Shown here one piece after another: positions 1 through 64,000 of a stretch of 64,000 nt of DNA. How positions within the stretch are numbered: position 1 is the first letter of the stretch; each line of letters begins with the position of its first letter. This DNA is from Bacteroidetes bacterium UBA7662 (GTDB lineage: Bacteria; Bacteroidota; Bacteroidia; UBA7662): NCBI GenBank assembly GCA_002483345.1, contig DLHS01000014.1, positions 10,180 through 74,179 on the forward strand. The letters run 5' to 3'. The position numbers and the translations under genes were made by a program. The notes beneath the pieces were generated by a model that saw nothing but the letters and a program-made list of their open reading frames with translations, had not been told where the DNA came from and searched no databases.

Positions 1-423
1 CCGGGCAAGGAAGAATACATCGATTCGGAGAAATACGAAGTACGTTTGTGGGACTGGAGTCGCAGCAACAAACTCACGGACCTGATTCGACGGGTAAACC
101 GCATCCGAAGAGAAAACGCGGCGATGCAGCAAACCAATAACATCACATTCTGCAGGGTTGAAAACGACCAGTTACTGGCTTACCTCAAACGCGATGAAGC
201 CACGCAGAATTTCCTTTTGTGCATCGTAAACCTTGACCCCAGGCAGTCGCAGCAGGGTTTTGTGAACCTGCCGTTATCGTTGGTCGGGTTGGTTCCCGAG
301 GCGGCCTATATGGTCACCGACCTGATTACCGGTGCCCGTTACGAATGGCGCGGGGAGTGGAATTTTGTGGATCTGAATCCCGATTTCCTGCCGGTTCATT
401 GTTTCAGAATAGAAAAGTACTGA
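1..423 (+). CDS. glgE: alpha-1,4-glucan:maltose-1-phosphate maltosyltransferase GlgE, C-terminal fragment (5' end outside window)
   Basis: Frame 1 is open from base 1. The translation PGKEEYIDSEKYEVRLWDW...RVNRIRRENAAMQ...LLAYLKRD matches the conserved C-terminal region of GlgE-type GH13 enzymes. It is followed by maltokinase and glgB. Confidence 0.8.
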   Translation, partial: PGKEEYIDSEKYEVRLWDWSRSNKLTDLIRRVNRIRRENAAMQQTNNITFCRVENDQLLAYLKRDEATQNFLLCIVNLDPRQSQQGFVNLPLSLVGLVPEAAYMVTDLITGARYEWRGEWNFVDLNPDFLPVHCFRIEKY

Positions 424-424
424 C

Positions 425-2053
425 ATGGAGAGGCAGGCGATGCTCATGGACATAAATACGGAGAACTGGCCCGGTTTTCTGGAGGAGCATGATTTTCGCG
501 CCTTGTTTACAGCTGAGATACTGCCTGCTTATCTCAAAAAGTGCCGCTGGTTTGCCGGCAAGGCCCGCAAACTGAAAGACATCCGCATCAAGGAAACCAT
601 TCGGTTTACCACCGGCGTGCATACTGTTCTCATCCTCATCATCGATGCCTATTACCGCAGTGGTAAACTGGAGCAGTACCTGCTGCCGGTAGTCTGGACC
701 GAACAGGAACCCGAATCTCCGGAGAAATCGGTGCTCTACCGGAACGAAAACGGCTATCTCGTGGATGCCATCTACGATGCCGCTTTCCGGGCAGGCATTT
801 TCACGGCCATGTACCAGCAGAAAAAAATCAAGGATGGCCCCCACAAATTGATTTTCGAAAAGGGCAGCGCTTTTGAGCCATTTGATTTGAATCAGCCGGT
901 CGCGTCTAAAGTCACCTCCTTTGATCAGAGCAATACCTCGCTTTTTTTCGGGGAACGTTATTTTTTCAAGTTCTACCGCAAATTGTTCCGGGATACCAAT
1001 CCCGATCTGGAAGCCGTTCGTTTTTTGTGTGAGCAAGGCGGTTTTACGCATGTGCCCACCTATGCCGCGAGTATCAGCCTCAAAACCGGCAACCGGGCGG
1101 AGATTACCCTCGGCATGATGCAGAAAAGGGTGGAGAGCGAAGGAGAAGTATGGCACTGGCTGCAGGATGCCATGACCAGCTACCTGCGGTCGGGCGGCAT
1201 ACAGAAATTGCAGGCCTCCCAGGGAGGGGTAGATTGTCTCGCATTGGAAAATTTGCTGGAGGCAGCCGGCACTGCTGTAGCACAGCTGCCTGAAAAGGTG
1301 GTTAAAACAGTAGCCCTTCTGGGAAGACGTACCGCCGAAATGCACAATGCCCTGGCTACTACCACCCGCGACAAAAATTTTGCTGCCGTTTCTTTCGATC
1401 ATGCCTATGCCATGTGGCTGTCGCACCACTTTGACCAGTTGCTGGAGAAACGCCAAACCCTGCTGGCCGATAATTACGGCAAATTGCAGGGACAGGCCCG
1501 GGAACTGGCCGATGGTTTCCGGCAAAATATAGACCTCATCCGAGAGTATTTTGAGTCGGTACAGAACCTCGATGCCCAAAGCCTCCGCATCCGCATCCAC
1601 GGCGATTACCACCTGGGTCAGGTGCTCATCCACCAGGGCGATTTTATCATACTCGACTTTGAAGGAGAGCCTGAAAGCAGCATTACCGACCGTAAAGTGA
1701 GACATTCGCCCCTGAAAGATGTAGCAGGCATGATGCGTTCATTTCATTATGCAGCCTATGTGGCCCTGATCTTCGGACCTATGGCTCAATCGGGTGAAAT
1801 CAACCTGGGTAACCGCGAAGAAATCGCCGAACGTTGGTATCAATGGATAGCCGCTACTTATCTTCACCATTATTTTAACACCATCGATCGTGTACGGTTT
1901 AAACTCACGGACCCGGCCGAAACCAACCAATTGTTGCAGTTGCATCTGCTCGAAAAGGCGGTTTATGAGCTGGGTTACGAACTGAATGGCCGACCCGACT
2001 GGGTCATCATTCCGCTGCAGGGCATCCATCAAATTCTTCGAAAAATAGCCTAA
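425..2053 (+). CDS. maltokinase (Pep2/Mak family, aminoglycoside-phosphotransferase-like fold)
   Basis: 542-aa ORF starting 1 nt after the glgE stop. The kinase core motifs IRIHGDYHLGQVL and ILDFEGEP are typical of Pep2/Mak. The GlgE-pathway context agrees. Confidence 0.7.
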   Translation: MERQAMLMDINTENWPGFLEEHDFRALFTAEILPAYLKKCRWFAGKARKLKDIRIKETIRFTTGVHTVLILIIDAYYRSGKLEQYLLPVVWTEQEPESPEKSVLYRNENGYLVDAIYDAAFRAGIFTAMYQQKKIKDGPHKLIFEKGSAFEPFDLNQPVASKVTSFDQSNTSLFFGERYFFKFYRKLFRDTNPDLEAVRFLCEQGGFTHVPTYAASISLKTGNRAEITLGMMQKRVESEGEVWHWLQDAMTSYLRSGGIQKLQASQGGVDCLALENLLEAAGTAVAQLPEKVVKTVALLGRRTAEMHNALATTTRDKNFAAVSFDHAYAMWLSHHFDQLLEKRQTLLADNYGKLQGQARELADGFRQNIDLIREYFESVQNLDAQSLRIRIHGDYHLGQVLIHQGDFIILDFEGEPESSITDRKVRHSPLKDVAGMMRSFHYAAYVALIFGPMAQSGEINLGNREEIAERWYQWIAATYLHHYFNTIDRVRFKLTDPAETNQLLQLHLLEKAVYELGYELNGRPDWVIIPLQGIHQILRKIA

Positions 2054-2063
2054 TACTACTGCC

Positions 2064-4238
2064 ATGGTTAAACAAACCACCCTTTTCACCGACTACGACA
2101 TCCATCTTTTCAAAGCCGGCAAACACACACGGCTGTATGAAAAAATGGGTGCGCACCTTATGGAATTTGAAGGAGAAAAAGGCGTTTACTTCGCTGTCTG
2201 GGCACCCAATGCCCGGCGGGTGAGTGTGGTAGGCGATTTTAATTTCTGGTCGCCCGGCGCCGATGATCTCTTGACCCGCTGGGATGAGTCAGGTATCTGG
2301 GAAGGATTTATTCCCCACCTGGAGCAGGGCACCAAATACAAATACCACATTGAATCGAATGCAGGCGGTCCGCCGATGGAAAAGGGAGATCCGTTCGCTT
2401 TGCTGTGGGAAAGTCCGCCCAAAACCGCCTCGGTGATCTGGGACATCGCGTATAGCTGGAAAGACAAAAACTGGATGAAAACCAGGGGCGATCGCCAGAA
2501 GCTGGATCAACCTTTTTCAGTGTATGAAGTCCATCTGGGCTCCTGGCGGCGCAAACTGGAAGAAGGCGGCCGTTCGTTTTTGTATACCGAACTCGCCGAT
2601 GAACTGGTTGGTTATGTCAAACACATGAACTATACCCATGTGGAAATGCTGCCAGTGATGGAACATCCGTTTTTTGGCTCCTGGGGATATCAGATTACCG
2701 GTTATTTCGCCCCCAGTTCACGTTTTGGAAGCCCGCAGGAGTTCATGTACCTCATCGAACGCTTCCATGCGGAAGGAATAGGCGTGATACTCGACTGGGT
2801 ACCCTCTCACTTTCCGACAGACGGACATGGCCTTGCTTTTTTCGACGGCACCCACCTGTACGAGCATGCTGATCCCAAAAAAGGGTATCATCCCGACTGG
2901 AAAAGTTACATTTTCAATTACGACCGCAACGAAGTGCGCAGCTTTCTGCTGAGCAATGCTGTTTTCTGGTTAGATAAGTTTCACATCGACGGTTTACGGG
3001 TTGATGCCGTCGCTTCCATGTTGTACCTCGATTATTCGCGCAACGAAGGCGAGTGGATACCCAACGAATTTGGGGGAAGAGAAAACCTGGGCGCCATCTC
3101 GCTGCTGAAAGAGTTCAACGAAGTGGTTTACAAAGACTTTCCGGATATTCAGACCATCGCCGAAGAATCGACTGCCTGGCCACAGGTTTCCCGGCCTACC
3201 AGCGGAGGTGGTCTGGGTTTTGGCATGAAATGGATGATGGGCTGGATGCACGACACCCTGAAATATTTCAAGGAAGACCCGCTTTTCAGGCCTTTCCACC
3301 ACGACAAGATTACTTTCAGCATCATGTATGCTTTCAGTGAGAACTTCATGCTGCCCCTGTCGCACGACGAGGTAGTGCATGGTAAAGGCTCGCTGATTAC
3401 TAAAATGCCCGGAGATGAATGGCAGAAATTCGCCAATCTGAGGCTGATGTTTGCTTATATGTATACCCATCCCGGTACCAAACTCAATTTTATGGGCAGT
3501 GAATTGGCCCAGGTGCGGGAGTGGAACCACGACAGCAGTGTAGACTGGCACCTGCTCGATTATGCCCCCAACAAAGGCATCAATGAGCTGGTAAGAGATT
3601 TAAACATCCTCTACAAAACAGAAAAGGCGCTGCACGAGCTACAGTTCGACGAAGCTGGTTTTGAATGGATAGATGGCTCCGACCGGACCAACAGCGTCAT
3701 CACTTACCTGCGCAGGGCGAAAGACCCCGGGGAACAGTTGGTGATAGTGGCTAACCTCACACCGGTGGTGCGTCACAACTACCGTATAGGGGTGCCTGAG
3801 GAAGGTCAGTATGAGATGCTGTTCAACAGTGATGATCATAAATACTGGGGTAGTGGGGTAGGCAATGGCGGTTTAAAAACCGAGCCCACCCGTTACCACT
3901 GGAAAGACAATTCCCTGGTGCTTACACTGCCGCCTTTGGGTTTGCTCGTACTGAAAATCACCAGTAAAAAAGGTCTTTCTTCCAAAAAGGAAACGAAAGT
4001 AAAGAGCGAAAAACAAGCAAAAAAGGTGGTTACTAAAAAGGCGGCCTCCGAAAAGCCGGCCGCAGCGCCTGTGAAAACCAAATCCATCGCCCCGCCCCGG
4101 CCTGCGGCCAAGCCGGCCAAAGAAAAAGCCCCTGAAGCCACCAAAGCGACAGCAGGCTTGAAAAAGACAGCCTCCAAAGCAGCAACTGTAAAGTCTCCCG
4201 CAGCTGTAGCAGCCAAAACGCCGAAAAAGAAAGCCTGA
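2064..4238 (+). CDS. glgB: 1,4-alpha-glucan branching enzyme GlgB with a 92-aa Lys/Ala/Pro-rich C-terminal tail
   Basis: GH13 conserved regions DWVPSHF, GLRVDAVASM, IAEEST and LSHDEV are present, as is a CBM48-like N-terminus (VYFAVWAPNARRVSVVGDFNFW). The tail spans nt 3960-4235. Confidence 0.9.
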   Translation: MVKQTTLFTDYDIHLFKAGKHTRLYEKMGAHLMEFEGEKGVYFAVWAPNARRVSVVGDFNFWSPGADDLLTRWDESGIWEGFIPHLEQGTKYKYHIESNAGGPPMEKGDPFALLWESPPKTASVIWDIAYSWKDKNWMKTRGDRQKLDQPFSVYEVHLGSWRRKLEEGGRSFLYTELADELVGYVKHMNYTHVEMLPVMEHPFFGSWGYQITGYFAPSSRFGSPQEFMYLIERFHAEGIGVILDWVPSHFPTDGHGLAFFDGTHLYEHADPKKGYHPDWKSYIFNYDRNEVRSFLLSNAVFWLDKFHIDGLRVDAVASMLYLDYSRNEGEWIPNEFGGRENLGAISLLKEFNEVVYKDFPDIQTIAEESTAWPQVSRPTSGGGLGFGMKWMMGWMHDTLKYFKEDPLFRPFHHDKITFSIMYAFSENFMLPLSHDEVVHGKGSLITKMPGDEWQKFANLRLMFAYMYTHPGTKLNFMGSELAQVREWNHDSSVDWHLLDYAPNKGINELVRDLNILYKTEKALHELQFDEAGFEWIDGSDRTNSVITYLRRAKDPGEQLVIVANLTPVVRHNYRIGVPEEGQYEMLFNSDDHKYWGSGVGNGGLKTEPTRYHWKDNSLVLTLPPLGLLVLKITSKKGLSSKKETKVKSEKQAKKVVTKKAASEKPAAAPVKTKSIAPPRPAAKPAKEKAPEATKATAGLKKTASKAATVKSPAAVAAKTPKKKA

Positions 4239-6112
4239 TGTTTAGACAGAAAATTACAGGGCGGCTGATAACGCTGCTTGCTATGTTGTGCGCTTCCAGC
4301 ATGGTTCAGGCACAGGCCGTGAAGCCTGTTGAGCGGATAGAGCCTTTGCACTGGTATGTCGATATGGCTGAACCGGTCCTGCAATTGCTGGTTTACGGTA
4401 AAAATATAGGCCAGGCTACCTTGACTCTGACGGACTATCCGGGTGTTAAAATCAAACAACAGCAAACGGTAGCGAACCCGAATTACCTGTTTGTTGATCT
4501 GGAGATAGCACCGGGGACCCATCCCGGTTTGCTGAAACTGAATTTCAGTCTTCAGAAGAAAAAAGTGCAATACCGCTACGAGCTGAAAGCCAGACGTTTC
4601 CCCGATAACAGGGTGAATGGCTTTCATCAGGGAGACCTGCTGTACCTCATCATGCCCGACCGCTTCGCGAACGGCAATCCCCAAAACGACAGCATGCCCG
4701 GGATGCGTGAAAACAAAATCGACCGTAAAACCGACAACCGCCGGCACGGCGGCGATCTGGCCGGTATCCGCCGGAATCTGCCCTATGTGAAAGATTTGGG
4801 CATTACCACCCTCTGGCTGAATCCGGTTCAGGAAAACAACCAGCCGCATGAATCCTACCACGGCTATGCCGTAACCGACTGGTACAAAGTAGACCCCCGT
4901 TTCGGTACCAATGCCGAATATGTAGCGCTGGTGGAGGAGGCTCACCAAAAGGGGCTGAAAGTCATCATGGACCTGGTGCATAACCATGTGGGCGATCAAC
5001 ACTGGTTTATCCGCGATCTGCCCATGGCCGACTGGGTCAACCAATGGCCTTCGTTTACCCGCACCACTTATCGCGCCATCACCCATGTAGATCCCTATGC
5101 AGATGCGGCCGACCAGAAAATCATGCGCGACGGCTGGTTCGACAACCACATGCCCGATCTGAACCAGCGCAATCCGCTGTTGGCAAAGTACCTCATTCAA
5201 AACAACATCTGGTGGGTAGAATATGCCGGTCTGAATGGCTTCCGTCTCGATACCTATGCCTATCCCGATGAGGACTTCATGCGGGATTGTGTGGGTGCCA
5301 TCCGCAAACAATACCCCGATATCGGTGTGGTGGGAGAGGTATGGGTACAAACTGTAGCCGAATCGGCTTACTGGGCGGAGGGTAACCGTCTCCATGCGGA
5401 GCCGGCCACCAATCTTCCCGGGGTAACCGATTTCCCGCTGTACGATGCTGTCAGAGATGGCCTGAATGAGCCATTTGGATGGAATACCGGTCTGCGCCGC
5501 ATCTACTATACTTTGGCTCAGGACGGGCTGTATGGGGATGCCTCAAAGAATGTCATTTTTCTGGATAACCACGATATATCACGTGCATGGGCAGTCTTTA
5601 AACAGGATATGGCGCACATGAAAATGGCCCATGTTATGTTGCTGACGATGCGGGGAATACCACAGTTGTATTATGGTTCAGAGTTGTTGTTTGGCAATTA
5701 TGCCAATGGCGGCGGCACCAATGTGCGTCAGGATATGCCAGGGGGCTGGCAGGGCGACAGTACAAATGTATTCACCGCCACCGGCCGCAGCCAGCAACAA
5801 AACGAGCTTTTTGATTACATCAGCCGCCTGGCGAGGTGGAGGCAAGGCAGCGATGCCATCCGCTTCGGGAAACTCACGCAGTTTGTGCCTGAAGACAATG
5901 TATACGTCTACTTCCGCCACACAGAAAACAGCAGTGTGATGGTGGTTGTAAATGCCGACAAAACCGATAAAACACTCGATGCCAAACGTTTTGCGAGCCG
6001 TCTGAACGGTTTTAAGGGCGCCATGGATGTTGTCAGCGGACAGTATACCGTTGATTTGAACAAACTGCGCATACCGGCCAAAACAGCCCTGGTGCTCGAT
6101 CTTCAAAAATGA
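4238..6112 (+). CDS. secreted GH13 alpha-amylase-family hydrolase (cyclomaltodextrinase/neopullulanase-like)
   Basis: N-terminal signal peptide (LLAMLCASSMVQAQA). GH13 regions VIMDLVHNHVG, GFRLDTYAY, VVGEVW and FLDNHDI are present. The start overlaps the glgB stop (TGATG). Confidence 0.8.
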   Translation: MFRQKITGRLITLLAMLCASSMVQAQAVKPVERIEPLHWYVDMAEPVLQLLVYGKNIGQATLTLTDYPGVKIKQQQTVANPNYLFVDLEIAPGTHPGLLKLNFSLQKKKVQYRYELKARRFPDNRVNGFHQGDLLYLIMPDRFANGNPQNDSMPGMRENKIDRKTDNRRHGGDLAGIRRNLPYVKDLGITTLWLNPVQENNQPHESYHGYAVTDWYKVDPRFGTNAEYVALVEEAHQKGLKVIMDLVHNHVGDQHWFIRDLPMADWVNQWPSFTRTTYRAITHVDPYADAADQKIMRDGWFDNHMPDLNQRNPLLAKYLIQNNIWWVEYAGLNGFRLDTYAYPDEDFMRDCVGAIRKQYPDIGVVGEVWVQTVAESAYWAEGNRLHAEPATNLPGVTDFPLYDAVRDGLNEPFGWNTGLRRIYYTLAQDGLYGDASKNVIFLDNHDISRAWAVFKQDMAHMKMAHVMLLTMRGIPQLYYGSELLFGNYANGGGTNVRQDMPGGWQGDSTNVFTATGRSQQQNELFDYISRLARWRQGSDAIRFGKLTQFVPEDNVYVYFRHTENSSVMVVVNADKTDKTLDAKRFASRLNGFKGAMDVVSGQYTVDLNKLRIPAKTALVLDLQK

Positions 6113-8544
6113 AAACTGGAAAACGATACATCTGCATTCACGGGCACTTTTACCAGCCACCCCGTGAAAATGCCTGGCTGGAGGAGATAGAAATACAGGA
6201 TTCAGCTTATCCGTACCACGACTGGAACGAGCGGATTACGGCTGAATGTTATGGTCCCAACAGCGTCAGCCGGATGTTGAATGGCAGCGGCAAAATTGTC
6301 GATATCATTAACAATTACACGAAAATGAGCTTCAATTTTGGCCCGACCCTGCTCAGCTGGATGGAGGCCAAATCTCCGGAGGTATATGCCGCCATTCTGG
6401 AAGCCGATCGTCAGAGTATTGATTTGCATGGTGGTCATGGTTCAGCCATCGCGCAGGTGTACAACCACCTCATCATGCCCCTCGCCAACCGCCGCGACAA
6501 GCAAACCCAGGTGATCTGGGGTCTGCGCGATTTCGAAAAACGATTTAACCGCAAAGCCGAAGGCATGTGGCTGGCCGAAACGGCTGTAGATACAGAGACG
6601 CTGGAAATACTGGCCGAGCAGGGTGTCGCCTTCACCATATTGGCGCCCCGCCAGGCCAAAGCAGTGCGCAAAACCGGCGAAGAAACCTGGCATGCGGTTC
6701 AGGAAGATAACCTGGATACCCTGCAGCACTACCGCTGTGTTTTACCTTCCGGGAAGTCGATTACCCTCTTTTTCTACAATGGCCGGGTATCCCAGAAAGT
6801 AGCCTTCGAAGGCCTGCTGAAAGATGGCCGTACCATGGCCGACGCCCTCACCGAAGCCTTCGACCCAGGCAGGGAAGGCCCTCAATTAGTACACATCGCC
6901 ACCGACGGGGAGAGTTACGGTCACCACCACCGTTATGGTGAGATGGCCCTGACCTTCTGCATGCGCTACATCGAAAGCAACCAACTGGCGGAAATCACCA
7001 ACTATGCCCGCTATGCGGCCGAAATAACCCCTGAATTTGAAGTGCAGATACAGGAAAACACCTCCTGGAGCTGTTATCACGGGGTAGAACGCTGGAAATC
7101 GGATTGCGGCTGCAATACCGGAAAACCCGGCACCCAACAGCAGTGGCGGCAACCACTGCGCGAAGCCCTTGATTGGCTTCGTGACCAGCTGACGGCAGAG
7201 TACGAAAGTCAGATGTCGATTTTTACCCCTGATATCTGGAAAATCCGCAACGACTATATCAACGTAATCCTTGACAGGGGCCCTGAAAACATAGCTGTTT
7301 TTCTGAACAACCACCTCTATTTCGAGGTAGATGGTCAGCGCCGCACCAAAGTGCTGCGGATGCTCGAAATGATGCGGCAGTGCCAGCTCATGTACACCAG
7401 CTGCGGTTGGTTTTTCGATGAGATATCAGGCATCGAAACCTTACAGATACTCCAGTATGCCAACCGGGCCATACAGATTGCCGAAACGGAATCGAATTTA
7501 TCGCTCGACGAGCCTTTCCGGGCCATTCTGACCCGGGCACCTTCCAATGAGCCGGCGCATGAAAACGGGGGACGCATTTATGAGGAAATCATCAAACCCG
7601 GTCGTTTATCGCTGACTAAGGTGGGGATGCATTATGTGGTTAATGCCTTGTTTGCCGATAATCCTGAGAAGTTGTATGTGATGTCGTTTGGTTTTGAAAG
7701 CGATTTTTTTGAGCGGATGGAAGCCGGTTTGCACCGCCTGGCCATCGGTCGGACGACTATCCGGAGTAAAATCACCTGTTCGGAGAAACACTTCTCCTTC
7801 GCGGTCATTTACCTGGGTCAGCACCACATCATAGGCAGTGCCTCCGATAATCTGCCTGAATCCGTATTTAATCGCCTGTACGAAGAGCTGCGTACCGCCT
7901 TCCATGAAGGGAATCTGGCCGAAGTTATTCACCTCATTACCCAGCATTTCGGGTCGGATACCTTCTCTTTCTGGCAGTTGTTCAAGGATGAACAGAAAAA
8001 AGTGCTGAACCGGCTGGTCAATCAGGAAACCGAGCAGGCGGAGGTAGCCATGCGGGCGGTTTACGACCGCAACTACAACCTCATGAATGTGCTCAAGCGG
8101 GTGAATATTCCCATGCCCATGTTGTTTCGTAAAAACCTGGAGCTGGTAATCAACAACCAGCTCCGCAAGTTTTTCCAGCATCCCGATGCCCGTGCGGTTG
8201 AGCTGAAAAGGCTGACAGAAGAAGTAAACAAATGGCAGATACCGATAGAGAAAGAGGTACTCGCTTTTGTCGCCACCGAGAAGCTCAACGAGATGTTAGC
8301 TGATTTCGCGGACCACCCCGACCAACTTGCTGCTATCATCAATCTGTACCAGATACTGCAACACCTGAACGAACTGGGTATAGAACCCGACTTATGGAAA
8401 CTGCAGAACCTCTGCTTTCAGATCGGTAAAACCCACCTGCACCACTGGCAGGGCGAAGATCCACAGGTTAAGGAACTGCGCTGGTTTTACGACCGCCTGG
8501 CACAACGGTTGAACATTAGCCTGGAGTTGGTAGCAGTATCCTGA
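6109..8544 (+). CDS. glycoside hydrolase family 57 protein with a long C-terminal helical (DUF3536-like) region
   Basis: N-terminal ICIHGHFYQPPRENAW and ATDGESYGHHH motifs are characteristic of GH57. There is a 4-nt overlap with the upstream GH13 gene. Confidence 0.8.
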   Translation: MKTGKRYICIHGHFYQPPRENAWLEEIEIQDSAYPYHDWNERITAECYGPNSVSRMLNGSGKIVDIINNYTKMSFNFGPTLLSWMEAKSPEVYAAILEADRQSIDLHGGHGSAIAQVYNHLIMPLANRRDKQTQVIWGLRDFEKRFNRKAEGMWLAETAVDTETLEILAEQGVAFTILAPRQAKAVRKTGEETWHAVQEDNLDTLQHYRCVLPSGKSITLFFYNGRVSQKVAFEGLLKDGRTMADALTEAFDPGREGPQLVHIATDGESYGHHHRYGEMALTFCMRYIESNQLAEITNYARYAAEITPEFEVQIQENTSWSCYHGVERWKSDCGCNTGKPGTQQQWRQPLREALDWLRDQLTAEYESQMSIFTPDIWKIRNDYINVILDRGPENIAVFLNNHLYFEVDGQRRTKVLRMLEMMRQCQLMYTSCGWFFDEISGIETLQILQYANRAIQIAETESNLSLDEPFRAILTRAPSNEPAHENGGRIYEEIIKPGRLSLTKVGMHYVVNALFADNPEKLYVMSFGFESDFFERMEAGLHRLAIGRTTIRSKITCSEKHFSFAVIYLGQHHIIGSASDNLPESVFNRLYEELRTAFHEGNLAEVIHLITQHFGSDTFSFWQLFKDEQKKVLNRLVNQETEQAEVAMRAVYDRNYNLMNVLKRVNIPMPMLFRKNLELVINNQLRKFFQHPDARAVELKRLTEEVNKWQIPIEKEVLAFVATEKLNEMLADFADHPDQLAAIINLYQILQHLNELGIEPDLWKLQNLCFQIGKTHLHHWQGEDPQVKELRWFYDRLAQRLNISLELVAVS

Positions 8545-8615
8545 TCCGACAGCTTGCAGTCAAATGTCAATCTGTCCGGTGCTGAAATTGATAAACAAAT
8601 TCGGACACTGACTTG

Positions 8616-8623
8616 TAATTTTG
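8616..8623 (+). promoter_or_regulatory. Bacteroidota-type -7 promoter box (TAATTTTG, consensus TAnnTTTG) upstream of hutU
   Basis: Exact match to TAnnTTTG about 20 nt upstream of the hutU ATG. Confidence 0.35.
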
Positions 8624-8642
8624 TCAAATCAAAAGCCAAACG

Positions 8643-10319
8643 ATGGAAATCACCCAGCGCAAACTCGATCTCTCCAAAACCAAAACGCCCACCGGAACCA
8701 CCCTCAGCTGTAAAGGCTGGGTACAGGAGGCTGCCTTGCGCATGCTGCATAACAACCTCGATCCGGAGGTGGCCGAAAGGCCGGAGGAGCTGATTGTGTA
8801 TGGTGGCCGCGGCAAAGCCGCCCGCAATGTGGATGCATTTGAACTCATCGTAAAGGCATTGCGTGATCTCGAAGATGATGAAACGCTGGTGGTGCAAAGC
8901 GGTAAACCGGTGGCTATACTGCCCACCCATACCGACGCACCGCGGGTGATTATCTCTAACTCCATGCTGGTGCCCAACTGGGCCAACTGGGAACATTTTA
9001 CCGAACTCGATAAAAAAGGACTCATGATGTACGGTCAGATGACGGCCGGTTCATGGATTTATATTGGCTCGCAGGGCATTGTACAAGGCACCTATGAAAC
9101 CTTCAATGCCGTTGCCGACAAACATTTTGGCGGATCACTGAAAGGCCGTCTGTGTGTGACAGCCGGTTTGGGCGGTATGGGTGGTGCGCAGCCCCTCGCC
9201 ATCACCATGGCCGACGGCGTTTGCCTGGCCGCTGAAGTAGAAGCCTGGCGTGCTGAAAAAAGGGTAGAAACCCGTTACCTCGACTACATTGAATACGACA
9301 TAGACAAAGCCATCGACCACGCTCTGGCCCTCCAGGCAAAAGGAGAAGCCAAATCGATAGGGGTCATTTGTACGGCGGTAGACCTGCTGCAACGGCTGCT
9401 CGACCGCAACATCATACCTGATGTACTGACCGATCAGACTTCTGCCCATGATCCGCTGGTGGGTTATCTGCCGCAAGGTATTTCGGTAGAGGAGGGGAAC
9501 ATCCTTCGGGAAAACAACCCCGATCAGTACATCAAAATGTCGTATGAAGCCATGGCACAACATACGAGGCTGATGCTGCAATTGCAGGAACTGGGTTCTG
9601 TCACCTTCGATTATGGTAATAACCTGCGGGGCCGTGCACTGGAGGTGGGTGTTGAAAACGCCTTTGATTTTCCCGGTTTTGTGCCGGCTTATATACGCCC
9701 GCTTTTCTGTGAAGGCAAAGGGCCGTTCCGCTGGGTGGCATTATCAGGCGATCCGGAAGATATCAGGGTAACGGATGAGCTCATGCTGGAGTTATTCCCG
9801 GACGATAAAGGCCTGCATCGCTGGATTAAGATGGCGCAGGAGCGCATCGCTTTCCAGGGATTACCTGCCAGAATTTGCTGGATAGGTCAGGGCGACCGTG
9901 AAAAGGCCGGTCTTGCATTTAACGAATTGGTCAGAACCGGCAAAGTTAAAGCACCCATTGTAATCGGCCGGGATCACCTCGATACAGGCTCTGTTGCCTC
10001 CCCCAACCGCGAAACCGAAGCTATGCTCGACGGTTCAGATGCCGTAGCCGACTGGCCTGTACTCAATGCCCTGATCAATACAGCAGGCGGTGCTTCCTGG
10101 GTCAGCCTGCATCATGGCGGTGGGGTAGGGATGGGTTACTCCATTCACGCGGGCATGGTCATCGTCGCCGATGGTACCACTGCCGCTGCCAAACGCCTGA
10201 AACGTGTCTTACACAACGATCCGGCCATGGGTGTCATCCGCCATATGGACGCAGGCTACGACATCGCCCTGGATACCGCCCGCAAACACCGGCTCGACAT
10301 TCGGGAAAGACTGGCTTGA
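8643..10319 (+). CDS. hutU: urocanate hydratase
   Basis: 558 aa. The N-terminal [38 protein letters not shown] and the rest of the protein match HutU along the full length. Confidence 0.9.
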
Positions 10320-10342
10320 AGACATCGAGAGGGCGAGAAACG

Positions 10343-10467
10343 AGACGTGAGACTGGAGCCGTAAGCGTGGCCTCTAGGGCCACAATCTGCGTAAGCGTAA
10401 GCGCAACCCAGCGAACCTGTGGCCTGTAGGGCCACAACCCTTATCTCACGTCTCCAGTCTCACGTCT
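10343..10467. repeat. nested palindromic element between convergent hutU and the lrp-family gene (REP-like element or bidirectional terminator)
   Basis: A 16-bp perfect inverted repeat, AGACGTGAGACTGGAG (10343-10358) / CTCCAGTCTCACGTCT (10452-10467), encloses two near-identical hairpin units. These are GTGGCCTCTAGGGCCAC (10367-10383) and GTGGCCTGTAGGGCCAC (10419-10435). Confidence 0.6.
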
Positions 10468-10481
10468 TCCGTCTTAAGCAA

Positions 10482-10955
10482 CTACTTCAGCCGGATGGCC
10501 CGTTGAATGCTGTTCTCCAGAGAGATGAATGTTTCGGTACGCTGAATGCCATCGATGGCCTGCATCTGGTCGTTGAGTATCTGGCGGAGGTGATCCGTAT
10601 TTTTACAGATGATCTTACTGAAAATGCTGTAAGCACCAGTGATGTAGTGTGCTTCCACAATTTCCGGGATGGCTTCCATTTGGGCGATAACGGTTTTATA
10701 AGCCGAACCTTTTTCCAGGTAAATACCAACATAGGCTGTTAAGTCATAGCCCAACCGGGTATAATCTACCATCAGCCTTGAGCCGACTACCACGCCGGCC
10801 TGTTCAAGTTTTTTCATCCGCACATGAACTGTTCCGTCGGAAACAGGTATAGCCTGTGCAATTTTGGTGTAGGGAGTTTTGGCATCCTCCATCAGGGCAT
10901 TCAGAATGCCACGATCGGTATGGTCGATTTCGTAAAAAGGCTGGTTTTCTGGCAT
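10482..10955 (-). CDS. Lrp/AsnC family transcriptional regulator
   Basis: 157 aa. An N-terminal HTH (DRGILNALMEDAKTPYTKIAQAIPVSDGTVHVRMKKLEQAGVV) is followed by an RAM/ACT-like C-terminal domain. Confidence 0.85.
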   Translation of the reverse strand: MPENQPFYEIDHTDRGILNALMEDAKTPYTKIAQAIPVSDGTVHVRMKKLEQAGVVVGSRLMVDYTRLGYDLTAYVGIYLEKGSAYKTVIAQMEAIPEIVEAHYITGAYSIFSKIICKNTDHLRQILNDQMQAIDGIQRTETFISLENSIQRAIRLK

Positions 10956-10991
10956 ATCAATTTTCGATATATTATACTGTATAGCATTATT

Positions 10992-11032
10992 ATTTCGAAT
11001 ATACGAAAGTTTATTCTAATTATATTCGAAAT
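10992..11032. promoter_or_regulatory. candidate operator in the Lrp/AsnC gene upstream region
   Basis: An 11-bp perfect inverted repeat, ATTTCGAATAT (10992-11002) / ATATTCGAAAT (11022-11032), sits in a very AT-rich leader. A third TTCGATAT copy lies at 10963-10970. Confidence 0.4.
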
Positions 11033-11083
11033 TATGATAATTAATGTCATTTTGATAGTTTTGAATCAACAAATGAAACATAC

Positions 11084-11205
11084 TGTGGGGTGGTGAAATT
11101 GGCAGACATGCCCTCCTGTCGCGGGGGTGAAGACAACAGGATAAACCGGCTACTGCTGTCGCCGGCTAACTGCTTCGTGGAGGTTCGAATCCTTCTCCTA
11201 CAGCC
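11084..11205 (+). tRNA. tRNA-like gene with class II (Leu/Ser-like) architecture, anticodon loop CUGUCGC (GUC) and a roughly 49-nt variable region; identity unresolved
   Basis: The acceptor stem pairs TGTGGGG with TCCTACA (two G-U pairs). U8, A14 and G18G19 are present in a D arm GTGA-AATTGGCAG-ACAT. The anticodon hairpin is CCCTC-CTGTCGC-GGGGG and the T arm is the canonical GGAGG-TTCGAAT-CCTTC. The discriminator is G followed by CC. Total length is about 120 nt, versus 85-92 nt for normal class II tRNAs. Confidence 0.4.
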
Positions 11206-11212
11206 GAAATGG

Positions 11213-11405
11213 GTGAACGCTTCGCTGTTAACGCTGGTGCTTCGCACGTTGCTGGTTTGTTTGCTTTGCAAACGGGAACGCTACGCTGAGGTAGGTTTAT
11301 GCCTGCTAACGGCAAGACTATCCAGAAAGTCAGCGTAGCGTTCCCCGCGTAGCGAAACCAGTATGCCGGGCACCGGCCCGGCTACGTTCCCAGCGCAGCG
11401 TTCAC
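11213..11405. repeat. nested inverted repeats built from a GAACGCT(A/T)CGCTG motif, downstream of the tRNA-like gene
   Basis: The inner inverted repeat is 16/16: GGGAACGCTACGCTGA (11274-11289) / TCAGCGTAGCGTTCCC (11330-11345). The outer one is 14/15: GTGAACGCTTCGCTG (11213-11227) / CAGCGCAGCGTTCAC (11391-11405). A T-run follows at 11418-11425. Confidence 0.6.
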
Positions 11406-11466
11406 AAAACAAGGACGTTTTTTTTGCACATATACACGGTATACAGCCTTTGGCCATGTAGAACCT

Positions 11467-11474
11467 TATCTTTG
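11467..11474 (+). promoter_or_regulatory. Bacteroidota-type -7 promoter box (TATCTTTG) upstream of tatC
   Basis: Match to TAnnTTTG upstream of the tatC coding region. Confidence 0.35.
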
Positions 11475-11532
11475 TCGCAAATTATCGCATTCCTTGAAGT
11501 ATACCGATCAGTTCGAACAGGAAGACAATAAG

Positions 11533-12324
11533 ATGTCTTTTCTCGACCATCTGGATGCCTTGCGTGGCCATCTGGTGAGAAGTGCTATCGCCATCCTTGT
11601 GCTGGGAATAGTCGCTTTCAGTTTTAAATCGATTGTTTTTGACGGTATCATATTAGGCCCCAAAAGCATTGATTTTATAACGTACAGGCTCTTTTGCTGG
11701 TTGGGGGAGCAGTACAGCCTGCTGAAGGGTTTGTGTGTGCAGGAAATTCCGTTTGTGGTCATCAATATTGATATGACGGGACAGTTTATGCAGCATATTA
11801 CCATTTCTATCATAGCTGGTTTTGTGATTGCTTTCCCTTATATCATCTGGGAATTCTGGCGTTTTGTGAAGCCCGGACTCAAAGCCAGGGAAATCAAAGC
11901 AGCCAGGGGAATGATTTTTTATATCAGCGTACTCTTTTTTGCAGGGGTATCTTTCGGTTATTTTCTGCTGGCACCCCTCAGTATTTTGTTTTTGGGATCT
12001 TATCAGGTAAGCCCCGAAGTATTGAATCAAATCACCCTTTCATCTTATATCGGTACACTTACGACACTGGTTCTGGCCACAGGTTTGATATTCGAGTTGC
12101 CGGTACTTGCCTATTTTCTGGCACAGATAGGTTTTGTTACTGCAGCATTTTTGCGCAGTTCCCGACGGATAGCCACTGTCATTAATCTCATACTCGCCGC
12201 TATTATTACACCATCAGATGTTGGGAGTATGATACTCATGGCTATACCTTTGTTGTTGTTATACGAAATAAGCATTACAGTAGTTGCCAGGGTCGAACGA
12301 GAAAAAGCCAGGAAAAATGAATGA
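11533..12324 (+). CDS. tatC: twin-arginine translocase subunit TatC
   Basis: Polytopic membrane protein starting MSFLDHLDALRGHLVRSAIAI, typical of TatC. The ATG at 11533 is preferred over the TTG at 11494 in the ORF track. Confidence 0.85.
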   Translation: MSFLDHLDALRGHLVRSAIAILVLGIVAFSFKSIVFDGIILGPKSIDFITYRLFCWLGEQYSLLKGLCVQEIPFVVINIDMTGQFMQHITISIIAGFVIAFPYIIWEFWRFVKPGLKAREIKAARGMIFYISVLFFAGVSFGYFLLAPLSILFLGSYQVSPEVLNQITLSSYIGTLTTLVLATGLIFELPVLAYFLAQIGFVTAAFLRSSRRIATVINLILAAIITPSDVGSMILMAIPLLLLYEISITVVARVEREKARKNE

Positions 12325-12760
12325 GAAAACCACTAAGAAGTTGATGATAGGAGCCGATCATGCCGGTTTCGAACTCAAAGCAGCCTTGATCAGGCATCTC
12401 GAAGCAAAGGGAGAGGAAGTTCATGATTTTGGTGCCTATTCAGTCGATTCCGTTGATTATCCGGATTTCGCACACCCTGTTGCTGAAGCGGTACTGGCAG
12501 AGCAGACCCTGGGCATTTTGGTTTGCGGCAGTGGTAACGGGGTTTGCATGACTGCCAATAAACATGCCGGTATCCGTGCCGCCTTGTGCTGGACAGAAGC
12601 ACTGGCAGCGCTCGCACGTCAGCACAATGATGCAAACATCCTTTGCATCCCTGCCCGCTTTGTAGATCAGTCCATGGCCCTGGCCATGCTCGATACTTTC
12701 CTGAATACTCCTTTTGAAGGTAGCCGTCATGGCAACAGGGTTCATAAAATCGATTGCTGA
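12317..12760 (+). CDS. rpiB: ribose-5-phosphate isomerase B
   Basis: The core LMIGADHAGFELKAALIRHLEAKGEEVHDFG ... GILVCGSGNGVCMTANK matches RpiB/LacAB. There is an 8-nt overlap with the tatC stop. Confidence 0.85.
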   Translation: MNEKTTKKLMIGADHAGFELKAALIRHLEAKGEEVHDFGAYSVDSVDYPDFAHPVAEAVLAEQTLGILVCGSGNGVCMTANKHAGIRAALCWTEALAALARQHNDANILCIPARFVDQSMALAMLDTFLNTPFEGSRHGNRVHKIDC

Positions 12761-12765
12761 GGCCT

Positions 12766-14286
12766 ATGAAAAATATATTGTTAACCGTATGTCTGCTTTG
12801 GGGCGGGGTATTGTCTGCACAGTTGCCACTGGCCAATCCTGAAACTATCCGGAAAGACCTCGCTGTACTTACTTCCGATGCCTTCAGAGGTAGGGGCACC
12901 GCCGATACCGGCTATAATCTCGCAGCCGCTTATGTGGGAGAAAAATTGCTTGAAGCAGGTATGCACACCCTGAGCGGAACACAAATGCCGGGTGGTAGGC
13001 CGGAAGATTTTTTTCTGCCCGTTCCCATGCTCCGTGAAAAGCTGATCGATATCCGCTGGCGAACAGGCAGCAAAAGCTGGAAATTCGGCAAAGATTTCTA
13101 TACCAACCGCGCCTTTCCAAAGGAAATCATTGTGGCAGATGAAATAGTGGTTATCGGTTATGGCAGGGAAGAAGATGTCAACCAGGCAGTTTTAGCAGAT
13201 AAAGTGGTGGTCATCTGGCGGAAAAAAACCGGTAAGGAAAAGCCAGCTAGTATACGTGAAATCACCCGTCAACTGAACCGTTCCAATCCAAGGGCCATTA
13301 TCCTGATCGACCAGGATTTCCCCAAAAAGCCTGCAGCCATGGCTGCGTTTTTACAGACAGAACGTGTCAGCATTGATTATAACCGGGAAATAGAAGAAGG
13401 AATCAGCATCAATACCAATCCCGCGGTCCCGATGGTGGTCATCTCTGAAAAAACAGCCAGAAAAATATGGAAAGACCAGGGGCTGGAGTGGAAAAAAAGC
13501 TGGGCTGCTTTCGAAACACCAGGTAGCAGGCGACCTCAGGTGATGCCTTTTCAAATGCGTTTACAGGCAGAAATGACGTCAGTACAGGTAAATGTGCCCA
13601 ATGTAGCGGGGTTTTTACCTGGTAAAAAGTACCCGGACCAGTATATTGTCGTGACAGCCCACCTGGACCACCTCGGAAAACACGATGGTAAAACCTATTA
13701 CGGTGCCGACGACAATGGCAGTGGCTCCTCCGCACTACTCGAAATGACGCGCTTGTTACAGCAATACCGGGAGCAGGGCGAACTTTCGGACCGGAGCATT
13801 GTTTTTCTTTGGTTTACAGGAGAAGAAATGGGCCTCCTTGGAAGCCAGTATTTTACCTATAAATCTGTAATTCCGCTCGAAAACATCATGGCAAACCTGA
13901 ACGTGGATATGATCGGAAGGATAGATAAAGCCCATGAGCAGGACACGAATTATGTATACCTGATCGGGTCAGACCGTCTCAGCACCCAGTTGCACCAAAA
14001 GAGTGAGGAAATAAACAGCAATTGCTGCGGAATGCAATTAGACTATACGTTTAACGACCCGAAAGACAAAAACAGGTATTACGAACGTTCTGATCACTAT
14101 AATTTTGCCAAACAAGGCATACCATGCATTTTTTATTTCAGCGGTATACATGCTGATTATCACAAACCAACAGATACGATGGATAAAATTAATTTTCATC
14201 GCATCGCCCGGATCACAGATCTGATACTGCAAACGGCAGTCGGATTAGGTAATTTAGAAACCCCGCTTCTTCTCGACAAACAATGA
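12766..14286 (+). CDS. secreted M28-family metallopeptidase (aminopeptidase-like)
   Basis: Signal peptide present. Zn-ligand motifs HLDHLG, GADDNGSGSSALLE, FTGEEMGLLGS, NVDMIG and HADYHKPTDT are present. Confidence 0.8.
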   Translation: MKNILLTVCLLWGGVLSAQLPLANPETIRKDLAVLTSDAFRGRGTADTGYNLAAAYVGEKLLEAGMHTLSGTQMPGGRPEDFFLPVPMLREKLIDIRWRTGSKSWKFGKDFYTNRAFPKEIIVADEIVVIGYGREEDVNQAVLADKVVVIWRKKTGKEKPASIREITRQLNRSNPRAIILIDQDFPKKPAAMAAFLQTERVSIDYNREIEEGISINTNPAVPMVVISEKTARKIWKDQGLEWKKSWAAFETPGSRRPQVMPFQMRLQAEMTSVQVNVPNVAGFLPGKKYPDQYIVVTAHLDHLGKHDGKTYYGADDNGSGSSALLEMTRLLQQYREQGELSDRSIVFLWFTGEEMGLLGSQYFTYKSVIPLENIMANLNVDMIGRIDKAHEQDTNYVYLIGSDRLSTQLHQKSEEINSNCCGMQLDYTFNDPKDKNRYYERSDHYNFAKQGIPCIFYFSGIHADYHKPTDTMDKINFHRIARITDLILQTAVGLGNLETPLLLDKQ

Positions 14287-15662
14287 CTCAGCAGTCCCAA
14301 AGTTTTCTTAAAGCTGCAGAAAGCAAGGCGTTTGATCTCAAGCACCGTAACACCATTAATTTTAACATTGGGAAGTACAATGTAGCGGTAGAGAAGGGTT
14401 TACAACATTTCAGTAACCTCGAACTGGCGAGAAACAGGGCTAATCACATCAAATGGGCTGCCATAGAAAAACTTGAGCAGTACCTGCTGCAGTTTGAAAC
14501 CAACTTCCAGGCCAATGGCGGCAAGGTACTTTGGGCTCAGAACGGGGAAGAAGCCATCAACGAAATCCTGCATATTTTCAAAAAAGTAGAAGGCCGCTCT
14601 CTGGTCAAGTCTAAGTCGATGGTGACCGAAGAAATTCATCTCAACCAGGCGCTTGAAAAAAATGGCATTGAGGTATTTGAAACAGATCTTGGTGAATTTA
14701 TCCAGCAAATCGACGGAGAACCTCCCTATCACATCGTGACACCTGCCATGCATAAAAGCAAGGAGGACATAGCTGATCTTTTTCACCGTAAGCTTAATAC
14801 CGCACCCCATCTAAGTCCTGAGGCACTCACCGATATTGCCCGACAGTTGTTGCGTGAAAAATATGTGCAGGCGGAGGTAGGTATTACCGGTGCCAATTTT
14901 ATCGTAGCGGATACAGGCAGTATTGCACTTACCGAAAATGAAGGCAATGCCCGCCTGAGCATTACTTTCCCCAAAGTTCACATTGTAATTGCCGGGATAG
15001 AGAAGGTGCTGCCTTCGGTAAATGACCTCAACCTTTTCTGGCCCTTATTGGCTACCCATGGTACCGGTCAGTTTGTGACAGCGTATAACACACTTGTCAG
15101 CGGGCCACGCCGGCAGGGAGAAACCGACGGGCCGGAAGAAATGTATGTCATCCTGCTGGATAACGGGCGAACAGATATCCTCGCGGATACCGAACAAAGA
15201 CAATCGCTCTATTGCATCCGCTGCGGCGCCTGCCTGAATGCCTGCCCGGTTTATAAAAACATTGGCGGTCATACCTACGGCACTACCTACAGCGGCCCCA
15301 TCGGATCGGTTATTACCCCACACCTCCAGGGAATGGAGTCGTTCAAACACCTCAGTTTTGCCTCCTCATTGTGTGGGAATTGTACAGAGGTATGCCCTGT
15401 ACGCATTGATTTGCACAAACTGCTGCTGGTTAACCGCCGCCAGTCTGTAGAACAGCAATTGAGTACAAAAAATGATAACCGTACCTGGTATTTCTGGAAA
15501 AAGGCCATGATGAGTCGTAAACTGATGAACATGGCCAATGGCAAACTCAAAAATATGGCGATGCAACTGCTGGTAAAAAATACCTGGGGAAATCGCCGCA
15601 AATTACCAGTCATCGCTGCCAAATCTTTCAATGAACGCTGGCGTGCACGCCAGTCCAAATAA
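14283..15662 (+). CDS. lutB: LutB/LldF-family iron-sulfur protein (LUD domain plus 2x 4Fe-4S motifs)
   Basis: 459 aa with ferredoxin-type clusters CIRCGACLNACPVY and CGNCTEVCPV. Domain order and length fit LutB. Confidence 0.75.
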   Translation: MTQQSQSFLKAAESKAFDLKHRNTINFNIGKYNVAVEKGLQHFSNLELARNRANHIKWAAIEKLEQYLLQFETNFQANGGKVLWAQNGEEAINEILHIFKKVEGRSLVKSKSMVTEEIHLNQALEKNGIEVFETDLGEFIQQIDGEPPYHIVTPAMHKSKEDIADLFHRKLNTAPHLSPEALTDIARQLLREKYVQAEVGITGANFIVADTGSIALTENEGNARLSITFPKVHIVIAGIEKVLPSVNDLNLFWPLLATHGTGQFVTAYNTLVSGPRRQGETDGPEEMYVILLDNGRTDILADTEQRQSLYCIRCGACLNACPVYKNIGGHTYGTTYSGPIGSVITPHLQGMESFKHLSFASSLCGNCTEVCPVRIDLHKLLLVNRRQSVEQQLSTKNDNRTWYFWKKAMMSRKLMNMANGKLKNMAMQLLVKNTWGNRRKLPVIAAKSFNERWRARQSK

Positions 15663-15673
15663 TTTACTTTCAG

Positions 15674-17647
15674 ATGTTATTCGATCGCAGGCATTATTCC
15701 GACGACCATTTGCGCGGGCTTTACGAGGGGCTTTTACTGCCCCGCATGATTGAAGAAAAAATGCTTGTTTTGCTGCGTCAGGGCAAGGTAAGCAAATGGT
15801 TTTCAGGCATTGGTCAGGAGGCGATTGCCGTCGGTGCCACCATGGCCCTCGATGCAGATGAATACATCATGCCCCTGCACCGGAATCTGGGTGTTTTTAC
15901 CGGCCGGGGAATGGACTTAGGGCAGCTTTTTGCACAGTTTCAGGGGAAATTCAAAGGGTTTTCAAAAGGAAGGGAGCGTTCTTTTCACTTCGGAAGTAAC
16001 CCGCACCACATTGTTGGTATGATTTCGCATTTAGGGCCCCAGCTCGCCATTGCCGATGGGATTTCCCTGGCACATAAAATAAGTGGTGACAAAAAAATCA
16101 GCCTTGCTTTCAGCGGAGACGGAGGGAGCAGCGAAGGTGATTTTCACGAAGCGCTGAATGTTGCGGCAGTATGGGAGCTGCCGGTCATCTTTCTGATCGA
16201 AAACAACGGATACGGGCTTTCAACCCCTTCCAATGAGCAGTTTCGCTGCAAGCAGTTTATCGACAAAGGGATAGGCTACGGTATGGAGGCCGTTCAGATC
16301 GACGGGAATAACATACTGGATGTGTACCAAACGGTTTCTGACCTGGCCGCATCGATGCGGGAAAACCCCAGGCCTGTATTGCTGGAATGTATCACCTTCC
16401 GGATGCGGGGACACGAAGAAGCTTCAGGCACCAAGTATGTTCCGCAGGAATTGTTTGACTTGTGGGGGCAGAAAGACCCGGTGGAGAATTATGAAAAGTA
16501 TCTCCGCCAACTTGGCGTGATAGATGATGCCTATGTAACCGCAGCCCGCAAAAAATTCCAACAGCAAATAGAAGCAGGACTTCAGTTCGCCTTTAATGAA
16601 CCCGAGATAGCGCCGGATACCCATTATGAACTGACGGATGTTTATGCACCGTATGTGCAGCAAGTCACCACGGCCACGGGTCCTGTTTCCGAAAAAAGGC
16701 TGGTTGATGCCATCTCCGATGGTTTGAGGCAGGCCATGGAGAAACACGACAAACTGGTACTGATGGGACAGGACATCGCCGAATACGGAGGTGTTTTTAA
16801 GATTACACAGGGTTTTGTAGAACTTTTTGGCAAAGACAGGGTGCGTAACACCCCGCTATGTGAATCCGCAATACTGGGGGCAGCCCTCGGCTTATCCATT
16901 AAAGGGTACAAAGCCATGATGGAGATGCAGTTCGCAGACTTTGTAACCGTTGGATTTAATCAGATAGTAAATAACCTGGCTAAAATGCACTACCGTTGGG
17001 GCCAGCAGGCCGATGTGGTGGTTCGGATGCCAACAGGAGCAGGGGTAGGGGCAGGTCCTTTTCACTCCCAATCAAACGAAGCCTGGTTTTTTCATACACC
17101 AGGCCTGAAAATAGTTTATCCGTCTACACCGGAAGATGCCAAAGGTTTGTTGCTGGCAGCTTTTGAGGACCCCAATCCATATTTGTTTTTTGAACACAAA
17201 GCATTGTACCGCTCTGTCAGCGGCCAGGTTCCGGATGGCTATTATACCCTGCCGATTGGCAAGGCTCGCATAGCCCGGGAGGGGGAGGAGGTTACCGTAG
17301 TGACCTATGGCGCGGCGGTGCATTGGGCTATTGAAGAAGCAGCTTCCGGGATGTATGATATGGAAATCATAGACTTGAGAACATTACTCCCGTGGGATAA
17401 GGAAACAGTCTTTGCCTCTGTCAGAAAAACAGGGCGTGTCATTGTTTTACATGAAGATTCTTTGACCGGAGGAATAGGAGGAGAGATAGCTGCCTGTATT
17501 GCCGAGGAGTGTTTTCAGGTGCTCGACGCACCTGTTGTTAGATCGGGTGCCCTAGATACGCCCGTCCCGTTTTCTGTGGTGCTCGAACAGAATTTTTTGG
17601 GTAGAGACCGATTTAAAAACAAATTAAAGTCTTTGATGGATTACTGA
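15674..17647 (+). CDS. 2-oxoacid dehydrogenase E1 component, fused alpha/beta subunits (TPP-dependent)
   Basis: 657 aa. The N-terminal half carries the TPP-binding motif (GDGGSSEGDFHEALNVAAVWELPVIFLIENNGYG). The C-terminal half resembles a transketolase-like beta subunit. Confidence 0.8.
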   Translation: MLFDRRHYSDDHLRGLYEGLLLPRMIEEKMLVLLRQGKVSKWFSGIGQEAIAVGATMALDADEYIMPLHRNLGVFTGRGMDLGQLFAQFQGKFKGFSKGRERSFHFGSNPHHIVGMISHLGPQLAIADGISLAHKISGDKKISLAFSGDGGSSEGDFHEALNVAAVWELPVIFLIENNGYGLSTPSNEQFRCKQFIDKGIGYGMEAVQIDGNNILDVYQTVSDLAASMRENPRPVLLECITFRMRGHEEASGTKYVPQELFDLWGQKDPVENYEKYLRQLGVIDDAYVTAARKKFQQQIEAGLQFAFNEPEIAPDTHYELTDVYAPYVQQVTTATGPVSEKRLVDAISDGLRQAMEKHDKLVLMGQDIAEYGGVFKITQGFVELFGKDRVRNTPLCESAILGAALGLSIKGYKAMMEMQFADFVTVGFNQIVNNLAKMHYRWGQQADVVVRMPTGAGVGAGPFHSQSNEAWFFHTPGLKIVYPSTPEDAKGLLLAAFEDPNPYLFFEHKALYRSVSGQVPDGYYTLPIGKARIAREGEEVTVVTYGAAVHWAIEEAASGMYDMEIIDLRTLLPWDKETVFASVRKTGRVIVLHEDSLTGGIGGEIAACIAEECFQVLDAPVVRSGALDTPVPFSVVLEQNFLGRDRFKNKLKSLMDY

Positions 17648-17695
17648 TTGTAGGCGGCTTTCTATAAATTAGCGAGATAAACTGTTTCTCGCCCG

Positions 17696-20600
17696 ATGGT
17701 AAAACGTCTATGCACGCTTGCTTTTCTGCTCTTTAGTACTTTTTCAGTATATGCCCAATTGCCTCCCGGGGTCAATATGCGGTTTTTTACGAGCTTTGAA
17801 AACCCTAATCCTTTCGATAGCACCACCTCGGCCTTCACGGGTCCGAATGCAAGTTCTTTCTCTGTAGAAACCACTTTAAGTAGTCCTGCCGGAGGACAAT
17901 CGGTGCGGTCTATGCTAGGTGCCCAATCTACCATAACCCTTACAACCCACCCGGTTTCAACCCTGGGGCAAACCAAGGTTTGGTTTGATTTTAACCACAT
18001 TGCCAAAGTAGCTTCCGAGGAACAGGCACAAGTGCAGATTTCGATCGACGGTGGTAACAACTGGACGAATCTGAGCGTAACCAATTGTAATTATCTGGGT
18101 GCAGCGCTGGCTTTCAGGACAAGGAATTCATTTGCTGAGTTTGATTACAGTACCTGGGATGTTTTGAATCCTGCCGCGGTGCCACTCAATACCTGGTGGA
18201 AACATGAAAGATTCGATGTGTCTTACATCGCTGCCAATCAGGCGGATGTTCGTTTTCGCTTCCGTCTTCAGGACGGCGGACTTCCGGGAGCAGGTTCTCC
18301 TCCCCGTTATGGCTGGCTGATCGACAGTGTCATGATTACTTCTGCTTTTTCGGAACTTGTTCCTCCGGTTATCAATCATACCCCTCTTACCGGAAATCAA
18401 TACCAGATTGACAATGCCATATTTGCAACCATTAATGATGGCCCGGGTTGTGATACCACGGGTATACTCAATACCTGGGCATTCTTTACCAACAACAATG
18501 GCCCTCTCGACTCTGTAGAGCTGATTCGGGTAGGAACCTCGCTGATCTGGAGAGATAGTATTGCCCGTCCGCAGGTAGCAGATGGGGATACAGTTTGTTA
18601 TTACCTGCGTTCCAAAGACTCATCTCCTAACCAAAACATCCGGTATTTCCCGAATCAGTCAAATCCGGGTGACAGCTGTATCTCTTACATCGTATCCGGC
18701 CCGCCATTGTTAAATCATACGCCTTTTTTAGGTGTGCAGTTTTCTGCCGGACCATTTGTGGTTACCGCATCATCTAGTGATGCCTCCGGCATAGACTCTG
18801 TTTTGCTGTTTTACAGCATCAACGGAGGGGCATGGCAACTGAAAAGGATGAATCCCGGAGCTAATAATAGCTACAGCGATACCATTTTTGTAATAGATGG
18901 TGATACGATAGATTATTATCTGGAATCAGTTGATTTGAGTTTACGCCGTTTCAGAACCCGTATTCCGGATACTGCCTGGACTTTTATCGCCTCCGGACCA
19001 CCAACCATTACTTGGCCGACCGCTTTTGCCCAATGCCCGATTTTCCTTGGAGGTATTTTTGAATCGCCCCCCTTTAATATAGGAGTTCAGATAACCGATG
19101 CCAGCCGCATCGATACGGCCTTCCTGTATTATACCATTAACAATGGCCCTCTCGATTCAGTCGGTATGACCAGGATAACGACACCTGGTTTTTGCAACTG
19201 GAGCGGGGCGATACCAGTGGCGGCAAATGAAGACACTATTTGTTATTATGTAACTGCTTACGACTCATCGGTCAGAAACAACTATCGCAGTGATCCGGAT
19301 ACAAGTTGTCGTCAGTTTGTGGTTTTATCAGGTATCAAACCTAACTACAACGACGATTTGGAGAGTATTCCGCTCTGGAATGCTTCTTTGGGAACACCGA
19401 GTGCGCCGGATGGCTGGGTTTTAGGCACACCTGCCAAAAGTAATATCAATGCAACCCGTACAGGCACAAAAGCCTGGGTAGTAGGTCCGCTTAACAGCGA
19501 TTATGCTGGTAATGCGTTCTATTATCTGGAGTCGCCGGTATTCGATTTCTCTGATGCTGAAAACCCTACCTTGTCGTTCTGGATGTGGAGAAACATCAGC
19601 GATGGTCTTACCGGTGGTGACGCATTGTGGATAGAGTATACAACCAATATCTATGCGCCTGTCTGGACAAAACTGACCGCGGGATTGGGAATTTCAAATA
19701 ACTGGTACAATAAGATCAATGCAATTCCGGCCCTTCCGGGTACTGCCGGAGGATTCTGGGATGGCAGCACCAATGGGTATCAAAAATCGGAAATAAGGCT
19801 TACCGCGCCGGTTTTCCAAAATAACCCTAACAAACTCAAATTCAGATTTGTCTTCCGTTCCACACCTACTTTCCACGCAAATGGTGTTGCCATCGATGAT
19901 ATCAGCATTACCCGACCGGTTCCGGTGGACGTAAACGTTTTACGTGTTGTAAGTAGCTCGCCACCTACACAAGCCTTTGCCGGAACGCAGGTGATAAGCG
20001 GAAATCCGTTCAACTTTGGTGTAACCATCCGGAATTTCGGACAGGTTGCCCTGGATACTGTTCCGATGGTTTGGGAACTGAATGGTCTAAGAGATACCAC
20101 CATTTTGTATCTGGGCCCCTTGGCAGTAAACCGGGATACCACACTTATGCTGGATTCAGTTCGGGGTGGTACCATTAATTGCTGGTCAGACATCAAAGTA
20201 TGGTCTGCCAAATTGGATGATACCAATCAGCTGAATGACACCACCTTGACCAATGTCTACGGTATTCCGACCGTAAGATTCCCTTATCTCGAGAATTTTG
20301 ACTCGACAGCCGCCTGTAACTGGTTGCCTCTGGCTATCGGAAGCAATAATATGCCGTGGGAGCGGGGTACACCTGCCAAAGCGACGATTAATGCTTCGTT
20401 CAGTACGCCTAATGCCTGGGTGACTGATTTGGATGCCAATCCGATTGCGAATTCGCAAGGATATCTGTATTCACCACTTTTTGATTTAAGCAAATCTGTC
20501 AATGGTTTGTTAAGTGTTCGCCTGCATCGCCGGTTTGCAGCGGGGTCTGGGTTGCGTATTACTTATTCGAATGAGAACAATAATGGCCCGTGGCTGCCCC

Positions 20601-23335
20601 TTGGCATACTCAATGATCCGAACCGGAATTCAAGCAACTGGTACAATGCCAATGTCGCAATTGCGGCGCAAACAGGCCCGGCATTCGGTGGGGTGAGTAC
20701 AACAGGCTATTCTGAACACATCCTGGAATTGCCTTCGGACTTTAACTATCGGGCTAACAGGGTTCGTTTCAGGGTAGAGTTTGGAACACTTACCACCGTT
20801 TCGGAGGGTGTTGCCTTTGATGATTTCCATCTGTATTCTCCTCCTGCCGTGGATGTAAATTTATTGGCCATTACCCGCCCGGTAGCTTGTCCGGATAGCC
20901 TGGATGCCAGTGATACCATTCAGGTGCTTGTCAAGAACAGCGGCACGGATACTTTGCGTGGCATATCTTTCGATTATCGTTTCAGGCATTTTTCAGGTAC
21001 AACTGTCCAGGGAACGCCGTTTACTGCCCCCGATACCCTCGTGCCTGCGGCGACCAAAAGTATTACCTTCCCGGCTTTCCCATCACCGCCTAACGCGCCT
21101 TACGGGGATTATACCCTGGAGGTTTACGCAGTACAGGCAAACGATGGCAGGAGAATCAATGATACGCTTACCAGGTGTGTCAAAACAATACCACCTGTTG
21201 ACCTGATCATGTCAAGCGTAATTGATCCGCTACCCACTTTGTGTTATCCTGCAGGTTTTGTCAATGTGAAATTTGTGGTCAGAAATGTTGGTAACAACAC
21301 TGCGGCTACCTACAATGCTTACTATAAACTGGATACGCTGCCGCCCGTAATGGAGGTGATTAACCGCCCGCTTGCATCCAATGCATATGATACAATCAGC
21401 ATGACAGTGCCTTTGCGGATACCTGTAGGGCCTGCTTCATTGATGGTTTATGTGAATTCAACACAGGACGGCAAACAATTCAACGACAGCAGCAGGGTTG
21501 ATCTGGAAGGGTTGGTTCCTTATGATTTGCCTTATCGCGAAACAAATGAGTCATTCCCTGCGGGTTCTCAGGTACCTTATTGCCATCAGATTGTGTTCAA
21601 CGCCGCTGGTACACCGGTTGGAAAAATTGAAATCATCAATAATGTCAATTCTCCAAGCAATCCATCCGATAAAGTTATTCTGATGGGTACCGCCTCCAGC
21701 GGGTCTACTGCCTGGACACAACCTACGAATCCGTGGGATCCTGCGTTCCAGCCTTTCTTCCTGACCCGCATGGTATTACCGGTAATAACCGATGCGCGTC
21801 CGAACATCCACCTGCGTTTCAGGTTGCTGCAGATTGCAGGTACAAACAACAACTTTACATACCTGCGTGTATTGGCCAATGGTGTTGAGGTGAACAGGTT
21901 CCAGCCAACAGCCGCTACCCCTGCGACCAATCCATTTGCAACCATCGATCTGGATTTGACCAGTTTCTATACCGTCGGTGATCCGCTCATTATTGAGTTC
22001 CAGTCGAAATGCCGCTATTCATTCCTGCAAACCGGTACCAACCGGAATGGTAACCTGATTGATGATATCACCGTTTATCATTCAGTAACCAATTCGGCAA
22101 ACATTGAGGAGATTACCTATACACCACCGTTCCCGACAGCGAATACGCCGGTAACCATCCGCGCTAAAATCAGAAATACCGGTCAGGCAGTTCTGAACAG
22201 CGTTACAGTTGCCGCAGATGTACGTGGAACAGCCCTTCAGACCATTAATTTCCAGCCGGGAATTGCTTTCCTGGAGGATTCCGTACTGGTATTCAATACC
22301 ACTTTCCTGCCGCTCGTCGGATCGAATGAAGTGTGTGTGGTTACCTCGCAACCTAACGGCCAACCCGATGCGTATACTTTGGATGATTCGCTTTGTCTGG
22401 ATGCCATCGGCTTTGATCTGGTAACCAATTATCCTTATTGCAACGACTTTGACCAGAATCAGCCACCCTGGCTTACCCTGAATCCGTTTACTTTAAGGGC
22501 AGCTACCAGTACCTGGAAGTTCGGAACGCCTCAGAAAGGCCACATAAACGGCCCGTCCAGCGGACCCAATGCCTGGTATATCGGGGCTGACAGTTTGTAT
22601 GGCATACTGGAGAATTCTGCCTTGTATACGCCTATTTTCACCCTTGAGGCAGATAGTTGTTACCGTGTAGAGTTTAAGAGTAAGTGGCTCACCGACTTCT
22701 TCAACAACGACACCACCGAAGCTCCTTTGGGAGGCGATGGAGGTACCTTCGAATATTCGACAGACGGTGGTTCCAGCTGGGATTTCCTGGGAGCAATCGA
22801 CTCTATTGATTGGTATGTAAGCTATGTGCAGGCCATGCTTGTTCAGGGAAGTGTTCCTTTCCTGCCAGGTTTGGGATGGTCAGGCAAGTCCCCTGACAAT
22901 TACGTCACACTGAGTCATCCGTTCAGTTCTGCAAGCGCAAATCAAGTGCTGTTCCGCTTCCGTTTTGCTTCCGACAACGGTTTCAACGGAGAAGGCTGGT
23001 CTATTGACGACTTCTGTTTTGTGAAGGTTGCAGGCCCTTGTGCTCCGCTTTCAACACCGCAATTGTTCACCGCTGATTTTGATGTAAAACAGAATTATCC
23101 GAATCCTTTTGACCGAACTACCACCATTGAGTATAAAATTCCGGCAGCAGGCAAGGTCAACATTCAAGTCCGGGATATGATCGGCAGAATTGTTTCCAGC
23201 TATCCGCAGGGTATGCAGGGTGAGGGTGAATACCGGACAGAAATAGATCTCGGTAACCTGAATGCCGGTGTATATTTCTACACCGTAAGTTTCGGTGGTC
23301 AGCAGATCACCAAAAAGATGGTTATCAGTAAATAG
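17696..23335 (+). CDS. very large secreted protein with three MAM/choice-of-anchor-like modules and a T9SS C-terminal sorting domain
   Basis: Signal peptide present. A W(x)xGTP(A/Q)K...NAW... module recurs near nt 19410, 20355 and 22515. The C-terminus (NYPNPFDRTTTIEYKIP...GVYFYTVSFGGQQITKKMVISK) is a typical Por/T9SS tail. Confidence 0.75.
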   Translation: MVKRLCTLAFLLFSTFSVYAQLPPGVNMRFFTSFENPNPFDSTTSAFTGPNASSFSVETTLSSPAGGQSVRSMLGAQSTITLTTHPVSTLGQTKVWFDFNHIAKVASEEQAQVQISIDGGNNWTNLSVTNCNYLGAALAFRTRNSFAEFDYSTWDVLNPAAVPLNTWWKHERFDVSYIAANQADVRFRFRLQDGGLPGAGSPPRYGWLIDSVMITSAFSELVPPVINHTPLTGNQYQIDNAIFATINDGPGCDTTGILNTWAFFTNNNGPLDSVELIRVGTSLIWRDSIARPQVADGDTVCYYLRSKDSSPNQNIRYFPNQSNPGDSCISYIVSGPPLLNHTPFLGVQFSAGPFVVTASSSDASGIDSVLLFYSINGGAWQLKRMNPGANNSYSDTIFVIDGDTIDYYLESVDLSLRRFRTRIPDTAWTFIASGPPTITWPTAFAQCPIFLGGIFESPPFNIGVQITDASRIDTAFLYYTINNGPLDSVGMTRITTPGFCNWSGAIPVAANEDTICYYVTAYDSSVRNNYRSDPDTSCRQFVVLSGIKPNYNDDLESIPLWNASLGTPSAPDGWVLGTPAKSNINATRTGTKAWVVGPLNSDYAGNAFYYLESPVFDFSDAENPTLSFWMWRNISDGLTGGDALWIEYTTNIYAPVWTKLTAGLGISNNWYNKINAIPALPGTAGGFWDGSTNGYQKSEIRLTAPVFQNNPNKLKFRFVFRSTPTFHANGVAIDDISITRPVPVDVNVLRVVSSSPPTQAFAGTQVISGNPFNFGVTIRNFGQVALDTVPMVWELNGLRDTTILYLGPLAVNRDTTLMLDSVRGGTINCWSDIKVWSAKLDDTNQLNDTTLTNVYGIPTVRFPYLENFDSTAACNWLPLAIGSNNMPWERGTPAKATINASFSTPNAWVTDLDANPIANSQGYLYSPLFDLSKSVNGLLSVRLHRRFAAGSGLRITYSNENNNGPWLPLGILNDPNRNSSNWYNANVAIAAQTGPAFGGVSTTGYSEHILELPSDFNYRANRVRFRVEFGTLTTVSEGVAFDDFHLYSPPAVDVNLLAITRPVACPDSLDASDTIQVLVKNSGTDTLRGISFDYRFRHFSGTTVQGTPFTAPDTLVPAATKSITFPAFPSPPNAPYGDYTLEVYAVQANDGRRINDTLTRCVKTIPPVDLIMSSVIDPLPTLCYPAGFVNVKFVVRNVGNNTAATYNAYYKLDTLPPVMEVINRPLASNAYDTISMTVPLRIPVGPASLMVYVNSTQDGKQFNDSSRVDLEGLVPYDLPYRETNESFPAGSQVPYCHQIVFNAAGTPVGKIEIINNVNSPSNPSDKVILMGTASSGSTAWTQPTNPWDPAFQPFFLTRMVLPVITDARPNIHLRFRLLQIAGTNNNFTYLRVLANGVEVNRFQPTAATPATNPFATIDLDLTSFYTVGDPLIIEFQSKCRYSFLQTGTNRNGNLIDDITVYHSVTNSANIEEITYTPPFPTANTPVTIRAKIRNTGQAVLNSVTVAADVRGTALQTINFQPGIAFLEDSVLVFNTTFLPLVGSNEVCVVTSQPNGQPDAYTLDDSLCLDAIGFDLVTNYPYCNDFDQNQPPWLTLNPFTLRAATSTWKFGTPQKGHINGPSSGPNAWYIGADSLYGILENSALYTPIFTLEADSCYRVEFKSKWLTDFFNNDTTEAPLGGDGGTFEYSTDGGSSWDFLGAIDSIDWYVSYVQAMLVQGSVPFLPGLGWSGKSPDNYVTLSHPFSSASANQVLFRFRFASDNGFNGEGWSIDDFCFVKVAGPCAPLSTPQLFTADFDVKQNYPNPFDRTTTIEYKIPAAGKVNIQVRDMIGRIVSSYPQGMQGEGEYRTEIDLGNLNAGVYFYTVSFGGQQITKKMVISK

Positions 23336-23354
23336 TAACGCACAACCAAAAGGT

Positions 23355-23387
23355 AGGGCCCTGATGATTCAGGGCCTTATTTTTTTA
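23355..23387 (+). terminator. Rho-independent terminator after the T9SS cargo gene
   Basis: A roughly 10-bp stem AGGGCCCTGA / TCAGGGCCTT with a 4-nt loop, followed by a T-run. Confidence 0.6.
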
Positions 23388-23416
23388 AGATACTTTTCTT
23401 TTTACAATAGAAACAG

Positions 23417-23424
23417 TATATTTG
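23417..23424 (+). promoter_or_regulatory. Bacteroidota-type -7 promoter box (TATATTTG) upstream of the L31 gene
   Basis: Match to TAnnTTTG about 22 nt upstream of the ATG at 23447. Confidence 0.35.
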
Positions 23425-23446
23425 CCATCCATTTGAAAGCAATATC

Positions 23447-23695
23447 ATGAAGAAGGGCATCCATCCGGAAAATTATCGTCAGGTCATATTCAAAGACATT
23501 TCTTGTGACTATGCCTTTATGACACGGTCATCTATAGACACGAAAGACAGCATTGTATGGGAGGATGGCAAAGAATATCCCCTCATCAAACTGGAAATTT
23601 CTCACAAATCTCACCCGTTTTATACTGGTAAACAGATGCTTATTGATACTGCAGGTCGTGTAGATAAATTCAACCAGCGTTACAAAAAGAAGTAA
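23447..23695 (+). CDS. rpmE2: 50S ribosomal protein L31, type B (no CxxC zinc motif pair)
   Basis: 82 aa, [15 protein letters not shown]...HPFYTGKQ...[10 protein letters not shown]. Confidence 0.85.
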
Positions 23696-23714
23696 TCTGC
23701 TTCTCAAGTTTTAG

Positions 23715-23740
23715 AATCCGGCCTCGTGCCGGATTTTTTA
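23715..23740 (+). terminator. Rho-independent terminator after the L31 gene
   Basis: An 8-bp stem AATCCGGC / GCCGGATT with a 5-nt loop, followed by TTTTT. Confidence 0.6.
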
Positions 23741-23785
23741 TTTCCGGTCTTCCCGGCTTTCAGCCCCTTCCCGTATTTTTAACCC

Positions 23786-25057
23786 ATGAGAAAATTCTTT
23801 TTCCTCCTGTTGTTCTGGACTACTGCCGGGCATGCCCAGTTTGTAGATACGCTCACGGTCATGACCTATAACTTGTTGTATTACGGGGTGAATACCAGTT
23901 TCTGTACCACCGGAAACAACAATGTAGCGACCAAAAACGGGCATCTTCAGACCATTTTTCAGCATACAAAACCAGATGTTCTGGGTGTTCAGGAGATGGG
24001 GGCTGTTTCTTATTCCGTCGGACTGCTGCAGAACGTGCTTAATACCAACGGCATCACCTCCTGGAGCCGGGCTCCCTATACCAATACAAATGCCTCTAGC
24101 CTGGTATCGCTGTTATATTACAATACCGATAAACTTACCTTTCAGCGTCACGACCCGGTTCCTACTGCAGGGCGTGACATTATCCTGTATCGCTTATACT
24201 ACAACACCATTCCGCTTAACAACGACACTATCTTTCTGAACTTTGCCGTCATGCATTTAAAGGCAGGAGGAACTAGCTCCGACCAGGCGCAAAGGGGTCA
24301 GGAAGCGCAAACACTGATGGATTTTCTGAACAATCAGGGATTTAAAGGGAATCTTGTTATCATGGGAGACCTGAACGTCTCTTCTTCCTCTGAAAGCGGC
24401 TACCAGCATTTTGTGACGCACCCCAACAATGCCATCCGGTTATATGACCCTGTTAACAGACCCGGCAACTGGTCGGCTAACAGCAGTTTTGCAGACATCC
24501 ACACCCAGGCACCCACCATCAACAGCAACGGTTGCACTTCAGGGGGTGGCATGGATGACAGGTATGACCATTTGCTGATTAACGATTACGTGCGTCAGGA
24601 TTCAGGGAGGGTGGCGTATGTAGCCGGCTCTTACCTGGCGGTGGGCAACGATGGAATCCGTTACAATGGCGCTGTAAATTCTCCCAGCAATCAGCAGGTG
24701 CCCGTTCCCGTAGCCAATGCTCTTGCGGTGGCTTCTGATCACTTACCGGTGCGTTTGAAGCTCGCTATCGACTTGAGTGGTGATGTATCGGTACGCGGCC
24801 TTAAAAACACGCAGACTGCGCTGCGGTTTGCGGTGGCAGATGAGGAATTACTGATTTGGTCGGAACAACCCTTTTCCGGAGAATTCCGCCTGGTTGTAAG
24901 AGATTTGGCAGGTCGTTTGGTACTGCAAAGGGCAATTACGCTTTCTGAGGGTCAATCGCAGGGGATTCCTGTTGATTTTATCGCTAAGGGGGTGTATGTC
25001 GTCAGCTGGACCGACGGTAAATCTCAGGCAGGCTCAGGTCGTTTTATTCGGCCTTAG
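23786..25057 (+). CDS. secreted endonuclease/exonuclease/phosphatase (EEP) family protein with a T9SS-like C-terminal domain
   Basis: Signal peptide present. EEP motifs LTVMTYNLL, VLGVQEM, GDLN and SDHLPV are present. The C-terminal beta-rich tail ends GVYVVSWTDGKSQAGSGRFIRP. Confidence 0.7.
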   Translation: MRKFFFLLLFWTTAGHAQFVDTLTVMTYNLLYYGVNTSFCTTGNNNVATKNGHLQTIFQHTKPDVLGVQEMGAVSYSVGLLQNVLNTNGITSWSRAPYTNTNASSLVSLLYYNTDKLTFQRHDPVPTAGRDIILYRLYYNTIPLNNDTIFLNFAVMHLKAGGTSSDQAQRGQEAQTLMDFLNNQGFKGNLVIMGDLNVSSSSESGYQHFVTHPNNAIRLYDPVNRPGNWSANSSFADIHTQAPTINSNGCTSGGGMDDRYDHLLINDYVRQDSGRVAYVAGSYLAVGNDGIRYNGAVNSPSNQQVPVPVANALAVASDHLPVRLKLAIDLSGDVSVRGLKNTQTALRFAVADEELLIWSEQPFSGEFRLVVRDLAGRLVLQRAITLSEGQSQGIPVDFIAKGVYVVSWTDGKSQAGSGRFIRP

Positions 25058-25661
25058 GTTGTTGGGCGTAGCTCAGGTTACATTGTTCGATGAAAGCCAG
25101 TATTTCCTCTTTCCCCTTTTCAGTGTTGGCTGAAGTTAGGTGGATGGCCGGGAGATCGTCCCAATGTTCAAGCATGGATTTTCTGAATGCAGCTACATTG
25201 GTTTGAATAGCAGAGGAACCCAGTTTGTCGGTTTTGGTGACAGCAATGACGAAGGGTACGCCATATTCTCCCAAACGATTGGCAAAATCAAGGTCGTTTT
25301 GCTGTGGCGGGAGCCGGCCGTCGATCAGCAGGAAGATACAGACCAGGTTTTCGCGTTTGGTGAGGTAGTGCCGGATCATCTTTTCCCAGTCTTCCCGCTT
25401 GCCTTTGGATACTTTGGCATAGCCATAACCCGGTAAATCGACCAGATACCATTTTTCATTGATGATAAAATGGTTGATAAGCTGGGTTTTTCCTGGTTTG
25501 GCAGAGGTTTTGGCGAGACTTTTCTGGCCGGTAAGCATGTTAATCAGGGAAGATTTACCCACGTTGGAGCGGCCGATGAAGGCATATTCCGGCTTGTCAG
25601 AAGCCGGAAGCTCACTCATTTTGGCACTGCTTTTTTCGAAACGACAGCTTTTAATCTTCAT
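25044..25661 (-). CDS. engB: ribosome biogenesis GTP-binding protein YihA/EngB
   Basis: P-loop GRSNVGKSSLIN, then LVDLPGYGYAKVSK and TKTDK motifs. Confidence 0.9.
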   Translation of the reverse strand: MKIKSCRFEKSSAKMSELPASDKPEYAFIGRSNVGKSSLINMLTGQKSLAKTSAKPGKTQLINHFIINEKWYLVDLPGYGYAKVSKGKREDWEKMIRHYLTKRENLVCIFLLIDGRLPPQQNDLDFANRLGEYGVPFVIAVTKTDKLGSSAIQTNVAAFRKSMLEHWDDLPAIHLTSANTEKGKEEILAFIEQCNLSYAQQPKAE

Positions 25662-25723
25662 ACTGCAAAGAAAGGGAAAAAGAAGGGGCGCTGTACGCGA
25701 AACAAAGGGCGGCAGGCTTTGTC

Positions 25724-25731
25724 TATATTTG
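25724..25731 (+). promoter_or_regulatory. Bacteroidota-type -7 promoter box (TATATTTG) upstream of ubiE/menG
   Basis: Match to TAnnTTTG 16 nt upstream of the ATG at 25747. Confidence 0.35.
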
Positions 25732-25746
25732 CAACAAATTCAGAAA

Positions 25747-26484
25747 ATGGCGGAAGTCGTGAAACCTTATCCGGGACAGGAGGGAAGTAAAAAGGAACAG
25801 GTGGCAACCATGTTTGACAATATCTCAGGGAAGTATGATCTCCTGAACAGGGTATTGTCGATGGGCATTGACACTATCTGGCGAAAAAGGGCCATTGGCA
25901 TGCTTCGGGCAGACAAACCTAAGCACATACTTGATATTGCTACCGGCACAGCCGATTTTGCCATTGAAGCCTTGCGTATCCATCCGGAGAAAATTACCGG
26001 TGTAGACATCTCTGCCGGCATGCTTGAAATAGGGAGGGAAAAGCTTAAAAAAAGAAATCTGGATGATCGTATTCAGCTCGTGCTGGGAGATTCAGAGAAA
26101 TTGCCTTTTTCGAATAACAGTTTTGATGCCGCGACGGTCGCTTTCGGGGTTCGCAATTTTGAACATCTGGAGAAAGGACTGGCCGATATCCGGCGTGTTT
26201 TACGTCCGGGTGCCAAATTGGTTGTGCTGGAGTTTAGCCGGCCGGCCGCCTTTCCTGTTAAACAATTATTCGCCTTTTATTCCCGTTATATTTTACCGGT
26301 AGTTGGCAGAATGGTCTCCAAAGACCAGACAGCCTACACCTATTTACCCGAATCTGTGCAGGCTTTTCCGGAAGGAACGGCTTTTTTAGCGAAGATGCAG
26401 GAGGCCGGATTCGAAAATCTCAAGGAGAAACGCTTAACTTTCGGCATATGCTCGATATACGTTGGAGAAAAATCAGCTGCCTGA
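25747..26484 (+). CDS. ubiE: demethylmenaquinone/ubiquinone C-methyltransferase UbiE/MenG
   Basis: MAEVVKPYPG...VATMFDNISGKYDLLNRVLSMGIDTIWRK plus the SAM motif ILDIATGTADF. The ORF-track start at 25459 is an antisense read-through of engB. Confidence 0.85.
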   Translation: MAEVVKPYPGQEGSKKEQVATMFDNISGKYDLLNRVLSMGIDTIWRKRAIGMLRADKPKHILDIATGTADFAIEALRIHPEKITGVDISAGMLEIGREKLKKRNLDDRIQLVLGDSEKLPFSNNSFDAATVAFGVRNFEHLEKGLADIRRVLRPGAKLVVLEFSRPAAFPVKQLFAFYSRYILPVVGRMVSKDQTAYTYLPESVQAFPEGTAFLAKMQEAGFENLKEKRLTFGICSIYVGEKSAA

Positions 26485-27146
26485 TTGCAGTACTTTTGCT
26501 TGTGGCACCCTGGGCCAGCGCACAGCGGAATAATCCCTATTACGACGATAAAACGATACATTTCGGCTTTCTCGTCGGCTTGAATTCCAGCACCTTCTCG
26601 ATGCAGCACCATGCTGCCAATTATTTGCTCAACGATAGCATGACCTATATTCAGCCCAGCTGGGGGCCTGGTTTTCACCTGGGAATCATCGGCGATTTAC
26701 GACTGGCAGAACACGCTACGCTGCGGTTTTCACCAACATTGATGTTCTCACAACGAAACATTGATTATTCATTCGTGAATCCGCTCAATGATATCCGACG
26801 CAGTATACAGGTAGCCAATGTGGATATTCCCCTCTTACTGAAATTCAGAAGCGATCGCATCGATAACTTCAGAATGTATATGATAGGAGGAATGAAGTAC
26901 ACCATCGACATGGCCTCCCAGGAAAAGGTGGTGGAGGATATAGAACGTGTAAAGATTATCCGCAACGACCTGGCTTATGAAGTTGGTATCGGCTTCGACT
27001 TTTATCTTCCCTATTTTAAGTTTTCGCCTGAAATCAAATTTGCTCAAGGTCTGAACAATGTACTGGTGCCCGAAAAGCATGTTTACAGCAATCCGATAGA
27101 GGCGCTTCGGGCCAGAACCATCATGATTTCATTCAATTTCGAATAA
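26448..27146 (+). CDS. PorT/SprT-like outer-membrane beta-barrel protein
   Basis: Signal peptide present, alternating beta-strand pattern, C-terminal aromatic end (ISFNFE). Its size and its position next to ubiE recall the porT arrangement as I remember it in other Bacteroidota. Confidence 0.5.
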   Translation: MLDIRWRKISCLIAVLLLVAPWASAQRNNPYYDDKTIHFGFLVGLNSSTFSMQHHAANYLLNDSMTYIQPSWGPGFHLGIIGDLRLAEHATLRFSPTLMFSQRNIDYSFVNPLNDIRRSIQVANVDIPLLLKFRSDRIDNFRMYMIGGMKYTIDMASQEKVVEDIERVKIIRNDLAYEVGIGFDFYLPYFKFSPEIKFAQGLNNVLVPEKHVYSNPIEALRARTIMISFNFE

Positions 27147-27901
27147 TGTCACGCATTGCCCTTATTACAGGTGCTACCGCAGGAATAGGCGAGGCCATTG
27201 CACACAAACTGGCTGCGGATGGATGGTCTCTTATCCTGACCGGACGCCGCCGGGAACGCTTGCAGCGGCTGGCCGGAATTTTCGGGGATAAAGTCCGGGT
27301 ACTGCCATTCGACATCCGCAACCGGGCGGAAACAGAAGCAGCGCTGCTGTCCTTGCCCGACGCCTGGCAGGAGATATCATTGCTGATCAACAATGCAGGC
27401 CTTTCGCAGGGCCTGGATCCGGTACACAACGGGAACCCGGATGATTGGGATACCATGATAGATACCAATGTCAAAGGCTTACTGACGGTAAGTCGTGTGG
27501 TAAGCCAATGGATGATAAACCGCGGCATTGCAGGACACATTATACAGGTAAGCTCCACTGCCGGCAGGGAAGTATATCCCAATGGAAATGTTTACTGCGC
27601 AACCAAACATGCCGTAGAAGCCATTGCCAAAGGCATGCGGTTGGAGTTGAATCCTTACGATATCCGGGTAAGTACCATTTCACCTGGTCTTACCGAGACT
27701 GAATTTTCAGTCGTTCGTTTTAAAGGCGACAGTGACCGGGCCTCGCAGGTTTACAAAGGTTTTGAGCCCCTGCGTGCAGAAGATATTGCCGAGGCTGTTC
27801 AATTCATGGTTAACAGGCCGGCACATGTGAATATTGCCGACCTGGTTATCATGCCCGCTGCCCAGGCAAGCAGCGGCCTGGTGAAGAAAAATCTTTCTTA
27901 G
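27146..27901 (+). CDS. SDR-family NAD(P)-dependent oxidoreductase (YdfG-like)
   Basis: TGATAGIGEAIA cofactor motif, NNAG, and the catalytic S...YCATK. Confidence 0.85.
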   Translation: MSRIALITGATAGIGEAIAHKLAADGWSLILTGRRRERLQRLAGIFGDKVRVLPFDIRNRAETEAALLSLPDAWQEISLLINNAGLSQGLDPVHNGNPDDWDTMIDTNVKGLLTVSRVVSQWMINRGIAGHIIQVSSTAGREVYPNGNVYCATKHAVEAIAKGMRLELNPYDIRVSTISPGLTETEFSVVRFKGDSDRASQVYKGFEPLRAEDIAEAVQFMVNRPAHVNIADLVIMPAAQASSGLVKKNLS

Positions 27902-28434
27902 AACTTATTCCGCCACATTTGGGAAGCCACCGGCTTCACCGTCCGCACATTGTATTTGGCGTTTTTCTTGGTATTGTATTTATTGATGATATCACCTTCC
28001 ACCGAGAAATAGATCAGTTGCCCGATAGGCATGCCTGCATATACGCGCACGGCCTGGGTACATGAAATTTCAAGTGTCCAGGTGTTACAGAATCCAACAT
28101 CTCCCTTGCCTGCTGTGGCGTGGATATCGATGCCTAAACGGCCTACAGAAGATTTGCCCTCGAGAAAGGGGACATGGTTGTGGGTTTCGGTATACTCTTC
28201 GGTTACGCCCAGGTAGAGGGTGCCCGGCTGGAGCACATAACCCTCGGCAGGAATCATAAACTCATCGATGGGATTATCGGCACGGGCATCCAGCACCTGA
28301 CTGCGATACATGGCCAGGTATCTCCCCAGATGTACATCGTAAGAATTGGTTCCCAGGTTTTCAAGGCGGAAAGGCTCGATGAGGATGCCTCCTTTTTCAA
28401 TTTCTTCGAGTATACGTTGGTCAGTTAATATCAT
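27898..28434 (-). CDS. dcd: dCTP deaminase
   Basis: MILTDQRILEEIEKGGILIEPF... and the LEGKSSVGRLGI motif. The internal Met at 28434 is preferred as the start. Confidence 0.85.
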   Translation of the reverse strand: MILTDQRILEEIEKGGILIEPFRLENLGTNSYDVHLGRYLAMYRSQVLDARADNPIDEFMIPAEGYVLQPGTLYLGVTEEYTETHNHVPFLEGKSSVGRLGIDIHATAGKGDVGFCNTWTLEISCTQAVRVYAGMPIGQLIYFSVEGDIINKYNTKKNAKYNVRTVKPVASQMWRNKF

Positions 28435-28595
28435 GGGGCTGAATGCTTTGGGCGACAAAAATAGAGAGCTTATCCGAAGCTTTCTAATAAGTCGTACAAA
28501 AAGGCTTTTACACTGGCTTTTCAGGCAGGAATAATTAATTTGTTATTCTTTTCCAGGCCGGTAGGAAAGCCGGAATAATCAGCCAAATTCGCATT

Positions 28596-29891
28596 ATGAG
28601 CAGTAGCCTTCAGGCCTTTTCCGGTAAACGTGTCCTTATGCTGGGTTGGGAATTTCCGCCTGTACACAGCGGTGGACTGGGGGTTGCCTGTTATGGGTTG
28701 GCCAGGGCCTTGCGCAGTGTGATTGAACTCACTTTTGTAGTGCCGAGAACTACCGAGGCCTCTGTCCTGGAAGGCGTTACGCTGGTTGGCTTAAATCACC
28801 TGGATAAAAAGATACAGATCACCAGGCCGGAGCTGAGCCGACTGGAAGGTAGTTTGCCGGAGCTTGAATATTACCAGCTCAGCGCGGTAGCCTCTGATTC
28901 GGTCCGGGCAGGGTATCTGGCACAGGCGGGACTGGAACGGCTCCCCATTGCCGAGCTCATGGATGATCAGGAAGTATACGGATCTAAACTGTTGCAGAAG
29001 GTATCGGCTTATGCCGAAGCGGTGGTAGCAAAATATGGCGATCATTTTGAGTTTGACCTGATTCATGCGCACGACTGGCTTACCTACCTGGCAGGTGTAC
29101 GGTTGAAAAAAAAAACCGGCAAACCGCTGGTGGTTCATGTACATGCCCTGGAAACTGACCGGGCAGGCAAGGAGGTGCGCAATACCATGTATTTTGTTGA
29201 ACGGCTGGGGTTGCAAATGGCCGATAAAGTCATTGCGGTGAGTGAATACACCAAACAAACCGTGCATGAATTATATGGTATCAGGGAAGATAAAATTGTA
29301 GCCATTCACAATGGAATCGATCCGCAACCGGTTTTCAGGCACGAGCACCATGTTCCCGAAAAAATAGTAGCTTTTATTGGCCGCCTGACACATCAGAAGG
29401 GCCCTTTTTATCTGTTGGAAACGGCAGAGAAAGTAATCAGACAATATCCGCATGTCCGATTCGTCATTGCCGGCACAGGGGATAAAATGAAGGAAATGAT
29501 AGACTGGACGGCCTACAAAGGCTTGAGCAGGAATTTTCTGTTTACCGGTTTTATCAACCGGGAGAAAGTAGAACAACTGCTGGCAGTAGCGGATGTATAT
29601 TTTATGCCTTCTGTTTCTGAACCTTTCGGTCTGACGGCCTTGGAGGCAGCGCAGTTTGGGGTGCCCTGTGTGATTTCAAAACAATCCGGCGTCGCCGAAA
29701 TACTCAAGTATGCCATCAAGGCAGATTATTTTGATACCACCACCTTCGCTACCGAAATAGTGAAGTTGCTTACCGACGACAATTACCGGAAACAGGTTGC
29801 CGGCGACATCGGTCATCAGCTGGAAGATATGAAATGGGATGACGCGGCACTGCGGGTTGTACGGGTATATAAAGACTTCTTAATTAACTGA
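28596..29891 (+). CDS. GT4-family glycosyltransferase (glycogen-synthase-like)
   Basis: GT-B fold signatures are present: FPPVHSGGLGVA, and the C-terminal E-x7-E region SVSEPFGLTALEAAQFGVP. It is paired with a GH57 gene. Confidence 0.75.
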   Translation: MSSSLQAFSGKRVLMLGWEFPPVHSGGLGVACYGLARALRSVIELTFVVPRTTEASVLEGVTLVGLNHLDKKIQITRPELSRLEGSLPELEYYQLSAVASDSVRAGYLAQAGLERLPIAELMDDQEVYGSKLLQKVSAYAEAVVAKYGDHFEFDLIHAHDWLTYLAGVRLKKKTGKPLVVHVHALETDRAGKEVRNTMYFVERLGLQMADKVIAVSEYTKQTVHELYGIREDKIVAIHNGIDPQPVFRHEHHVPEKIVAFIGRLTHQKGPFYLLETAEKVIRQYPHVRFVIAGTGDKMKEMIDWTAYKGLSRNFLFTGFINREKVEQLLAVADVYFMPSVSEPFGLTALEAAQFGVPCVISKQSGVAEILKYAIKADYFDTTTFATEIVKLLTDDNYRKQVAGDIGHQLEDMKWDDAALRVVRVYKDFLIN

Positions 29892-29892
29892 T

Positions 29893-31068
29893 ATGCCAGC
29901 CATTTGCCTTTACTTTCAGGTACATCAGCCTTTTCGCACCAGGGTATACGATTTTATTCAGATTGGGAATCAGCACCAGTATTTTGATGAGGAGATGAAT
30001 AAACATTTCATCGACCGCGTTGCTGAAAATTGCTATCTGCCGGCCAATAAACTGATGCTGGAGCTGATTACAAAGTACGGCCGGGATTTCTCTATAGCCT
30101 TTTCTATTACCGGAACAACCCTTGATCAGCTGGAAAAATGGCGTCCGGATGTCATAAAAAGTTTTCAGCAACTGAGTAAAACCGGTCAGGTGGAATGGCT
30201 CTCCGAAACGGCTGCACACAGCCTGTCAGCCCTGTATAACAGAAAAGAGTTCAGACGTCAGGTGAAGGAGCATGATGCACAGATTGAACGGTTGTTTGGC
30301 TATAAACCCAGGACTTTCCGTAATACGGAGCTTCTTTTCAGCAATGATCTGGTCAATGAACTGGTTGAGCTGGGATATAACCAATTGCTGGTGCCCTCCA
30401 CGGAGCGATTGCTGGGCATTAAAAGCCCGAATCATGTGTATAAAAGCCCGATGCACAACAAAACACTATGTTTACCCAAAAACTCGAGCCTTACAGCAGA
30501 ACTTACCCGTTGGTTCGGCGAGCCTGACCATCCCGGATATCCGCTTACCGCAACTAAATTTGCTGAAAAGCTGATGGTCTTGCAAGAAGCCCCGGAATGT
30601 GTTAATTTATTCATGGACTATGAAACCATCGGGGAACACAAAAAGGCAGCATCCGGTATTTTTGATTTTTTCAGAGAGCTTCCGGAAGCTATTCTGGCCC
30701 TGCCGGATTATCATTTTCTGACGCCTGATGAGGTTTTTAAAAAATTCAGTCCTGCAGGTAAATACGATGTGCCATACCCGGTAACCTGGTCCTATCCCAC
30801 CTATGACTTAAGTTATATAACAGGCAGCGACATACAGCAGGAAGCCATCAACCGCCTGTACGACCTCGCCCCCAGGATATATGAGAAGAATGATCCGGTA
30901 CTGTTGCAGGATTGGAGCAGGTTACAATCGACCGATCACTTTTTTTATATGACGCCGCGTTTTGAAGAAAGGGGAGAAAGAAATCATTTCAGCCCTTTTG
31001 CCTCGGCCTATGATGCCTACAACAATTTCCTGAACATTCTGATTGATCTTGAGCTCAGAACCAAGTAG
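29893..31068 (+). CDS. glycoside hydrolase family 57 protein (alpha-amylase-type catalytic domain)
   Basis: ICLYFQVHQPFRTRVY N-terminus and the MDYETIGEH motif. It starts 1 nt after the GT4 stop. Confidence 0.8.
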   Translation: MPAICLYFQVHQPFRTRVYDFIQIGNQHQYFDEEMNKHFIDRVAENCYLPANKLMLELITKYGRDFSIAFSITGTTLDQLEKWRPDVIKSFQQLSKTGQVEWLSETAAHSLSALYNRKEFRRQVKEHDAQIERLFGYKPRTFRNTELLFSNDLVNELVELGYNQLLVPSTERLLGIKSPNHVYKSPMHNKTLCLPKNSSLTAELTRWFGEPDHPGYPLTATKFAEKLMVLQEAPECVNLFMDYETIGEHKKAASGIFDFFRELPEAILALPDYHFLTPDEVFKKFSPAGKYDVPYPVTWSYPTYDLSYITGSDIQQEAINRLYDLAPRIYEKNDPVLLQDWSRLQSTDHFFYMTPRFEERGERNHFSPFASAYDAYNNFLNILIDLELRTK

Positions 31069-31070
31069 GC

Positions 31071-31424
31071 CTATTCATCACCGATAGAATTCCAGCCTGT
31101 TTTACGTCTGGCCATGCTGAGGGCGAGGGCTGATAAATCCGGCTGATCTTCAAGTGAAAACCAGGCATATGCAGGGCCCTGACACACCTTGCAGGAACCC
31201 TGCAGGTGGATGTCTCCCTTCTGGTCAATAAACAACCTGTGAATGGGGACGAGGGAGCTGTGTCTTCGGCGGCATTGCTCGCAATAGCCATTGTTTGTTT
31301 GTGTTTCTTCAAAACTGCTCAGCACCTCTTCCGGCAGTATCTCCTCCAGTTCTGACAAAGAAATCTCTACCAGTGGTTCGAACCGGTTGAAGTAATTGTC
31401 GATCAGTAGTTCCTGTGGCTTCAT
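31071..31424 (-). CDS. hypothetical protein with CxxC...CxxC zinc-ribbon-like motif
   Basis: 117-aa ORF containing CEQCRRR...CKVCQG. No family recognised. Confidence 0.45.
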   Translation of the reverse strand: MKPQELLIDNYFNRFEPLVEISLSELEEILPEEVLSSFEETQTNNGYCEQCRRRHSSLVPIHRLFIDQKGDIHLQGSCKVCQGPAYAWFSLEDQPDLSALALSMARRKTGWNSIGDE

Positions 31425-31533
31425 GCTTTCGGAAAACTAACGGACTTTTGTGAAATACAGTTTAAATCAACTTATATATTTCACACAAACGTCGATTCCT
31501 GCCTGTCAGCACTGTTTTGGCCGGAGCTTAAAA

Positions 31534-33474
31534 CTATTTGGCAGCCAGGTTTGAAACAGACAATCTTATTTCTGCCCTGACGCCCCCGTCTTCATTGGCT
31601 ACAAATTGCAAATCACCGTCCAGGGCCTGTAAACGGGTGCGCATATTCATCATACCCAGTCCGTTTTGTATTTTGAGGATATCAAAGCCTTTGCCGTTGT
31701 CTTCATAACTTAACAGTAATTTCCCCTGCTGTTCTTTGAACCGGCAAACCACAAAATCAGCCCCGCTGTGTTTAAGTACATTGTTGGTGAGTTCCTGCAC
31801 CACCCTGTATATCACTACAGCTGTATTTTCATCCAGTTCTAAAGTATCTGATGCATCTACAAAAAAGCCAATTCCAGCTGGTTCGAGGCTTTTGCGAAGG
31901 AGTTCTGTTATGGCCGGCATGAGTCCCAGCGTTATCAGTGTTTTGGGCAGCAGGGCATGAGAGATATTTCGCGCCTCTTCTGCCGAGCTGCTGGCCAGTT
32001 CAAGCAGGGGATCCAGTTGTCCGGCCTCCTCAACAGTACTTTTATCACGGAATCGGCCGAGGCCTATTTTCAGGGCAGCAAGTTGCTGGGCAAGGCTGTC
32101 GTGCAAATCCCGGGCAATTTTACGGCGCTCCTGTTCCGTTGCTTCCAGCACAGCCTGTATTCCTCTCTTCTGCTCCTGAATGACAGCCTGTTTGAGAGCC
32201 AGTTTATTTTTGGTACGTATCCTCCACACAAATACCACCGCTGCTATTAAGGCGAGCATGACCAAAACGAACAGGCCGGTTATCCAGAAACGCTGCCTGA
32301 GCAGACTGTTTTCCTGTGTTTGAATCTGAAGGGCCTGGCTGGCAATTTGTTTTTCCTTGATAGCCGTCTCAAATTTTGCATTCATTTCGGCCAACAACTT
32401 ATTCTTGTCCTCGTTCAGCATGCTGTCGTTGGCAGCCAGGCGGGCCCGTTCGTCCAACATGGCCTGTTTGTAGTTGCCTTGTTTTTCTGCCAGCAAGCTC
32501 GACCATTCCAGGGCCAGGGAAAGATTCCGGAGGTCATGGACTTTTTCAGACATTTCCCGGCAGCGGGAGAGATAGGCTGAGGCTTCCTTGTATTGCCCCA
32601 GCTGGGTGTAAACTATCCCCAGATTAACGAGTATCGGAAGAAACAGGTGTTTGTCGTCCAGCGGCTCGATAAGTTTTTCAGAGAGCAGCAAATAATGCTT
32701 CGCGACACCAAATTGTTCTTCATCAATGGCAATGATTCCAAGGCTGTTGTATACGCTTCCAAGCCCACGGGTACTTTTAATTTTTTCAAAAACCGGCTTG
32801 GCTTCAAGGAGATAGTACCTCGACGAATCAAATTGTTTTAAATGAAAGTATGAAATACCAATTTCCAGCATCGACTCACCTATAAATTGCTCGTTTCCTA
32901 TCCTTTTGCGGACTTCAAGCGATTTCAGGTTCATTTGAAGCGATTTTTTCTGTTCGCCAGTCCTTTCATAGACCATCGCCATGTTGTTCAACGAATTGGA
33001 GAGACTGTATAAATCATTATTTTTTTCACCCAGCCGGTATACTTCCTGGAAGCTGGCCAGCGCTTCCGGATATAAAGACTGTTGCAACTGCATTAGCCCC
33101 AGGAGATTTAACAGACTAGTCAGTCCGTAGTCATTTTTTAGTTTTTTGTAGATTGGTTTTGCCTGTCCGATGGTCAGGGCAGCCTGATCGTATTCACCTT
33201 CCAGATAATGCAGAATGGCCAGGTAATAAAGCGCGTTGGCTTCTCCTGCGCTGTATCCCGATGTTCGCGCAAACTGACTGGCTTTTAAAACCATTTCCCT
33301 GGCTTTGGCGGGGTCAGAATCTTTGTAGGCCCAGGTAAGTTTGAGGTAGAGCTGAACCCGGGTGGTATCATCCGGGTTTTGTTTCAGCCGGCGTTCCAGG
33401 CTATCGATATTGCCGAAAGCCTGCTGGGTAAGAAGCATCAGGACAAGTGTGCTGAGGTAAATAAATACTTTCAT
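31534..33474 (-). CDS. TPR-repeat sensor histidine kinase (HisKA_3 / NarX-LiaS type)
   Basis: Signal peptide, multiple TPR-like repeats, one TM segment, H-box RKIARDLHDSLAQQLAAL and a C-terminal HATPase region (NNVLKHS...DNGKGF). Confidence 0.8.
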   Translation of the reverse strand: MKVFIYLSTLVLMLLTQQAFGNIDSLERRLKQNPDDTTRVQLYLKLTWAYKDSDPAKAREMVLKASQFARTSGYSAGEANALYYLAILHYLEGEYDQAALTIGQAKPIYKKLKNDYGLTSLLNLLGLMQLQQSLYPEALASFQEVYRLGEKNNDLYSLSNSLNNMAMVYERTGEQKKSLQMNLKSLEVRKRIGNEQFIGESMLEIGISYFHLKQFDSSRYYLLEAKPVFEKIKSTRGLGSVYNSLGIIAIDEEQFGVAKHYLLLSEKLIEPLDDKHLFLPILVNLGIVYTQLGQYKEASAYLSRCREMSEKVHDLRNLSLALEWSSLLAEKQGNYKQAMLDERARLAANDSMLNEDKNKLLAEMNAKFETAIKEKQIASQALQIQTQENSLLRQRFWITGLFVLVMLALIAAVVFVWRIRTKNKLALKQAVIQEQKRGIQAVLEATEQERRKIARDLHDSLAQQLAALKIGLGRFRDKSTVEEAGQLDPLLELASSSAEEARNISHALLPKTLITLGLMPAITELLRKSLEPAGIGFFVDASDTLELDENTAVVIYRVVQELTNNVLKHSGADFVVCRFKEQQGKLLLSYEDNGKGFDILKIQNGLGMMNMRTRLQALDGDLQFVANEDGGVRAEIRLSVSNLAAK

Positions 33475-33546
33475 GGAACCGGAATCTGGTGCCAATTTAT
33501 GCAGCTTTAGGCAAAGAACCCCGTCGATTTTTCAGCAGGGAGGCAA

Positions 33547-35838
33547 TCAGTGCTTTTGAAGGTAGCTTACAGCATTGGCACGCTCTACCACCTCCCGGAT
33601 AACCTCGTCAAGAACCTGCCCGGAATGCTGGAGTTTTTCGTAAAGGTCGGCTCGTTCTGCCTGCCCCGGATTGATTTCCAGCAGCTCAATCAAGCCCAGA
33701 ATATTGGCCAGCGGTGCCCGTAATTTATGTGATTCAATCCAGGCAATTTCCATCAATTGTTCGTTTTGCTTCTGAATTCGGAGATCCTTTTCCATCTTCT
33801 CCGTTATGTCTTTCCCGTAACAACCTATGCTGGTGATATGATTATGCTCACCCCGGATGGGATAAAAACTTACCTCATTGAAGTGGGTCCGACCCTTAAT
33901 AACGCGCTCCATCACGATCCTGAAGGCCTCTCCCGTAAGTGCCCGCTGGTAAGCTGTTTCCCATTCCCGGTATTTGTCGGTATCCTGTCGTTCCAGTAAA
34001 ACGAGCTGACCTTCCTCCGGCCTGAATCCAAAAAGCAATTTGAAACGGTTTTTAAAGGCCTCATTGGCTGTAATTAATTTCAGCTGGCGGTCAACTGACC
34101 AGATAGGGTCAGCGGTGTTGTTGATAAGGCCCTCCAGATTACGCTGCTCTTTTTCAAGAGCCTGCTGGAGCAGGTGATTTTCTGTCCTGTCAATAGAAAA
34201 TACAGCCAGATCAGATTGAACGGGATATATGGCCATCTCAAGCCATTTTTTCAGATGATGGTCGAAAATGCGTTCCTCAATTACTTTTCCGTTCTTCAGC
34301 GCTCTTTCAAACAGGGGTTGGTAAACAGTTTCATTCGTTTCAACAAACCACTGCCTGATAGGAGTGCCAATCAGTTCTTCCCTGCTCCGGCTCATCATTT
34401 TTTCAAACGATTTGTTTACCGCAGTTATGCGTAACTGATCGTCGAGGGAGTAAAAGGCATCATTCATTGTTTCCAGTATGGTATTGATCTGGTCGTTGAT
34501 TTTACGGACATCTTCCTGACTGTGACGCAGCTCGGTAATATCTGTTGCAATCCCGTTGATCGTACGGGGCTGGCCTTTATCGTCACGTACCAGAACCGAA
34601 CGGTCACGGAGATGACGGACACTGCCATCGGCCCTGACAATGCGGTATTCTATTTCACCGGCACCTACCGACTTGATGTAGGAGGTATGTTCTGCCATCC
34701 TGGGCCTATCTTCCTTCGTTATCATGTCGAACCAGAGCGCTGAATTCTCATAAAACTCCTCCGGGCTTCTTCCATAAATTTTCAGAACAGCCGCATTCAG
34801 GTAACGGATCTGGTAGGTCTGGGCATCTACCGACCATACCACATCGTTTACGGTGCGTAAAATGCTCTCCAATTGCTCCTTGTACGAACTGAGTTGTTCC
34901 AGGTACTGCAACTTGTCAGTGACATCCTTTCCTACACCTTGTATTTCGATGATGTCATCCTCCGACCGAATAGCAATAAATTCCCATTCGGTAATCCTGT
35001 TCAGCGATGAGACCAGGGAAAGCTGAAGCAGGGTTGAATAATTTTTACCGGGACTGGCCACGCACTGCTTAAACAGGGCTGCAAGTTTTTTGACCTCCGG
35101 CGACTCAATCATGTTGTACAGATTATCGGGTTGTTGTATGCCCTGTGAATTGCCAAAAAGTGTCAGAAATGCTTTGTTACGGAAGGAAAACCGTCCTTTA
35201 AGGTCCGTCCGGATGAGGTAAGTGGTTTGTGCTTCAATGAGGGAGTGTAAATACCGCTCGTTTTGATAAACCTGTTTGTGCAAGGTCTCATTCTGATTCC
35301 GCATCAAACGTTCTTCATTCATATCAACCAGCAATAACAGCCAGCTGTTGGCACCGTGAAAGTTTGTTTCTCTCACATGTACCCGAAGGCTCAGACTTCT
35401 TCCGTCCTTGGCCCTGTGTTCCTGCACCTCACCCCAGGTGCTTTGTTTAAGGGATGACGGGCCATATTGGATGAACAAATTATGAAATGCCATACCGATG
35501 AGCTCTGTCCTGGTGTAGCCGTACAAAGCGGCTGCGGCATCATTGGCAGCTTCAATCGCTCCTGCATTGGTACACACAAGCATGGGATTCGGATTGTCAT
35601 CGAAAAGGTGCCGGAATTCTTCGTCAGCCTTTTTTCTTATGTGGAATTGGGTTCGCAGGTAGGCGTAGAGAATGGCCGCGGTCACCATCACATATAAAAG
35701 GCCTTTTATGATATTGACCATCAACTCCTGTTCCTCATGGTCGTAATAGGAACTGAGCCACCCTCCAAAAAGCGTATCACTCACCAATATCCAGGCGACA
35801 CCGACGAATAAATAAGTAAGGGTAATTTTTTTGGCCAT
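33547..35838 (-). CDS. multi-PAS sensor protein ending in a HisKA-like dimerisation domain, with no ATPase domain
   Basis: N-terminal TM segments and several PAS blocks. The C-terminal SHKLRAPLANILGLIELL motif is followed by only about 50 aa. Confidence 0.7.
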   Translation of the reverse strand: MAKKITLTYLFVGVAWILVSDTLFGGWLSSYYDHEEQELMVNIIKGLLYVMVTAAILYAYLRTQFHIRKKADEEFRHLFDDNPNPMLVCTNAGAIEAANDAAAALYGYTRTELIGMAFHNLFIQYGPSSLKQSTWGEVQEHRAKDGRSLSLRVHVRETNFHGANSWLLLLVDMNEERLMRNQNETLHKQVYQNERYLHSLIEAQTTYLIRTDLKGRFSFRNKAFLTLFGNSQGIQQPDNLYNMIESPEVKKLAALFKQCVASPGKNYSTLLQLSLVSSLNRITEWEFIAIRSEDDIIEIQGVGKDVTDKLQYLEQLSSYKEQLESILRTVNDVVWSVDAQTYQIRYLNAAVLKIYGRSPEEFYENSALWFDMITKEDRPRMAEHTSYIKSVGAGEIEYRIVRADGSVRHLRDRSVLVRDDKGQPRTINGIATDITELRHSQEDVRKINDQINTILETMNDAFYSLDDQLRITAVNKSFEKMMSRSREELIGTPIRQWFVETNETVYQPLFERALKNGKVIEERIFDHHLKKWLEMAIYPVQSDLAVFSIDRTENHLLQQALEKEQRNLEGLINNTADPIWSVDRQLKLITANEAFKNRFKLLFGFRPEEGQLVLLERQDTDKYREWETAYQRALTGEAFRIVMERVIKGRTHFNEVSFYPIRGEHNHITSIGCYGKDITEKMEKDLRIQKQNEQLMEIAWIESHKLRAPLANILGLIELLEINPGQAERADLYEKLQHSGQVLDEVIREVVERANAVSYLQKH

Positions 35839-35928
35839 TACGGGTTTCTACTTATTTAGAAATCAAACAGCGGGAACGACATAACTGCTTTCGAATGTAC
35901 AAGATAAAATGCAAATAGCAGATAAGAA

Positions 35929-36834
35929 CTACATCTCTTTTAGAACATGTTTGATAATTAAGCGATCATCCCCTGCCGACCATAAATGACTGTATTTTGA
36001 ATCCCAGTATAAACGATTAACGCTGTGACTGTGGGCCAATCCCGGAAACTTCTCGTAATCAACCACTTTTTTGAGTTCCAGGCTGCTGCTGTCCCATAGT
36101 TTAATGCTTTTATCTCTTCCTGCACTGGCTATCAGCCCGTATTCCGGTATTTCAATGAGGTGATTGATAGTGAAAAGATGGGCTGGTATCCTTTCGATTA
36201 ATTTACCGGAGGCAACTTCCCACACATGCAAATGGGCGTCGCGGCTACCGCTCAGCAGGTATTTACCCTCTTTTAGAAACAGGAGAGAAAAAACGGAGTT
36301 TTCATGGCCTTCAAGCCTGTTTATTTCTTTTAAATCGTCGTTAAAAAGCCGGATGTGATGATCCGAGTAACCGGCAGCAATCAGTCCACCCGAAAGTGCA
36401 AGGGCTCTCAGCGGTGCATTTTCCTGATGCCGGATATTGGTCAGCTCGGCGGATTCACCATCGGTCTGCCAGCGTAACAAACGGCCGTCGGCATGACCTG
36501 AAAGCCAACCTTGTTCGTAAGCAGCCAGGGTAAAAACCGCCTGTTCATTCCAGCGGTATAATTTTATTTCTTTATTAAGCGCCAGATCTACCCAGTGCAG
36601 ACCGCCTTCAAGGGTTCCGATCAGCAAAAACTGCCCCAGCCGAAGCATACAATAAACCGTGGCAGGCACCTTCACCACCAACCGGGCATCTCCTTCAGAA
36701 CGTTTATCCCAACGGGCAATCAACCCATCTCCACCGGCCGAAAGCAGGCAGTCTTCTTCCAGGTCGTCACAAAAGGCATACAGACTATCGCGGTGACCTT
36801 TAAATCTGAAAACTGGCTGAAAAGTTAAAGGCAT
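35929..36834 (-). CDS. WD40-repeat protein
   Basis: Repeats such as GHENSVFSLLF...LLSGSRDAHLHVWEV and SAGRDKSIKLWD. Confidence 0.7.
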   Translation of the reverse strand: MPLTFQPVFRFKGHRDSLYAFCDDLEEDCLLSAGGDGLIARWDKRSEGDARLVVKVPATVYCMLRLGQFLLIGTLEGGLHWVDLALNKEIKLYRWNEQAVFTLAAYEQGWLSGHADGRLLRWQTDGESAELTNIRHQENAPLRALALSGGLIAAGYSDHHIRLFNDDLKEINRLEGHENSVFSLLFLKEGKYLLSGSRDAHLHVWEVASGKLIERIPAHLFTINHLIEIPEYGLIASAGRDKSIKLWDSSSLELKKVVDYEKFPGLAHSHSVNRLYWDSKYSHLWSAGDDRLIIKHVLKEM

Positions 36835-36878
36835 AATTATGTTTGTAAAACTACGTACAATTCCCATATTGCAACCGT

Positions 36879-37514
36879 ATGCCATTTAAACACACTACTA
36901 CTTTCGAGCCCAATGGTGAACTTATTTTGTGGGAGGTCACCGAAAATGTGCGTTGGTTTTATGAGCGTATGACGCTTTCAAAGAGCCTTGAGAACGATTT
37001 CAGAAACATACGGGCCGATGTTATCCGCCGGCAATGGATTGCAAGTCGGTTTATATTGCAACAACTGGCACGCACTGTAGTGCTCGAAGTTGAAAAAGAC
37101 AGTTTCGGGAAACCACATCTGGTCAACGACCATCGCTTCATCAGCCTGAGTCATTGTGATGGTTATGCTGCGGCCCTCGCCTCTGATGCATCGGTAGGTA
37201 TTGATGTGGAAAGGGTATCGGATCGCGTTCAAAAAGTTAAAAACCGATTTCTGAATCCTTCAGAAATGGCCATTACAGGAGAAAGTGATGCCCAGCTCAT
37301 GCTGGCCTGGAGTGCCAAGGAAGCCGTTTATAAGTTGTATGGTCAAAAGGAGCTTGTTTTCAAAGAACATATGCTCATTACAGGATTGGATACGGCTGAG
37401 CAACAGCTCGAAATACATCTCAGGAAAGGGGCAATTTCCGGAAAACTGAAAATAGATTATTGCTTTTTTGGGGAGCTGGTACTAAGCTGGGTGGTAGCAC
37501 CGGTTAACGGGTAA
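36879..37514 (+). CDS. 4'-phosphopantetheinyl transferase (Sfp type)
   Basis: GIDVERV and WSAKEAVYKLYG motifs. Confidence 0.8.
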   Translation: MPFKHTTTFEPNGELILWEVTENVRWFYERMTLSKSLENDFRNIRADVIRRQWIASRFILQQLARTVVLEVEKDSFGKPHLVNDHRFISLSHCDGYAAALASDASVGIDVERVSDRVQKVKNRFLNPSEMAITGESDAQLMLAWSAKEAVYKLYGQKELVFKEHMLITGLDTAEQQLEIHLRKGAISGKLKIDYCFFGELVLSWVVAPVNG

Positions 37515-39417
37515 TGACAGTGCCCAGTTGCTGGGCCAATTGAATTTTAAATTTCTCAAGCTCCAGGTGATCGGCGATTAACTGATCCAGTTCTTCAGGG
37601 GTAGCTTCCTTAATTTTCTGCTGACTTTCCTGCAACAAACGGTGTATTTTTTTGATGTTGATGCGGTTTACAGATGAAACAACATCCAGGGCTACATTAT
37701 CTTCCAGTTTCACGATGAAAATATCGTGTTTCTTCCAGTTTTCACTGATTTCATAGTGTTTTCCATAAATATCCACTGCTGCTGCGGATATCTCCTTGTC
37801 GGTATGATTGATTAACTGGTGTATGTCAGGAACGGCCTGATATTGCGTCCAGCCTTCGTGGTAGATGCGGAATATTTTTTCGAAAACAGGATTATCCCAC
37901 CCAATTTCATCCAGTGATTCTGTGATATAAGCGATTACAGGCCTTTCTGTATCCGACATGAGGTTGGTAGCGTATAACAGAAGCAATCGAATAATATCCG
38001 CTTCCTGAGGGGCGTCGTTCAGGACAGGTGCCTGGGCGGCTTCCATGGTCTGGAAGTTCTGCTGCATACTTTCTGCTGCAGCCCGGTCGTCAGGCGATAT
38101 CTTTTTAAGCTTGTTGAGACGTTGCCTGTTTACCTCGCTGATCAGGGTTTGTTCGTCGAGATGCAGGAGGGAAGCGGTATGGGTGCTGTAGGTAGCGCGC
38201 AGGATGGGGTCGCTGACCCTTGAAATGCTGTCAGCAATGTCGTGGATAGCCTCTGCCCGTTGCACGGGGTCGTTTTCGGTGCCATGGAAGAGCAAGTCGG
38301 CTTTGAAGTGGATGAAATCCTTGACTTCATCTCTTAGGTAATCCTGAAAACCTTCCGGGCCAAGTTTGCGGCTCTGTGAATCCGGGTCTTCCCCGTCTGG
38401 CATCAGCACTACCCTGACATTGAGGTCGTGCTCCAGCAAGATGTCAATACCCCGCAACGAGGCTTTGATACCCGCGGCATCGCCATCGTACAATACTGTT
38501 ACATTTTTGCTGAAACGGCGGATAAGCCGGGCCTGTTCCTGTGTAAGCGAGGTACCGGAACTGGCCACCACGTTCTCCACGCCAGCCTGGTTCAGACTGA
38601 TGACATCGGTATAACCCTCTACCAGAAAGGTGTTTTCTGCCTTCTGAATCGCTTTTTTGGCCTGAAACAGGCCGTAGAGCGTTTCGCTTTTTTTGTACAG
38701 CAGGGTTTCCGGCGAATTGAGGTATTTCGCTTCTTTTTTGTCGTTTTTCAGCGTACGGCCACCGAAGCCAACCACCTTGCCACTGAGGTTGTAAAATGGA
38801 AACAGTACCCTGCCGCGGAAACGATCGGCCAGACCACCTCTTTCCCGTTCACTGGCCAGACCGGCAGCTACAATTTCTGCATCCGTATAACCACTGTTTC
38901 TGGCGAAATCGCTGAAAGCAGTCAGGTTATCAGGGGCGTAACTCAGGCCGAAAAGCTGAATGCTTTGGTCGGTAATACCTCTTTCGCGGAAATAACTCAG
39001 GCCGATGGCCTGCCCGTCGTCGCTTTGCAGGTATTGCACAAAGTAGCTCTGCGCAAAGGCATGCAGCTGGTACAGCCGGTCGCGCTCGCTGAGCACCTGC
39101 TGCTGTTCGGGGGTAGGTTGACTTAAATCTTCCTCTACTTCAATGTTGTAACGCTGAGCCAACGCCCTGATGGCATCGGGATAACTCAGGTGCTCATGGG
39201 CCATCAGAAAGCCCACGCTGTTGCCCGCTTCGCCGCAACCAAAACACTTGTACATACCCCGGGTAGGGTTTACATTGAAGGAAGGCGTTTTTTCGTTGTG
39301 GAAAGGGCAGAGGCCCAGGTAATTGATGCCGCGTTTTTTGAGGGTCACAAAATCGCCTACCACCTCCTCAATCCGGGCGGATTCCATAACACGGTCGATG
39401 GTAGAGCGGCTGATCAT
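37504..39417 (-). CDS. dnaG: DNA primase DnaG
   Basis: Zinc-binding CPFHNEKTPSF...CFGCG and a TOPRIM region (LVEGYTDVISL, YDGDAAG). The start is taken at the MISRSTIDRV Met. Confidence 0.9.
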   Translation of the reverse strand: MISRSTIDRVMESARIEEVVGDFVTLKKRGINYLGLCPFHNEKTPSFNVNPTRGMYKCFGCGEAGNSVGFLMAHEHLSYPDAIRALAQRYNIEVEEDLSQPTPEQQQVLSERDRLYQLHAFAQSYFVQYLQSDDGQAIGLSYFRERGITDQSIQLFGLSYAPDNLTAFSDFARNSGYTDAEIVAAGLASERERGGLADRFRGRVLFPFYNLSGKVVGFGGRTLKNDKKEAKYLNSPETLLYKKSETLYGLFQAKKAIQKAENTFLVEGYTDVISLNQAGVENVVASSGTSLTQEQARLIRRFSKNVTVLYDGDAAGIKASLRGIDILLEHDLNVRVVLMPDGEDPDSQSRKLGPEGFQDYLRDEVKDFIHFKADLLFHGTENDPVQRAEAIHDIADSISRVSDPILRATYSTHTASLLHLDEQTLISEVNRQRLNKLKKISPDDRAAAESMQQNFQTMEAAQAPVLNDAPQEADIIRLLLLYATNLMSDTERPVIAYITESLDEIGWDNPVFEKIFRIYHEGWTQYQAVPDIHQLINHTDKEISAAAVDIYGKHYEISENWKKHDIFIVKLEDNVALDVVSSVNRINIKKIHRLLQESQQKIKEATPEELDQLIADHLELEKFKIQLAQQLGTVITR

Positions 39418-39594
39418 TGTTTTGGCTTCTCCTGGCTTCTTTTTGAAGGAAGAAGTCCAGCCTTCAAAAATGCAACAAAGCAGCCGAATTCTGAAACGCG
39501 ATTGCATAGCATTTCTGATGGCTCAAACGCAACGCTTTCAGCTTAACTTTGTGGCGCTTCCGGCTGTTCAACCGGAAATACAATCGTTCAATCC

Positions 39595-40740
39595 ATGAAA
39601 TTCGGAACCAAAGCCATCCACGCGGGCGTACACCCCGACCCATCTACCGGTGCTATCATGACACCGATTTATCAAACTTCCACCTACGTGCAGGAATCGC
39701 CGGGTAACCACAAGGGTTATGCTTATGCCAGGGGAAAAAACCCGACCCGTACCCAGTTGGAGGCCAATATCGCGGCTTTGGAAAATGCGAAACACGGACT
39801 CTGCTTCTCCAGCGGCATGGGCGCCATCGACGCGGTGATGAAAATGCTGAAACCTGGAGATGAGGTGGTTACCGGCGATGATATTTACGGAGGTTCCTAC
39901 CGCATTTTTACCAAGGTATATGCCGATTTCGGCATCAAATTTCACTTCATCGACCTGTATGATGCTACCCAGGTTAAAAAATACCTGAACGAAAACACCA
40001 AACTGATCTGGGTGGAAACCCCCACCAACCCGACCATGAAAATCGTGGATATCGCCGCCATCTCGGCCATAGCCAAAAGTGCCGGGGTGATGTTTGCCGT
40101 CGATAATACTTTTGCTTCTCCTTACTTACAGAACCCACTTGACCTGGGAGCCGACCTGGTGATGCACTCTGCCACCAAATACCTCGGGGGCCACAGCGAT
40201 GTGGTGATGGGAGCCCTGTGTACCAACGATACCGCCATTCACGAAAAACTGGCTTTTATCCTCAACAGTTGTGGCGCCAATCCCGGTCCGCAGGACTGTT
40301 TTCTGGTATTGCGGGGTATCAAAACCCTGCACTTGCGCATGAAAGCCCATTGTGAAAACGGCCGTGCGGTTGCCCATTATTTGAGGCAACACCCCAAAGT
40401 AGGGCTCGTCAACTGGCCGGGTTTCGAAGATCATCCCGGCTACGCCATCGCCAAAAAACAAATGCGCGACTTTGGTGGTATGCTCTCATTCACGCTGAAA
40501 AGCGGAAATTACGATGCCGCCATGACCCTGGCTTCTTCGATGGAGATTTTCAGTCTGGCCGAATCGCTGGGTGGTGTAGAATCCCTCATCGGTCACCCCG
40601 CCAGCATGACGCATGCCAGCATACCCCGCGAAGAACGGCTGAAAGCCGGTGTAGAAGACGGTTTGCTACGGCTCAGCATCGGCGTGGAAGATGTGGAAGA
40701 CCTGATTGCGGATCTGGAGCAGGCTTTGGCGAAGGTTTGA
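39595..40740 (+). CDS. PLP-dependent trans-sulfuration enzyme (cystathionine gamma-synthase/gamma-lyase/beta-lyase family)
   Basis: 381 aa with a PLP-lysine region [11 protein letters not shown], and family-wide similarity ([17 protein letters not shown]). Confidence 0.85.
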
Positions 40741-40802
40741 TTTCAGGTCAGTATGGGTTTAAATCAATACATAAAAGGGGTTTTCAAGCAAGTCGTCTTC
40801 TT

Positions 40803-41591
40803 ATGATAAATCCTGTCTACGACCGCATCGGAACCACCTATAACGCTACCCGCAGGGCGGATCCGTACATAGCGTCAAGGGTTACGGCTCTGCTGCAGCC
40901 GGAGACCGGTAAGTTGTACCTTGATATGGGCTGCGGTACCGGCAATTATATGCACTATCTCACCGAAAGAGGATTCCTTTTTTACGGGATTGATCCATCC
41001 GGTACCATGCTGGATGTCGCCCGGGTAAAGTGCCCCGGCAGCCGTTTCATAAAAGGGGAGGCTGAAAATATCCCGTTGGAGGACAGTCATTTTGACGGAG
41101 CTATTGCCCTGTTTACTTTCCATCACTGGCATGACAAACCATCAGGGTTGAACGAACTTTTCAGGGTGCTGAAGCCGGGGTGCCGGCTTGTTTTCCTGAG
41201 CTTCACCGCAGAACAGATGGATGGCTACTGGCTGAAGCATTATTTTCCCGAAATGATAAAACGCTCAGGCGAACTGGTTCCCGATCAGGATACCATGCGC
41301 GATATGCTGCATCAGGCCGGTTTTTCGGCGGTAGAAACGGAAAAGTACTTTGTTCAGGAAGATTTGCAGGATCATTTTCTCTATTCGAATAAATTCCGGC
41401 CGGAGCAATATCTCAACCCGGAAATCAGGAAGGGCATTTCCTCTTTTGCAGCTTTTTCAACCCCCGACGAGCTTGAACAGGGGTTAAAAAGGCTTGAAAC
41501 CGATATTCAGGAAGGGGCCATACAGGAGGTAATCAAAAACTATAACAATGAAAACGGGGACTATTTGTTTTATGTGGTCAGTAAAGCATGA
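40803..41591 (+). CDS. class I SAM-dependent methyltransferase
   Basis: Motif I LDMGCGTGNY and post-I/II motifs. The start is taken at the MINPVYDRIG Met. Confidence 0.75.
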   Translation: MINPVYDRIGTTYNATRRADPYIASRVTALLQPETGKLYLDMGCGTGNYMHYLTERGFLFYGIDPSGTMLDVARVKCPGSRFIKGEAENIPLEDSHFDGAIALFTFHHWHDKPSGLNELFRVLKPGCRLVFLSFTAEQMDGYWLKHYFPEMIKRSGELVPDQDTMRDMLHQAGFSAVETEKYFVQEDLQDHFLYSNKFRPEQYLNPEIRKGISSFAAFSTPDELEQGLKRLETDIQEGAIQEVIKNYNNENGDYLFYVVSKA

Positions 41592-41672
41592 AATTCATCA
41601 AGCCCGGCGGTTGGGGGTAATACCAGCCATGTTTATAAGCCAAATTAATCAGTCCCAATACAATTGTAGCGA

Positions 41673-42170
41673 ATGGAACTAGCGTTCAGGCCCATGAAAA
41701 CAGCTGATTGGAATACGGTCGCTGAAATATACAAACAGGGTATAGAGACAGGAAATGCCACCTTTCAACAGGAAATCCCTGAATGGGAAGTGTGGGACAA
41801 AGGGCACCTGACTTCCTGCCGGCTTGTGGCCATGGTTGAAGATGAAATAATAGCCTGGGCTGCTTTGTCACCTGTGTCGTCACGCCAGGTTTATAGTGGA
41901 GTGGCCGAAGTGAGTATTTATGTGAACAATATGTTCCGTGGGCAAAAAGTCGGAACACAACTTATGAAAAAACTGATTGAAGAAAGTGAAAATACTGGTT
42001 TCTGGACGTTGCAGGCTGGTATTTTCCCTGAAAATGAATCAAGTTTAAGGATACATGCCTCGCTTGGGTTCAGGGTTATAGGTTACAGAGAAAAAGTGGG
42101 CAAAATGAACGATGTATGGCGGGATACTATTTTGCTGGAACGCAGAAGCAAAAGAGTTGGGATTGGCTAA
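41673..42170 (+). CDS. GNAT-family N-acetyltransferase (phosphinothricin-acetyltransferase-like)
   Basis: 165 aa. AcCoA-binding RGQKVGTQLMKKLI motif and EIYKQGIETGNATFQ N-terminus. Confidence 0.8.
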   Translation: MELAFRPMKTADWNTVAEIYKQGIETGNATFQQEIPEWEVWDKGHLTSCRLVAMVEDEIIAWAALSPVSSRQVYSGVAEVSIYVNNMFRGQKVGTQLMKKLIEESENTGFWTLQAGIFPENESSLRIHASLGFRVIGYREKVGKMNDVWRDTILLERRSKRVGIG

Positions 42171-42571
42171 GGCAACACATCCAGCAGATCAAGCTGAGGT
42201 AAACCCTGGCTCAATCCGCATTGATAATATTCGAGGCGGTTACGGAATTGCAGCCGCACCACCCTGTCGGCCTGTTTCAGCGAATCGGGCAGCCCGTAAA
42301 TGTGGTAGGTGACGCCTGATTTTTCGGCAGCCCAGCCACAACCATCTACCGAAGGGTCTCCCAGATCTACGATGATAAATACACCGGTTTCCGGGCAGGA
42401 TCCAGCCGTATAACTGATGTTTTTACAATCAGCTTCGCAGGAATTGCTGTAGGTTACACCATCGGAACCGCAGACAGGAGCATAGATAGCAGGACAAACA
42501 CATTCGTCTTTTTGACGGCAGGCCTGTAAGGCAATCAGCACGAAACATGCGAGCAACAAGGGTGTTTTCAT
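42167..42571 (-). CDS. lipoprotein with a Kazal-type serine-protease-inhibitor domain
   Basis: Lipobox-like LIALQAC. The Kazal signature CVCPAIYAPVCGSDGVTYSNSCEADC is present. Confidence 0.7.
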   Translation of the reverse strand: MKTPLLLACFVLIALQACRQKDECVCPAIYAPVCGSDGVTYSNSCEADCKNISYTAGSCPETGVFIIVDLGDPSVDGCGWAAEKSGVTYHIYGLPDSLKQADRVVRLQFRNRLEYYQCGLSQGLPQLDLLDVLP

Positions 42572-42662
42572 ACAACTAATTTAAGCAATGGAGGCATACA
42601 CGCTGCCGGAACCACCATTAATTATTAGCAACGTGCCAGGGGCTTCCTTATTTTAGCCGGTC

Positions 42663-43457
42663 ATGTTTGAACATTCTCTGCCTGAACTGGAAACGCTGCT
42701 TAACAAAGCACATATATACTACAATCAGCCCGCTTTTATCGCAGCCGACCCTATCAGCGTGCCACATATGTTTAAGAAGTCAGCCGATATTGAGATAGCA
42801 GGGCTTTTTGCAGCCATTTTTGCCTGGGGACAGCGGCCCACCATCATTGCCAAAAGCAAAGAGCTTCTGGCCAGAATGGACAATGATCCGGCAGATTTTG
42901 TCAGGAACCATGGAGAAAAAGACCTTCAACGACTCCTTGGTTTTGTCCATCGCACCTTTAACGATACGGATTTACTTTATCTCCTGGATTTTCTTAAGCG
43001 GCATTATCAAAAGTATGATTCACTGGAAGATGCTTTTTTGCTCGTGGAGCCTGCCGAAACAAATCCTGACAGGAGGGCCTTTCAACGCCTTGCCCATTTT
43101 CACGAGCTGGTTTTTGGCGCAGCTTACGCGCCTGAACGAACCCGGAAACACATCGCCAGCCCGGCCAGAGGCAGCAGTTGCAAAAGGTTGAATATGTATC
43201 TCCGGTGGATGGTCAGGCAGGACGACCGGGGTGTGGATTTCGGGCTATGGAAACGGATTTCGCCTTCCGAGCTCATCATGCCGATGGATCTGCATGTGCA
43301 AAGGGTGGGCACTCGTCTGGGGCTGATGACTGAGGAGCGAAGTGACTGGAAAGCAGCCATCCGGCTCACAGAAAAACTCAGGGCCTTCGACCCTGCCGAT
43401 CCGGTTAAATACGACTTCGCCCTTTTCGGAATGGGCGTACTTGAAAAGGAATGGTAG
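42663..43457 (+). CDS. TIGR02757/DUF2400-family protein
   Basis: 264 aa. The N-terminal ADPISVPHMF...DIEIAGLFAAIFAWGQRPTII resembles this family as I recall it; not verified by search. Confidence 0.55.
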   Translation: MFEHSLPELETLLNKAHIYYNQPAFIAADPISVPHMFKKSADIEIAGLFAAIFAWGQRPTIIAKSKELLARMDNDPADFVRNHGEKDLQRLLGFVHRTFNDTDLLYLLDFLKRHYQKYDSLEDAFLLVEPAETNPDRRAFQRLAHFHELVFGAAYAPERTRKHIASPARGSSCKRLNMYLRWMVRQDDRGVDFGLWKRISPSELIMPMDLHVQRVGTRLGLMTEERSDWKAAIRLTEKLRAFDPADPVKYDFALFGMGVLEKEW

Positions 43458-43460
43458 GGG

Positions 43461-43847
43461 TCAGAACGAGGCTAAATCTTCGATATATAAATCGATAGCT
43501 CCTTCACCCAGCATCAACGTTGCCAACACTTTTGGATTTTTGACAGCTTTGACAGCCTTTTTTCGGTCTTCTTCGCCGTTTTTTTCCATATAAAGCTCTG
43601 TATACAAATCCAACTCCGGGTGATCATTCGGATTTACAACCCCGTATAACATGGTTTCATTAAGCCGGTACATTCTACAAACATCGAATACCTCGAGTTC
43701 ATCACCCAATACCATGATTTCGGCCACACGATCCAGAATCAGGGCTTTGGCAATTTTAATGACCTCCGGGTCGGTACCATTCAAAAAACAGATGATGGGG
43801 CTATCTTTGTCGGCAGCCCATTGACGGATTTTTTCCAGTTTGCTCAT
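43461..43847 (-). CDS. small hypothetical protein resembling only the N-terminal part of phosphate acyltransferases
   Basis: 128 aa. IICFLNGTDPEVIKIAKALILDRVAEIMVLG recalls the Pta/Ptb N-terminus, but the protein is far too short for an enzyme. Confidence 0.35.
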   Translation of the reverse strand: MSKLEKIRQWAADKDSPIICFLNGTDPEVIKIAKALILDRVAEIMVLGDELEVFDVCRMYRLNETMLYGVVNPNDHPELDLYTELYMEKNGEEDRKKAVKAVKNPKVLATLMLGEGAIDLYIEDLASF

Positions 43848-43891
43848 GATGCTATTACCTCCGAAAAATAAAGCCTAAACAGCAAATTTGT

Positions 43892-45274
43892 ATGAACCGA
43901 CCGCAAATTTTCAATACCGATGATACCATCGTAGCACTGGCTACTCCTGCCGGGGTTGGTGCCATCGGCGTAATCCGGCTGTCGGGCCCGAGAGCCATCG
44001 ATCTGGCCAACCAGATTTGCCGTAATAAAGACCTGAGCGTTCAGGCTTCGCATACCGTTCATTTCGGCATCGTGGAAGATGACGGGAGACGTATTGATGA
44101 GGCTGTTTTTACCCTTTTCAGGGCACCAGCATCCTTTACCAAAGAAGATGTGGTGGAAATTTCACTGCACGGCTCTTCTTTTATCCTGGATCAGGTTATT
44201 CAGTTGCTCATCCGCAGAGGAGCCAGACTGGCGCAGCCCGGGGAGTTTACCTTCCGGGCGTTTTTGAACGGACGTTTTGATCTGAGTCAGGCCGAAGCCG
44301 TAGCTGATCTCATTGCAGCCGATAATGAACATGCCCACCGGGTAGCCATGAACCAGATGCGGGGAGGTTTTTCACAGGAAATCGGTCGTTTGCGGACGCA
44401 ACTGGTCGATTTCGCCTCACTTCTGGAACTTGAACTTGATTTCAGCGAAGAAGATGTAGAGTTTGCCAACCGCAGACAATTGAAAGAACTGTTGCTCCGT
44501 ATTGTCCAGGTAGTATCGTCTTTGCAGGAAAGTTTCCGCCTGGGAAATGTCATTAAAAACGGCGTGGCAACGGTTATTGCCGGCCGTCCGAACGCCGGTA
44601 AATCAACCTTGCTCAACGCTTTGTTGAACGAAGAAAAAGCCATTGTAAGCCATATTCCCGGCACTACCCGCGATGTGATTGAAGATGTGATCAGCATTGG
44701 TGGGGTCAAATTCCGGTTTTACGATACCGCTGGCATACGCGAAGCCGAGGATATGATCGAATCCATCGGGGTGGAGCGTACCTTTGAGAAGATGGGGCAG
44801 GCGGCCATCATCCTGTATTTGTTTGATTTATCCACCACCAGTCCGGCTCAACTGCAGGCTGAATTGGATACGTTGGCCAGACACAATGCTGCCTTGTTGC
44901 TGGTAGCCAATAAAATGGATGAGATTAAAAGTCTGGAAGGCCTCGAAGCCTATCGTAAAATGGGGGAGATGTTGTTTATCTCTGCCAAAAAGAAAGAAGG
45001 TCTCGACGCGCTGGTCCAGAAGTTACTTTCCTGGGTAGAAGCAGGCAAAATCCAGAACGAACCCGTGGTTGCCAATGCCCGCCACTACGAAGCCCTGGGA
45101 AAAGCCAACGAAGCCCTGCAATCGGCCGTTCATGCCATGGATGCGGCTTTGCCCACCGATCTGGTAGCGCAGGAGATCCGGCAATCACTCCATTATCTGG
45201 GTGAAATCACCGGAGAAGTCACTACTGACGACCTCCTGGGGAATATTTTCTCGAAGTTTTGTATCGGAAAGTAA
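43892..45274 (+). CDS. mnmE: tRNA modification GTPase MnmE
   Basis: 460 aa. G-domain GRPNAGKSTLLN, DTAGIR and NKMD motifs, with the C-terminal FCIGK. Confidence 0.9.
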   Translation: MNRPQIFNTDDTIVALATPAGVGAIGVIRLSGPRAIDLANQICRNKDLSVQASHTVHFGIVEDDGRRIDEAVFTLFRAPASFTKEDVVEISLHGSSFILDQVIQLLIRRGARLAQPGEFTFRAFLNGRFDLSQAEAVADLIAADNEHAHRVAMNQMRGGFSQEIGRLRTQLVDFASLLELELDFSEEDVEFANRRQLKELLLRIVQVVSSLQESFRLGNVIKNGVATVIAGRPNAGKSTLLNALLNEEKAIVSHIPGTTRDVIEDVISIGGVKFRFYDTAGIREAEDMIESIGVERTFEKMGQAAIILYLFDLSTTSPAQLQAELDTLARHNAALLLVANKMDEIKSLEGLEAYRKMGEMLFISAKKKEGLDALVQKLLSWVEAGKIQNEPVVANARHYEALGKANEALQSAVHAMDAALPTDLVAQEIRQSLHYLGEITGEVTTDDLLGNIFSKFCIGK

Positions 45275-45280
45275 TTACAT

Positions 45281-45435
45281 TTCCTTTACTACTCTAAACC
45301 CTTCTTTTACTATCATTTAGGCTGTTTTTCTTTCCTTTACTTGTTGCTAATTTTCCCTTTTTTTGCTTATATTTGTTTCTAATCTGTTACTGACAACAAC
45401 AGATTTGTTGGTAGCAACAAGATTTTTAGCAACAG
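45281..45435. repeat. clustered short repeats at the island left end (candidate recombinase arm/accessory sites)
   Basis: TTC(C/T)TTTACT occurs three times as a direct repeat (45281, 45302, 45332). TAGCAACA occurs at 45412 and 45427, with an inverted copy TGTTGCTA at 45342. Further TTGTTG/CAACAA half-sites lie at 45394 and 45405. Confidence 0.5.
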
Positions 45436-45516
45436 GCGAAATCATGTTACATAGAGATACGCCCCGATACAAAGGGGTATTCTCTGAGACATTTTTAAGC
45501 CAAAAAGGAAAACACT

Positions 45517-45870
45517 ATGAGCAGCAGTATAGAAGTTCCAAAGATTTGTCAGGACTGCGGAAAGTCTTTCATCGCAAAGACTACCGTTACCAAATTTTGC
45601 AGCCACAAGTGCGCCTCCCGAAACTACAAGAAGCGTAAGCGAGAAGGAAAGATTGAGGAGGTTGCCCCTATTGTGGTTCAGAGAATTGAATACAATCAGG
45701 AACAGTTAAAGCACAAAGATTTTTTGAGTGTTGATGAAACCTGCAAGCTCTTAGGTGCAAGCCGCATGACAATCTATCGGCAGATAAAAGCCGGAAACAT
45801 CCGAGCGGCAAAGATTGGCAGTCGCACAATCATCAAGAGAACCGAAATCGATAAACTGTTTCAGATATGA
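45517..45870 (+). CDS. zinc-ribbon plus excisionase-type HTH DNA-binding protein
   Basis: N-terminal CQDCGKSF...CSHKC, then an HTH_17-like LSVDETCKLLGASRMTIYRQIKAGNIRAAKIG. There is a 4-nt overlap with the integrase start. Confidence 0.6.
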   Translation: MSSSIEVPKICQDCGKSFIAKTTVTKFCSHKCASRNYKKRKREGKIEEVAPIVVQRIEYNQEQLKHKDFLSVDETCKLLGASRMTIYRQIKAGNIRAAKIGSRTIIKRTEIDKLFQI

Positions 45871-46961
45871 AGGTAACACTAAGACAACGCAACCAGGGCG
45901 GACAGACCAGCTTATACCTCGACTATTACCACAAGGGAAAGCGGAAAACCGAGTACCTAAAATTGTACCTCGACCCCAATGCAAAAACCAAGGAGGAAAA
46001 AGAGGTCAATAAAAAGACCATGCAATTAGCAGAGACTATCAGGGCGCAAAGACAAATCGAAATTCAAAACGGTGTTTATGGCTTTCGTGATCAGGAGAAG
46101 CAAAAAGGCAGCTTCCTTTCCTACATTGAATTACTTGCGCAACAAAGGCAGGACAGCCCCGGCAACCATGGCAATTGGACCAGCATGATTAAGCACCTGA
46201 AAGCCTTTTGCACCTATGATTTATCATTCACCGAAGTGGACAGGCAGTTTGTTCAGGATTTCAAACAATACCTTGATAAGAAGGCCATAGCCCACGGAAA
46301 CCAGAAGCTATCTCAAAATTCCAAGTACTCCTATTTCAACAAGCTTAGGGCAGCACTAAAACAGGCCGTGAAAGATGGTATCATTCCAACCAATCCTTCT
46401 GAAGGTGTAGAGGCTTTCAAGCAAGGAGAAACGGAAAGAGAATTTTTGACATTGGATGAGCTGCAAGCAGCAGTAAAGGCAGAATGCGAAATCCCTATCC
46501 TGAAAACGGCATTCATTTTTTCATGCCTTTCAGGGCTTCGTTGGTCAGATATAAACAAGCTCCTTTGGTCTGAGGTGCAGCACTCAAACGAAATGGGCTA
46601 TTACATCCGATTCCGACAGAAGAAAACCAAAGGAGCGGAAACCCTACCCATTTCCGAACAAGCCTTCGGCTTGCTCGGAGAACGTGAGGACAGAGAGGAA
46701 AGAGTTTTCAAAGGTTTGAATTATTCGGCATGGCACAACCTGAAATTGCAACAATGGATGATGAAAGCCGGAATCTCCAAAACAATCACTTTCCATTGCG
46801 CCCGTCATACCTACGCCACATTGCAGCTTACAATGGGAACCGACATTTACACGGTTTCAAAGCTCTTAGGCCATAGGGAGCTAAAAACAACTCAAGTCTA
46901 TGCGAAAATCATAGACGACAAGAAAAAAGAGGCAGCCAGTAAAATCAAACTTGACCTATGA
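45867..46961 (+). CDS. tyrosine-type site-specific recombinase/integrase
   Basis: The C-terminal catalytic region has LRWSD (Arg), HCARHTYAT and LLGHRELKTTQVYAKI (His/Tyr). The N-terminal arm-binding-like region is typical of Bacteroidota integrases. Confidence 0.9.
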   Translation: MKVTLRQRNQGGQTSLYLDYYHKGKRKTEYLKLYLDPNAKTKEEKEVNKKTMQLAETIRAQRQIEIQNGVYGFRDQEKQKGSFLSYIELLAQQRQDSPGNHGNWTSMIKHLKAFCTYDLSFTEVDRQFVQDFKQYLDKKAIAHGNQKLSQNSKYSYFNKLRAALKQAVKDGIIPTNPSEGVEAFKQGETEREFLTLDELQAAVKAECEIPILKTAFIFSCLSGLRWSDINKLLWSEVQHSNEMGYYIRFRQKKTKGAETLPISEQAFGLLGEREDREERVFKGLNYSAWHNLKLQQWMMKAGISKTITFHCARHTYATLQLTMGTDIYTVSKLLGHRELKTTQVYAKIIDDKKKEAASKIKLDL

Positions 46962-47974
46962 GCAATCAAACAAAAATACTTGACGACATTCTCTACCAGG
47001 GGCTTCGCCCTTGGTCAGAGAAAAACAGCGTGGACGAAAAGTTTGCTCCAAAGTTCCGTGCCCTAAAAGAAGCCTCCACTGATTATCAATTCCGGTATGA
47101 AATCAAATTTGAAAGGCCATTTGACAACAAAACCAAGTACTACTCAAAGCTGATTCTAAACACCCTCAAAACGGACGTTGAAAGGCTCTACAACCTCATC
47201 AGTGAAGATGATACTGAAAACCTAATCCGCTATTGGCTGGATGATACTTTGAACAAGCGTTTAAAGACCCGCTTAAAAGACATTGGAAAGCTGATTAAAG
47301 AGAAGGAATTTGATTTGACATTCATAGATCCCAAGAAAGCTTCCATTGAGTTTGATCAGGCACACAAAGCCAACACCTATATCATCCAATTGCTAAAGCT
47401 TGCATACATGCAGCTTTACCTCGAAATCCAAGATGCTTTCAGCACTTGGATTGATGATAAGTTGGTGATAGAGGATTTTTACACCCAGCTACTACATGAA
47501 CCCATACCGCAGAAACCATTATTGACCGAGATTCAAATCATTGAGGTTGAAGCAACGGAGAAACCAGTTAAAAAGCCGGAACCCAAACAAAAGGACATTC
47601 CATTCAATTCATTTACCTACAAGCAACTCAATACCGCTCAGGAAAAGATTTCCGATTTGTGCAGCAGCTTAAAGTTCAACAACCTGATAAGCCAAGACAC
47701 AACCGTTCCAAATTTCAAACGAGTATTTTCTAATGCTGAAATAAAAAATCCTGTAGTATGGACAGGCACAATCAGCGAACTATTCTACTTCATCAAACTA
47801 ATTCACAACGACCTGCAATTGATTGAGAACTTGAAACAGAAGCAATGGGAAGTTACTTGCCTATGTTTTGTTGATGAAGATGGAAAGCCATTTGAAAGAA
47901 CAAAATTTAGGTCGCAGAAGAAACCGAAACTAACAGCTCAAAAAATTGAAAAGTCCGTTTTAAACCTGAAATAA
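46958..47974 (+). CDS. hypothetical island protein
   Basis: 338-aa ORF with a 4-nt overlap with the integrase gene. No recognisable motifs. Confidence 0.45.
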   Translation: MSNQTKILDDILYQGLRPWSEKNSVDEKFAPKFRALKEASTDYQFRYEIKFERPFDNKTKYYSKLILNTLKTDVERLYNLISEDDTENLIRYWLDDTLNKRLKTRLKDIGKLIKEKEFDLTFIDPKKASIEFDQAHKANTYIIQLLKLAYMQLYLEIQDAFSTWIDDKLVIEDFYTQLLHEPIPQKPLLTEIQIIEVEATEKPVKKPEPKQKDIPFNSFTYKQLNTAQEKISDLCSSLKFNNLISQDTTVPNFKRVFSNAEIKNPVVWTGTISELFYFIKLIHNDLQLIENLKQKQWEVTCLCFVDEDGKPFERTKFRSQKKPKLTAQKIEKSVLNLK

Positions 47975-48020
47975 GGTACTCTGCACTTTACACCTTCTAT
48001 CTTTTTTCTGTTTTTGTTTA

Positions 48021-48056
48021 GCCCTCTTTTGCTCAAAAAGGGGGCTTTTATTTTTC
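48021..48056 (+). terminator. Rho-independent terminator after the integrase module
   Basis: A 10-bp stem GCCCTCTTTT / AAAAGGGGGC (one G-U pair) with a 5-nt loop, followed by TTTTATTTTT. Confidence 0.55.
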
Positions 48057-48063
48057 ATGCCCC

Positions 48064-48091
48064 ACTCTGCACTCTGCACTCTGCACTGCAC
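48064..48091. repeat. 7-bp tandem repeat (ACTCTGC x3 plus a partial copy), part of a CTGCACT motif cluster
   Basis: CTGCACT occurs at 47981, 48067, 48074, 48081 and 48100. Confidence 0.7.
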
Positions 48092-48205
48092 CTTCCTTTC
48101 TGCACTCATAACGCCCTGTTAGCCATTCTAATTTAGCCCTGTCTTCGACAATCGAAGATGACATTTGGCCAGATGTCCATTTCCTAATTCATAATTGATT
48201 AAGTC

Positions 48206-48505
48206 ATGGACGAAATAATTGAACGTCTTGAAAATCTCCAACGCCTAATTGAGAGCCAGGGGATTTACACAAAGGAAGTTTTAAACTTCAATGAAGCTTG
48301 CCAGTATCTGGAGCTTTCCCAATCTCACTTGTACAAGTTGACAAGTGCAGGGAGCATTCCGCACTACAAGCCTAATGGAAAGAAGCTCTATTTCAAAAGA
48401 AGCGAGTTGGAAAGCTGGTTGCTACGCAACCGCAATTCCACTCAGGAAGAAATAGACCAAAGGGCTGCGGATTACCTAATAAAGAAAGGGAGGGTGAAGC
48501 TATGA
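48206..48505 (+). CDS. excisionase/AlpA-type HTH (HTH_17) DNA-binding protein
   Basis: LNFNEACQYLELSQSHLYKLTSAGSIPHYKPNGKKLYFKRSELESWL. Confidence 0.65.
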   Translation: MDEIIERLENLQRLIESQGIYTKEVLNFNEACQYLELSQSHLYKLTSAGSIPHYKPNGKKLYFKRSELESWLLRNRNSTQEEIDQRAADYLIKKGRVKL

Positions 48506-48798
48506 ACGAGATAATGGATATGATCTTGACGCTAACTCAAGACATTAAAACAGTCAAAGCCTACCTCCTCAACTTCCATAAATCACGCTTGGAGCAATTC
48601 AGCGAGGAATGGATTGATGGACAGGTAGTGATGCAAACGCTTCACATTAGCAAAAGAACCCTCCAATCCCTTCGGGATGGTGGGGTTCTTCCCTACAGCC
48701 GAATCAATGGCAAATTCTACTACAAGGTTTCTGATATAGAAGCCTTTCTGGAATCCAATTACTCACCTTCAAAATCAAAGCACTATGGAGGTAAGTAG
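48502..48798 (+). CDS. second HTH_17-type DNA-binding protein
   Basis: VMQTLHISKRTLQSLRDGGVLPYSRINGKFYYKVSDIEAFL. There is a 4-nt overlap with the previous gene. Confidence 0.6.
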   Translation: MNEIMDMILTLTQDIKTVKAYLLNFHKSRLEQFSEEWIDGQVVMQTLHISKRTLQSLRDGGVLPYSRINGKFYYKVSDIEAFLESNYSPSKSKHYGGK

Positions 48799-49705
48799 AA
48801 AAGCCATTCTCGACAAAACGCACTACGGCTTAAATATCTACGCCTATGTGTTGCGACAGTACTATCCGGGTGAAACAGTCCTTTCCCTTTCGGGAAGGGA
48901 CTGCAAACCTGCGAAGAACCCATTCAATGCGGACAAGCCTACATTGTTGGTAAAGGTTGTTGACGGTTGTGCTACGCACACCGATTCAGAAGAAGCCATT
49001 GCACAAGGCAATGTCTTTGATTTTGCAGCTCTACATTTCAGCCTCGAAGGGCAAACCCTTCTCGACAAGCTGAATGAAGAACTGCATTTGCGTATCGGTA
49101 AGCAACAGGGTTTTTACGCTCAGGCAGAATCGCAACCTGCGGTTGCTCTTCCTGAAATAGTCAAACCGGCTGCGCCAGTTTTCAGCTATTTCAATAAGCC
49201 TGTCACCAACGTAACACCAAGTCGGCAAGCCTCCTTGGTTGAAGTTTACAATCTTATCAAAGGCAATGAATTTGCTTCGTGTACAAGTTCACTCCGCAAC
49301 ATTCCCGACCCAAAGGAAGCCAGAAAGTACAAGGCTCAAAATTTCGATTATGTGACCTTCTCAGGCACTTTCTCTAAGAGAAATGATGCAAACCTTCAAA
49401 GACATTCAGGTTTGCTCACAATCGATTTTGACCATATTCAGGACATTCCCACACTCAAGACGGCACTACTCAACGACCATTACTTTGAAACGGAGCTACT
49501 GTTTGTATCTCCTTCAGGTGATGGCCTCAAATGGGTAATTCCAATCGACTTGACGCAAGCAAAACACCAGGACTATTTCAAAGCAGTGGCAAACTACGTT
49601 TCCCACACCTACCATCTCGAAATAGACCAATCAGGGAAGGACATTTCAAGAGCCTGTTTCCTTCCACATGATTCAGAAATATTCATCAATCCTAAATACT
49701 TGTAG
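48785..49705 (+). CDS. BT4734/VirE-N-terminal-like (primase-like) protein
   Basis: NFDYVTFSGTFSKRNDANLQRHSGLLTIDFDH...LLFVSPSGDGLKWVIPID resembles the BT4734-like/VirE_N family found in Bacteroidota islands; recalled, not searched. Confidence 0.55.
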   Translation: MEVSRKAILDKTHYGLNIYAYVLRQYYPGETVLSLSGRDCKPAKNPFNADKPTLLVKVVDGCATHTDSEEAIAQGNVFDFAALHFSLEGQTLLDKLNEELHLRIGKQQGFYAQAESQPAVALPEIVKPAAPVFSYFNKPVTNVTPSRQASLVEVYNLIKGNEFASCTSSLRNIPDPKEARKYKAQNFDYVTFSGTFSKRNDANLQRHSGLLTIDFDHIQDIPTLKTALLNDHYFETELLFVSPSGDGLKWVIPIDLTQAKHQDYFKAVANYVSHTYHLEIDQSGKDISRACFLPHDSEIFINPKYL

Positions 49706-49708
49706 GAC

Positions 49709-51526
49709 ATGGAAAGAAAAACATTCAATCCACAGGATTGGCTTAATCAGCCAACCCCGCAACCGAAAGTTACAGAGCAACCAACTTTCAATACAGATTC
49801 CCAATCAGACGAAGTAGAGCGCATCATCCAAAGCATTGAAGCCAACCGAACAGATATTACCTCCAAGTATAGCGATTGGGTAAATATCGGATTTGCTTTC
49901 TCAGATGAGTTTGGAGAAAATGGACGTACCTTATTTCATAGGGTCAGCCAGTTTTATCCAGGCTATTCCGCCCCGGAGTGCGACAAGCAATTTGACAATT
50001 GCTTGAAATCAAAAGGTCATGGCGTTTCACTAAAGACCTTTTTCTACCTCGCCAAAGATGCAGGAATTGACATTGCCCCTCCACGGACAGAAAAACAGGA
50101 TCAGCGAACCTTCAAAAGTGAAAAGCTGAATGGTAGTCAATCTGAATACCACCAGCCCGAAAATCAGGAACCGGAAGAAATGCCAACCTTTCCAGATTCC
50201 TTGTTTCCTGAACTTCCTGAATTTCTGCAAAAGGTTGTGGCGGTTGCCACTTCCAATGAGGAAAGGGATATTCTACTCCTCGGTTCCCTCGGAGCTATCA
50301 GCGCATGTCTGCCCAAAGTATCGGGCATCTATGATGGTAAGCGAGTATTCCCCAATCTATTCCTATTCATTACAGCCCAGGCATCCGCAGGGAAAGGCCG
50401 ATTGGTGCATTGCCGCCAGTTGGTCAACCCTATTCACAAAGAGTTGAGGGAACAAGCCAAGCTACACAAACAACACTATGAATTGGAAATGGCAGAATAC
50501 AACTCCAAGAAGGGAAAGGAAGATGGTATCGAGAAACCAGCCAAACCACCTGAAAAGATGCTGTTCATTCCAGCCAACAACAGTTCAACGGGTGCTTATC
50601 AACTTTTGGGTGATAGTGATGGCAGAGGACTGATATTCGAGACCGAAGGTGATACCTTAGCCCATGCCTTCAAGAGCGATTACGGAAATTACAGTGATGG
50701 CTTTAGAAAAGCCTTTCACCATGAAACCATTTCCTACTATCGCAGAACCGACCGTGAGTTTGTGGACATAGAAAGCCCTTGCCTTTCTACTGTCCTTTCA
50801 GGAACGCCAAAACAAGTTTCGGCATTGATACCCAACGCTGAAAACGGCTTATTCAGCCGTTTCATCTTCTATTTCATGAACGTTCGCCCGGTATGGAAAA
50901 ATGTCTTTGCCAGTCAAACGGATAACGGACTGGACGATTACTTTGAAGCCCTGGGCAATGAGTTCTATGAACTCTACAAAGTCATCATGCAGGATGAACC
51001 TCGCCAGTTTCACCTTACAGCAGACCAGCAGGAACAATTCAACCAGTTTTTCGGACAGATACAGGAAAAGTACATGAACCTTCAAGGTTTGGATTACATG
51101 GCCACTATCAGAAGATTGGGTTTGATTGCTTACCGAATCTCTATGATATTTTCCGCTTTGCGGATCATGGAAACAGGCGACACTTCCAAAAAGCTGATTT
51201 GTGAGGAAAGGGATTTTCAAGCTTCGCTTTCAATGGTCAAAGTATTGGTCAAACATTCAAGCAAAGTGTTTGGAGAACTTCCACAAGAAGACCCCAAGCC
51301 ATCTCGAATGAATAAGAAGGAGAAGTTTCTGTATGCCTTGCCACATACATTCAATCGACAGAAGTACCTCGAAGTAGCAAAGGCCATGAGCATTCCGGCA
51401 AAGACAGCCGAAGGCTACATTGCCAACTTTGTGAAATCAGGGCTCATTCATCGTGAGGCACATGACCAGTACATCAACACCTCACTTGAGGAATCTCAGG
51501 ATTCTAAGGAAACTAAGGACGAATAA
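49709..51526 (+). CDS. PriCT-like N-terminus plus DUF3987-like protein (replication/mobilisation helicase-like)
   Basis: 605 aa. DWVNIGFAFSDEFGENGRTLFHRVSQ is PriCT-like. Its size and position after the VirE_N-like gene are typical for DUF3987 proteins. Confidence 0.55.
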   Translation: MERKTFNPQDWLNQPTPQPKVTEQPTFNTDSQSDEVERIIQSIEANRTDITSKYSDWVNIGFAFSDEFGENGRTLFHRVSQFYPGYSAPECDKQFDNCLKSKGHGVSLKTFFYLAKDAGIDIAPPRTEKQDQRTFKSEKLNGSQSEYHQPENQEPEEMPTFPDSLFPELPEFLQKVVAVATSNEERDILLLGSLGAISACLPKVSGIYDGKRVFPNLFLFITAQASAGKGRLVHCRQLVNPIHKELREQAKLHKQHYELEMAEYNSKKGKEDGIEKPAKPPEKMLFIPANNSSTGAYQLLGDSDGRGLIFETEGDTLAHAFKSDYGNYSDGFRKAFHHETISYYRRTDREFVDIESPCLSTVLSGTPKQVSALIPNAENGLFSRFIFYFMNVRPVWKNVFASQTDNGLDDYFEALGNEFYELYKVIMQDEPRQFHLTADQQEQFNQFFGQIQEKYMNLQGLDYMATIRRLGLIAYRISMIFSALRIMETGDTSKKLICEERDFQASLSMVKVLVKHSSKVFGELPQEDPKPSRMNKKEKFLYALPHTFNRQKYLEVAKAMSIPAKTAEGYIANFVKSGLIHREAHDQYINTSLEESQDSKETKDE

Positions 51527-51615
51527 TCCTTAGTTTCCTCTATTTCCTCAAAATCCTGAAATCAAAAAAAGCACTCTTTCTTCTCTTACTATCTTTTTCT
51601 TTTCCTATATTGTCC

Positions 51616-51633
51616 TAAATTTGACAAGTCAAA
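51616..51633 (+). promoter_or_regulatory. -7 promoter box TAAATTTG overlapping the palindrome TTTGAC-AA-GTCAAA, upstream of the XRE gene
   Basis: The TAnnTTTG match lies at 51616-51623. The 14-bp dyad lies at 51620-51633, 13 nt before the ATG at 51646. Confidence 0.4.
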
Positions 51634-51645
51634 CATAGAAAAGTC

Positions 51646-51936
51646 ATGCACTTTGGTGAAAGGATAAAAGAGCTACGAGAAAGCCAGGGGCTTTTACAGC
51701 GTCAATTGGCCGCCAATCTTGAAATAGACACTCCAATGTTTAGCAAAATTGAGCGTGGTGAACGGAAGGCAAAGAGGGAGCAGGTAGAACAATTGGCTGA
51801 GCTACTTCATGCTGATAAGCCAGCTCTATTTTCAATCTGGTTGGCTGACCAAATATTGGATTTGATAAAAAACGAACCTCAGGCAAATGAGGCAATAGAA
51901 ATAGTAAAAAAAGAACTTAAAACGTATGAGCATTAA
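51646..51936 (+). CDS. XRE-family helix-turn-helix transcriptional regulator
   Basis: FGERIKELRESQGLLQRQLAANLEIDTPMFSKIERGERK. There is an 11-nt overlap with the hsdM start. Confidence 0.8.
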   Translation: MHFGERIKELRESQGLLQRQLAANLEIDTPMFSKIERGERKAKREQVEQLAELLHADKPALFSIWLADQILDLIKNEPQANEAIEIVKKELKTYEH

Positions 51937-53995
51937 TATCCTAAAGTACGAATCAGATGTTTGGCGCACAGCCGATTTATTGATTGGTGCAGGAATCAAG
52001 CAGAGTGATTTCCCAAAATACATGATGCCCTATTTCGCCCTTCTTATGGTGGAAAGTAGGTTAATCAGGGAATCCCAAAGGTTGGAAGAAGAAATCGGAA
52101 AAGGCAACATTGATGATTTTGTAGAAATGTTCCAGTTGGAAGGATTAGGATATAATGACTACCTCATCCGCAAAGGAAAATCCCTCAAAGACATTTGCAA
52201 GAATGACAAAGCCTTTGATATAGACTTTCATGCTTACCTGAAATCTTTTGACCCTGAAACCAAGTATTTATTGGGAGTTGACAAAGGCACTGAAGAAGAG
52301 AAGTTTCTGGACATTTCAGGTATCAGTGGTCAACTCAAAAAGAAGCGCATTCTGTTTGAAACGGTAAAGGCTTGGAGTGAAATTGACCTAACCCCTTTCA
52401 ATAATTCTGAAATCACCACACTTGAAGAACACATCAAACGAAAGTGGGCAGATATTTCAGCGGAAACCGCAGGGGAACAGTACACCCCGGACGACATCAT
52501 TTCACTTATTTCAGAACTCATTACCTCCAAGATTGAGGACAATGGTAAGTTCCTAACCCTGTATGACCCCACCTGCGGAGGTGGTAACTTACTCTTTGGT
52601 GTAGAAGATAAAATCAAGGAGAAATTCAAACGCCCTACAAAAACATTCGGTGAAGACTGGAGCGATAGCCTATACGCCTTGGCAAAAATTGAAAGCCGTT
52701 TCAGGGCTGATTCCGAAATCAAATACGGCAATACCCTCACCAATATTTCTTTCATAGAGAAACGCTTTGATATAGTGGTAGCAAACCCGCCTTACGGTGT
52801 GGACTGGAAAGGCTACCAAAAAGACATTCAAAACGATACTACTGAAAGGTTTGTCGCATTGCCTTCTATTTCAGACGGGCAGTTCCTGTTCACGCAGCAC
52901 ATCCTTTATCACTTAACCAATGACGGCCTCTCAGTAGTTGTTCATAATGGCTCCACACTTTTTAGTGGTGATGCCGGAAGTGGTGAAAGTACCATCCGCA
53001 AACACTTCTTTGATAATGATTGGGTAGAGGCCATAATCCAAATGCCTACAGATGAATTTTTCAACACAGGCATTTACACTTACCTATGGGTATTCAATAA
53101 GAATAAACCAGCCGACCGTAAAGACAAAGTAATCCTCATCAATGCCAGTGAGCTTTTCGAACCTTTGAAAAAAAGTAAGGGCAAGAAGCGTAAGCAGATG
53201 AACCCCGACAACCGAGCAGCCATAGTAAAAGCATTCACAGAGTTTCAAGACAACGAGTTTTGTAAAGTGTTCGACAAGTGGCATTTCTACTACAACCGCC
53301 AGAGCATCATGCTCACCAATGTGGATGTAAACGGTAAGTTCCTTGAAATGCCCATGAAAGAAAACCGAGCAGGTGAAACGGTTGAAGAAAAATCCATCAA
53401 GCTCGATCCGGTGAAGATTATCGTAAAGGATGATTCAGGCACAAGCACCATCGACAATTTTGAAATCACGGATTTTGATAAGACCAAATACACCTCATTA
53501 GAGGCAAGATTCAATGAGGAAGTAAAACTCAACATTGCAGCACTAGACTACAAAGAGCAGCAATTGAAAGTAGTGACCAAGAAAGCAACCTACTGGTATG
53601 ATGAAGTCAAAGAAACCATCATAGAAGAAGTAGGCGGCAAACAAACCGAATTGGGTTGTGGCAAAATCGTCATCAAAGCAGCCTACAAGAAAGCTACCAA
53701 ATCTAAAAAGGCTTACATAGCCATTACGGTAGAGCTGACCAAAGACCTGCAAAAGGATTATGAAATTATCCCCTACTCACCGGATGAAACTAAAAACCAT
53801 CAATGGATTTCAGATTTCATGGCCAAGTATGTAACCAGGCCATTTGAGTATCTAGAAAATGTGATTGGGGTGGAAGTAAACTTCAATAAGGTATTCTACA
53901 CCCCCTTAAAGCTAAGAGAAGTTACCACCATTAACACTGATTTGGAGGTTCTTGAAAATGAGTTATCAACCCTTGAAAACGAATTGAGTTTCTAA
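51926..53995 (+). CDS. hsdM: Type I restriction-modification system methyltransferase subunit M (N6-adenine), long form
   Basis: HsdM_N-like N-terminus (VWRTADLLIGAGIKQSDFPKYMMPYFAL). SAM motif YDPTCGGGNLL and catalytic NPPY at nt 52784-52795. The C-terminal extension is about 220 aa. Confidence 0.9.
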   Translation: MSINILKYESDVWRTADLLIGAGIKQSDFPKYMMPYFALLMVESRLIRESQRLEEEIGKGNIDDFVEMFQLEGLGYNDYLIRKGKSLKDICKNDKAFDIDFHAYLKSFDPETKYLLGVDKGTEEEKFLDISGISGQLKKKRILFETVKAWSEIDLTPFNNSEITTLEEHIKRKWADISAETAGEQYTPDDIISLISELITSKIEDNGKFLTLYDPTCGGGNLLFGVEDKIKEKFKRPTKTFGEDWSDSLYALAKIESRFRADSEIKYGNTLTNISFIEKRFDIVVANPPYGVDWKGYQKDIQNDTTERFVALPSISDGQFLFTQHILYHLTNDGLSVVVHNGSTLFSGDAGSGESTIRKHFFDNDWVEAIIQMPTDEFFNTGIYTYLWVFNKNKPADRKDKVILINASELFEPLKKSKGKKRKQMNPDNRAAIVKAFTEFQDNEFCKVFDKWHFYYNRQSIMLTNVDVNGKFLEMPMKENRAGETVEEKSIKLDPVKIIVKDDSGTSTIDNFEITDFDKTKYTSLEARFNEEVKLNIAALDYKEQQLKVVTKKATYWYDEVKETIIEEVGGKQTELGCGKIVIKAAYKKATKSKKAYIAITVELTKDLQKDYEIIPYSPDETKNHQWISDFMAKYVTRPFEYLENVIGVEVNFNKVFYTPLKLREVTTINTDLEVLENELSTLENELSF

Positions 53996-55357
53996 ATGCT
54001 AAACAAATACGGAACATACAAAGATGTAGGAGTGGATTTTTTGAATCCAATTCCTTCTCATTGGCAAATTAAAAGGGTGAAGGATATTTCTACGGTTATT
54101 TCAAAAGGAACTACACCAACAACTGAAGGTGCTGGATTTACAGACGTAGGAGTAAGATTTCTTAAGGCTGAAAACATTAATGAAAATGGAAACATTAATG
54201 AAACCCCTTTAATATTTATCAGTGAAGAAACAGACAGGCTTTTGTCCAGGTCCCGCTTGAAGGAAAATGATTTACTTATAGTTATAGCAGGTGCTACCAC
54301 AGGAAAAATTGCAATACTTCCTAAGGAAATTCTACCATCTAATACTAATCAGGCGGTTTGCTTCATAAGATTACATAAGTATGAACAGGGAAGCTACTTA
54401 AAATATAAGAAGTACGCCTTAAATAGTCCTTATTTTCAAAGTCTTGTTTGGTTGTATGCTGTTACCTCAGCTCAACCTAATCTTCCAATGGCTGTATTGA
54501 GTAGACTGAACTTGCATTATCCTCCACTTTCAGAACAAACCGCAATAGCTGAATACCTCGACACTAAAACTCAAGCCATTGATAAGAAAGTAAGCCTACT
54601 GGAAAAGAAAATAGGTTACTATCAGGAGTTGCGCAAAGGCCTTATCAATGAAACAGTTACTAAAGGACTTGATAAAAATGTAGAGCTAAAAACCAACGAG
54701 CTTGGTTTTGATACTCCCAAAAATTGGCTCAGATACCGTCTAAAAGATTTAGGCTCATTGTATAGCGGTCTATCCGGTAAGAGTGGAGATGATTTCAACC
54801 AAGACGATAACATGGATAACAAAGGCTTTATTCCATTCACCAACATTGCCAACAATACCTATTTGAAAAGGGATCATTTGGGTACGGTAGTAGTCAATGA
54901 AGGTGAGAAACAGAATCGGGTAAGAAAGGGAGATATTTTCTTCCTGATGAGTTCAGAGGGATATGAAGATATTGGAAAGTCAGCAGTTTTAGCCGAAGAG
55001 ATTGAGGAAACCTACCTCAACAGTTTTTGCAAAGGTTATCGAGTAAACCCTCGCAAAACCAACCCCTACTTTCTGAACTACCTGATGCTTTCAGACTATT
55101 ACAGGCAGTTGCTTATTGTGGAGGGCAAAGGTTTCACCCGCATTAACCTCAAAATGGAAAAGGTAAATGACTTTTTGGTGTACATCCCCGATACGCTTTC
55201 GGCTCAGGATGAAATCGTAAAATTCTTGGATGCCAAACTGGACACAATCGCCAAAATCATTTCAAACATTCAAACCCAGATAACCACCCTCAAAGAGCTT
55301 CGCAAAACGCTCATCAATGATGTGGTTACGGGCAAAATCAAGGTAAGCCATGAGTAA
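53996..55357 (+). CDS. hsdS: Type I restriction-modification specificity subunit S
   Basis: Two target-recognition halves are separated by conserved coiled-coil spacers (PPLSEQTAIAEYLD...; ...LKELRKTLINDVVTGKIKV). It starts 1 nt after the hsdM stop. Confidence 0.85.
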   Translation: MLNKYGTYKDVGVDFLNPIPSHWQIKRVKDISTVISKGTTPTTEGAGFTDVGVRFLKAENINENGNINETPLIFISEETDRLLSRSRLKENDLLIVIAGATTGKIAILPKEILPSNTNQAVCFIRLHKYEQGSYLKYKKYALNSPYFQSLVWLYAVTSAQPNLPMAVLSRLNLHYPPLSEQTAIAEYLDTKTQAIDKKVSLLEKKIGYYQELRKGLINETVTKGLDKNVELKTNELGFDTPKNWLRYRLKDLGSLYSGLSGKSGDDFNQDDNMDNKGFIPFTNIANNTYLKRDHLGTVVVNEGEKQNRVRKGDIFFLMSSEGYEDIGKSAVLAEEIEETYLNSFCKGYRVNPRKTNPYFLNYLMLSDYYRQLLIVEGKGFTRINLKMEKVNDFLVYIPDTLSAQDEIVKFLDAKLDTIAKIISNIQTQITTLKELRKTLINDVVTGKIKVSHE

Positions 55358-56018
55358 AACGTTCAACATATATTGTGACGAGAGTTGCCATATCGAGCAT
55401 GACCACAAACCGTACATGTTCTTAGGTTCAATAAGTGTGGCTTACAATCAGATTAAGCTGCATACCGAGAAAATCAAGGAGATAAAGGAAAAGCACCATT
55501 TCTATGGTGAGATCAAGTGGACTAACGTTTCCAAGTCCAAGTTTCATTTCTACATGGAACTGGTAGAGTATTTTTTTGCCACCGACCTAAAGTTTAGAAC
55601 CGTAGGTGTGGACAAAAGCAAAATCAACAATGAAGCCTTCGGGTGCTCCTATGATGATTTCTACTACAAGATGTATTACTACCTCTTGAACCACAACCTG
55701 AACAGCCTTTACAACTACAATGTGTATCTGGACATAAAAGATACCCTGAGTGCCTACAAAGTCAATAAGCTGAAAGACATTCTGAACACCAAATTTGGCG
55801 TATTCAGGAATGTGCAAAATATCCGTTCGCATGAGAGTTTGTTGATGCAACTGACAGATTTTATGATGGGAGCTATCAGTTACCAGCATAATAATGAAGC
55901 GAAGGAGAATCAGGCCAAAGCCCATATTATCAGGAAAATACAGCAACACTCAGGCGACAGCCTGATGAAGACCAATTATTCCGAGAAGTTGAACCTATTC
56001 TTTATCGAATTACAGTAA
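55350..56018 (+). CDS. DUF3800-family protein embedded in the R-M operon
   Basis: The N-terminal FNIYCDESCHIEHDH motif and about 220-aa size are typical of DUF3800. There is an 8-nt overlap with the hsdS stop. Confidence 0.65.
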   Translation: MSKTFNIYCDESCHIEHDHKPYMFLGSISVAYNQIKLHTEKIKEIKEKHHFYGEIKWTNVSKSKFHFYMELVEYFFATDLKFRTVGVDKSKINNEAFGCSYDDFYYKMYYYLLNHNLNSLYNYNVYLDIKDTLSAYKVNKLKDILNTKFGVFRNVQNIRSHESLLMQLTDFMMGAISYQHNNEAKENQAKAHIIRKIQQHSGDSLMKTNYSEKLNLFFIELQ

Positions 56019-56021
56019 GCC

Positions 56022-56528
56022 ATGCCATTCAATCTGTTAAAGACATACAATCAATTATTGGAACTGGCAGGGTTCAACGAATACCAAAGAAGGCAGTCGC
56101 TCATGGGCATTTTCGACCGTGACTTTACTAACAATCCCAACCTGCGATTTCGTAACATCCAAATTACGCCTACTCCTCAGGATGGGGCAATTGAAATGGC
56201 CACCTTGTTCACCCACCTCACTACCGTGATAGTGGACAAGGCAACACGGGCAAGGGAATTTGACATCCACAGAAGCCTGCGGCTTCATTGGGTACGTTTT
56301 CATATAGATTGCCGCAAACAGGAAGATATGCTCCATTTTTCGGTAAAGGAACCGGAAGGGATCAGGACTTACATCTATGACATACCGGAAAAATACGTGG
56401 TGGTTTTAGAGCCAAAACCAGCCCAGAACGTCTATTTCCTCCTTACTGCCTATCATTTGCAGGGGAAGGATTCACAAAGGGATAAAATTTTGAAAAAATA
56501 TAAGAGGAGGCTGAATGAGATACACTAA
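56022..56528 (+). CDS. hypothetical protein (168 aa) coupled to the DUF3800 gene
   Basis: The ORF starts 3 nt after the DUF3800 stop. No family recognised. Confidence 0.45.
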   Translation: MPFNLLKTYNQLLELAGFNEYQRRQSLMGIFDRDFTNNPNLRFRNIQITPTPQDGAIEMATLFTHLTTVIVDKATRAREFDIHRSLRLHWVRFHIDCRKQEDMLHFSVKEPEGIRTYIYDIPEKYVVVLEPKPAQNVYFLLTAYHLQGKDSQRDKILKKYKRRLNEIH

Positions 56529-56536
56529 AAAAGCAA

Positions 56537-56565
56537 AAAACGCAGAGCTTCTTGGCTTGCGTTTT
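56537..56565 (+). terminator. possible terminator hairpin between the hsdMS-DUF3800 unit and hsdR
   Basis: AAAACGCA...TGCGTTTT is an 8-bp stem, with an inner 3-bp extension. The T-run is part of the 3' arm. Confidence 0.4.
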
Positions 56566-56678
56566 CCGATTTCCTTCTTTCGAATGAAAGATGAACTCGC
56601 TGCAAATGTATGCAATGAAAACGGATTTTCCAAGCCTAAGGTTCATTTTCATGCACCCTCCCACACAACGCAAGTAGT

Positions 56679-59600
56679 ATGAAAGAGTTAGACTTACAAG
56701 ATAAATACCTCATTAACTTCCTTTGCGAGCGGCCTGATGGCCTTCGCTACAAGGAAGCTAAGGCAAACACCGTTTCGCCTCAATTCTTCATTGTCGAGGA
56801 CTTAAAACACTTCATTTCGGAAACCGAACTGAATAAAAGCAACTACAAAAAGTTGCTCAAGAAATTCCCAAGCGAAAAAGACCTATTGAATGCTTTTACC
56901 CTGTTTCTGGACGAGAAAATAAAATCGTCTATGAACATGGCTATTTTCATTAACACCAACAAATCGGTCACTTTTGAAGGCGTAAAGCTTCACCTGTTCT
57001 ATCCAAGCGGAAGTGAGTTTGAGGAAGATAAGCTGTTTGACCAAAATATCTTTTCAGTTGTTCAGGAGCTTCCGTATTCGTTCAAGTATGAAGGCAAGCA
57101 ATATTTCTCTTTCCGGCCAGACCTTTCATTTTTCCTCAATGGAATATTTTTAGGCTACAGCGAACTTAAAAGCAACTGGAACAATCAAACCTCAATCAAG
57201 AATGGCAGGAATAAGGTTGTTAAAGATTACCTCAATGCCTCCCAGGAGTATTTGACAATTGCGGACAAAAATGACTTTTCACAATCCATCCGAAAAGACT
57301 TTCTCAAAATCTTTGAAAAAGCCATTCACATCACCTCAACTGATATTGCCGAAACCTATGTCATTCGCAGTATCTCTAACCACTTTGATGAAATCAAAGC
57401 CACGGTACTGAATGGCAGTTACGATTTTGACCAGTACGAAAAGAAAGTCTTGAAGGACTTCAAGCCTTATCCTCTCCGCAATAAAGAAGCATCAAAGACT
57501 GAAAGGTTTGAAGAAGTATTCAAAGCCCTGTACGATAAGAAAATGATAGAGAAAGAAATCCTCTATTACAACTTCATTGAACGTGAGCTTATCAAAAAGG
57601 AAGGCAGCAAAACAAAAGAGTACAAGCATAATGATGGTAGGCTGATAAGTCCAAGACCTAAGCAGAAATTCGGTACAGATAAGATACTCTCAAAAATCAA
57701 TGAGTTTTTGGAGCATGAAGATGAACCGGAATACTTCCTAAAAAAACTTGAAGCGGAGCTTAGAGCCAAGGGTATAGGCGAAGGACAGATAAAAGAACTG
57801 GTTGCTAAACGCCAGAAATACCAAAACAACAAGACCGTTTATTCTCTCCTGATGCAGTATGCGGCAGGGTTCGGGAAAAGTAACATCATTGGCTGGACAG
57901 CCTTGCAACTGAAAGACCTTCGCAAAGAGGGTGAGTATGTCTATGACAAAGTAATGTTGGTAGTGGACAGACTACAGCTTCGGGACCAATTGGATTCCAA
58001 ACTGCACAACATGAATATTCAAAAGGGAATGTTCATAGAAGCCACTGACAAGAAAAGTTTCATCACTGCACTCAGTAGCGACAAACGAATAGTTGTTGTC
58101 AACCTGCAAAAATTCACTTCGGTAGATAATATTCTGGATGCCACGGTAGTCAAGAAGCTTTCCAAAATGAGGATAGCATTTCTAATTGACGAGATCCACA
58201 GAAGCAATAGTGGAGTTCAGCATGAAGAAATGATTAGTGTTTTTGATGAACTACAAAGCAGTTTTGATCAAAGCAAAGAGTACCAGGAGCAACAGAGTAA
58301 AAAGAATCTGATAGTCGGTTTTACAGCAACACCAAGCGACCATACTTTAGCCCGTTTTGGTGAGTTCAACAAGTATGCTGAATCTGAGAAAATCTGGATT
58401 CCTTTCGATAGCTATACCATGCGAGAAGCTATTGAAGACGGGTACATCCTGAATCCCATTAGAGGGATTGTTCCGGTTTCAGCCAAAATGTATTTCGAAA
58501 TACCCGACAATGACCTGGAAGGCTTTGAAGGAGATAAAGGCTACGGCTTTGAAGAAATACCAGATGATACAGATACTGGCATTGATGAGTATGGAAAGAA
58601 ATATGCCATTCGCAAAAGGAAAATCTACCTCAATACACAAAGAATTGATGCCATATCCAAATTCATAGTAGAACGTTTGGTTAGCTCAGTATATCACAAC
58701 ATCAGAGGTACAGCAAAGGCAATGTTGGCGGTTTCATCCATCCCGGCAGCTATCAAGTATAAAGGCTTTATTGACAAGTATTATGCAGAGATTGTAAAAG
58801 AGAAGAAGTATGAACGCTTCGAAGAAGCTCCAATCTACATTGTGTATTCAGACAGTCAGGATCACAGAAGCGCAAGCGGGTTGAATGGTGGTTTAAGTGA
58901 AGAAAAAGTCCTTCAAAACTTCGCTATCAAAAAGAATGGGTTGATTATCGTTGTGGATAAGCTCCAGACTGGATTTGATGAACCCAAGCTTCATACGTTG
59001 TTCTTGGACAAGGAAATCAGGGGTATCAATGCAATTCAAACCATATCAAGGGTAAACAGAACCACCAAGTACAAGAATGACTGTAAGATTATTGACTTCT
59101 CTTACAAGAACGTCAATGTAAAAAACATCAAGGTAGCTTTTGAGCATTTCAGTAACGTAGTGGTTTCAGATTTTGACCCATTGGGTGATGAAGGAAAGTT
59201 GGCAGACCTGTACAAGGAATTGAATACGCATTCCATTTTCAAGACGCACTTTCCAAAGTTCAAGGCTTACCATACATCAACCCCGGACATTTCAATAATT
59301 GTTGGAATTGAGGATGCTTTGGATGAATATATCCGCAATAAGAAAGAGGAAGCTAAGAAAATCAAGGAAAAGGTATTGGGCTATTTCAAAATCCTGAACC
59401 TTATTGAGTTTGTCATAGACTTAGACCCAAAGTATAGCCAAAAGCTCTTATTGGACTTTTGGCGCAAATACAACATGCTCTATAATCAAATCAACAAGCA
59501 GGATGAGGTTATTGATGATGTGGAAATTTACTTTGATAACCGTATCGGTATCGTGGCTCCAAAAGAACCGAAAGAGAATGGAAGCAAGCCTAAGAATCCA

Positions 59601-60449
59601 AACCCTACAAATCCGGGACAGCCCAATAAGTACAAATACAACATCCTTAAAGTCATAGAGAAACGCAATCAGGAAGAAGAAGCCATTGCAGAACTAATTG
59701 CCGACTTTGAGAGTAAAATAACTGCTCTATTTGAGTTCATCAAACAAGACGAAACTGGTTTGCGCCTTATTGCCAAAATCAATGATGAAGGCTTGGCATT
59801 CTCACAGGATGAAATTTATTCAGACTTCTCTAAGCTCTACAGGAAATACACAATCAGAAATAAAGAGTTGGGAGATTTCTTCCTGAGAGAAACAAAAGAC
59901 AACCTGAATCAATTGTGTGATGATTTTGAACGAACGCTAAGAGAAAGTCAAAATCAAAAACCGATTACAGAGCAAGCAGAAGGCCACCTTTTTATTGATA
60001 CCGAAAGCATAAAACAGGCTGAATCAATTTTTGATGCGTATGCTGCATTTGCAGAGGCATTAGGTTTCACCATTACGGAAGAAGGCACATTTGAAAAGGG
60101 TTCTTGGATAAAGAAAGGTATTAAGATGGTACAGGACTTCTTCAAAAAAGAAGAGGTGAAAGAAATCTACCAAAAAGGCAAACGCAGCTTAGAATTAGCC
60201 CACATCGAAAAAGTACAGGCAGAAATAGACGGGCTTAAAGTTGGTGCAGCGGCTCAACTCTTAGCCAGCGTAAAAGACACCACCAATATTGCTCTCAAAT
60301 TAGGTTCAATCGTTCTGATAAAAGCAATTACCAATGGTCAGGAGCAAACATTGATATTTGATCTTACAGACGAGCAAAGACAGAATCTTGAAAAGAACGG
60401 ATTCCTACTGAATCAACCGCAAGAATTATTAAAATATTTAAAGGGATAA
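56679..60449 (+). CDS. hsdR: Type I restriction endonuclease subunit R (oversized, 1256 aa)
   Basis: N-terminal PD-(D/E)xK motif (RPDLSFFLNGIFLGYSELK). SF2 motifs AAGFGKS, FLIDEIHRSN, GFTATP, QTGFDEPKL and QTISRVNR are present. Confidence 0.9.
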   Translation: MKELDLQDKYLINFLCERPDGLRYKEAKANTVSPQFFIVEDLKHFISETELNKSNYKKLLKKFPSEKDLLNAFTLFLDEKIKSSMNMAIFINTNKSVTFEGVKLHLFYPSGSEFEEDKLFDQNIFSVVQELPYSFKYEGKQYFSFRPDLSFFLNGIFLGYSELKSNWNNQTSIKNGRNKVVKDYLNASQEYLTIADKNDFSQSIRKDFLKIFEKAIHITSTDIAETYVIRSISNHFDEIKATVLNGSYDFDQYEKKVLKDFKPYPLRNKEASKTERFEEVFKALYDKKMIEKEILYYNFIERELIKKEGSKTKEYKHNDGRLISPRPKQKFGTDKILSKINEFLEHEDEPEYFLKKLEAELRAKGIGEGQIKELVAKRQKYQNNKTVYSLLMQYAAGFGKSNIIGWTALQLKDLRKEGEYVYDKVMLVVDRLQLRDQLDSKLHNMNIQKGMFIEATDKKSFITALSSDKRIVVVNLQKFTSVDNILDATVVKKLSKMRIAFLIDEIHRSNSGVQHEEMISVFDELQSSFDQSKEYQEQQSKKNLIVGFTATPSDHTLARFGEFNKYAESEKIWIPFDSYTMREAIEDGYILNPIRGIVPVSAKMYFEIPDNDLEGFEGDKGYGFEEIPDDTDTGIDEYGKKYAIRKRKIYLNTQRIDAISKFIVERLVSSVYHNIRGTAKAMLAVSSIPAAIKYKGFIDKYYAEIVKEKKYERFEEAPIYIVYSDSQDHRSASGLNGGLSEEKVLQNFAIKKNGLIIVVDKLQTGFDEPKLHTLFLDKEIRGINAIQTISRVNRTTKYKNDCKIIDFSYKNVNVKNIKVAFEHFSNVVVSDFDPLGDEGKLADLYKELNTHSIFKTHFPKFKAYHTSTPDISIIVGIEDALDEYIRNKKEEAKKIKEKVLGYFKILNLIEFVIDLDPKYSQKLLLDFWRKYNMLYNQINKQDEVIDDVEIYFDNRIGIVAPKEPKENGSKPKNPNPTNPGQPNKYKYNILKVIEKRNQEEEAIAELIADFESKITALFEFIKQDETGLRLIAKINDEGLAFSQDEIYSDFSKLYRKYTIRNKELGDFFLRETKDNLNQLCDDFERTLRESQNQKPITEQAEGHLFIDTESIKQAESIFDAYAAFAEALGFTITEEGTFEKGSWIKKGIKMVQDFFKKEEVKEIYQKGKRSLELAHIEKVQAEIDGLKVGAAAQLLASVKDTTNIALKLGSIVLIKAITNGQEQTLIFDLTDEQRQNLEKNGFLLNQPQELLKYLKG

Positions 60450-60450
60450 A

Positions 60451-60789
60451 ATGGCAACTACAATTCAAAATATCGAAATCCTAAGAGCTTACCTGACGGG
60501 TGTGCTGGACAGAGCAAATCACCATGCTCAGAATGTAAATGAAATTGCTCTTGCAATAGCAGGCGGTATCATTTGGCGGACAACCGATAATATACGGGTT
60601 ATGTCTCGTGAAGGAGAAATGAAAAATGTATTATGGCTTCAAGTCGGAAATAGAACCTTGTGTTTTGCTTACAACCACAATACAGGAAATATAGAAGTAC
60701 GGGAAGGGTCAGTTCAAGGATCAGTAATCACCAGCTTCAACAATTCCACTCCCCTCGCTGATGTAAAATCATTTTTTGAAAATCTGTAA
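60451..60789 (+). CDS. hypothetical protein (112 aa) between hsdR and the pAgo module
   Basis: The ATG lies 1 nt after the hsdR stop, and the ORF ends 5 nt before the next gene. No recognisable motif. Confidence 0.45.
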   Translation: MATTIQNIEILRAYLTGVLDRANHHAQNVNEIALAIAGGIIWRTTDNIRVMSREGEMKNVLWLQVGNRTLCFAYNHNTGNIEVREGSVQGSVITSFNNSTPLADVKSFFENL

Positions 60790-60794
60790 TTAAT

Positions 60795-61712
60795 ATGAAT
60801 ATCTACGCTTTAAATTCAGGAACACTAAGTCCAATCAAAGAATCTCCTTTCAAATTGGAAAGAGAGATCCAATCCATATTTGAACAAAACCTTAGTGCCG
60901 TGATGGACTTGGATTTGGTAAAATCCGAGTTCTCAATAAAGAATAAGCGTATTGATACTTTGGCATTTGACCCCCAATCCAAAGCCTTCATTATCATTGA
61001 ATACAAGAAGGATAAAAACATTAGTGTAGTTGACCAGGGCTTTACTTATCTGAGTTTGATGCTTGAAAACAAAGCTGATTTTATCATTGAATACAATGAA
61101 TCATTAAAAAAGCAACTCACAAGGGATGAAGTTGATTGGTCTCAAACAAGAGTAGTTTTTGTATCCACCAGCTTTACTGAAAATCAAAAGTTGGCAACCA
61201 ATTTCAAGGATATTGCTATTGAACTCTGGGAAGTTAAAAGATTTGAAAACCAAACAGTTTCTATAACGCCAATCAAGAAATCTAAATCAGCGGAGAGTAT
61301 AAAGCCCATTACCCAGCAAAACAAAGAACTGAAAGCAGTACAGGATGAGATAAAGGTTTATACAGAAGAAGACCACCTTGTCAAACCAACAGAAGAAATC
61401 AAAGAGCTTTATGAGTTGTTGAGGAATCGAATTTTAACTCTTGCAGATGACATTGAGGTTGTTCCTCAAAAAATGTACATAGCCTTTAGAAAAGATAAAA
61501 AGAATTTCACGTACCTACACCTCCAGAAGAAAAATATAAAGATTTGGATAAATGCCAAGTGGGGTGAAATAAATGAATCAAAAGGAATTGCCTCAAATGT
61601 GTCAAACAAGGGTCATTACGGATATGGTGACTATGAAATTGACATGAATGAAGATACCCAATTAGAATATATTTTAAGTCTGATGAAAGAAACCTTGAAG
61701 AAAGATGCCTAA
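60795..61712 (+). CDS. PD-(D/E)xK (NucS/DUF91-like) nuclease-fold protein with a DUF5655-like C-terminal half; putative pAgo partner
   Basis: E...RIDTLAFD...FIIIEYKK...QGFTYL gives the D-x14-E-x-K pattern (nt 60954-61007). There is an 8-nt overlap with the pAgo start. Confidence 0.6.
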   Translation: MNIYALNSGTLSPIKESPFKLEREIQSIFEQNLSAVMDLDLVKSEFSIKNKRIDTLAFDPQSKAFIIIEYKKDKNISVVDQGFTYLSLMLENKADFIIEYNESLKKQLTRDEVDWSQTRVVFVSTSFTENQKLATNFKDIAIELWEVKRFENQTVSITPIKKSKSAESIKPITQQNKELKAVQDEIKVYTEEDHLVKPTEEIKELYELLRNRILTLADDIEVVPQKMYIAFRKDKKNFTYLHLQKKNIKIWINAKWGEINESKGIASNVSNKGHYGYGDYEIDMNEDTQLEYILSLMKETLKKDA

Positions 61713-63804
61713 ACACTGTTTCAACATACTTACATTCAATCACCCGAGCGATTCGCTCACCTTCTATTTTTCTGACAGGGAGGAAGAAGGAACTACACGA
61801 ATTTATCATTCATTGGTTCCTGATGAGGTCATTGATAAGTATGCAGAACAGGAGCATTACTACACTTCATTTTGCCAAGAATTAGAAGGTTTCATTCCGA
61901 TTACTAAGCCAACAACGCCAACCTATGAGAAAATCACTACTGAAGAAGGAATTGAAAAATCCGTTCAGGTTTCCAATTCCGCCTTGTCTTCTTCCATTCT
62001 CAAAAGGTACTATAATTCACTAATTCATAACCATTTCAAGTCAAAGGGCTGTTTGGTCAAACCCAATTTTGTAAGCGATACAGAAGTTTGGTTACCAAGT
62101 GATACACAAGACAAAGAAGGGATATACAAAACCTTTGACCGTTTCTCTTTGAAAGTGCAGTTCAGGACAGTTTCAAACAGCCTTGAATTATTGGTCACAT
62201 TTGAAGGCAAGTCAAAGATTTTTAAAACTCCTGTATCAGAACTATTTGAAGAAGTACCAGTAAGGGCATTCAATTGGGTTGTCTATGAAAAAGGACTACA
62301 CCGCTTTGATGAATTGCCGGATGAAGGAAAAAGAAATTACGATAAGGTTTATCCTGTTTGGAATTTTGAAATCAGGGATGCTTTGCATCAGGAAACAGAA
62401 GCCCCGGACAAGACGAACAAATACAAGAAATTCAAAACGGCCATTGATAAATTTTACAGAGAGCAGCTTAATACAGCCGAGTTCAAGGCCATCATTCCGC
62501 TTTCATCTAAAGGGTTTATACCAGTTGATGAAGTCCGCATTGGTTCAATTGAAAAGTCCAGCAACAAACTTGTATTTGGAAATCAAAAGCTACACCATGT
62601 TCCGTACTATGGCATTACTGAAAATGGTCCTTTCGAGTTAAGCCCATCATCAAAGATTCATTTCTTTTTTATTCTCCATGAAGATGATAGAGAAGTAGCT
62701 ACCAAGATTCACAACTACTTTAACGGCAAACTCAACGGCTTTAGGGGGCTATCAAAGTTCATTCATACACCGTATCATCCAGATAAAGAACTCGCAATCT
62801 ATTTCAAGGACAGGGATAACCCTTGGCCGGAACTGTATGAGCAAATCAATGACAAGGACTTTGATACCGACATTCAGCACATAGCTATTTACATTACCCC
62901 AATCAGCAAGAATGTTCCAGTCAAATCTCAGAGGTTGGTTTACTACAAGCTGAAAGAGCTACTATTGAAAAAAGGAGTTTCCTCTCAGGTGATAGATCCT
63001 GACAAAGTCATTAGCAACGACAAGTATCACTTTAGCTTGCCAAACATCGCAATAGCCATTCTCGCAAAGCTCAATGGCACTCCGTGGAGGTTGGACACAA
63101 AGCTGAAAAATGAATTGATTGTTGGAGTTGGAGCATTCAAGCACACAGAAGTTGACATCCAATATATCGGCAGTGCTTTCAGTTTCTCCAATACAGGGAA
63201 ATTCAACCGCTTTGAATGTTTTCAGAAAGACCAAACAAAAGAGTTGGCAGGTTCAATCCTAAGAGCAGTTAAAGACTATGTGAATGTAAATACAGGAATC
63301 CGAAGGCTTGTAATTCACTTCTACAAAGACATGAGTAGAGAAGAAGTAGAACCGATTGAAAACGGCCTAAAAGAATTAGAATTGAATATTCCGGTCTTTA
63401 TCGTCACCATCAACAAAACGGAATCCTCCGATATTGTTGCCTTTGATTTGGACTGGAAAGATTTGATGCCTGTCAGTGGAACATTCATCAAATTGGGTTA
63501 CAACAGATTTTTACTATTCAACAATACCAGGTATTCAGCATCAGAGTTCAATTTCAATGACGGGTTTTCATTTCCGGTAAAGCTCAAGATAAATTGCTCC
63601 AACCCTGAATTGGTTGATGATTACAAAACAGTCAAAGAGCTTATCGATCAAGTGTATCAATTCAGTCGCATGTACTGGAAATCAGTAAGACAACAAAATT
63701 TGCCCGTAACAATCAAGTACCCTGAAATGGTGGCAGAAATGCTCCCCTACTTTGAAGGCAACGAGATTCCTGATTACGGTAAAGACAATCTTTGGTTTTT
63801 ATGA
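61705..63804 (+). CDS. prokaryotic Argonaute (MID-PIWI with a reduced N-terminal region), predicted catalytically inactive
   Basis: MID pocket YYKLK...SSQVI...AKLNG (Y-K-Q-K spacing). PIWI motifs NIAIAILAKLNGTPWRL, LIVGVGAF (Gly where the first catalytic Asp sits), RLVIHFYKD and LPVTIKYPEMVA. Confidence 0.85.
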   Translation: MPKHCFNILTFNHPSDSLTFYFSDREEEGTTRIYHSLVPDEVIDKYAEQEHYYTSFCQELEGFIPITKPTTPTYEKITTEEGIEKSVQVSNSALSSSILKRYYNSLIHNHFKSKGCLVKPNFVSDTEVWLPSDTQDKEGIYKTFDRFSLKVQFRTVSNSLELLVTFEGKSKIFKTPVSELFEEVPVRAFNWVVYEKGLHRFDELPDEGKRNYDKVYPVWNFEIRDALHQETEAPDKTNKYKKFKTAIDKFYREQLNTAEFKAIIPLSSKGFIPVDEVRIGSIEKSSNKLVFGNQKLHHVPYYGITENGPFELSPSSKIHFFFILHEDDREVATKIHNYFNGKLNGFRGLSKFIHTPYHPDKELAIYFKDRDNPWPELYEQINDKDFDTDIQHIAIYITPISKNVPVKSQRLVYYKLKELLLKKGVSSQVIDPDKVISNDKYHFSLPNIAIAILAKLNGTPWRLDTKLKNELIVGVGAFKHTEVDIQYIGSAFSFSNTGKFNRFECFQKDQTKELAGSILRAVKDYVNVNTGIRRLVIHFYKDMSREEVEPIENGLKELELNIPVFIVTINKTESSDIVAFDLDWKDLMPVSGTFIKLGYNRFLLFNNTRYSASEFNFNDGFSFPVKLKINCSNPELVDDYKTVKELIDQVYQFSRMYWKSVRQQNLPVTIKYPEMVAEMLPYFEGNEIPDYGKDNLWFL

Positions 63805-64000
63805 TCACTTCGACAACCATATATATCAAAAACATGGTCTGTCCTCGCTGTATAATGTCAGTGAAGTCCATTTTACAAGACCTTTCCATTCAATTCAATA
63901 ATATCGCTTTAGGTCAAGTGGAAATGGCGGAAGAAATGACAAAGTATCAACGTGCATTATTAGAGGAACGTCTTCTTGCAGTAGGTTTTGAATTGCTCGA
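63801..64000 (+). CDS. AraC-family-regulator-like N-terminal domain (partial; continues beyond the window)
   Basis: The ATG overlaps the pAgo stop (ATGA). MITSTTIYIKNMVCPRCIMSVKSILQDL resembles the small beta-alpha N-domain of Bacteroidota AraC-type regulators; recalled, not searched. Confidence 0.4.
   Translation, partial: MITSTTIYIKNMVCPRCIMSVKSILQDLSIQFNNIALGQVEMAEEMTKYQRALLEERLLAVGFELL

Follow-up and report, generated by a model that had tools for sequence, protein, structure and literature searches.

A predicted catalytically inactive long-B Argonaute of the AgaPP-associated subclade, encoded behind a variable restriction-modification slot on a Bacteroidota mobile element

Long-B prokaryotic Argonautes (pAgos) have been defined as full-length, bilobed proteins with a usually shortened PAZ domain (PAZ*), a PIWI domain without the DEDX tetrad (PIWI*) and a canonical YK-type motif for the guide 5'-phosphate in the MID domain (Ryazansky, 2018), and the combination of a kept 5'-phosphate pocket with a lost tetrad has already been published for all long-B pAgos (PMC6299218). 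Most characterised inactive pAgos work through effectors, and the known effector genes share an operon with their pAgo. RsAgo, from Rhodobacter sphaeroides, provides the precedent for plasmid interference through the MID pocket without slicing. In the solved structures of RsAgo and of EcAgo from E. coli, the carboxylate of the C-terminal leucine (L777 and L731, respectively) holds the Mg2+ of the 5'-phosphate pocket. In the AgaPP-associated subclade, an arrangement has been published where an integrase, AgaPP and AgaPH precede a cargo slot (PMC11724360; PMC10620215), and abortive infection was deemed unlikely for this subclade by its describers (PMC11724360).

Here we describe a pAgo gene from a 64,000-nucleotide stretch of Bacteroidetes bacterium UBA7662 (contig DLHS01000014.1), termed the window, whose features are collected in Table 1. 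Judged from its sequence and gene context, the product is probably a catalytically inactive long-B pAgo of the AgaPP-associated (og_54 / VirE_N) subclade. This is an ordinary identity, since the group, which travels on integrating mobile elements in Bacteroidota, is already published. The reading frame matches Piwi in Pfam (E 2e-14), the PADLOC pAgo model PDLC02385 covers it over its full length (E 1.5e-290), and no PAZ domain was found by Pfam. An AF2 model (pLDDT 82, pTM 0.78; low confidence in the last 44 C-terminal residues, E674 included) found RsAgo as its top match in fold comparison (TM 0.66, global alignment) and also aligned with other full-length Argonautes, so that the model points to the full-length bilobed architecture of long-B pAgos. 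The pAgo profile matched AfAgo (best in the PDB, 5e-25), RsAgo (1e-17) and EcAgo (6e-17), whereas no long-A pAgo matched at E<=1 and TtAgo was reached by profile-profile comparison only; the closest solved structures among these profile matches are all long-B.

Table 1. Coordinates of the features discussed, in window positions unless given as residues (aa) of the pAgo
Feature	Position	Strand	Remarks
Tyrosine integrase of the element	45867..46961	+	Pfam
PrimPol and helicase backbone genes	48785..51526	+	Pfam, translation
AgaPP-like PrimPol	48785-49705	+	BT4734-like_N; DFD and GLK motifs
AgaPH-like helicase	49709-51526	+	PriCT_2 and DUF3987
Variable slot	51646..60789	+	XRE regulator, Type I R-M, 112-aa VCH_CASS14-family gene; Pfam
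Type I R-M system in the slot	within 51646..60789	+	hsdM, hsdS, DUF3800, a 168-aa unknown, hsdR (1256 aa)
305-aa PD-(D/E)XK-like and DUF5655 protein	60795..61712	+	PADLOC PDC-S18; 8-nt overlap with pAgo start
pAgo gene	61705..63804	+	699 aa, from the ORF list; Pfam Piwi and PADLOC pAgo matches
pAgo N/L1/PAZ-like/L2	about aa 1-295		Putative boundaries, by analogy to EcAgo
pAgo MID	about aa 296-468		Putative boundaries, by analogy to EcAgo
pAgo PIWI	about aa 469-699		Putative boundaries, by analogy to EcAgo
MID 5'-phosphate pocket	62941..63069	+	Y413, K417, Q428, K455; TtAgo and RsAgo alignments
Pocket codons	Y413 62941-62943; K417 62953-62955; Q428 62986-62988; K455 63067-63069	+
G476 (gga)	63130..63132	+	First catalytic Asp position; TtAgo D478, RsAgo G529, EcAgo G492
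K512-E513	63238..63243	+	Glutamate-finger position; TtAgo E512 aligns with K512 (hhalign)
Y540-K541-D542	63322..63330	+	Y540 opposite TtAgo D546, third tetrad residue (hhalign)
D542 codon (gac)	63328-63330	+	Asp named in the preliminary description
E674 (gaa)	63724..63726	+	Fourth tetrad position; TtAgo D660 (hhalign), RsAgo E746 (phmmer)
C-terminal W697-F698-L699	63793..63801	+	Terminal carboxylate expected to hold the pocket Mg2+
AraC-family regulator, start	63801..64000	+	Overlaps the pAgo stop codon; first metal-resistance cargo gene

A preliminary description of this DNA had proposed a Y-K-Q-K pocket for the guide 5'-phosphate, and all the codons that it named are correct when checked against the reading frame. 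The pocket aligns with TtAgo by hhalign (Y413 with R418, K417 with K422, Q428 with Q433, K455 with K457; TtAgo sequence from pTT27, in a shallow profile of 21 close relatives only) and with RsAgo by phmmer (Y463, K467, Q478 and K506 in the same order, numbering calibrated on the RsAgo paper). Across 130 representatives at 26-53% identity to the query, the four residues are 96-100% conserved (Y413 in 126, K417 in 125, Q428 in all 130 and K455 in 129) and make up the canonical YK-type MID motif of long-B pAgos, while the C-terminal motif is kept at W697 in 117, F698 in 120 and L699 in 118. Conservation at this level is a mark of strong purifying selection on the pocket residues and on the C-terminal carboxylate motif.

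At the catalytic tetrad the protein reads G476, K512, Y540 (or D542) and E674 against D478, E512, D546 and D660 of TtAgo. Position 476 is always a small residue in the relatives (G in 123/130, S in 5/130, A in 2/130) and Asp in 0/130, in agreement with the earlier proposal that the first catalytic Asp is lost, and both K512 and E513 are variable. The fourth position was rightly given as Glu, a residue found there in 81 of the 130 relatives. As for the FYKD segment, which had been equated with the RDG-type motif, its Asp codon lies where it was placed, but both profile alignments set Y540, not D542, opposite TtAgo D546; the predicted strand at 534-539 agrees with this alignment-based register. 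Y540 is kept in 116/130 relatives and K541 in 122/130, and position 542 is Asp in just 18/130; the equivalence is therefore doubtful and without functional weight. No conserved acidic residue occurs at the tetrad positions among the 130 relatives, those acidic residues that are conserved in MID-PIWI (E376, E418, E470, E547, D576 and D581) all lying elsewhere, and the intact DEDX tetrad of slicing, long-A-type Argonautes is absent. Alignment with TtAgo and RsAgo upholds the pocket and the tetrad loss and leaves the third-position Asp doubtful, and guide loading without slicing, as had been argued, is well supported by the conserved pocket and C-terminal motif and by the lack of conserved tetrad acidics. 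Several other searches gave little: PIWI residues 500-660 alone, or a profile of residues 486-645, returned only AfPiwi among Argonautes, or an unrelated protein; tblastn of plasmid records for RsAgo did not find it and returned distant Piwi genes at 21-27% identity; and a literature search yielded nothing on 'RsAgo G529'.

The gene would be a conserved part of a mobile element that integrates and replicates by itself. From the integrase onward, GC content drops to about 0.40, from about 0.49 before it. The integrase, AgaPP and the PriCT-DUF3987 helicase all lie upstream of the pAgo gene on the plus strand of this one element, and the same three genes, together with XRE, precede pAgo in loci L014, L017-L021, L029, L032, L034 and L036. 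Downstream of pAgo, the 39 loci compared carry genes for metal efflux and a regulator of Fur-like or AraC type; L042:14-556 matches HTH_18/AraC and is followed by HMA, RND, OEP, P-type ATPase and CDF genes. Algoriphagus, Gynurincola, Sphingobacterium, Marivirga and a Cryomorphaceae MAG have pAgo copies at 97-98% identity, and near-identity between such distant Bacteroidota shows recent transfer.

Four RNA libraries also contain contigs that match the pAgo gene at 90-97% identity, a weak indication given possible DNA carry-over; the contigs stem from relatives and cover the pAgo gene only, apart from one with upstream sequence like that of locus L004. Positions 60795-61704 have no cover in these libraries, which is uninformative. 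A promoter and terminator scan gave counts equal to those of shuffled sequence, with a consensus that does not fit Bacteroidota promoters.

The slot upstream of pAgo is exchanged from locus to locus, holding different R-M types or an XRE gene alone. Over the 39 loci, the upstream neighbour of pAgo is HsdR, RhuM, AlwI, ResIII, BsuBI/PstI, YgjP, a putAbiC protein, the 305-aa nuclease or XRE, the last of these standing alone in 10. No gene is conserved within 6 kb on either side of pAgo in these loci, and sequence similarity breaks off precisely at the start codon (ATG) and the stop codon of pAgo. The pAgo is nevertheless always tightly packed behind its upstream gene, very often a nuclease-containing R-M system, and this packing could reflect a functional link. 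The preliminary description had gone on to suggest a sensor role; effector activation of the kind known from BPAN, BPAS and BPAM draws no support from this gene context, where no neighbour is conserved.

The reading that we prefer, with a probability of roughly 0.6, is that of an inactive, effector-less long-B pAgo that blocks invaders by guide-directed binding on behalf of its mobile element. An obvious rival is a BPAN-like pair, where the pAgo would sense a target and activate the upstream 305-aa nuclease for collateral DNA degradation. Long-B pAgo and nuclease systems are known, the two genes overlap on the same strand, the 305-aa protein has both a D..EYK nuclease-type motif and a match to a candidate defence family of PADLOC (a literature search found nothing on 'PDC-S18'), and the two genes also adjoin in both L015 and the distant L030 (in the latter, pAgo 53%, nuclease 58% identical). 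That said, only 2 of the 39 related loci have this adjacency; in 401 sampled Bacteroidota genomes the nuclease family was found in 33 and the pAgo family in 12, and the two together only in the window's genome (1/33 nuclease carriers); elsewhere the PD-(D/E)XK and DUF5655 nuclease is embedded in Type I R-M operons that have no pAgo; and the architecture is reversed, with an N-terminal nuclease domain in the upstream gene here and a C-terminal one in the downstream gene in the case of bAgaN. We judge the 305-aa nuclease to be independent cargo of the R-M slot and not a dedicated partner, and hold such a pair to be quite improbable. A looser version, where pAgo would act in the style of DdmDE by recruiting or cooperating with whichever nuclease the slot provides (the HsdR translocase-nuclease, for example), or would take guides from R-M degradation products, could account for the R-M system usually found directly upstream and for the many loci, those of relatives at 38-40% identity among them, in which the pAgo start overlaps or abuts the stop codon of HsdR or of an accessory R-M gene. 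A specific interface is hard to reconcile with folds as unrelated as those of Type I, II, IIG and III enzymes, RhuM and YgjP, or with the loci where XRE stands alone, and defence genes cluster on mobile elements without functional coupling, which leaves this version very improbable.

Since most characterised inactive pAgos use an effector, an unlinked or variable one is conceivable, and the pAgo may act as a sensor for an effector encoded either by the host or, in trans, by another part of the element. The absence of conserved genes in the flanking 6 kb and the operonic location of known effector genes speak against this, and a host-encoded partner is unlikely because the element moves among distant hosts; on balance we find it distinctly unlikely. 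Another thought is that pAgo serves the life cycle of the element together with AgaPP-AgaPH, for instance in copy control or in exclusion of related elements by guide-directed binding to replication intermediates, given that integrase, AgaPP, AgaPH and pAgo are conserved components reported to co-evolve (PMC11724360) and keep an identical gene order here and in related loci. Co-inheritance on one element would explain the co-evolution without any interaction, however, and variable cargo separates pAgo from the replication module, so we consider this rather unlikely. Almost no weight is given to slicing by non-canonical residues, for example D542 and E674 with another acidic residue: both are acidic in the window copy, but they vary among relatives as given above, the first metal ligand is Gly, the conserved acidic residues are off the tetrad positions, and RsAgo and EcAgo, which share this Gly, do not cut.

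In the preferred mechanism of guide-directed blocking, a 5'-phosphorylated guide would be anchored in the MID pocket by Y413, K417, Q428 and K455, with the pocket Mg2+ probably held by the carboxylate of the C-terminal leucine, as in the solved structures, and would pair with a complementary target inside a normal bilobed Argonaute. The parallel with RsAgo and EcAgo makes an RNA guide and a DNA target probable. The pAgo itself is predicted not to slice, because the first metal-binding position of its RNase H site is Gly and the other positions lack conserved acidic residues. To judge from the gene context, it would have no dedicated effector; guide-directed binding would block replication or transcription of incoming plasmids, phages or rival elements, any degradation of the target would be left to non-dedicated nucleases, and the beneficiary of the interference would be the carrying element. 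We regard it as unlikely that this widespread family is an effector-less, non-suicidal module against rivals whose place as the last gene behind the R-M slot reflects cooperation, where R-M or HsdR activity may feed or execute pAgo targeting; if true, inactive long pAgos would have a mode of action not described before. The residue pattern adds nothing new, as a 5'-phosphate pocket with a lost tetrad is the very definition of long-B pAgos. What the window offers is a clean example of the AgaPP subclade, with a backbone pAgo behind a swappable R-M slot and near-identical copies in distant Bacteroidota, and its mechanism, if solved, would tell whether an inactive Argonaute protects by binding alone or through borrowed, unrelated nucleases.

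Among known systems, the BPAS arrangement of a long-B pAgo with SIR2_2 is present in L050-L052, relatives at 22-35% identity. SIR2_2 adjoins only relatives at <=35% identity to the window pAgo, the distant relatives being BPAS-type; no SIR2 gene lies next to the window pAgo or any relative of at least 37% identity, and neither the window nor the 39 close loci have the downstream SIR2_2 or transmembrane effector of BPAS and BPAM. EcAgo, the pAgo of BPAN in E. coli (PDB 23wq; PMC13535254), is also long-B: its pocket reads X-K-Q-K, its first tetrad position is G492, its PAZ domain is small and its C-terminal Leu coordinates Mg2+. It activates a bAgaN nuclease, encoded downstream, within an 8:8 complex; no homologue of bAgaN is present in the window, whose pAgo locus lacks the operon-conserved downstream og_15 RecB-like nuclease with C-terminal PD-(D/E)XK of BPAN. 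AfAgo (AfPiwi, AF1318 of Archaeoglobus fulgidus), the best sequence match in the PDB, shares the pocket motifs YYKLK...SQ...KLGGKPW, although it is a truncated MID-PIWI protein whereas the window pAgo is full length. RsAgo (PDB 5AWH/6D8P) has the same Y-K-Q-K pocket, the same Gly and Glu at the first and fourth tetrad positions and the same C-terminal Leu, at about 17% identity and with the window protein 78 aa shorter; it has a downstream nuclease gene where the window has the AraC regulator, and its use of an RNA guide and a DNA target has been shown, whereas that of the window pAgo is a probable parallel. In gene order, compared on the basis of the published description, the locus matches the AgaPP-associated long-B pAgos, such as the Seonamhaeicola sp. 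S2-3 cluster (Song, 2023, PMC10620215; NAR 2025, PMC11724360): integrase, BT4734-like PrimPol, PriCT-DUF3987 helicase, HTH and defence genes, and pAgo follow each other in both. There, too, the pAgo is of the inactive long-B kind, the mobile element is from Bacteroidota and the cargo in between varies. Counted from agaPP, the window pAgo is the 10th gene, where a distance of 2-8 genes has been reported, a greater distance that is due to the large Type I R-M cassette in the slot.

The ORF in question encodes a 699-aa prokaryotic Argonaute (pAgo) with a Pfam Piwi match (E 2e-14), and the PADLOC pAgo model covers its full length (E 1.5e-290). Its AlphaFold2 model, for which 33 relatives served as alignment input (pLDDT 82, pTM 0.78), has RsAgo as top structural match (TM 0.66) and depicts a complete bilobed Argonaute. 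When 1.8 billion cluster representatives were searched with a profile, 351 clusters scored E<1e-30, and conservation was counted in 130 full-length representatives, 26-53% identical to our pAgo.

All codons named in the preliminary description are correct, and alignments against TtAgo and RsAgo uphold both the 5′-phosphate MID pocket and the loss of the first catalytic Asp that it proposed. TtAgo, whose sequence was taken from plasmid pTT27, was compared with the 33-sequence alignment of relatives, and its family profile with the 130-sequence family alignment (probability 94%); the two runs agree on the residue pairs. In a phmmer alignment with RsAgo, numbered after Miyoshi (2016), the pocket residues Y413, K417, Q428 and K455 correspond to Y463, K467, Q478 and K506, and G476 to G529. 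EcAgo likewise has Y426, K430, Q441 and K469 in its pocket and G492 at the first tetrad position (PMC13535254). The pocket Mg2+ is held by the C-terminal Leu carboxylate in RsAgo (Miyoshi 2016) and EcAgo (PMC13535254); our pAgo ends in W-F-L. At the final tetrad position stands Glu, as described. Within MID-PIWI, acidic residues are conserved only at E376, E418, E470, E547, D576 and D581, and none of these is a tetrad position. Because the pocket is near-invariant and the tetrad positions hold no conserved acid, selection acts on the pocket and not on the active site; judged from the sequences, the pocket is conserved and the RNase H site dead, in agreement with the earlier proposal of guide binding without slicing.

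Features in and around the pAgo locus (window coordinates unless a locus is named; TtAgo counterparts from both profile runs; counts among 130 representatives)
Feature	Position	Strand	TtAgo	Details
HsdR	56679-60449			1256 aa
VCH_CASS14-family gene	60451-60789			112 aa, E 2e-32
PD-(D/E)XK+DUF5655 protein	60795-61712	+		305 aa; PADLOC PDC-S18, E 1e-133
Sigma-70-like match	61639-61668	+		TTGACA, 18 nt, TAGAAT; 11/12; 37 nt before pAgo ATG
pAgo gene	61705-63804	+		699-aa ORF, site of the residues below
Y413	62941-62943		R418	kept in 126
K417			K422	kept in 125
Q428			Q433	kept in 130
K455			K457	kept in 129
G476	63130-63132		D478	G 123, S 5, A 2, D 0
K512/E513				glutamate-finger position, variable
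D542	63328-63330			Asp in 18; T, E, K as common
E674	63724-63726		D660	Glu in 81
Flanking genes, L051	9011-10339 and 5627-6874	-
YhcG/DUF1016 nuclease, L044	4977-6101
YhcG/DUF1016 nuclease, L045	4935-6059
Putative AbiC-domain protein gene, L037, L039	4738-5958			406 aa
Metal-resistance cluster, L042	G000:C2:74000-93999			directly downstream of window

The equation of FYKD with the RDG motif is doubtful, although its Asp codon was placed correctly: both profile alignments set Y540 opposite TtAgo D546 and D542 opposite R548, a register with which a predicted strand at 534-539 agrees. An alternative (K541=R545, D542=D546) is reached by shifting that one 2-residue gap to a different place, and would give a third-to-fourth spacing equal to EcAgo Q568-D700. 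On the alignments, Y540 rather than D542 would occupy the third tetrad position; in either register the non-slicing conclusion is unchanged, since neither position has a conserved acidic residue.

Among solved structures the family profile matched AfAgo (5e-25), RsAgo (1e-17) and EcAgo (6e-17), all long-B or long-B-derived, and no long-A pAgo at E<=1. According to Ryazansky et al. (PMC6299218), no long-B pAgo has the catalytic tetrad, the YK motif is nearly always retained and the PAZ domain is as a rule shortened; a lost tetrad with a kept pocket is therefore what defines an already known clade. In relatives at 22-35% identity a SIR2_2 gene follows pAgo, which is the BPAS arrangement. One such relative (L051, 35% identity) lies in a three-gene arrangement, with a Schlafen/AlbA_2+HATPase_c_4+HTH protein upstream and a SIR2_2 protein downstream.

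The island carrying pAgo has a lower GC (~0.40 against ~0.49). It runs from an excisionase-like HTH gene and tyrosine integrase through a DUF6617 gene, a BT4734-like PrimPol (DFD and GLK motifs), a PriCT_2+DUF3987 helicase, an XRE regulator, a Type I R-M system with embedded accessory genes, the VCH_CASS14-family and PD-(D/E)XK+DUF5655 genes and pAgo to an AraC regulator and heavy-metal resistance cluster. Across 39 related loci the frame PrimPol-helicase-XRE-slot-pAgo recurs; the slot holds Type I, II, IIG or III R-M, RhuM, YgjP or putAbiC proteins, and in 10 of the 39 XRE immediately precedes pAgo. In ~35 loci DNA similarity is bounded exactly by the pAgo ATG and stop (61705 and 63804 in the window, 6001 and 8097 in L001-L036), with several unrelated cassettes upstream and several others downstream, in differing combinations. 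The pAgo gene therefore resembles a fixed anchor with exchangeable cargo on either side. Copies 96-98% identical in protein (L001-L008) occur in genomes labelled Algoriphagus, Gynurincola, Sphingobacterium, Marivirga, Cryomorphaceae (a MAG) and Cytophagales, with copies at 97-98% in each of the first five. Such identity shows recent horizontal transfer and points to a very recent one between Bacteroidota classes. pAgo-like contigs, 90-97% identical, in four RNA libraries of four studies weakly hint at transcription.

Several cargo genes deserve mention. In HsdR the Pfam domains stop near aa 810, which leaves ~440 C-terminal residues unmatched to any family; L011 and L013 encode homologues of ~1110 aa at 92-93% identity. 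The gene between hsdR and the nuclease matches an integron-cassette protein family, has no PADLOC match and was found beside pAgo in no other locus. The sigma-70-like match falls inside the nuclease gene, at its 3′ end; the region contains just as many of these matches as shuffled sequence does, and the consensus is not that of Bacteroidota. The downstream cluster opens with an AraC regulator and comprises an HMA+MauE protein, RND pump, outer-membrane factor, P-type ATPase, CusB-like HlyD protein, DUF3347 proteins and CDF transporter; in many related loci its place is taken by a Fur-like regulator, DUF6660 and an RND-OEP fusion. In L044 and L045 (pAgo 37-40% identical) a YhcG/DUF1016 PD-(D/E)XK nuclease gene lies downstream of one for an HsdR-like protein, and its end shares 1 nt with the start codon of pAgo. 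A putative AbiC-domain protein immediately precedes pAgo in L037 and L039 (Pedobacter, 43% identity), and downstream of the L004 pAgo lies a GmrSD enzyme to which DUF5655 is fused.

By analogy with RsAgo and EcAgo, our pAgo would use a 5′-phosphorylated RNA guide against a DNA target. The sensor role suggested earlier finds no support, as gene context offers no dedicated effector; interference would then proceed through guide-directed binding and benefit the element. The adjacent nuclease, whose gene shares its last 8 nt with the start of pAgo, is an improbable effector: besides the window it directly precedes pAgo only in L015 and L030, and among 401 Bacteroidota genomes (one sample), with the pAgo family in 12 and the nuclease family in 33, both occur only in the window's own. 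Elsewhere it follows hsdR or is flanked by hsdM and hsdS, away from any pAgo, inside Type I R-M operons in at least 3 of 11 loci examined (L054, L058, L059). bAgaN shows the opposite layout, with a C-terminal nuclease domain and a gene downstream of its pAgo. These findings speak against a dedicated partnership, and in our view the nuclease is cargo of the R-M slot.

That slot nucleases or HsdR serve as effectors, or R-M degradation products as guide source, is a shade less probable still, given the varied slot content. Cooperation with the PrimPol-helicase module, which recurs in the frame, is the least unlikely alternative, followed closely by an effector encoded in trans, while residual slicing is hardly credible with G476 and its counterparts never Asp. 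Guide-directed binding by pAgo itself remains our preferred reading.

We regard this pAgo as a further member of a published group. Song (2023) defined the og_54 (VirE_N) subclade of long-B pAgos and left its function open (PMC10620215). Integrase, AgaPP (the PrimPol), AgaPH (the helicase) and long-B pAgo have been described as conserved mobile-element components, other genes being gained or lost, and abortive infection was judged unlikely for the AgaPP-associated subclade (NAR 2025, PMC11724360). The window locus matches this description of an og_54 (VirE_N)/AgaPP long-B pAgo element.
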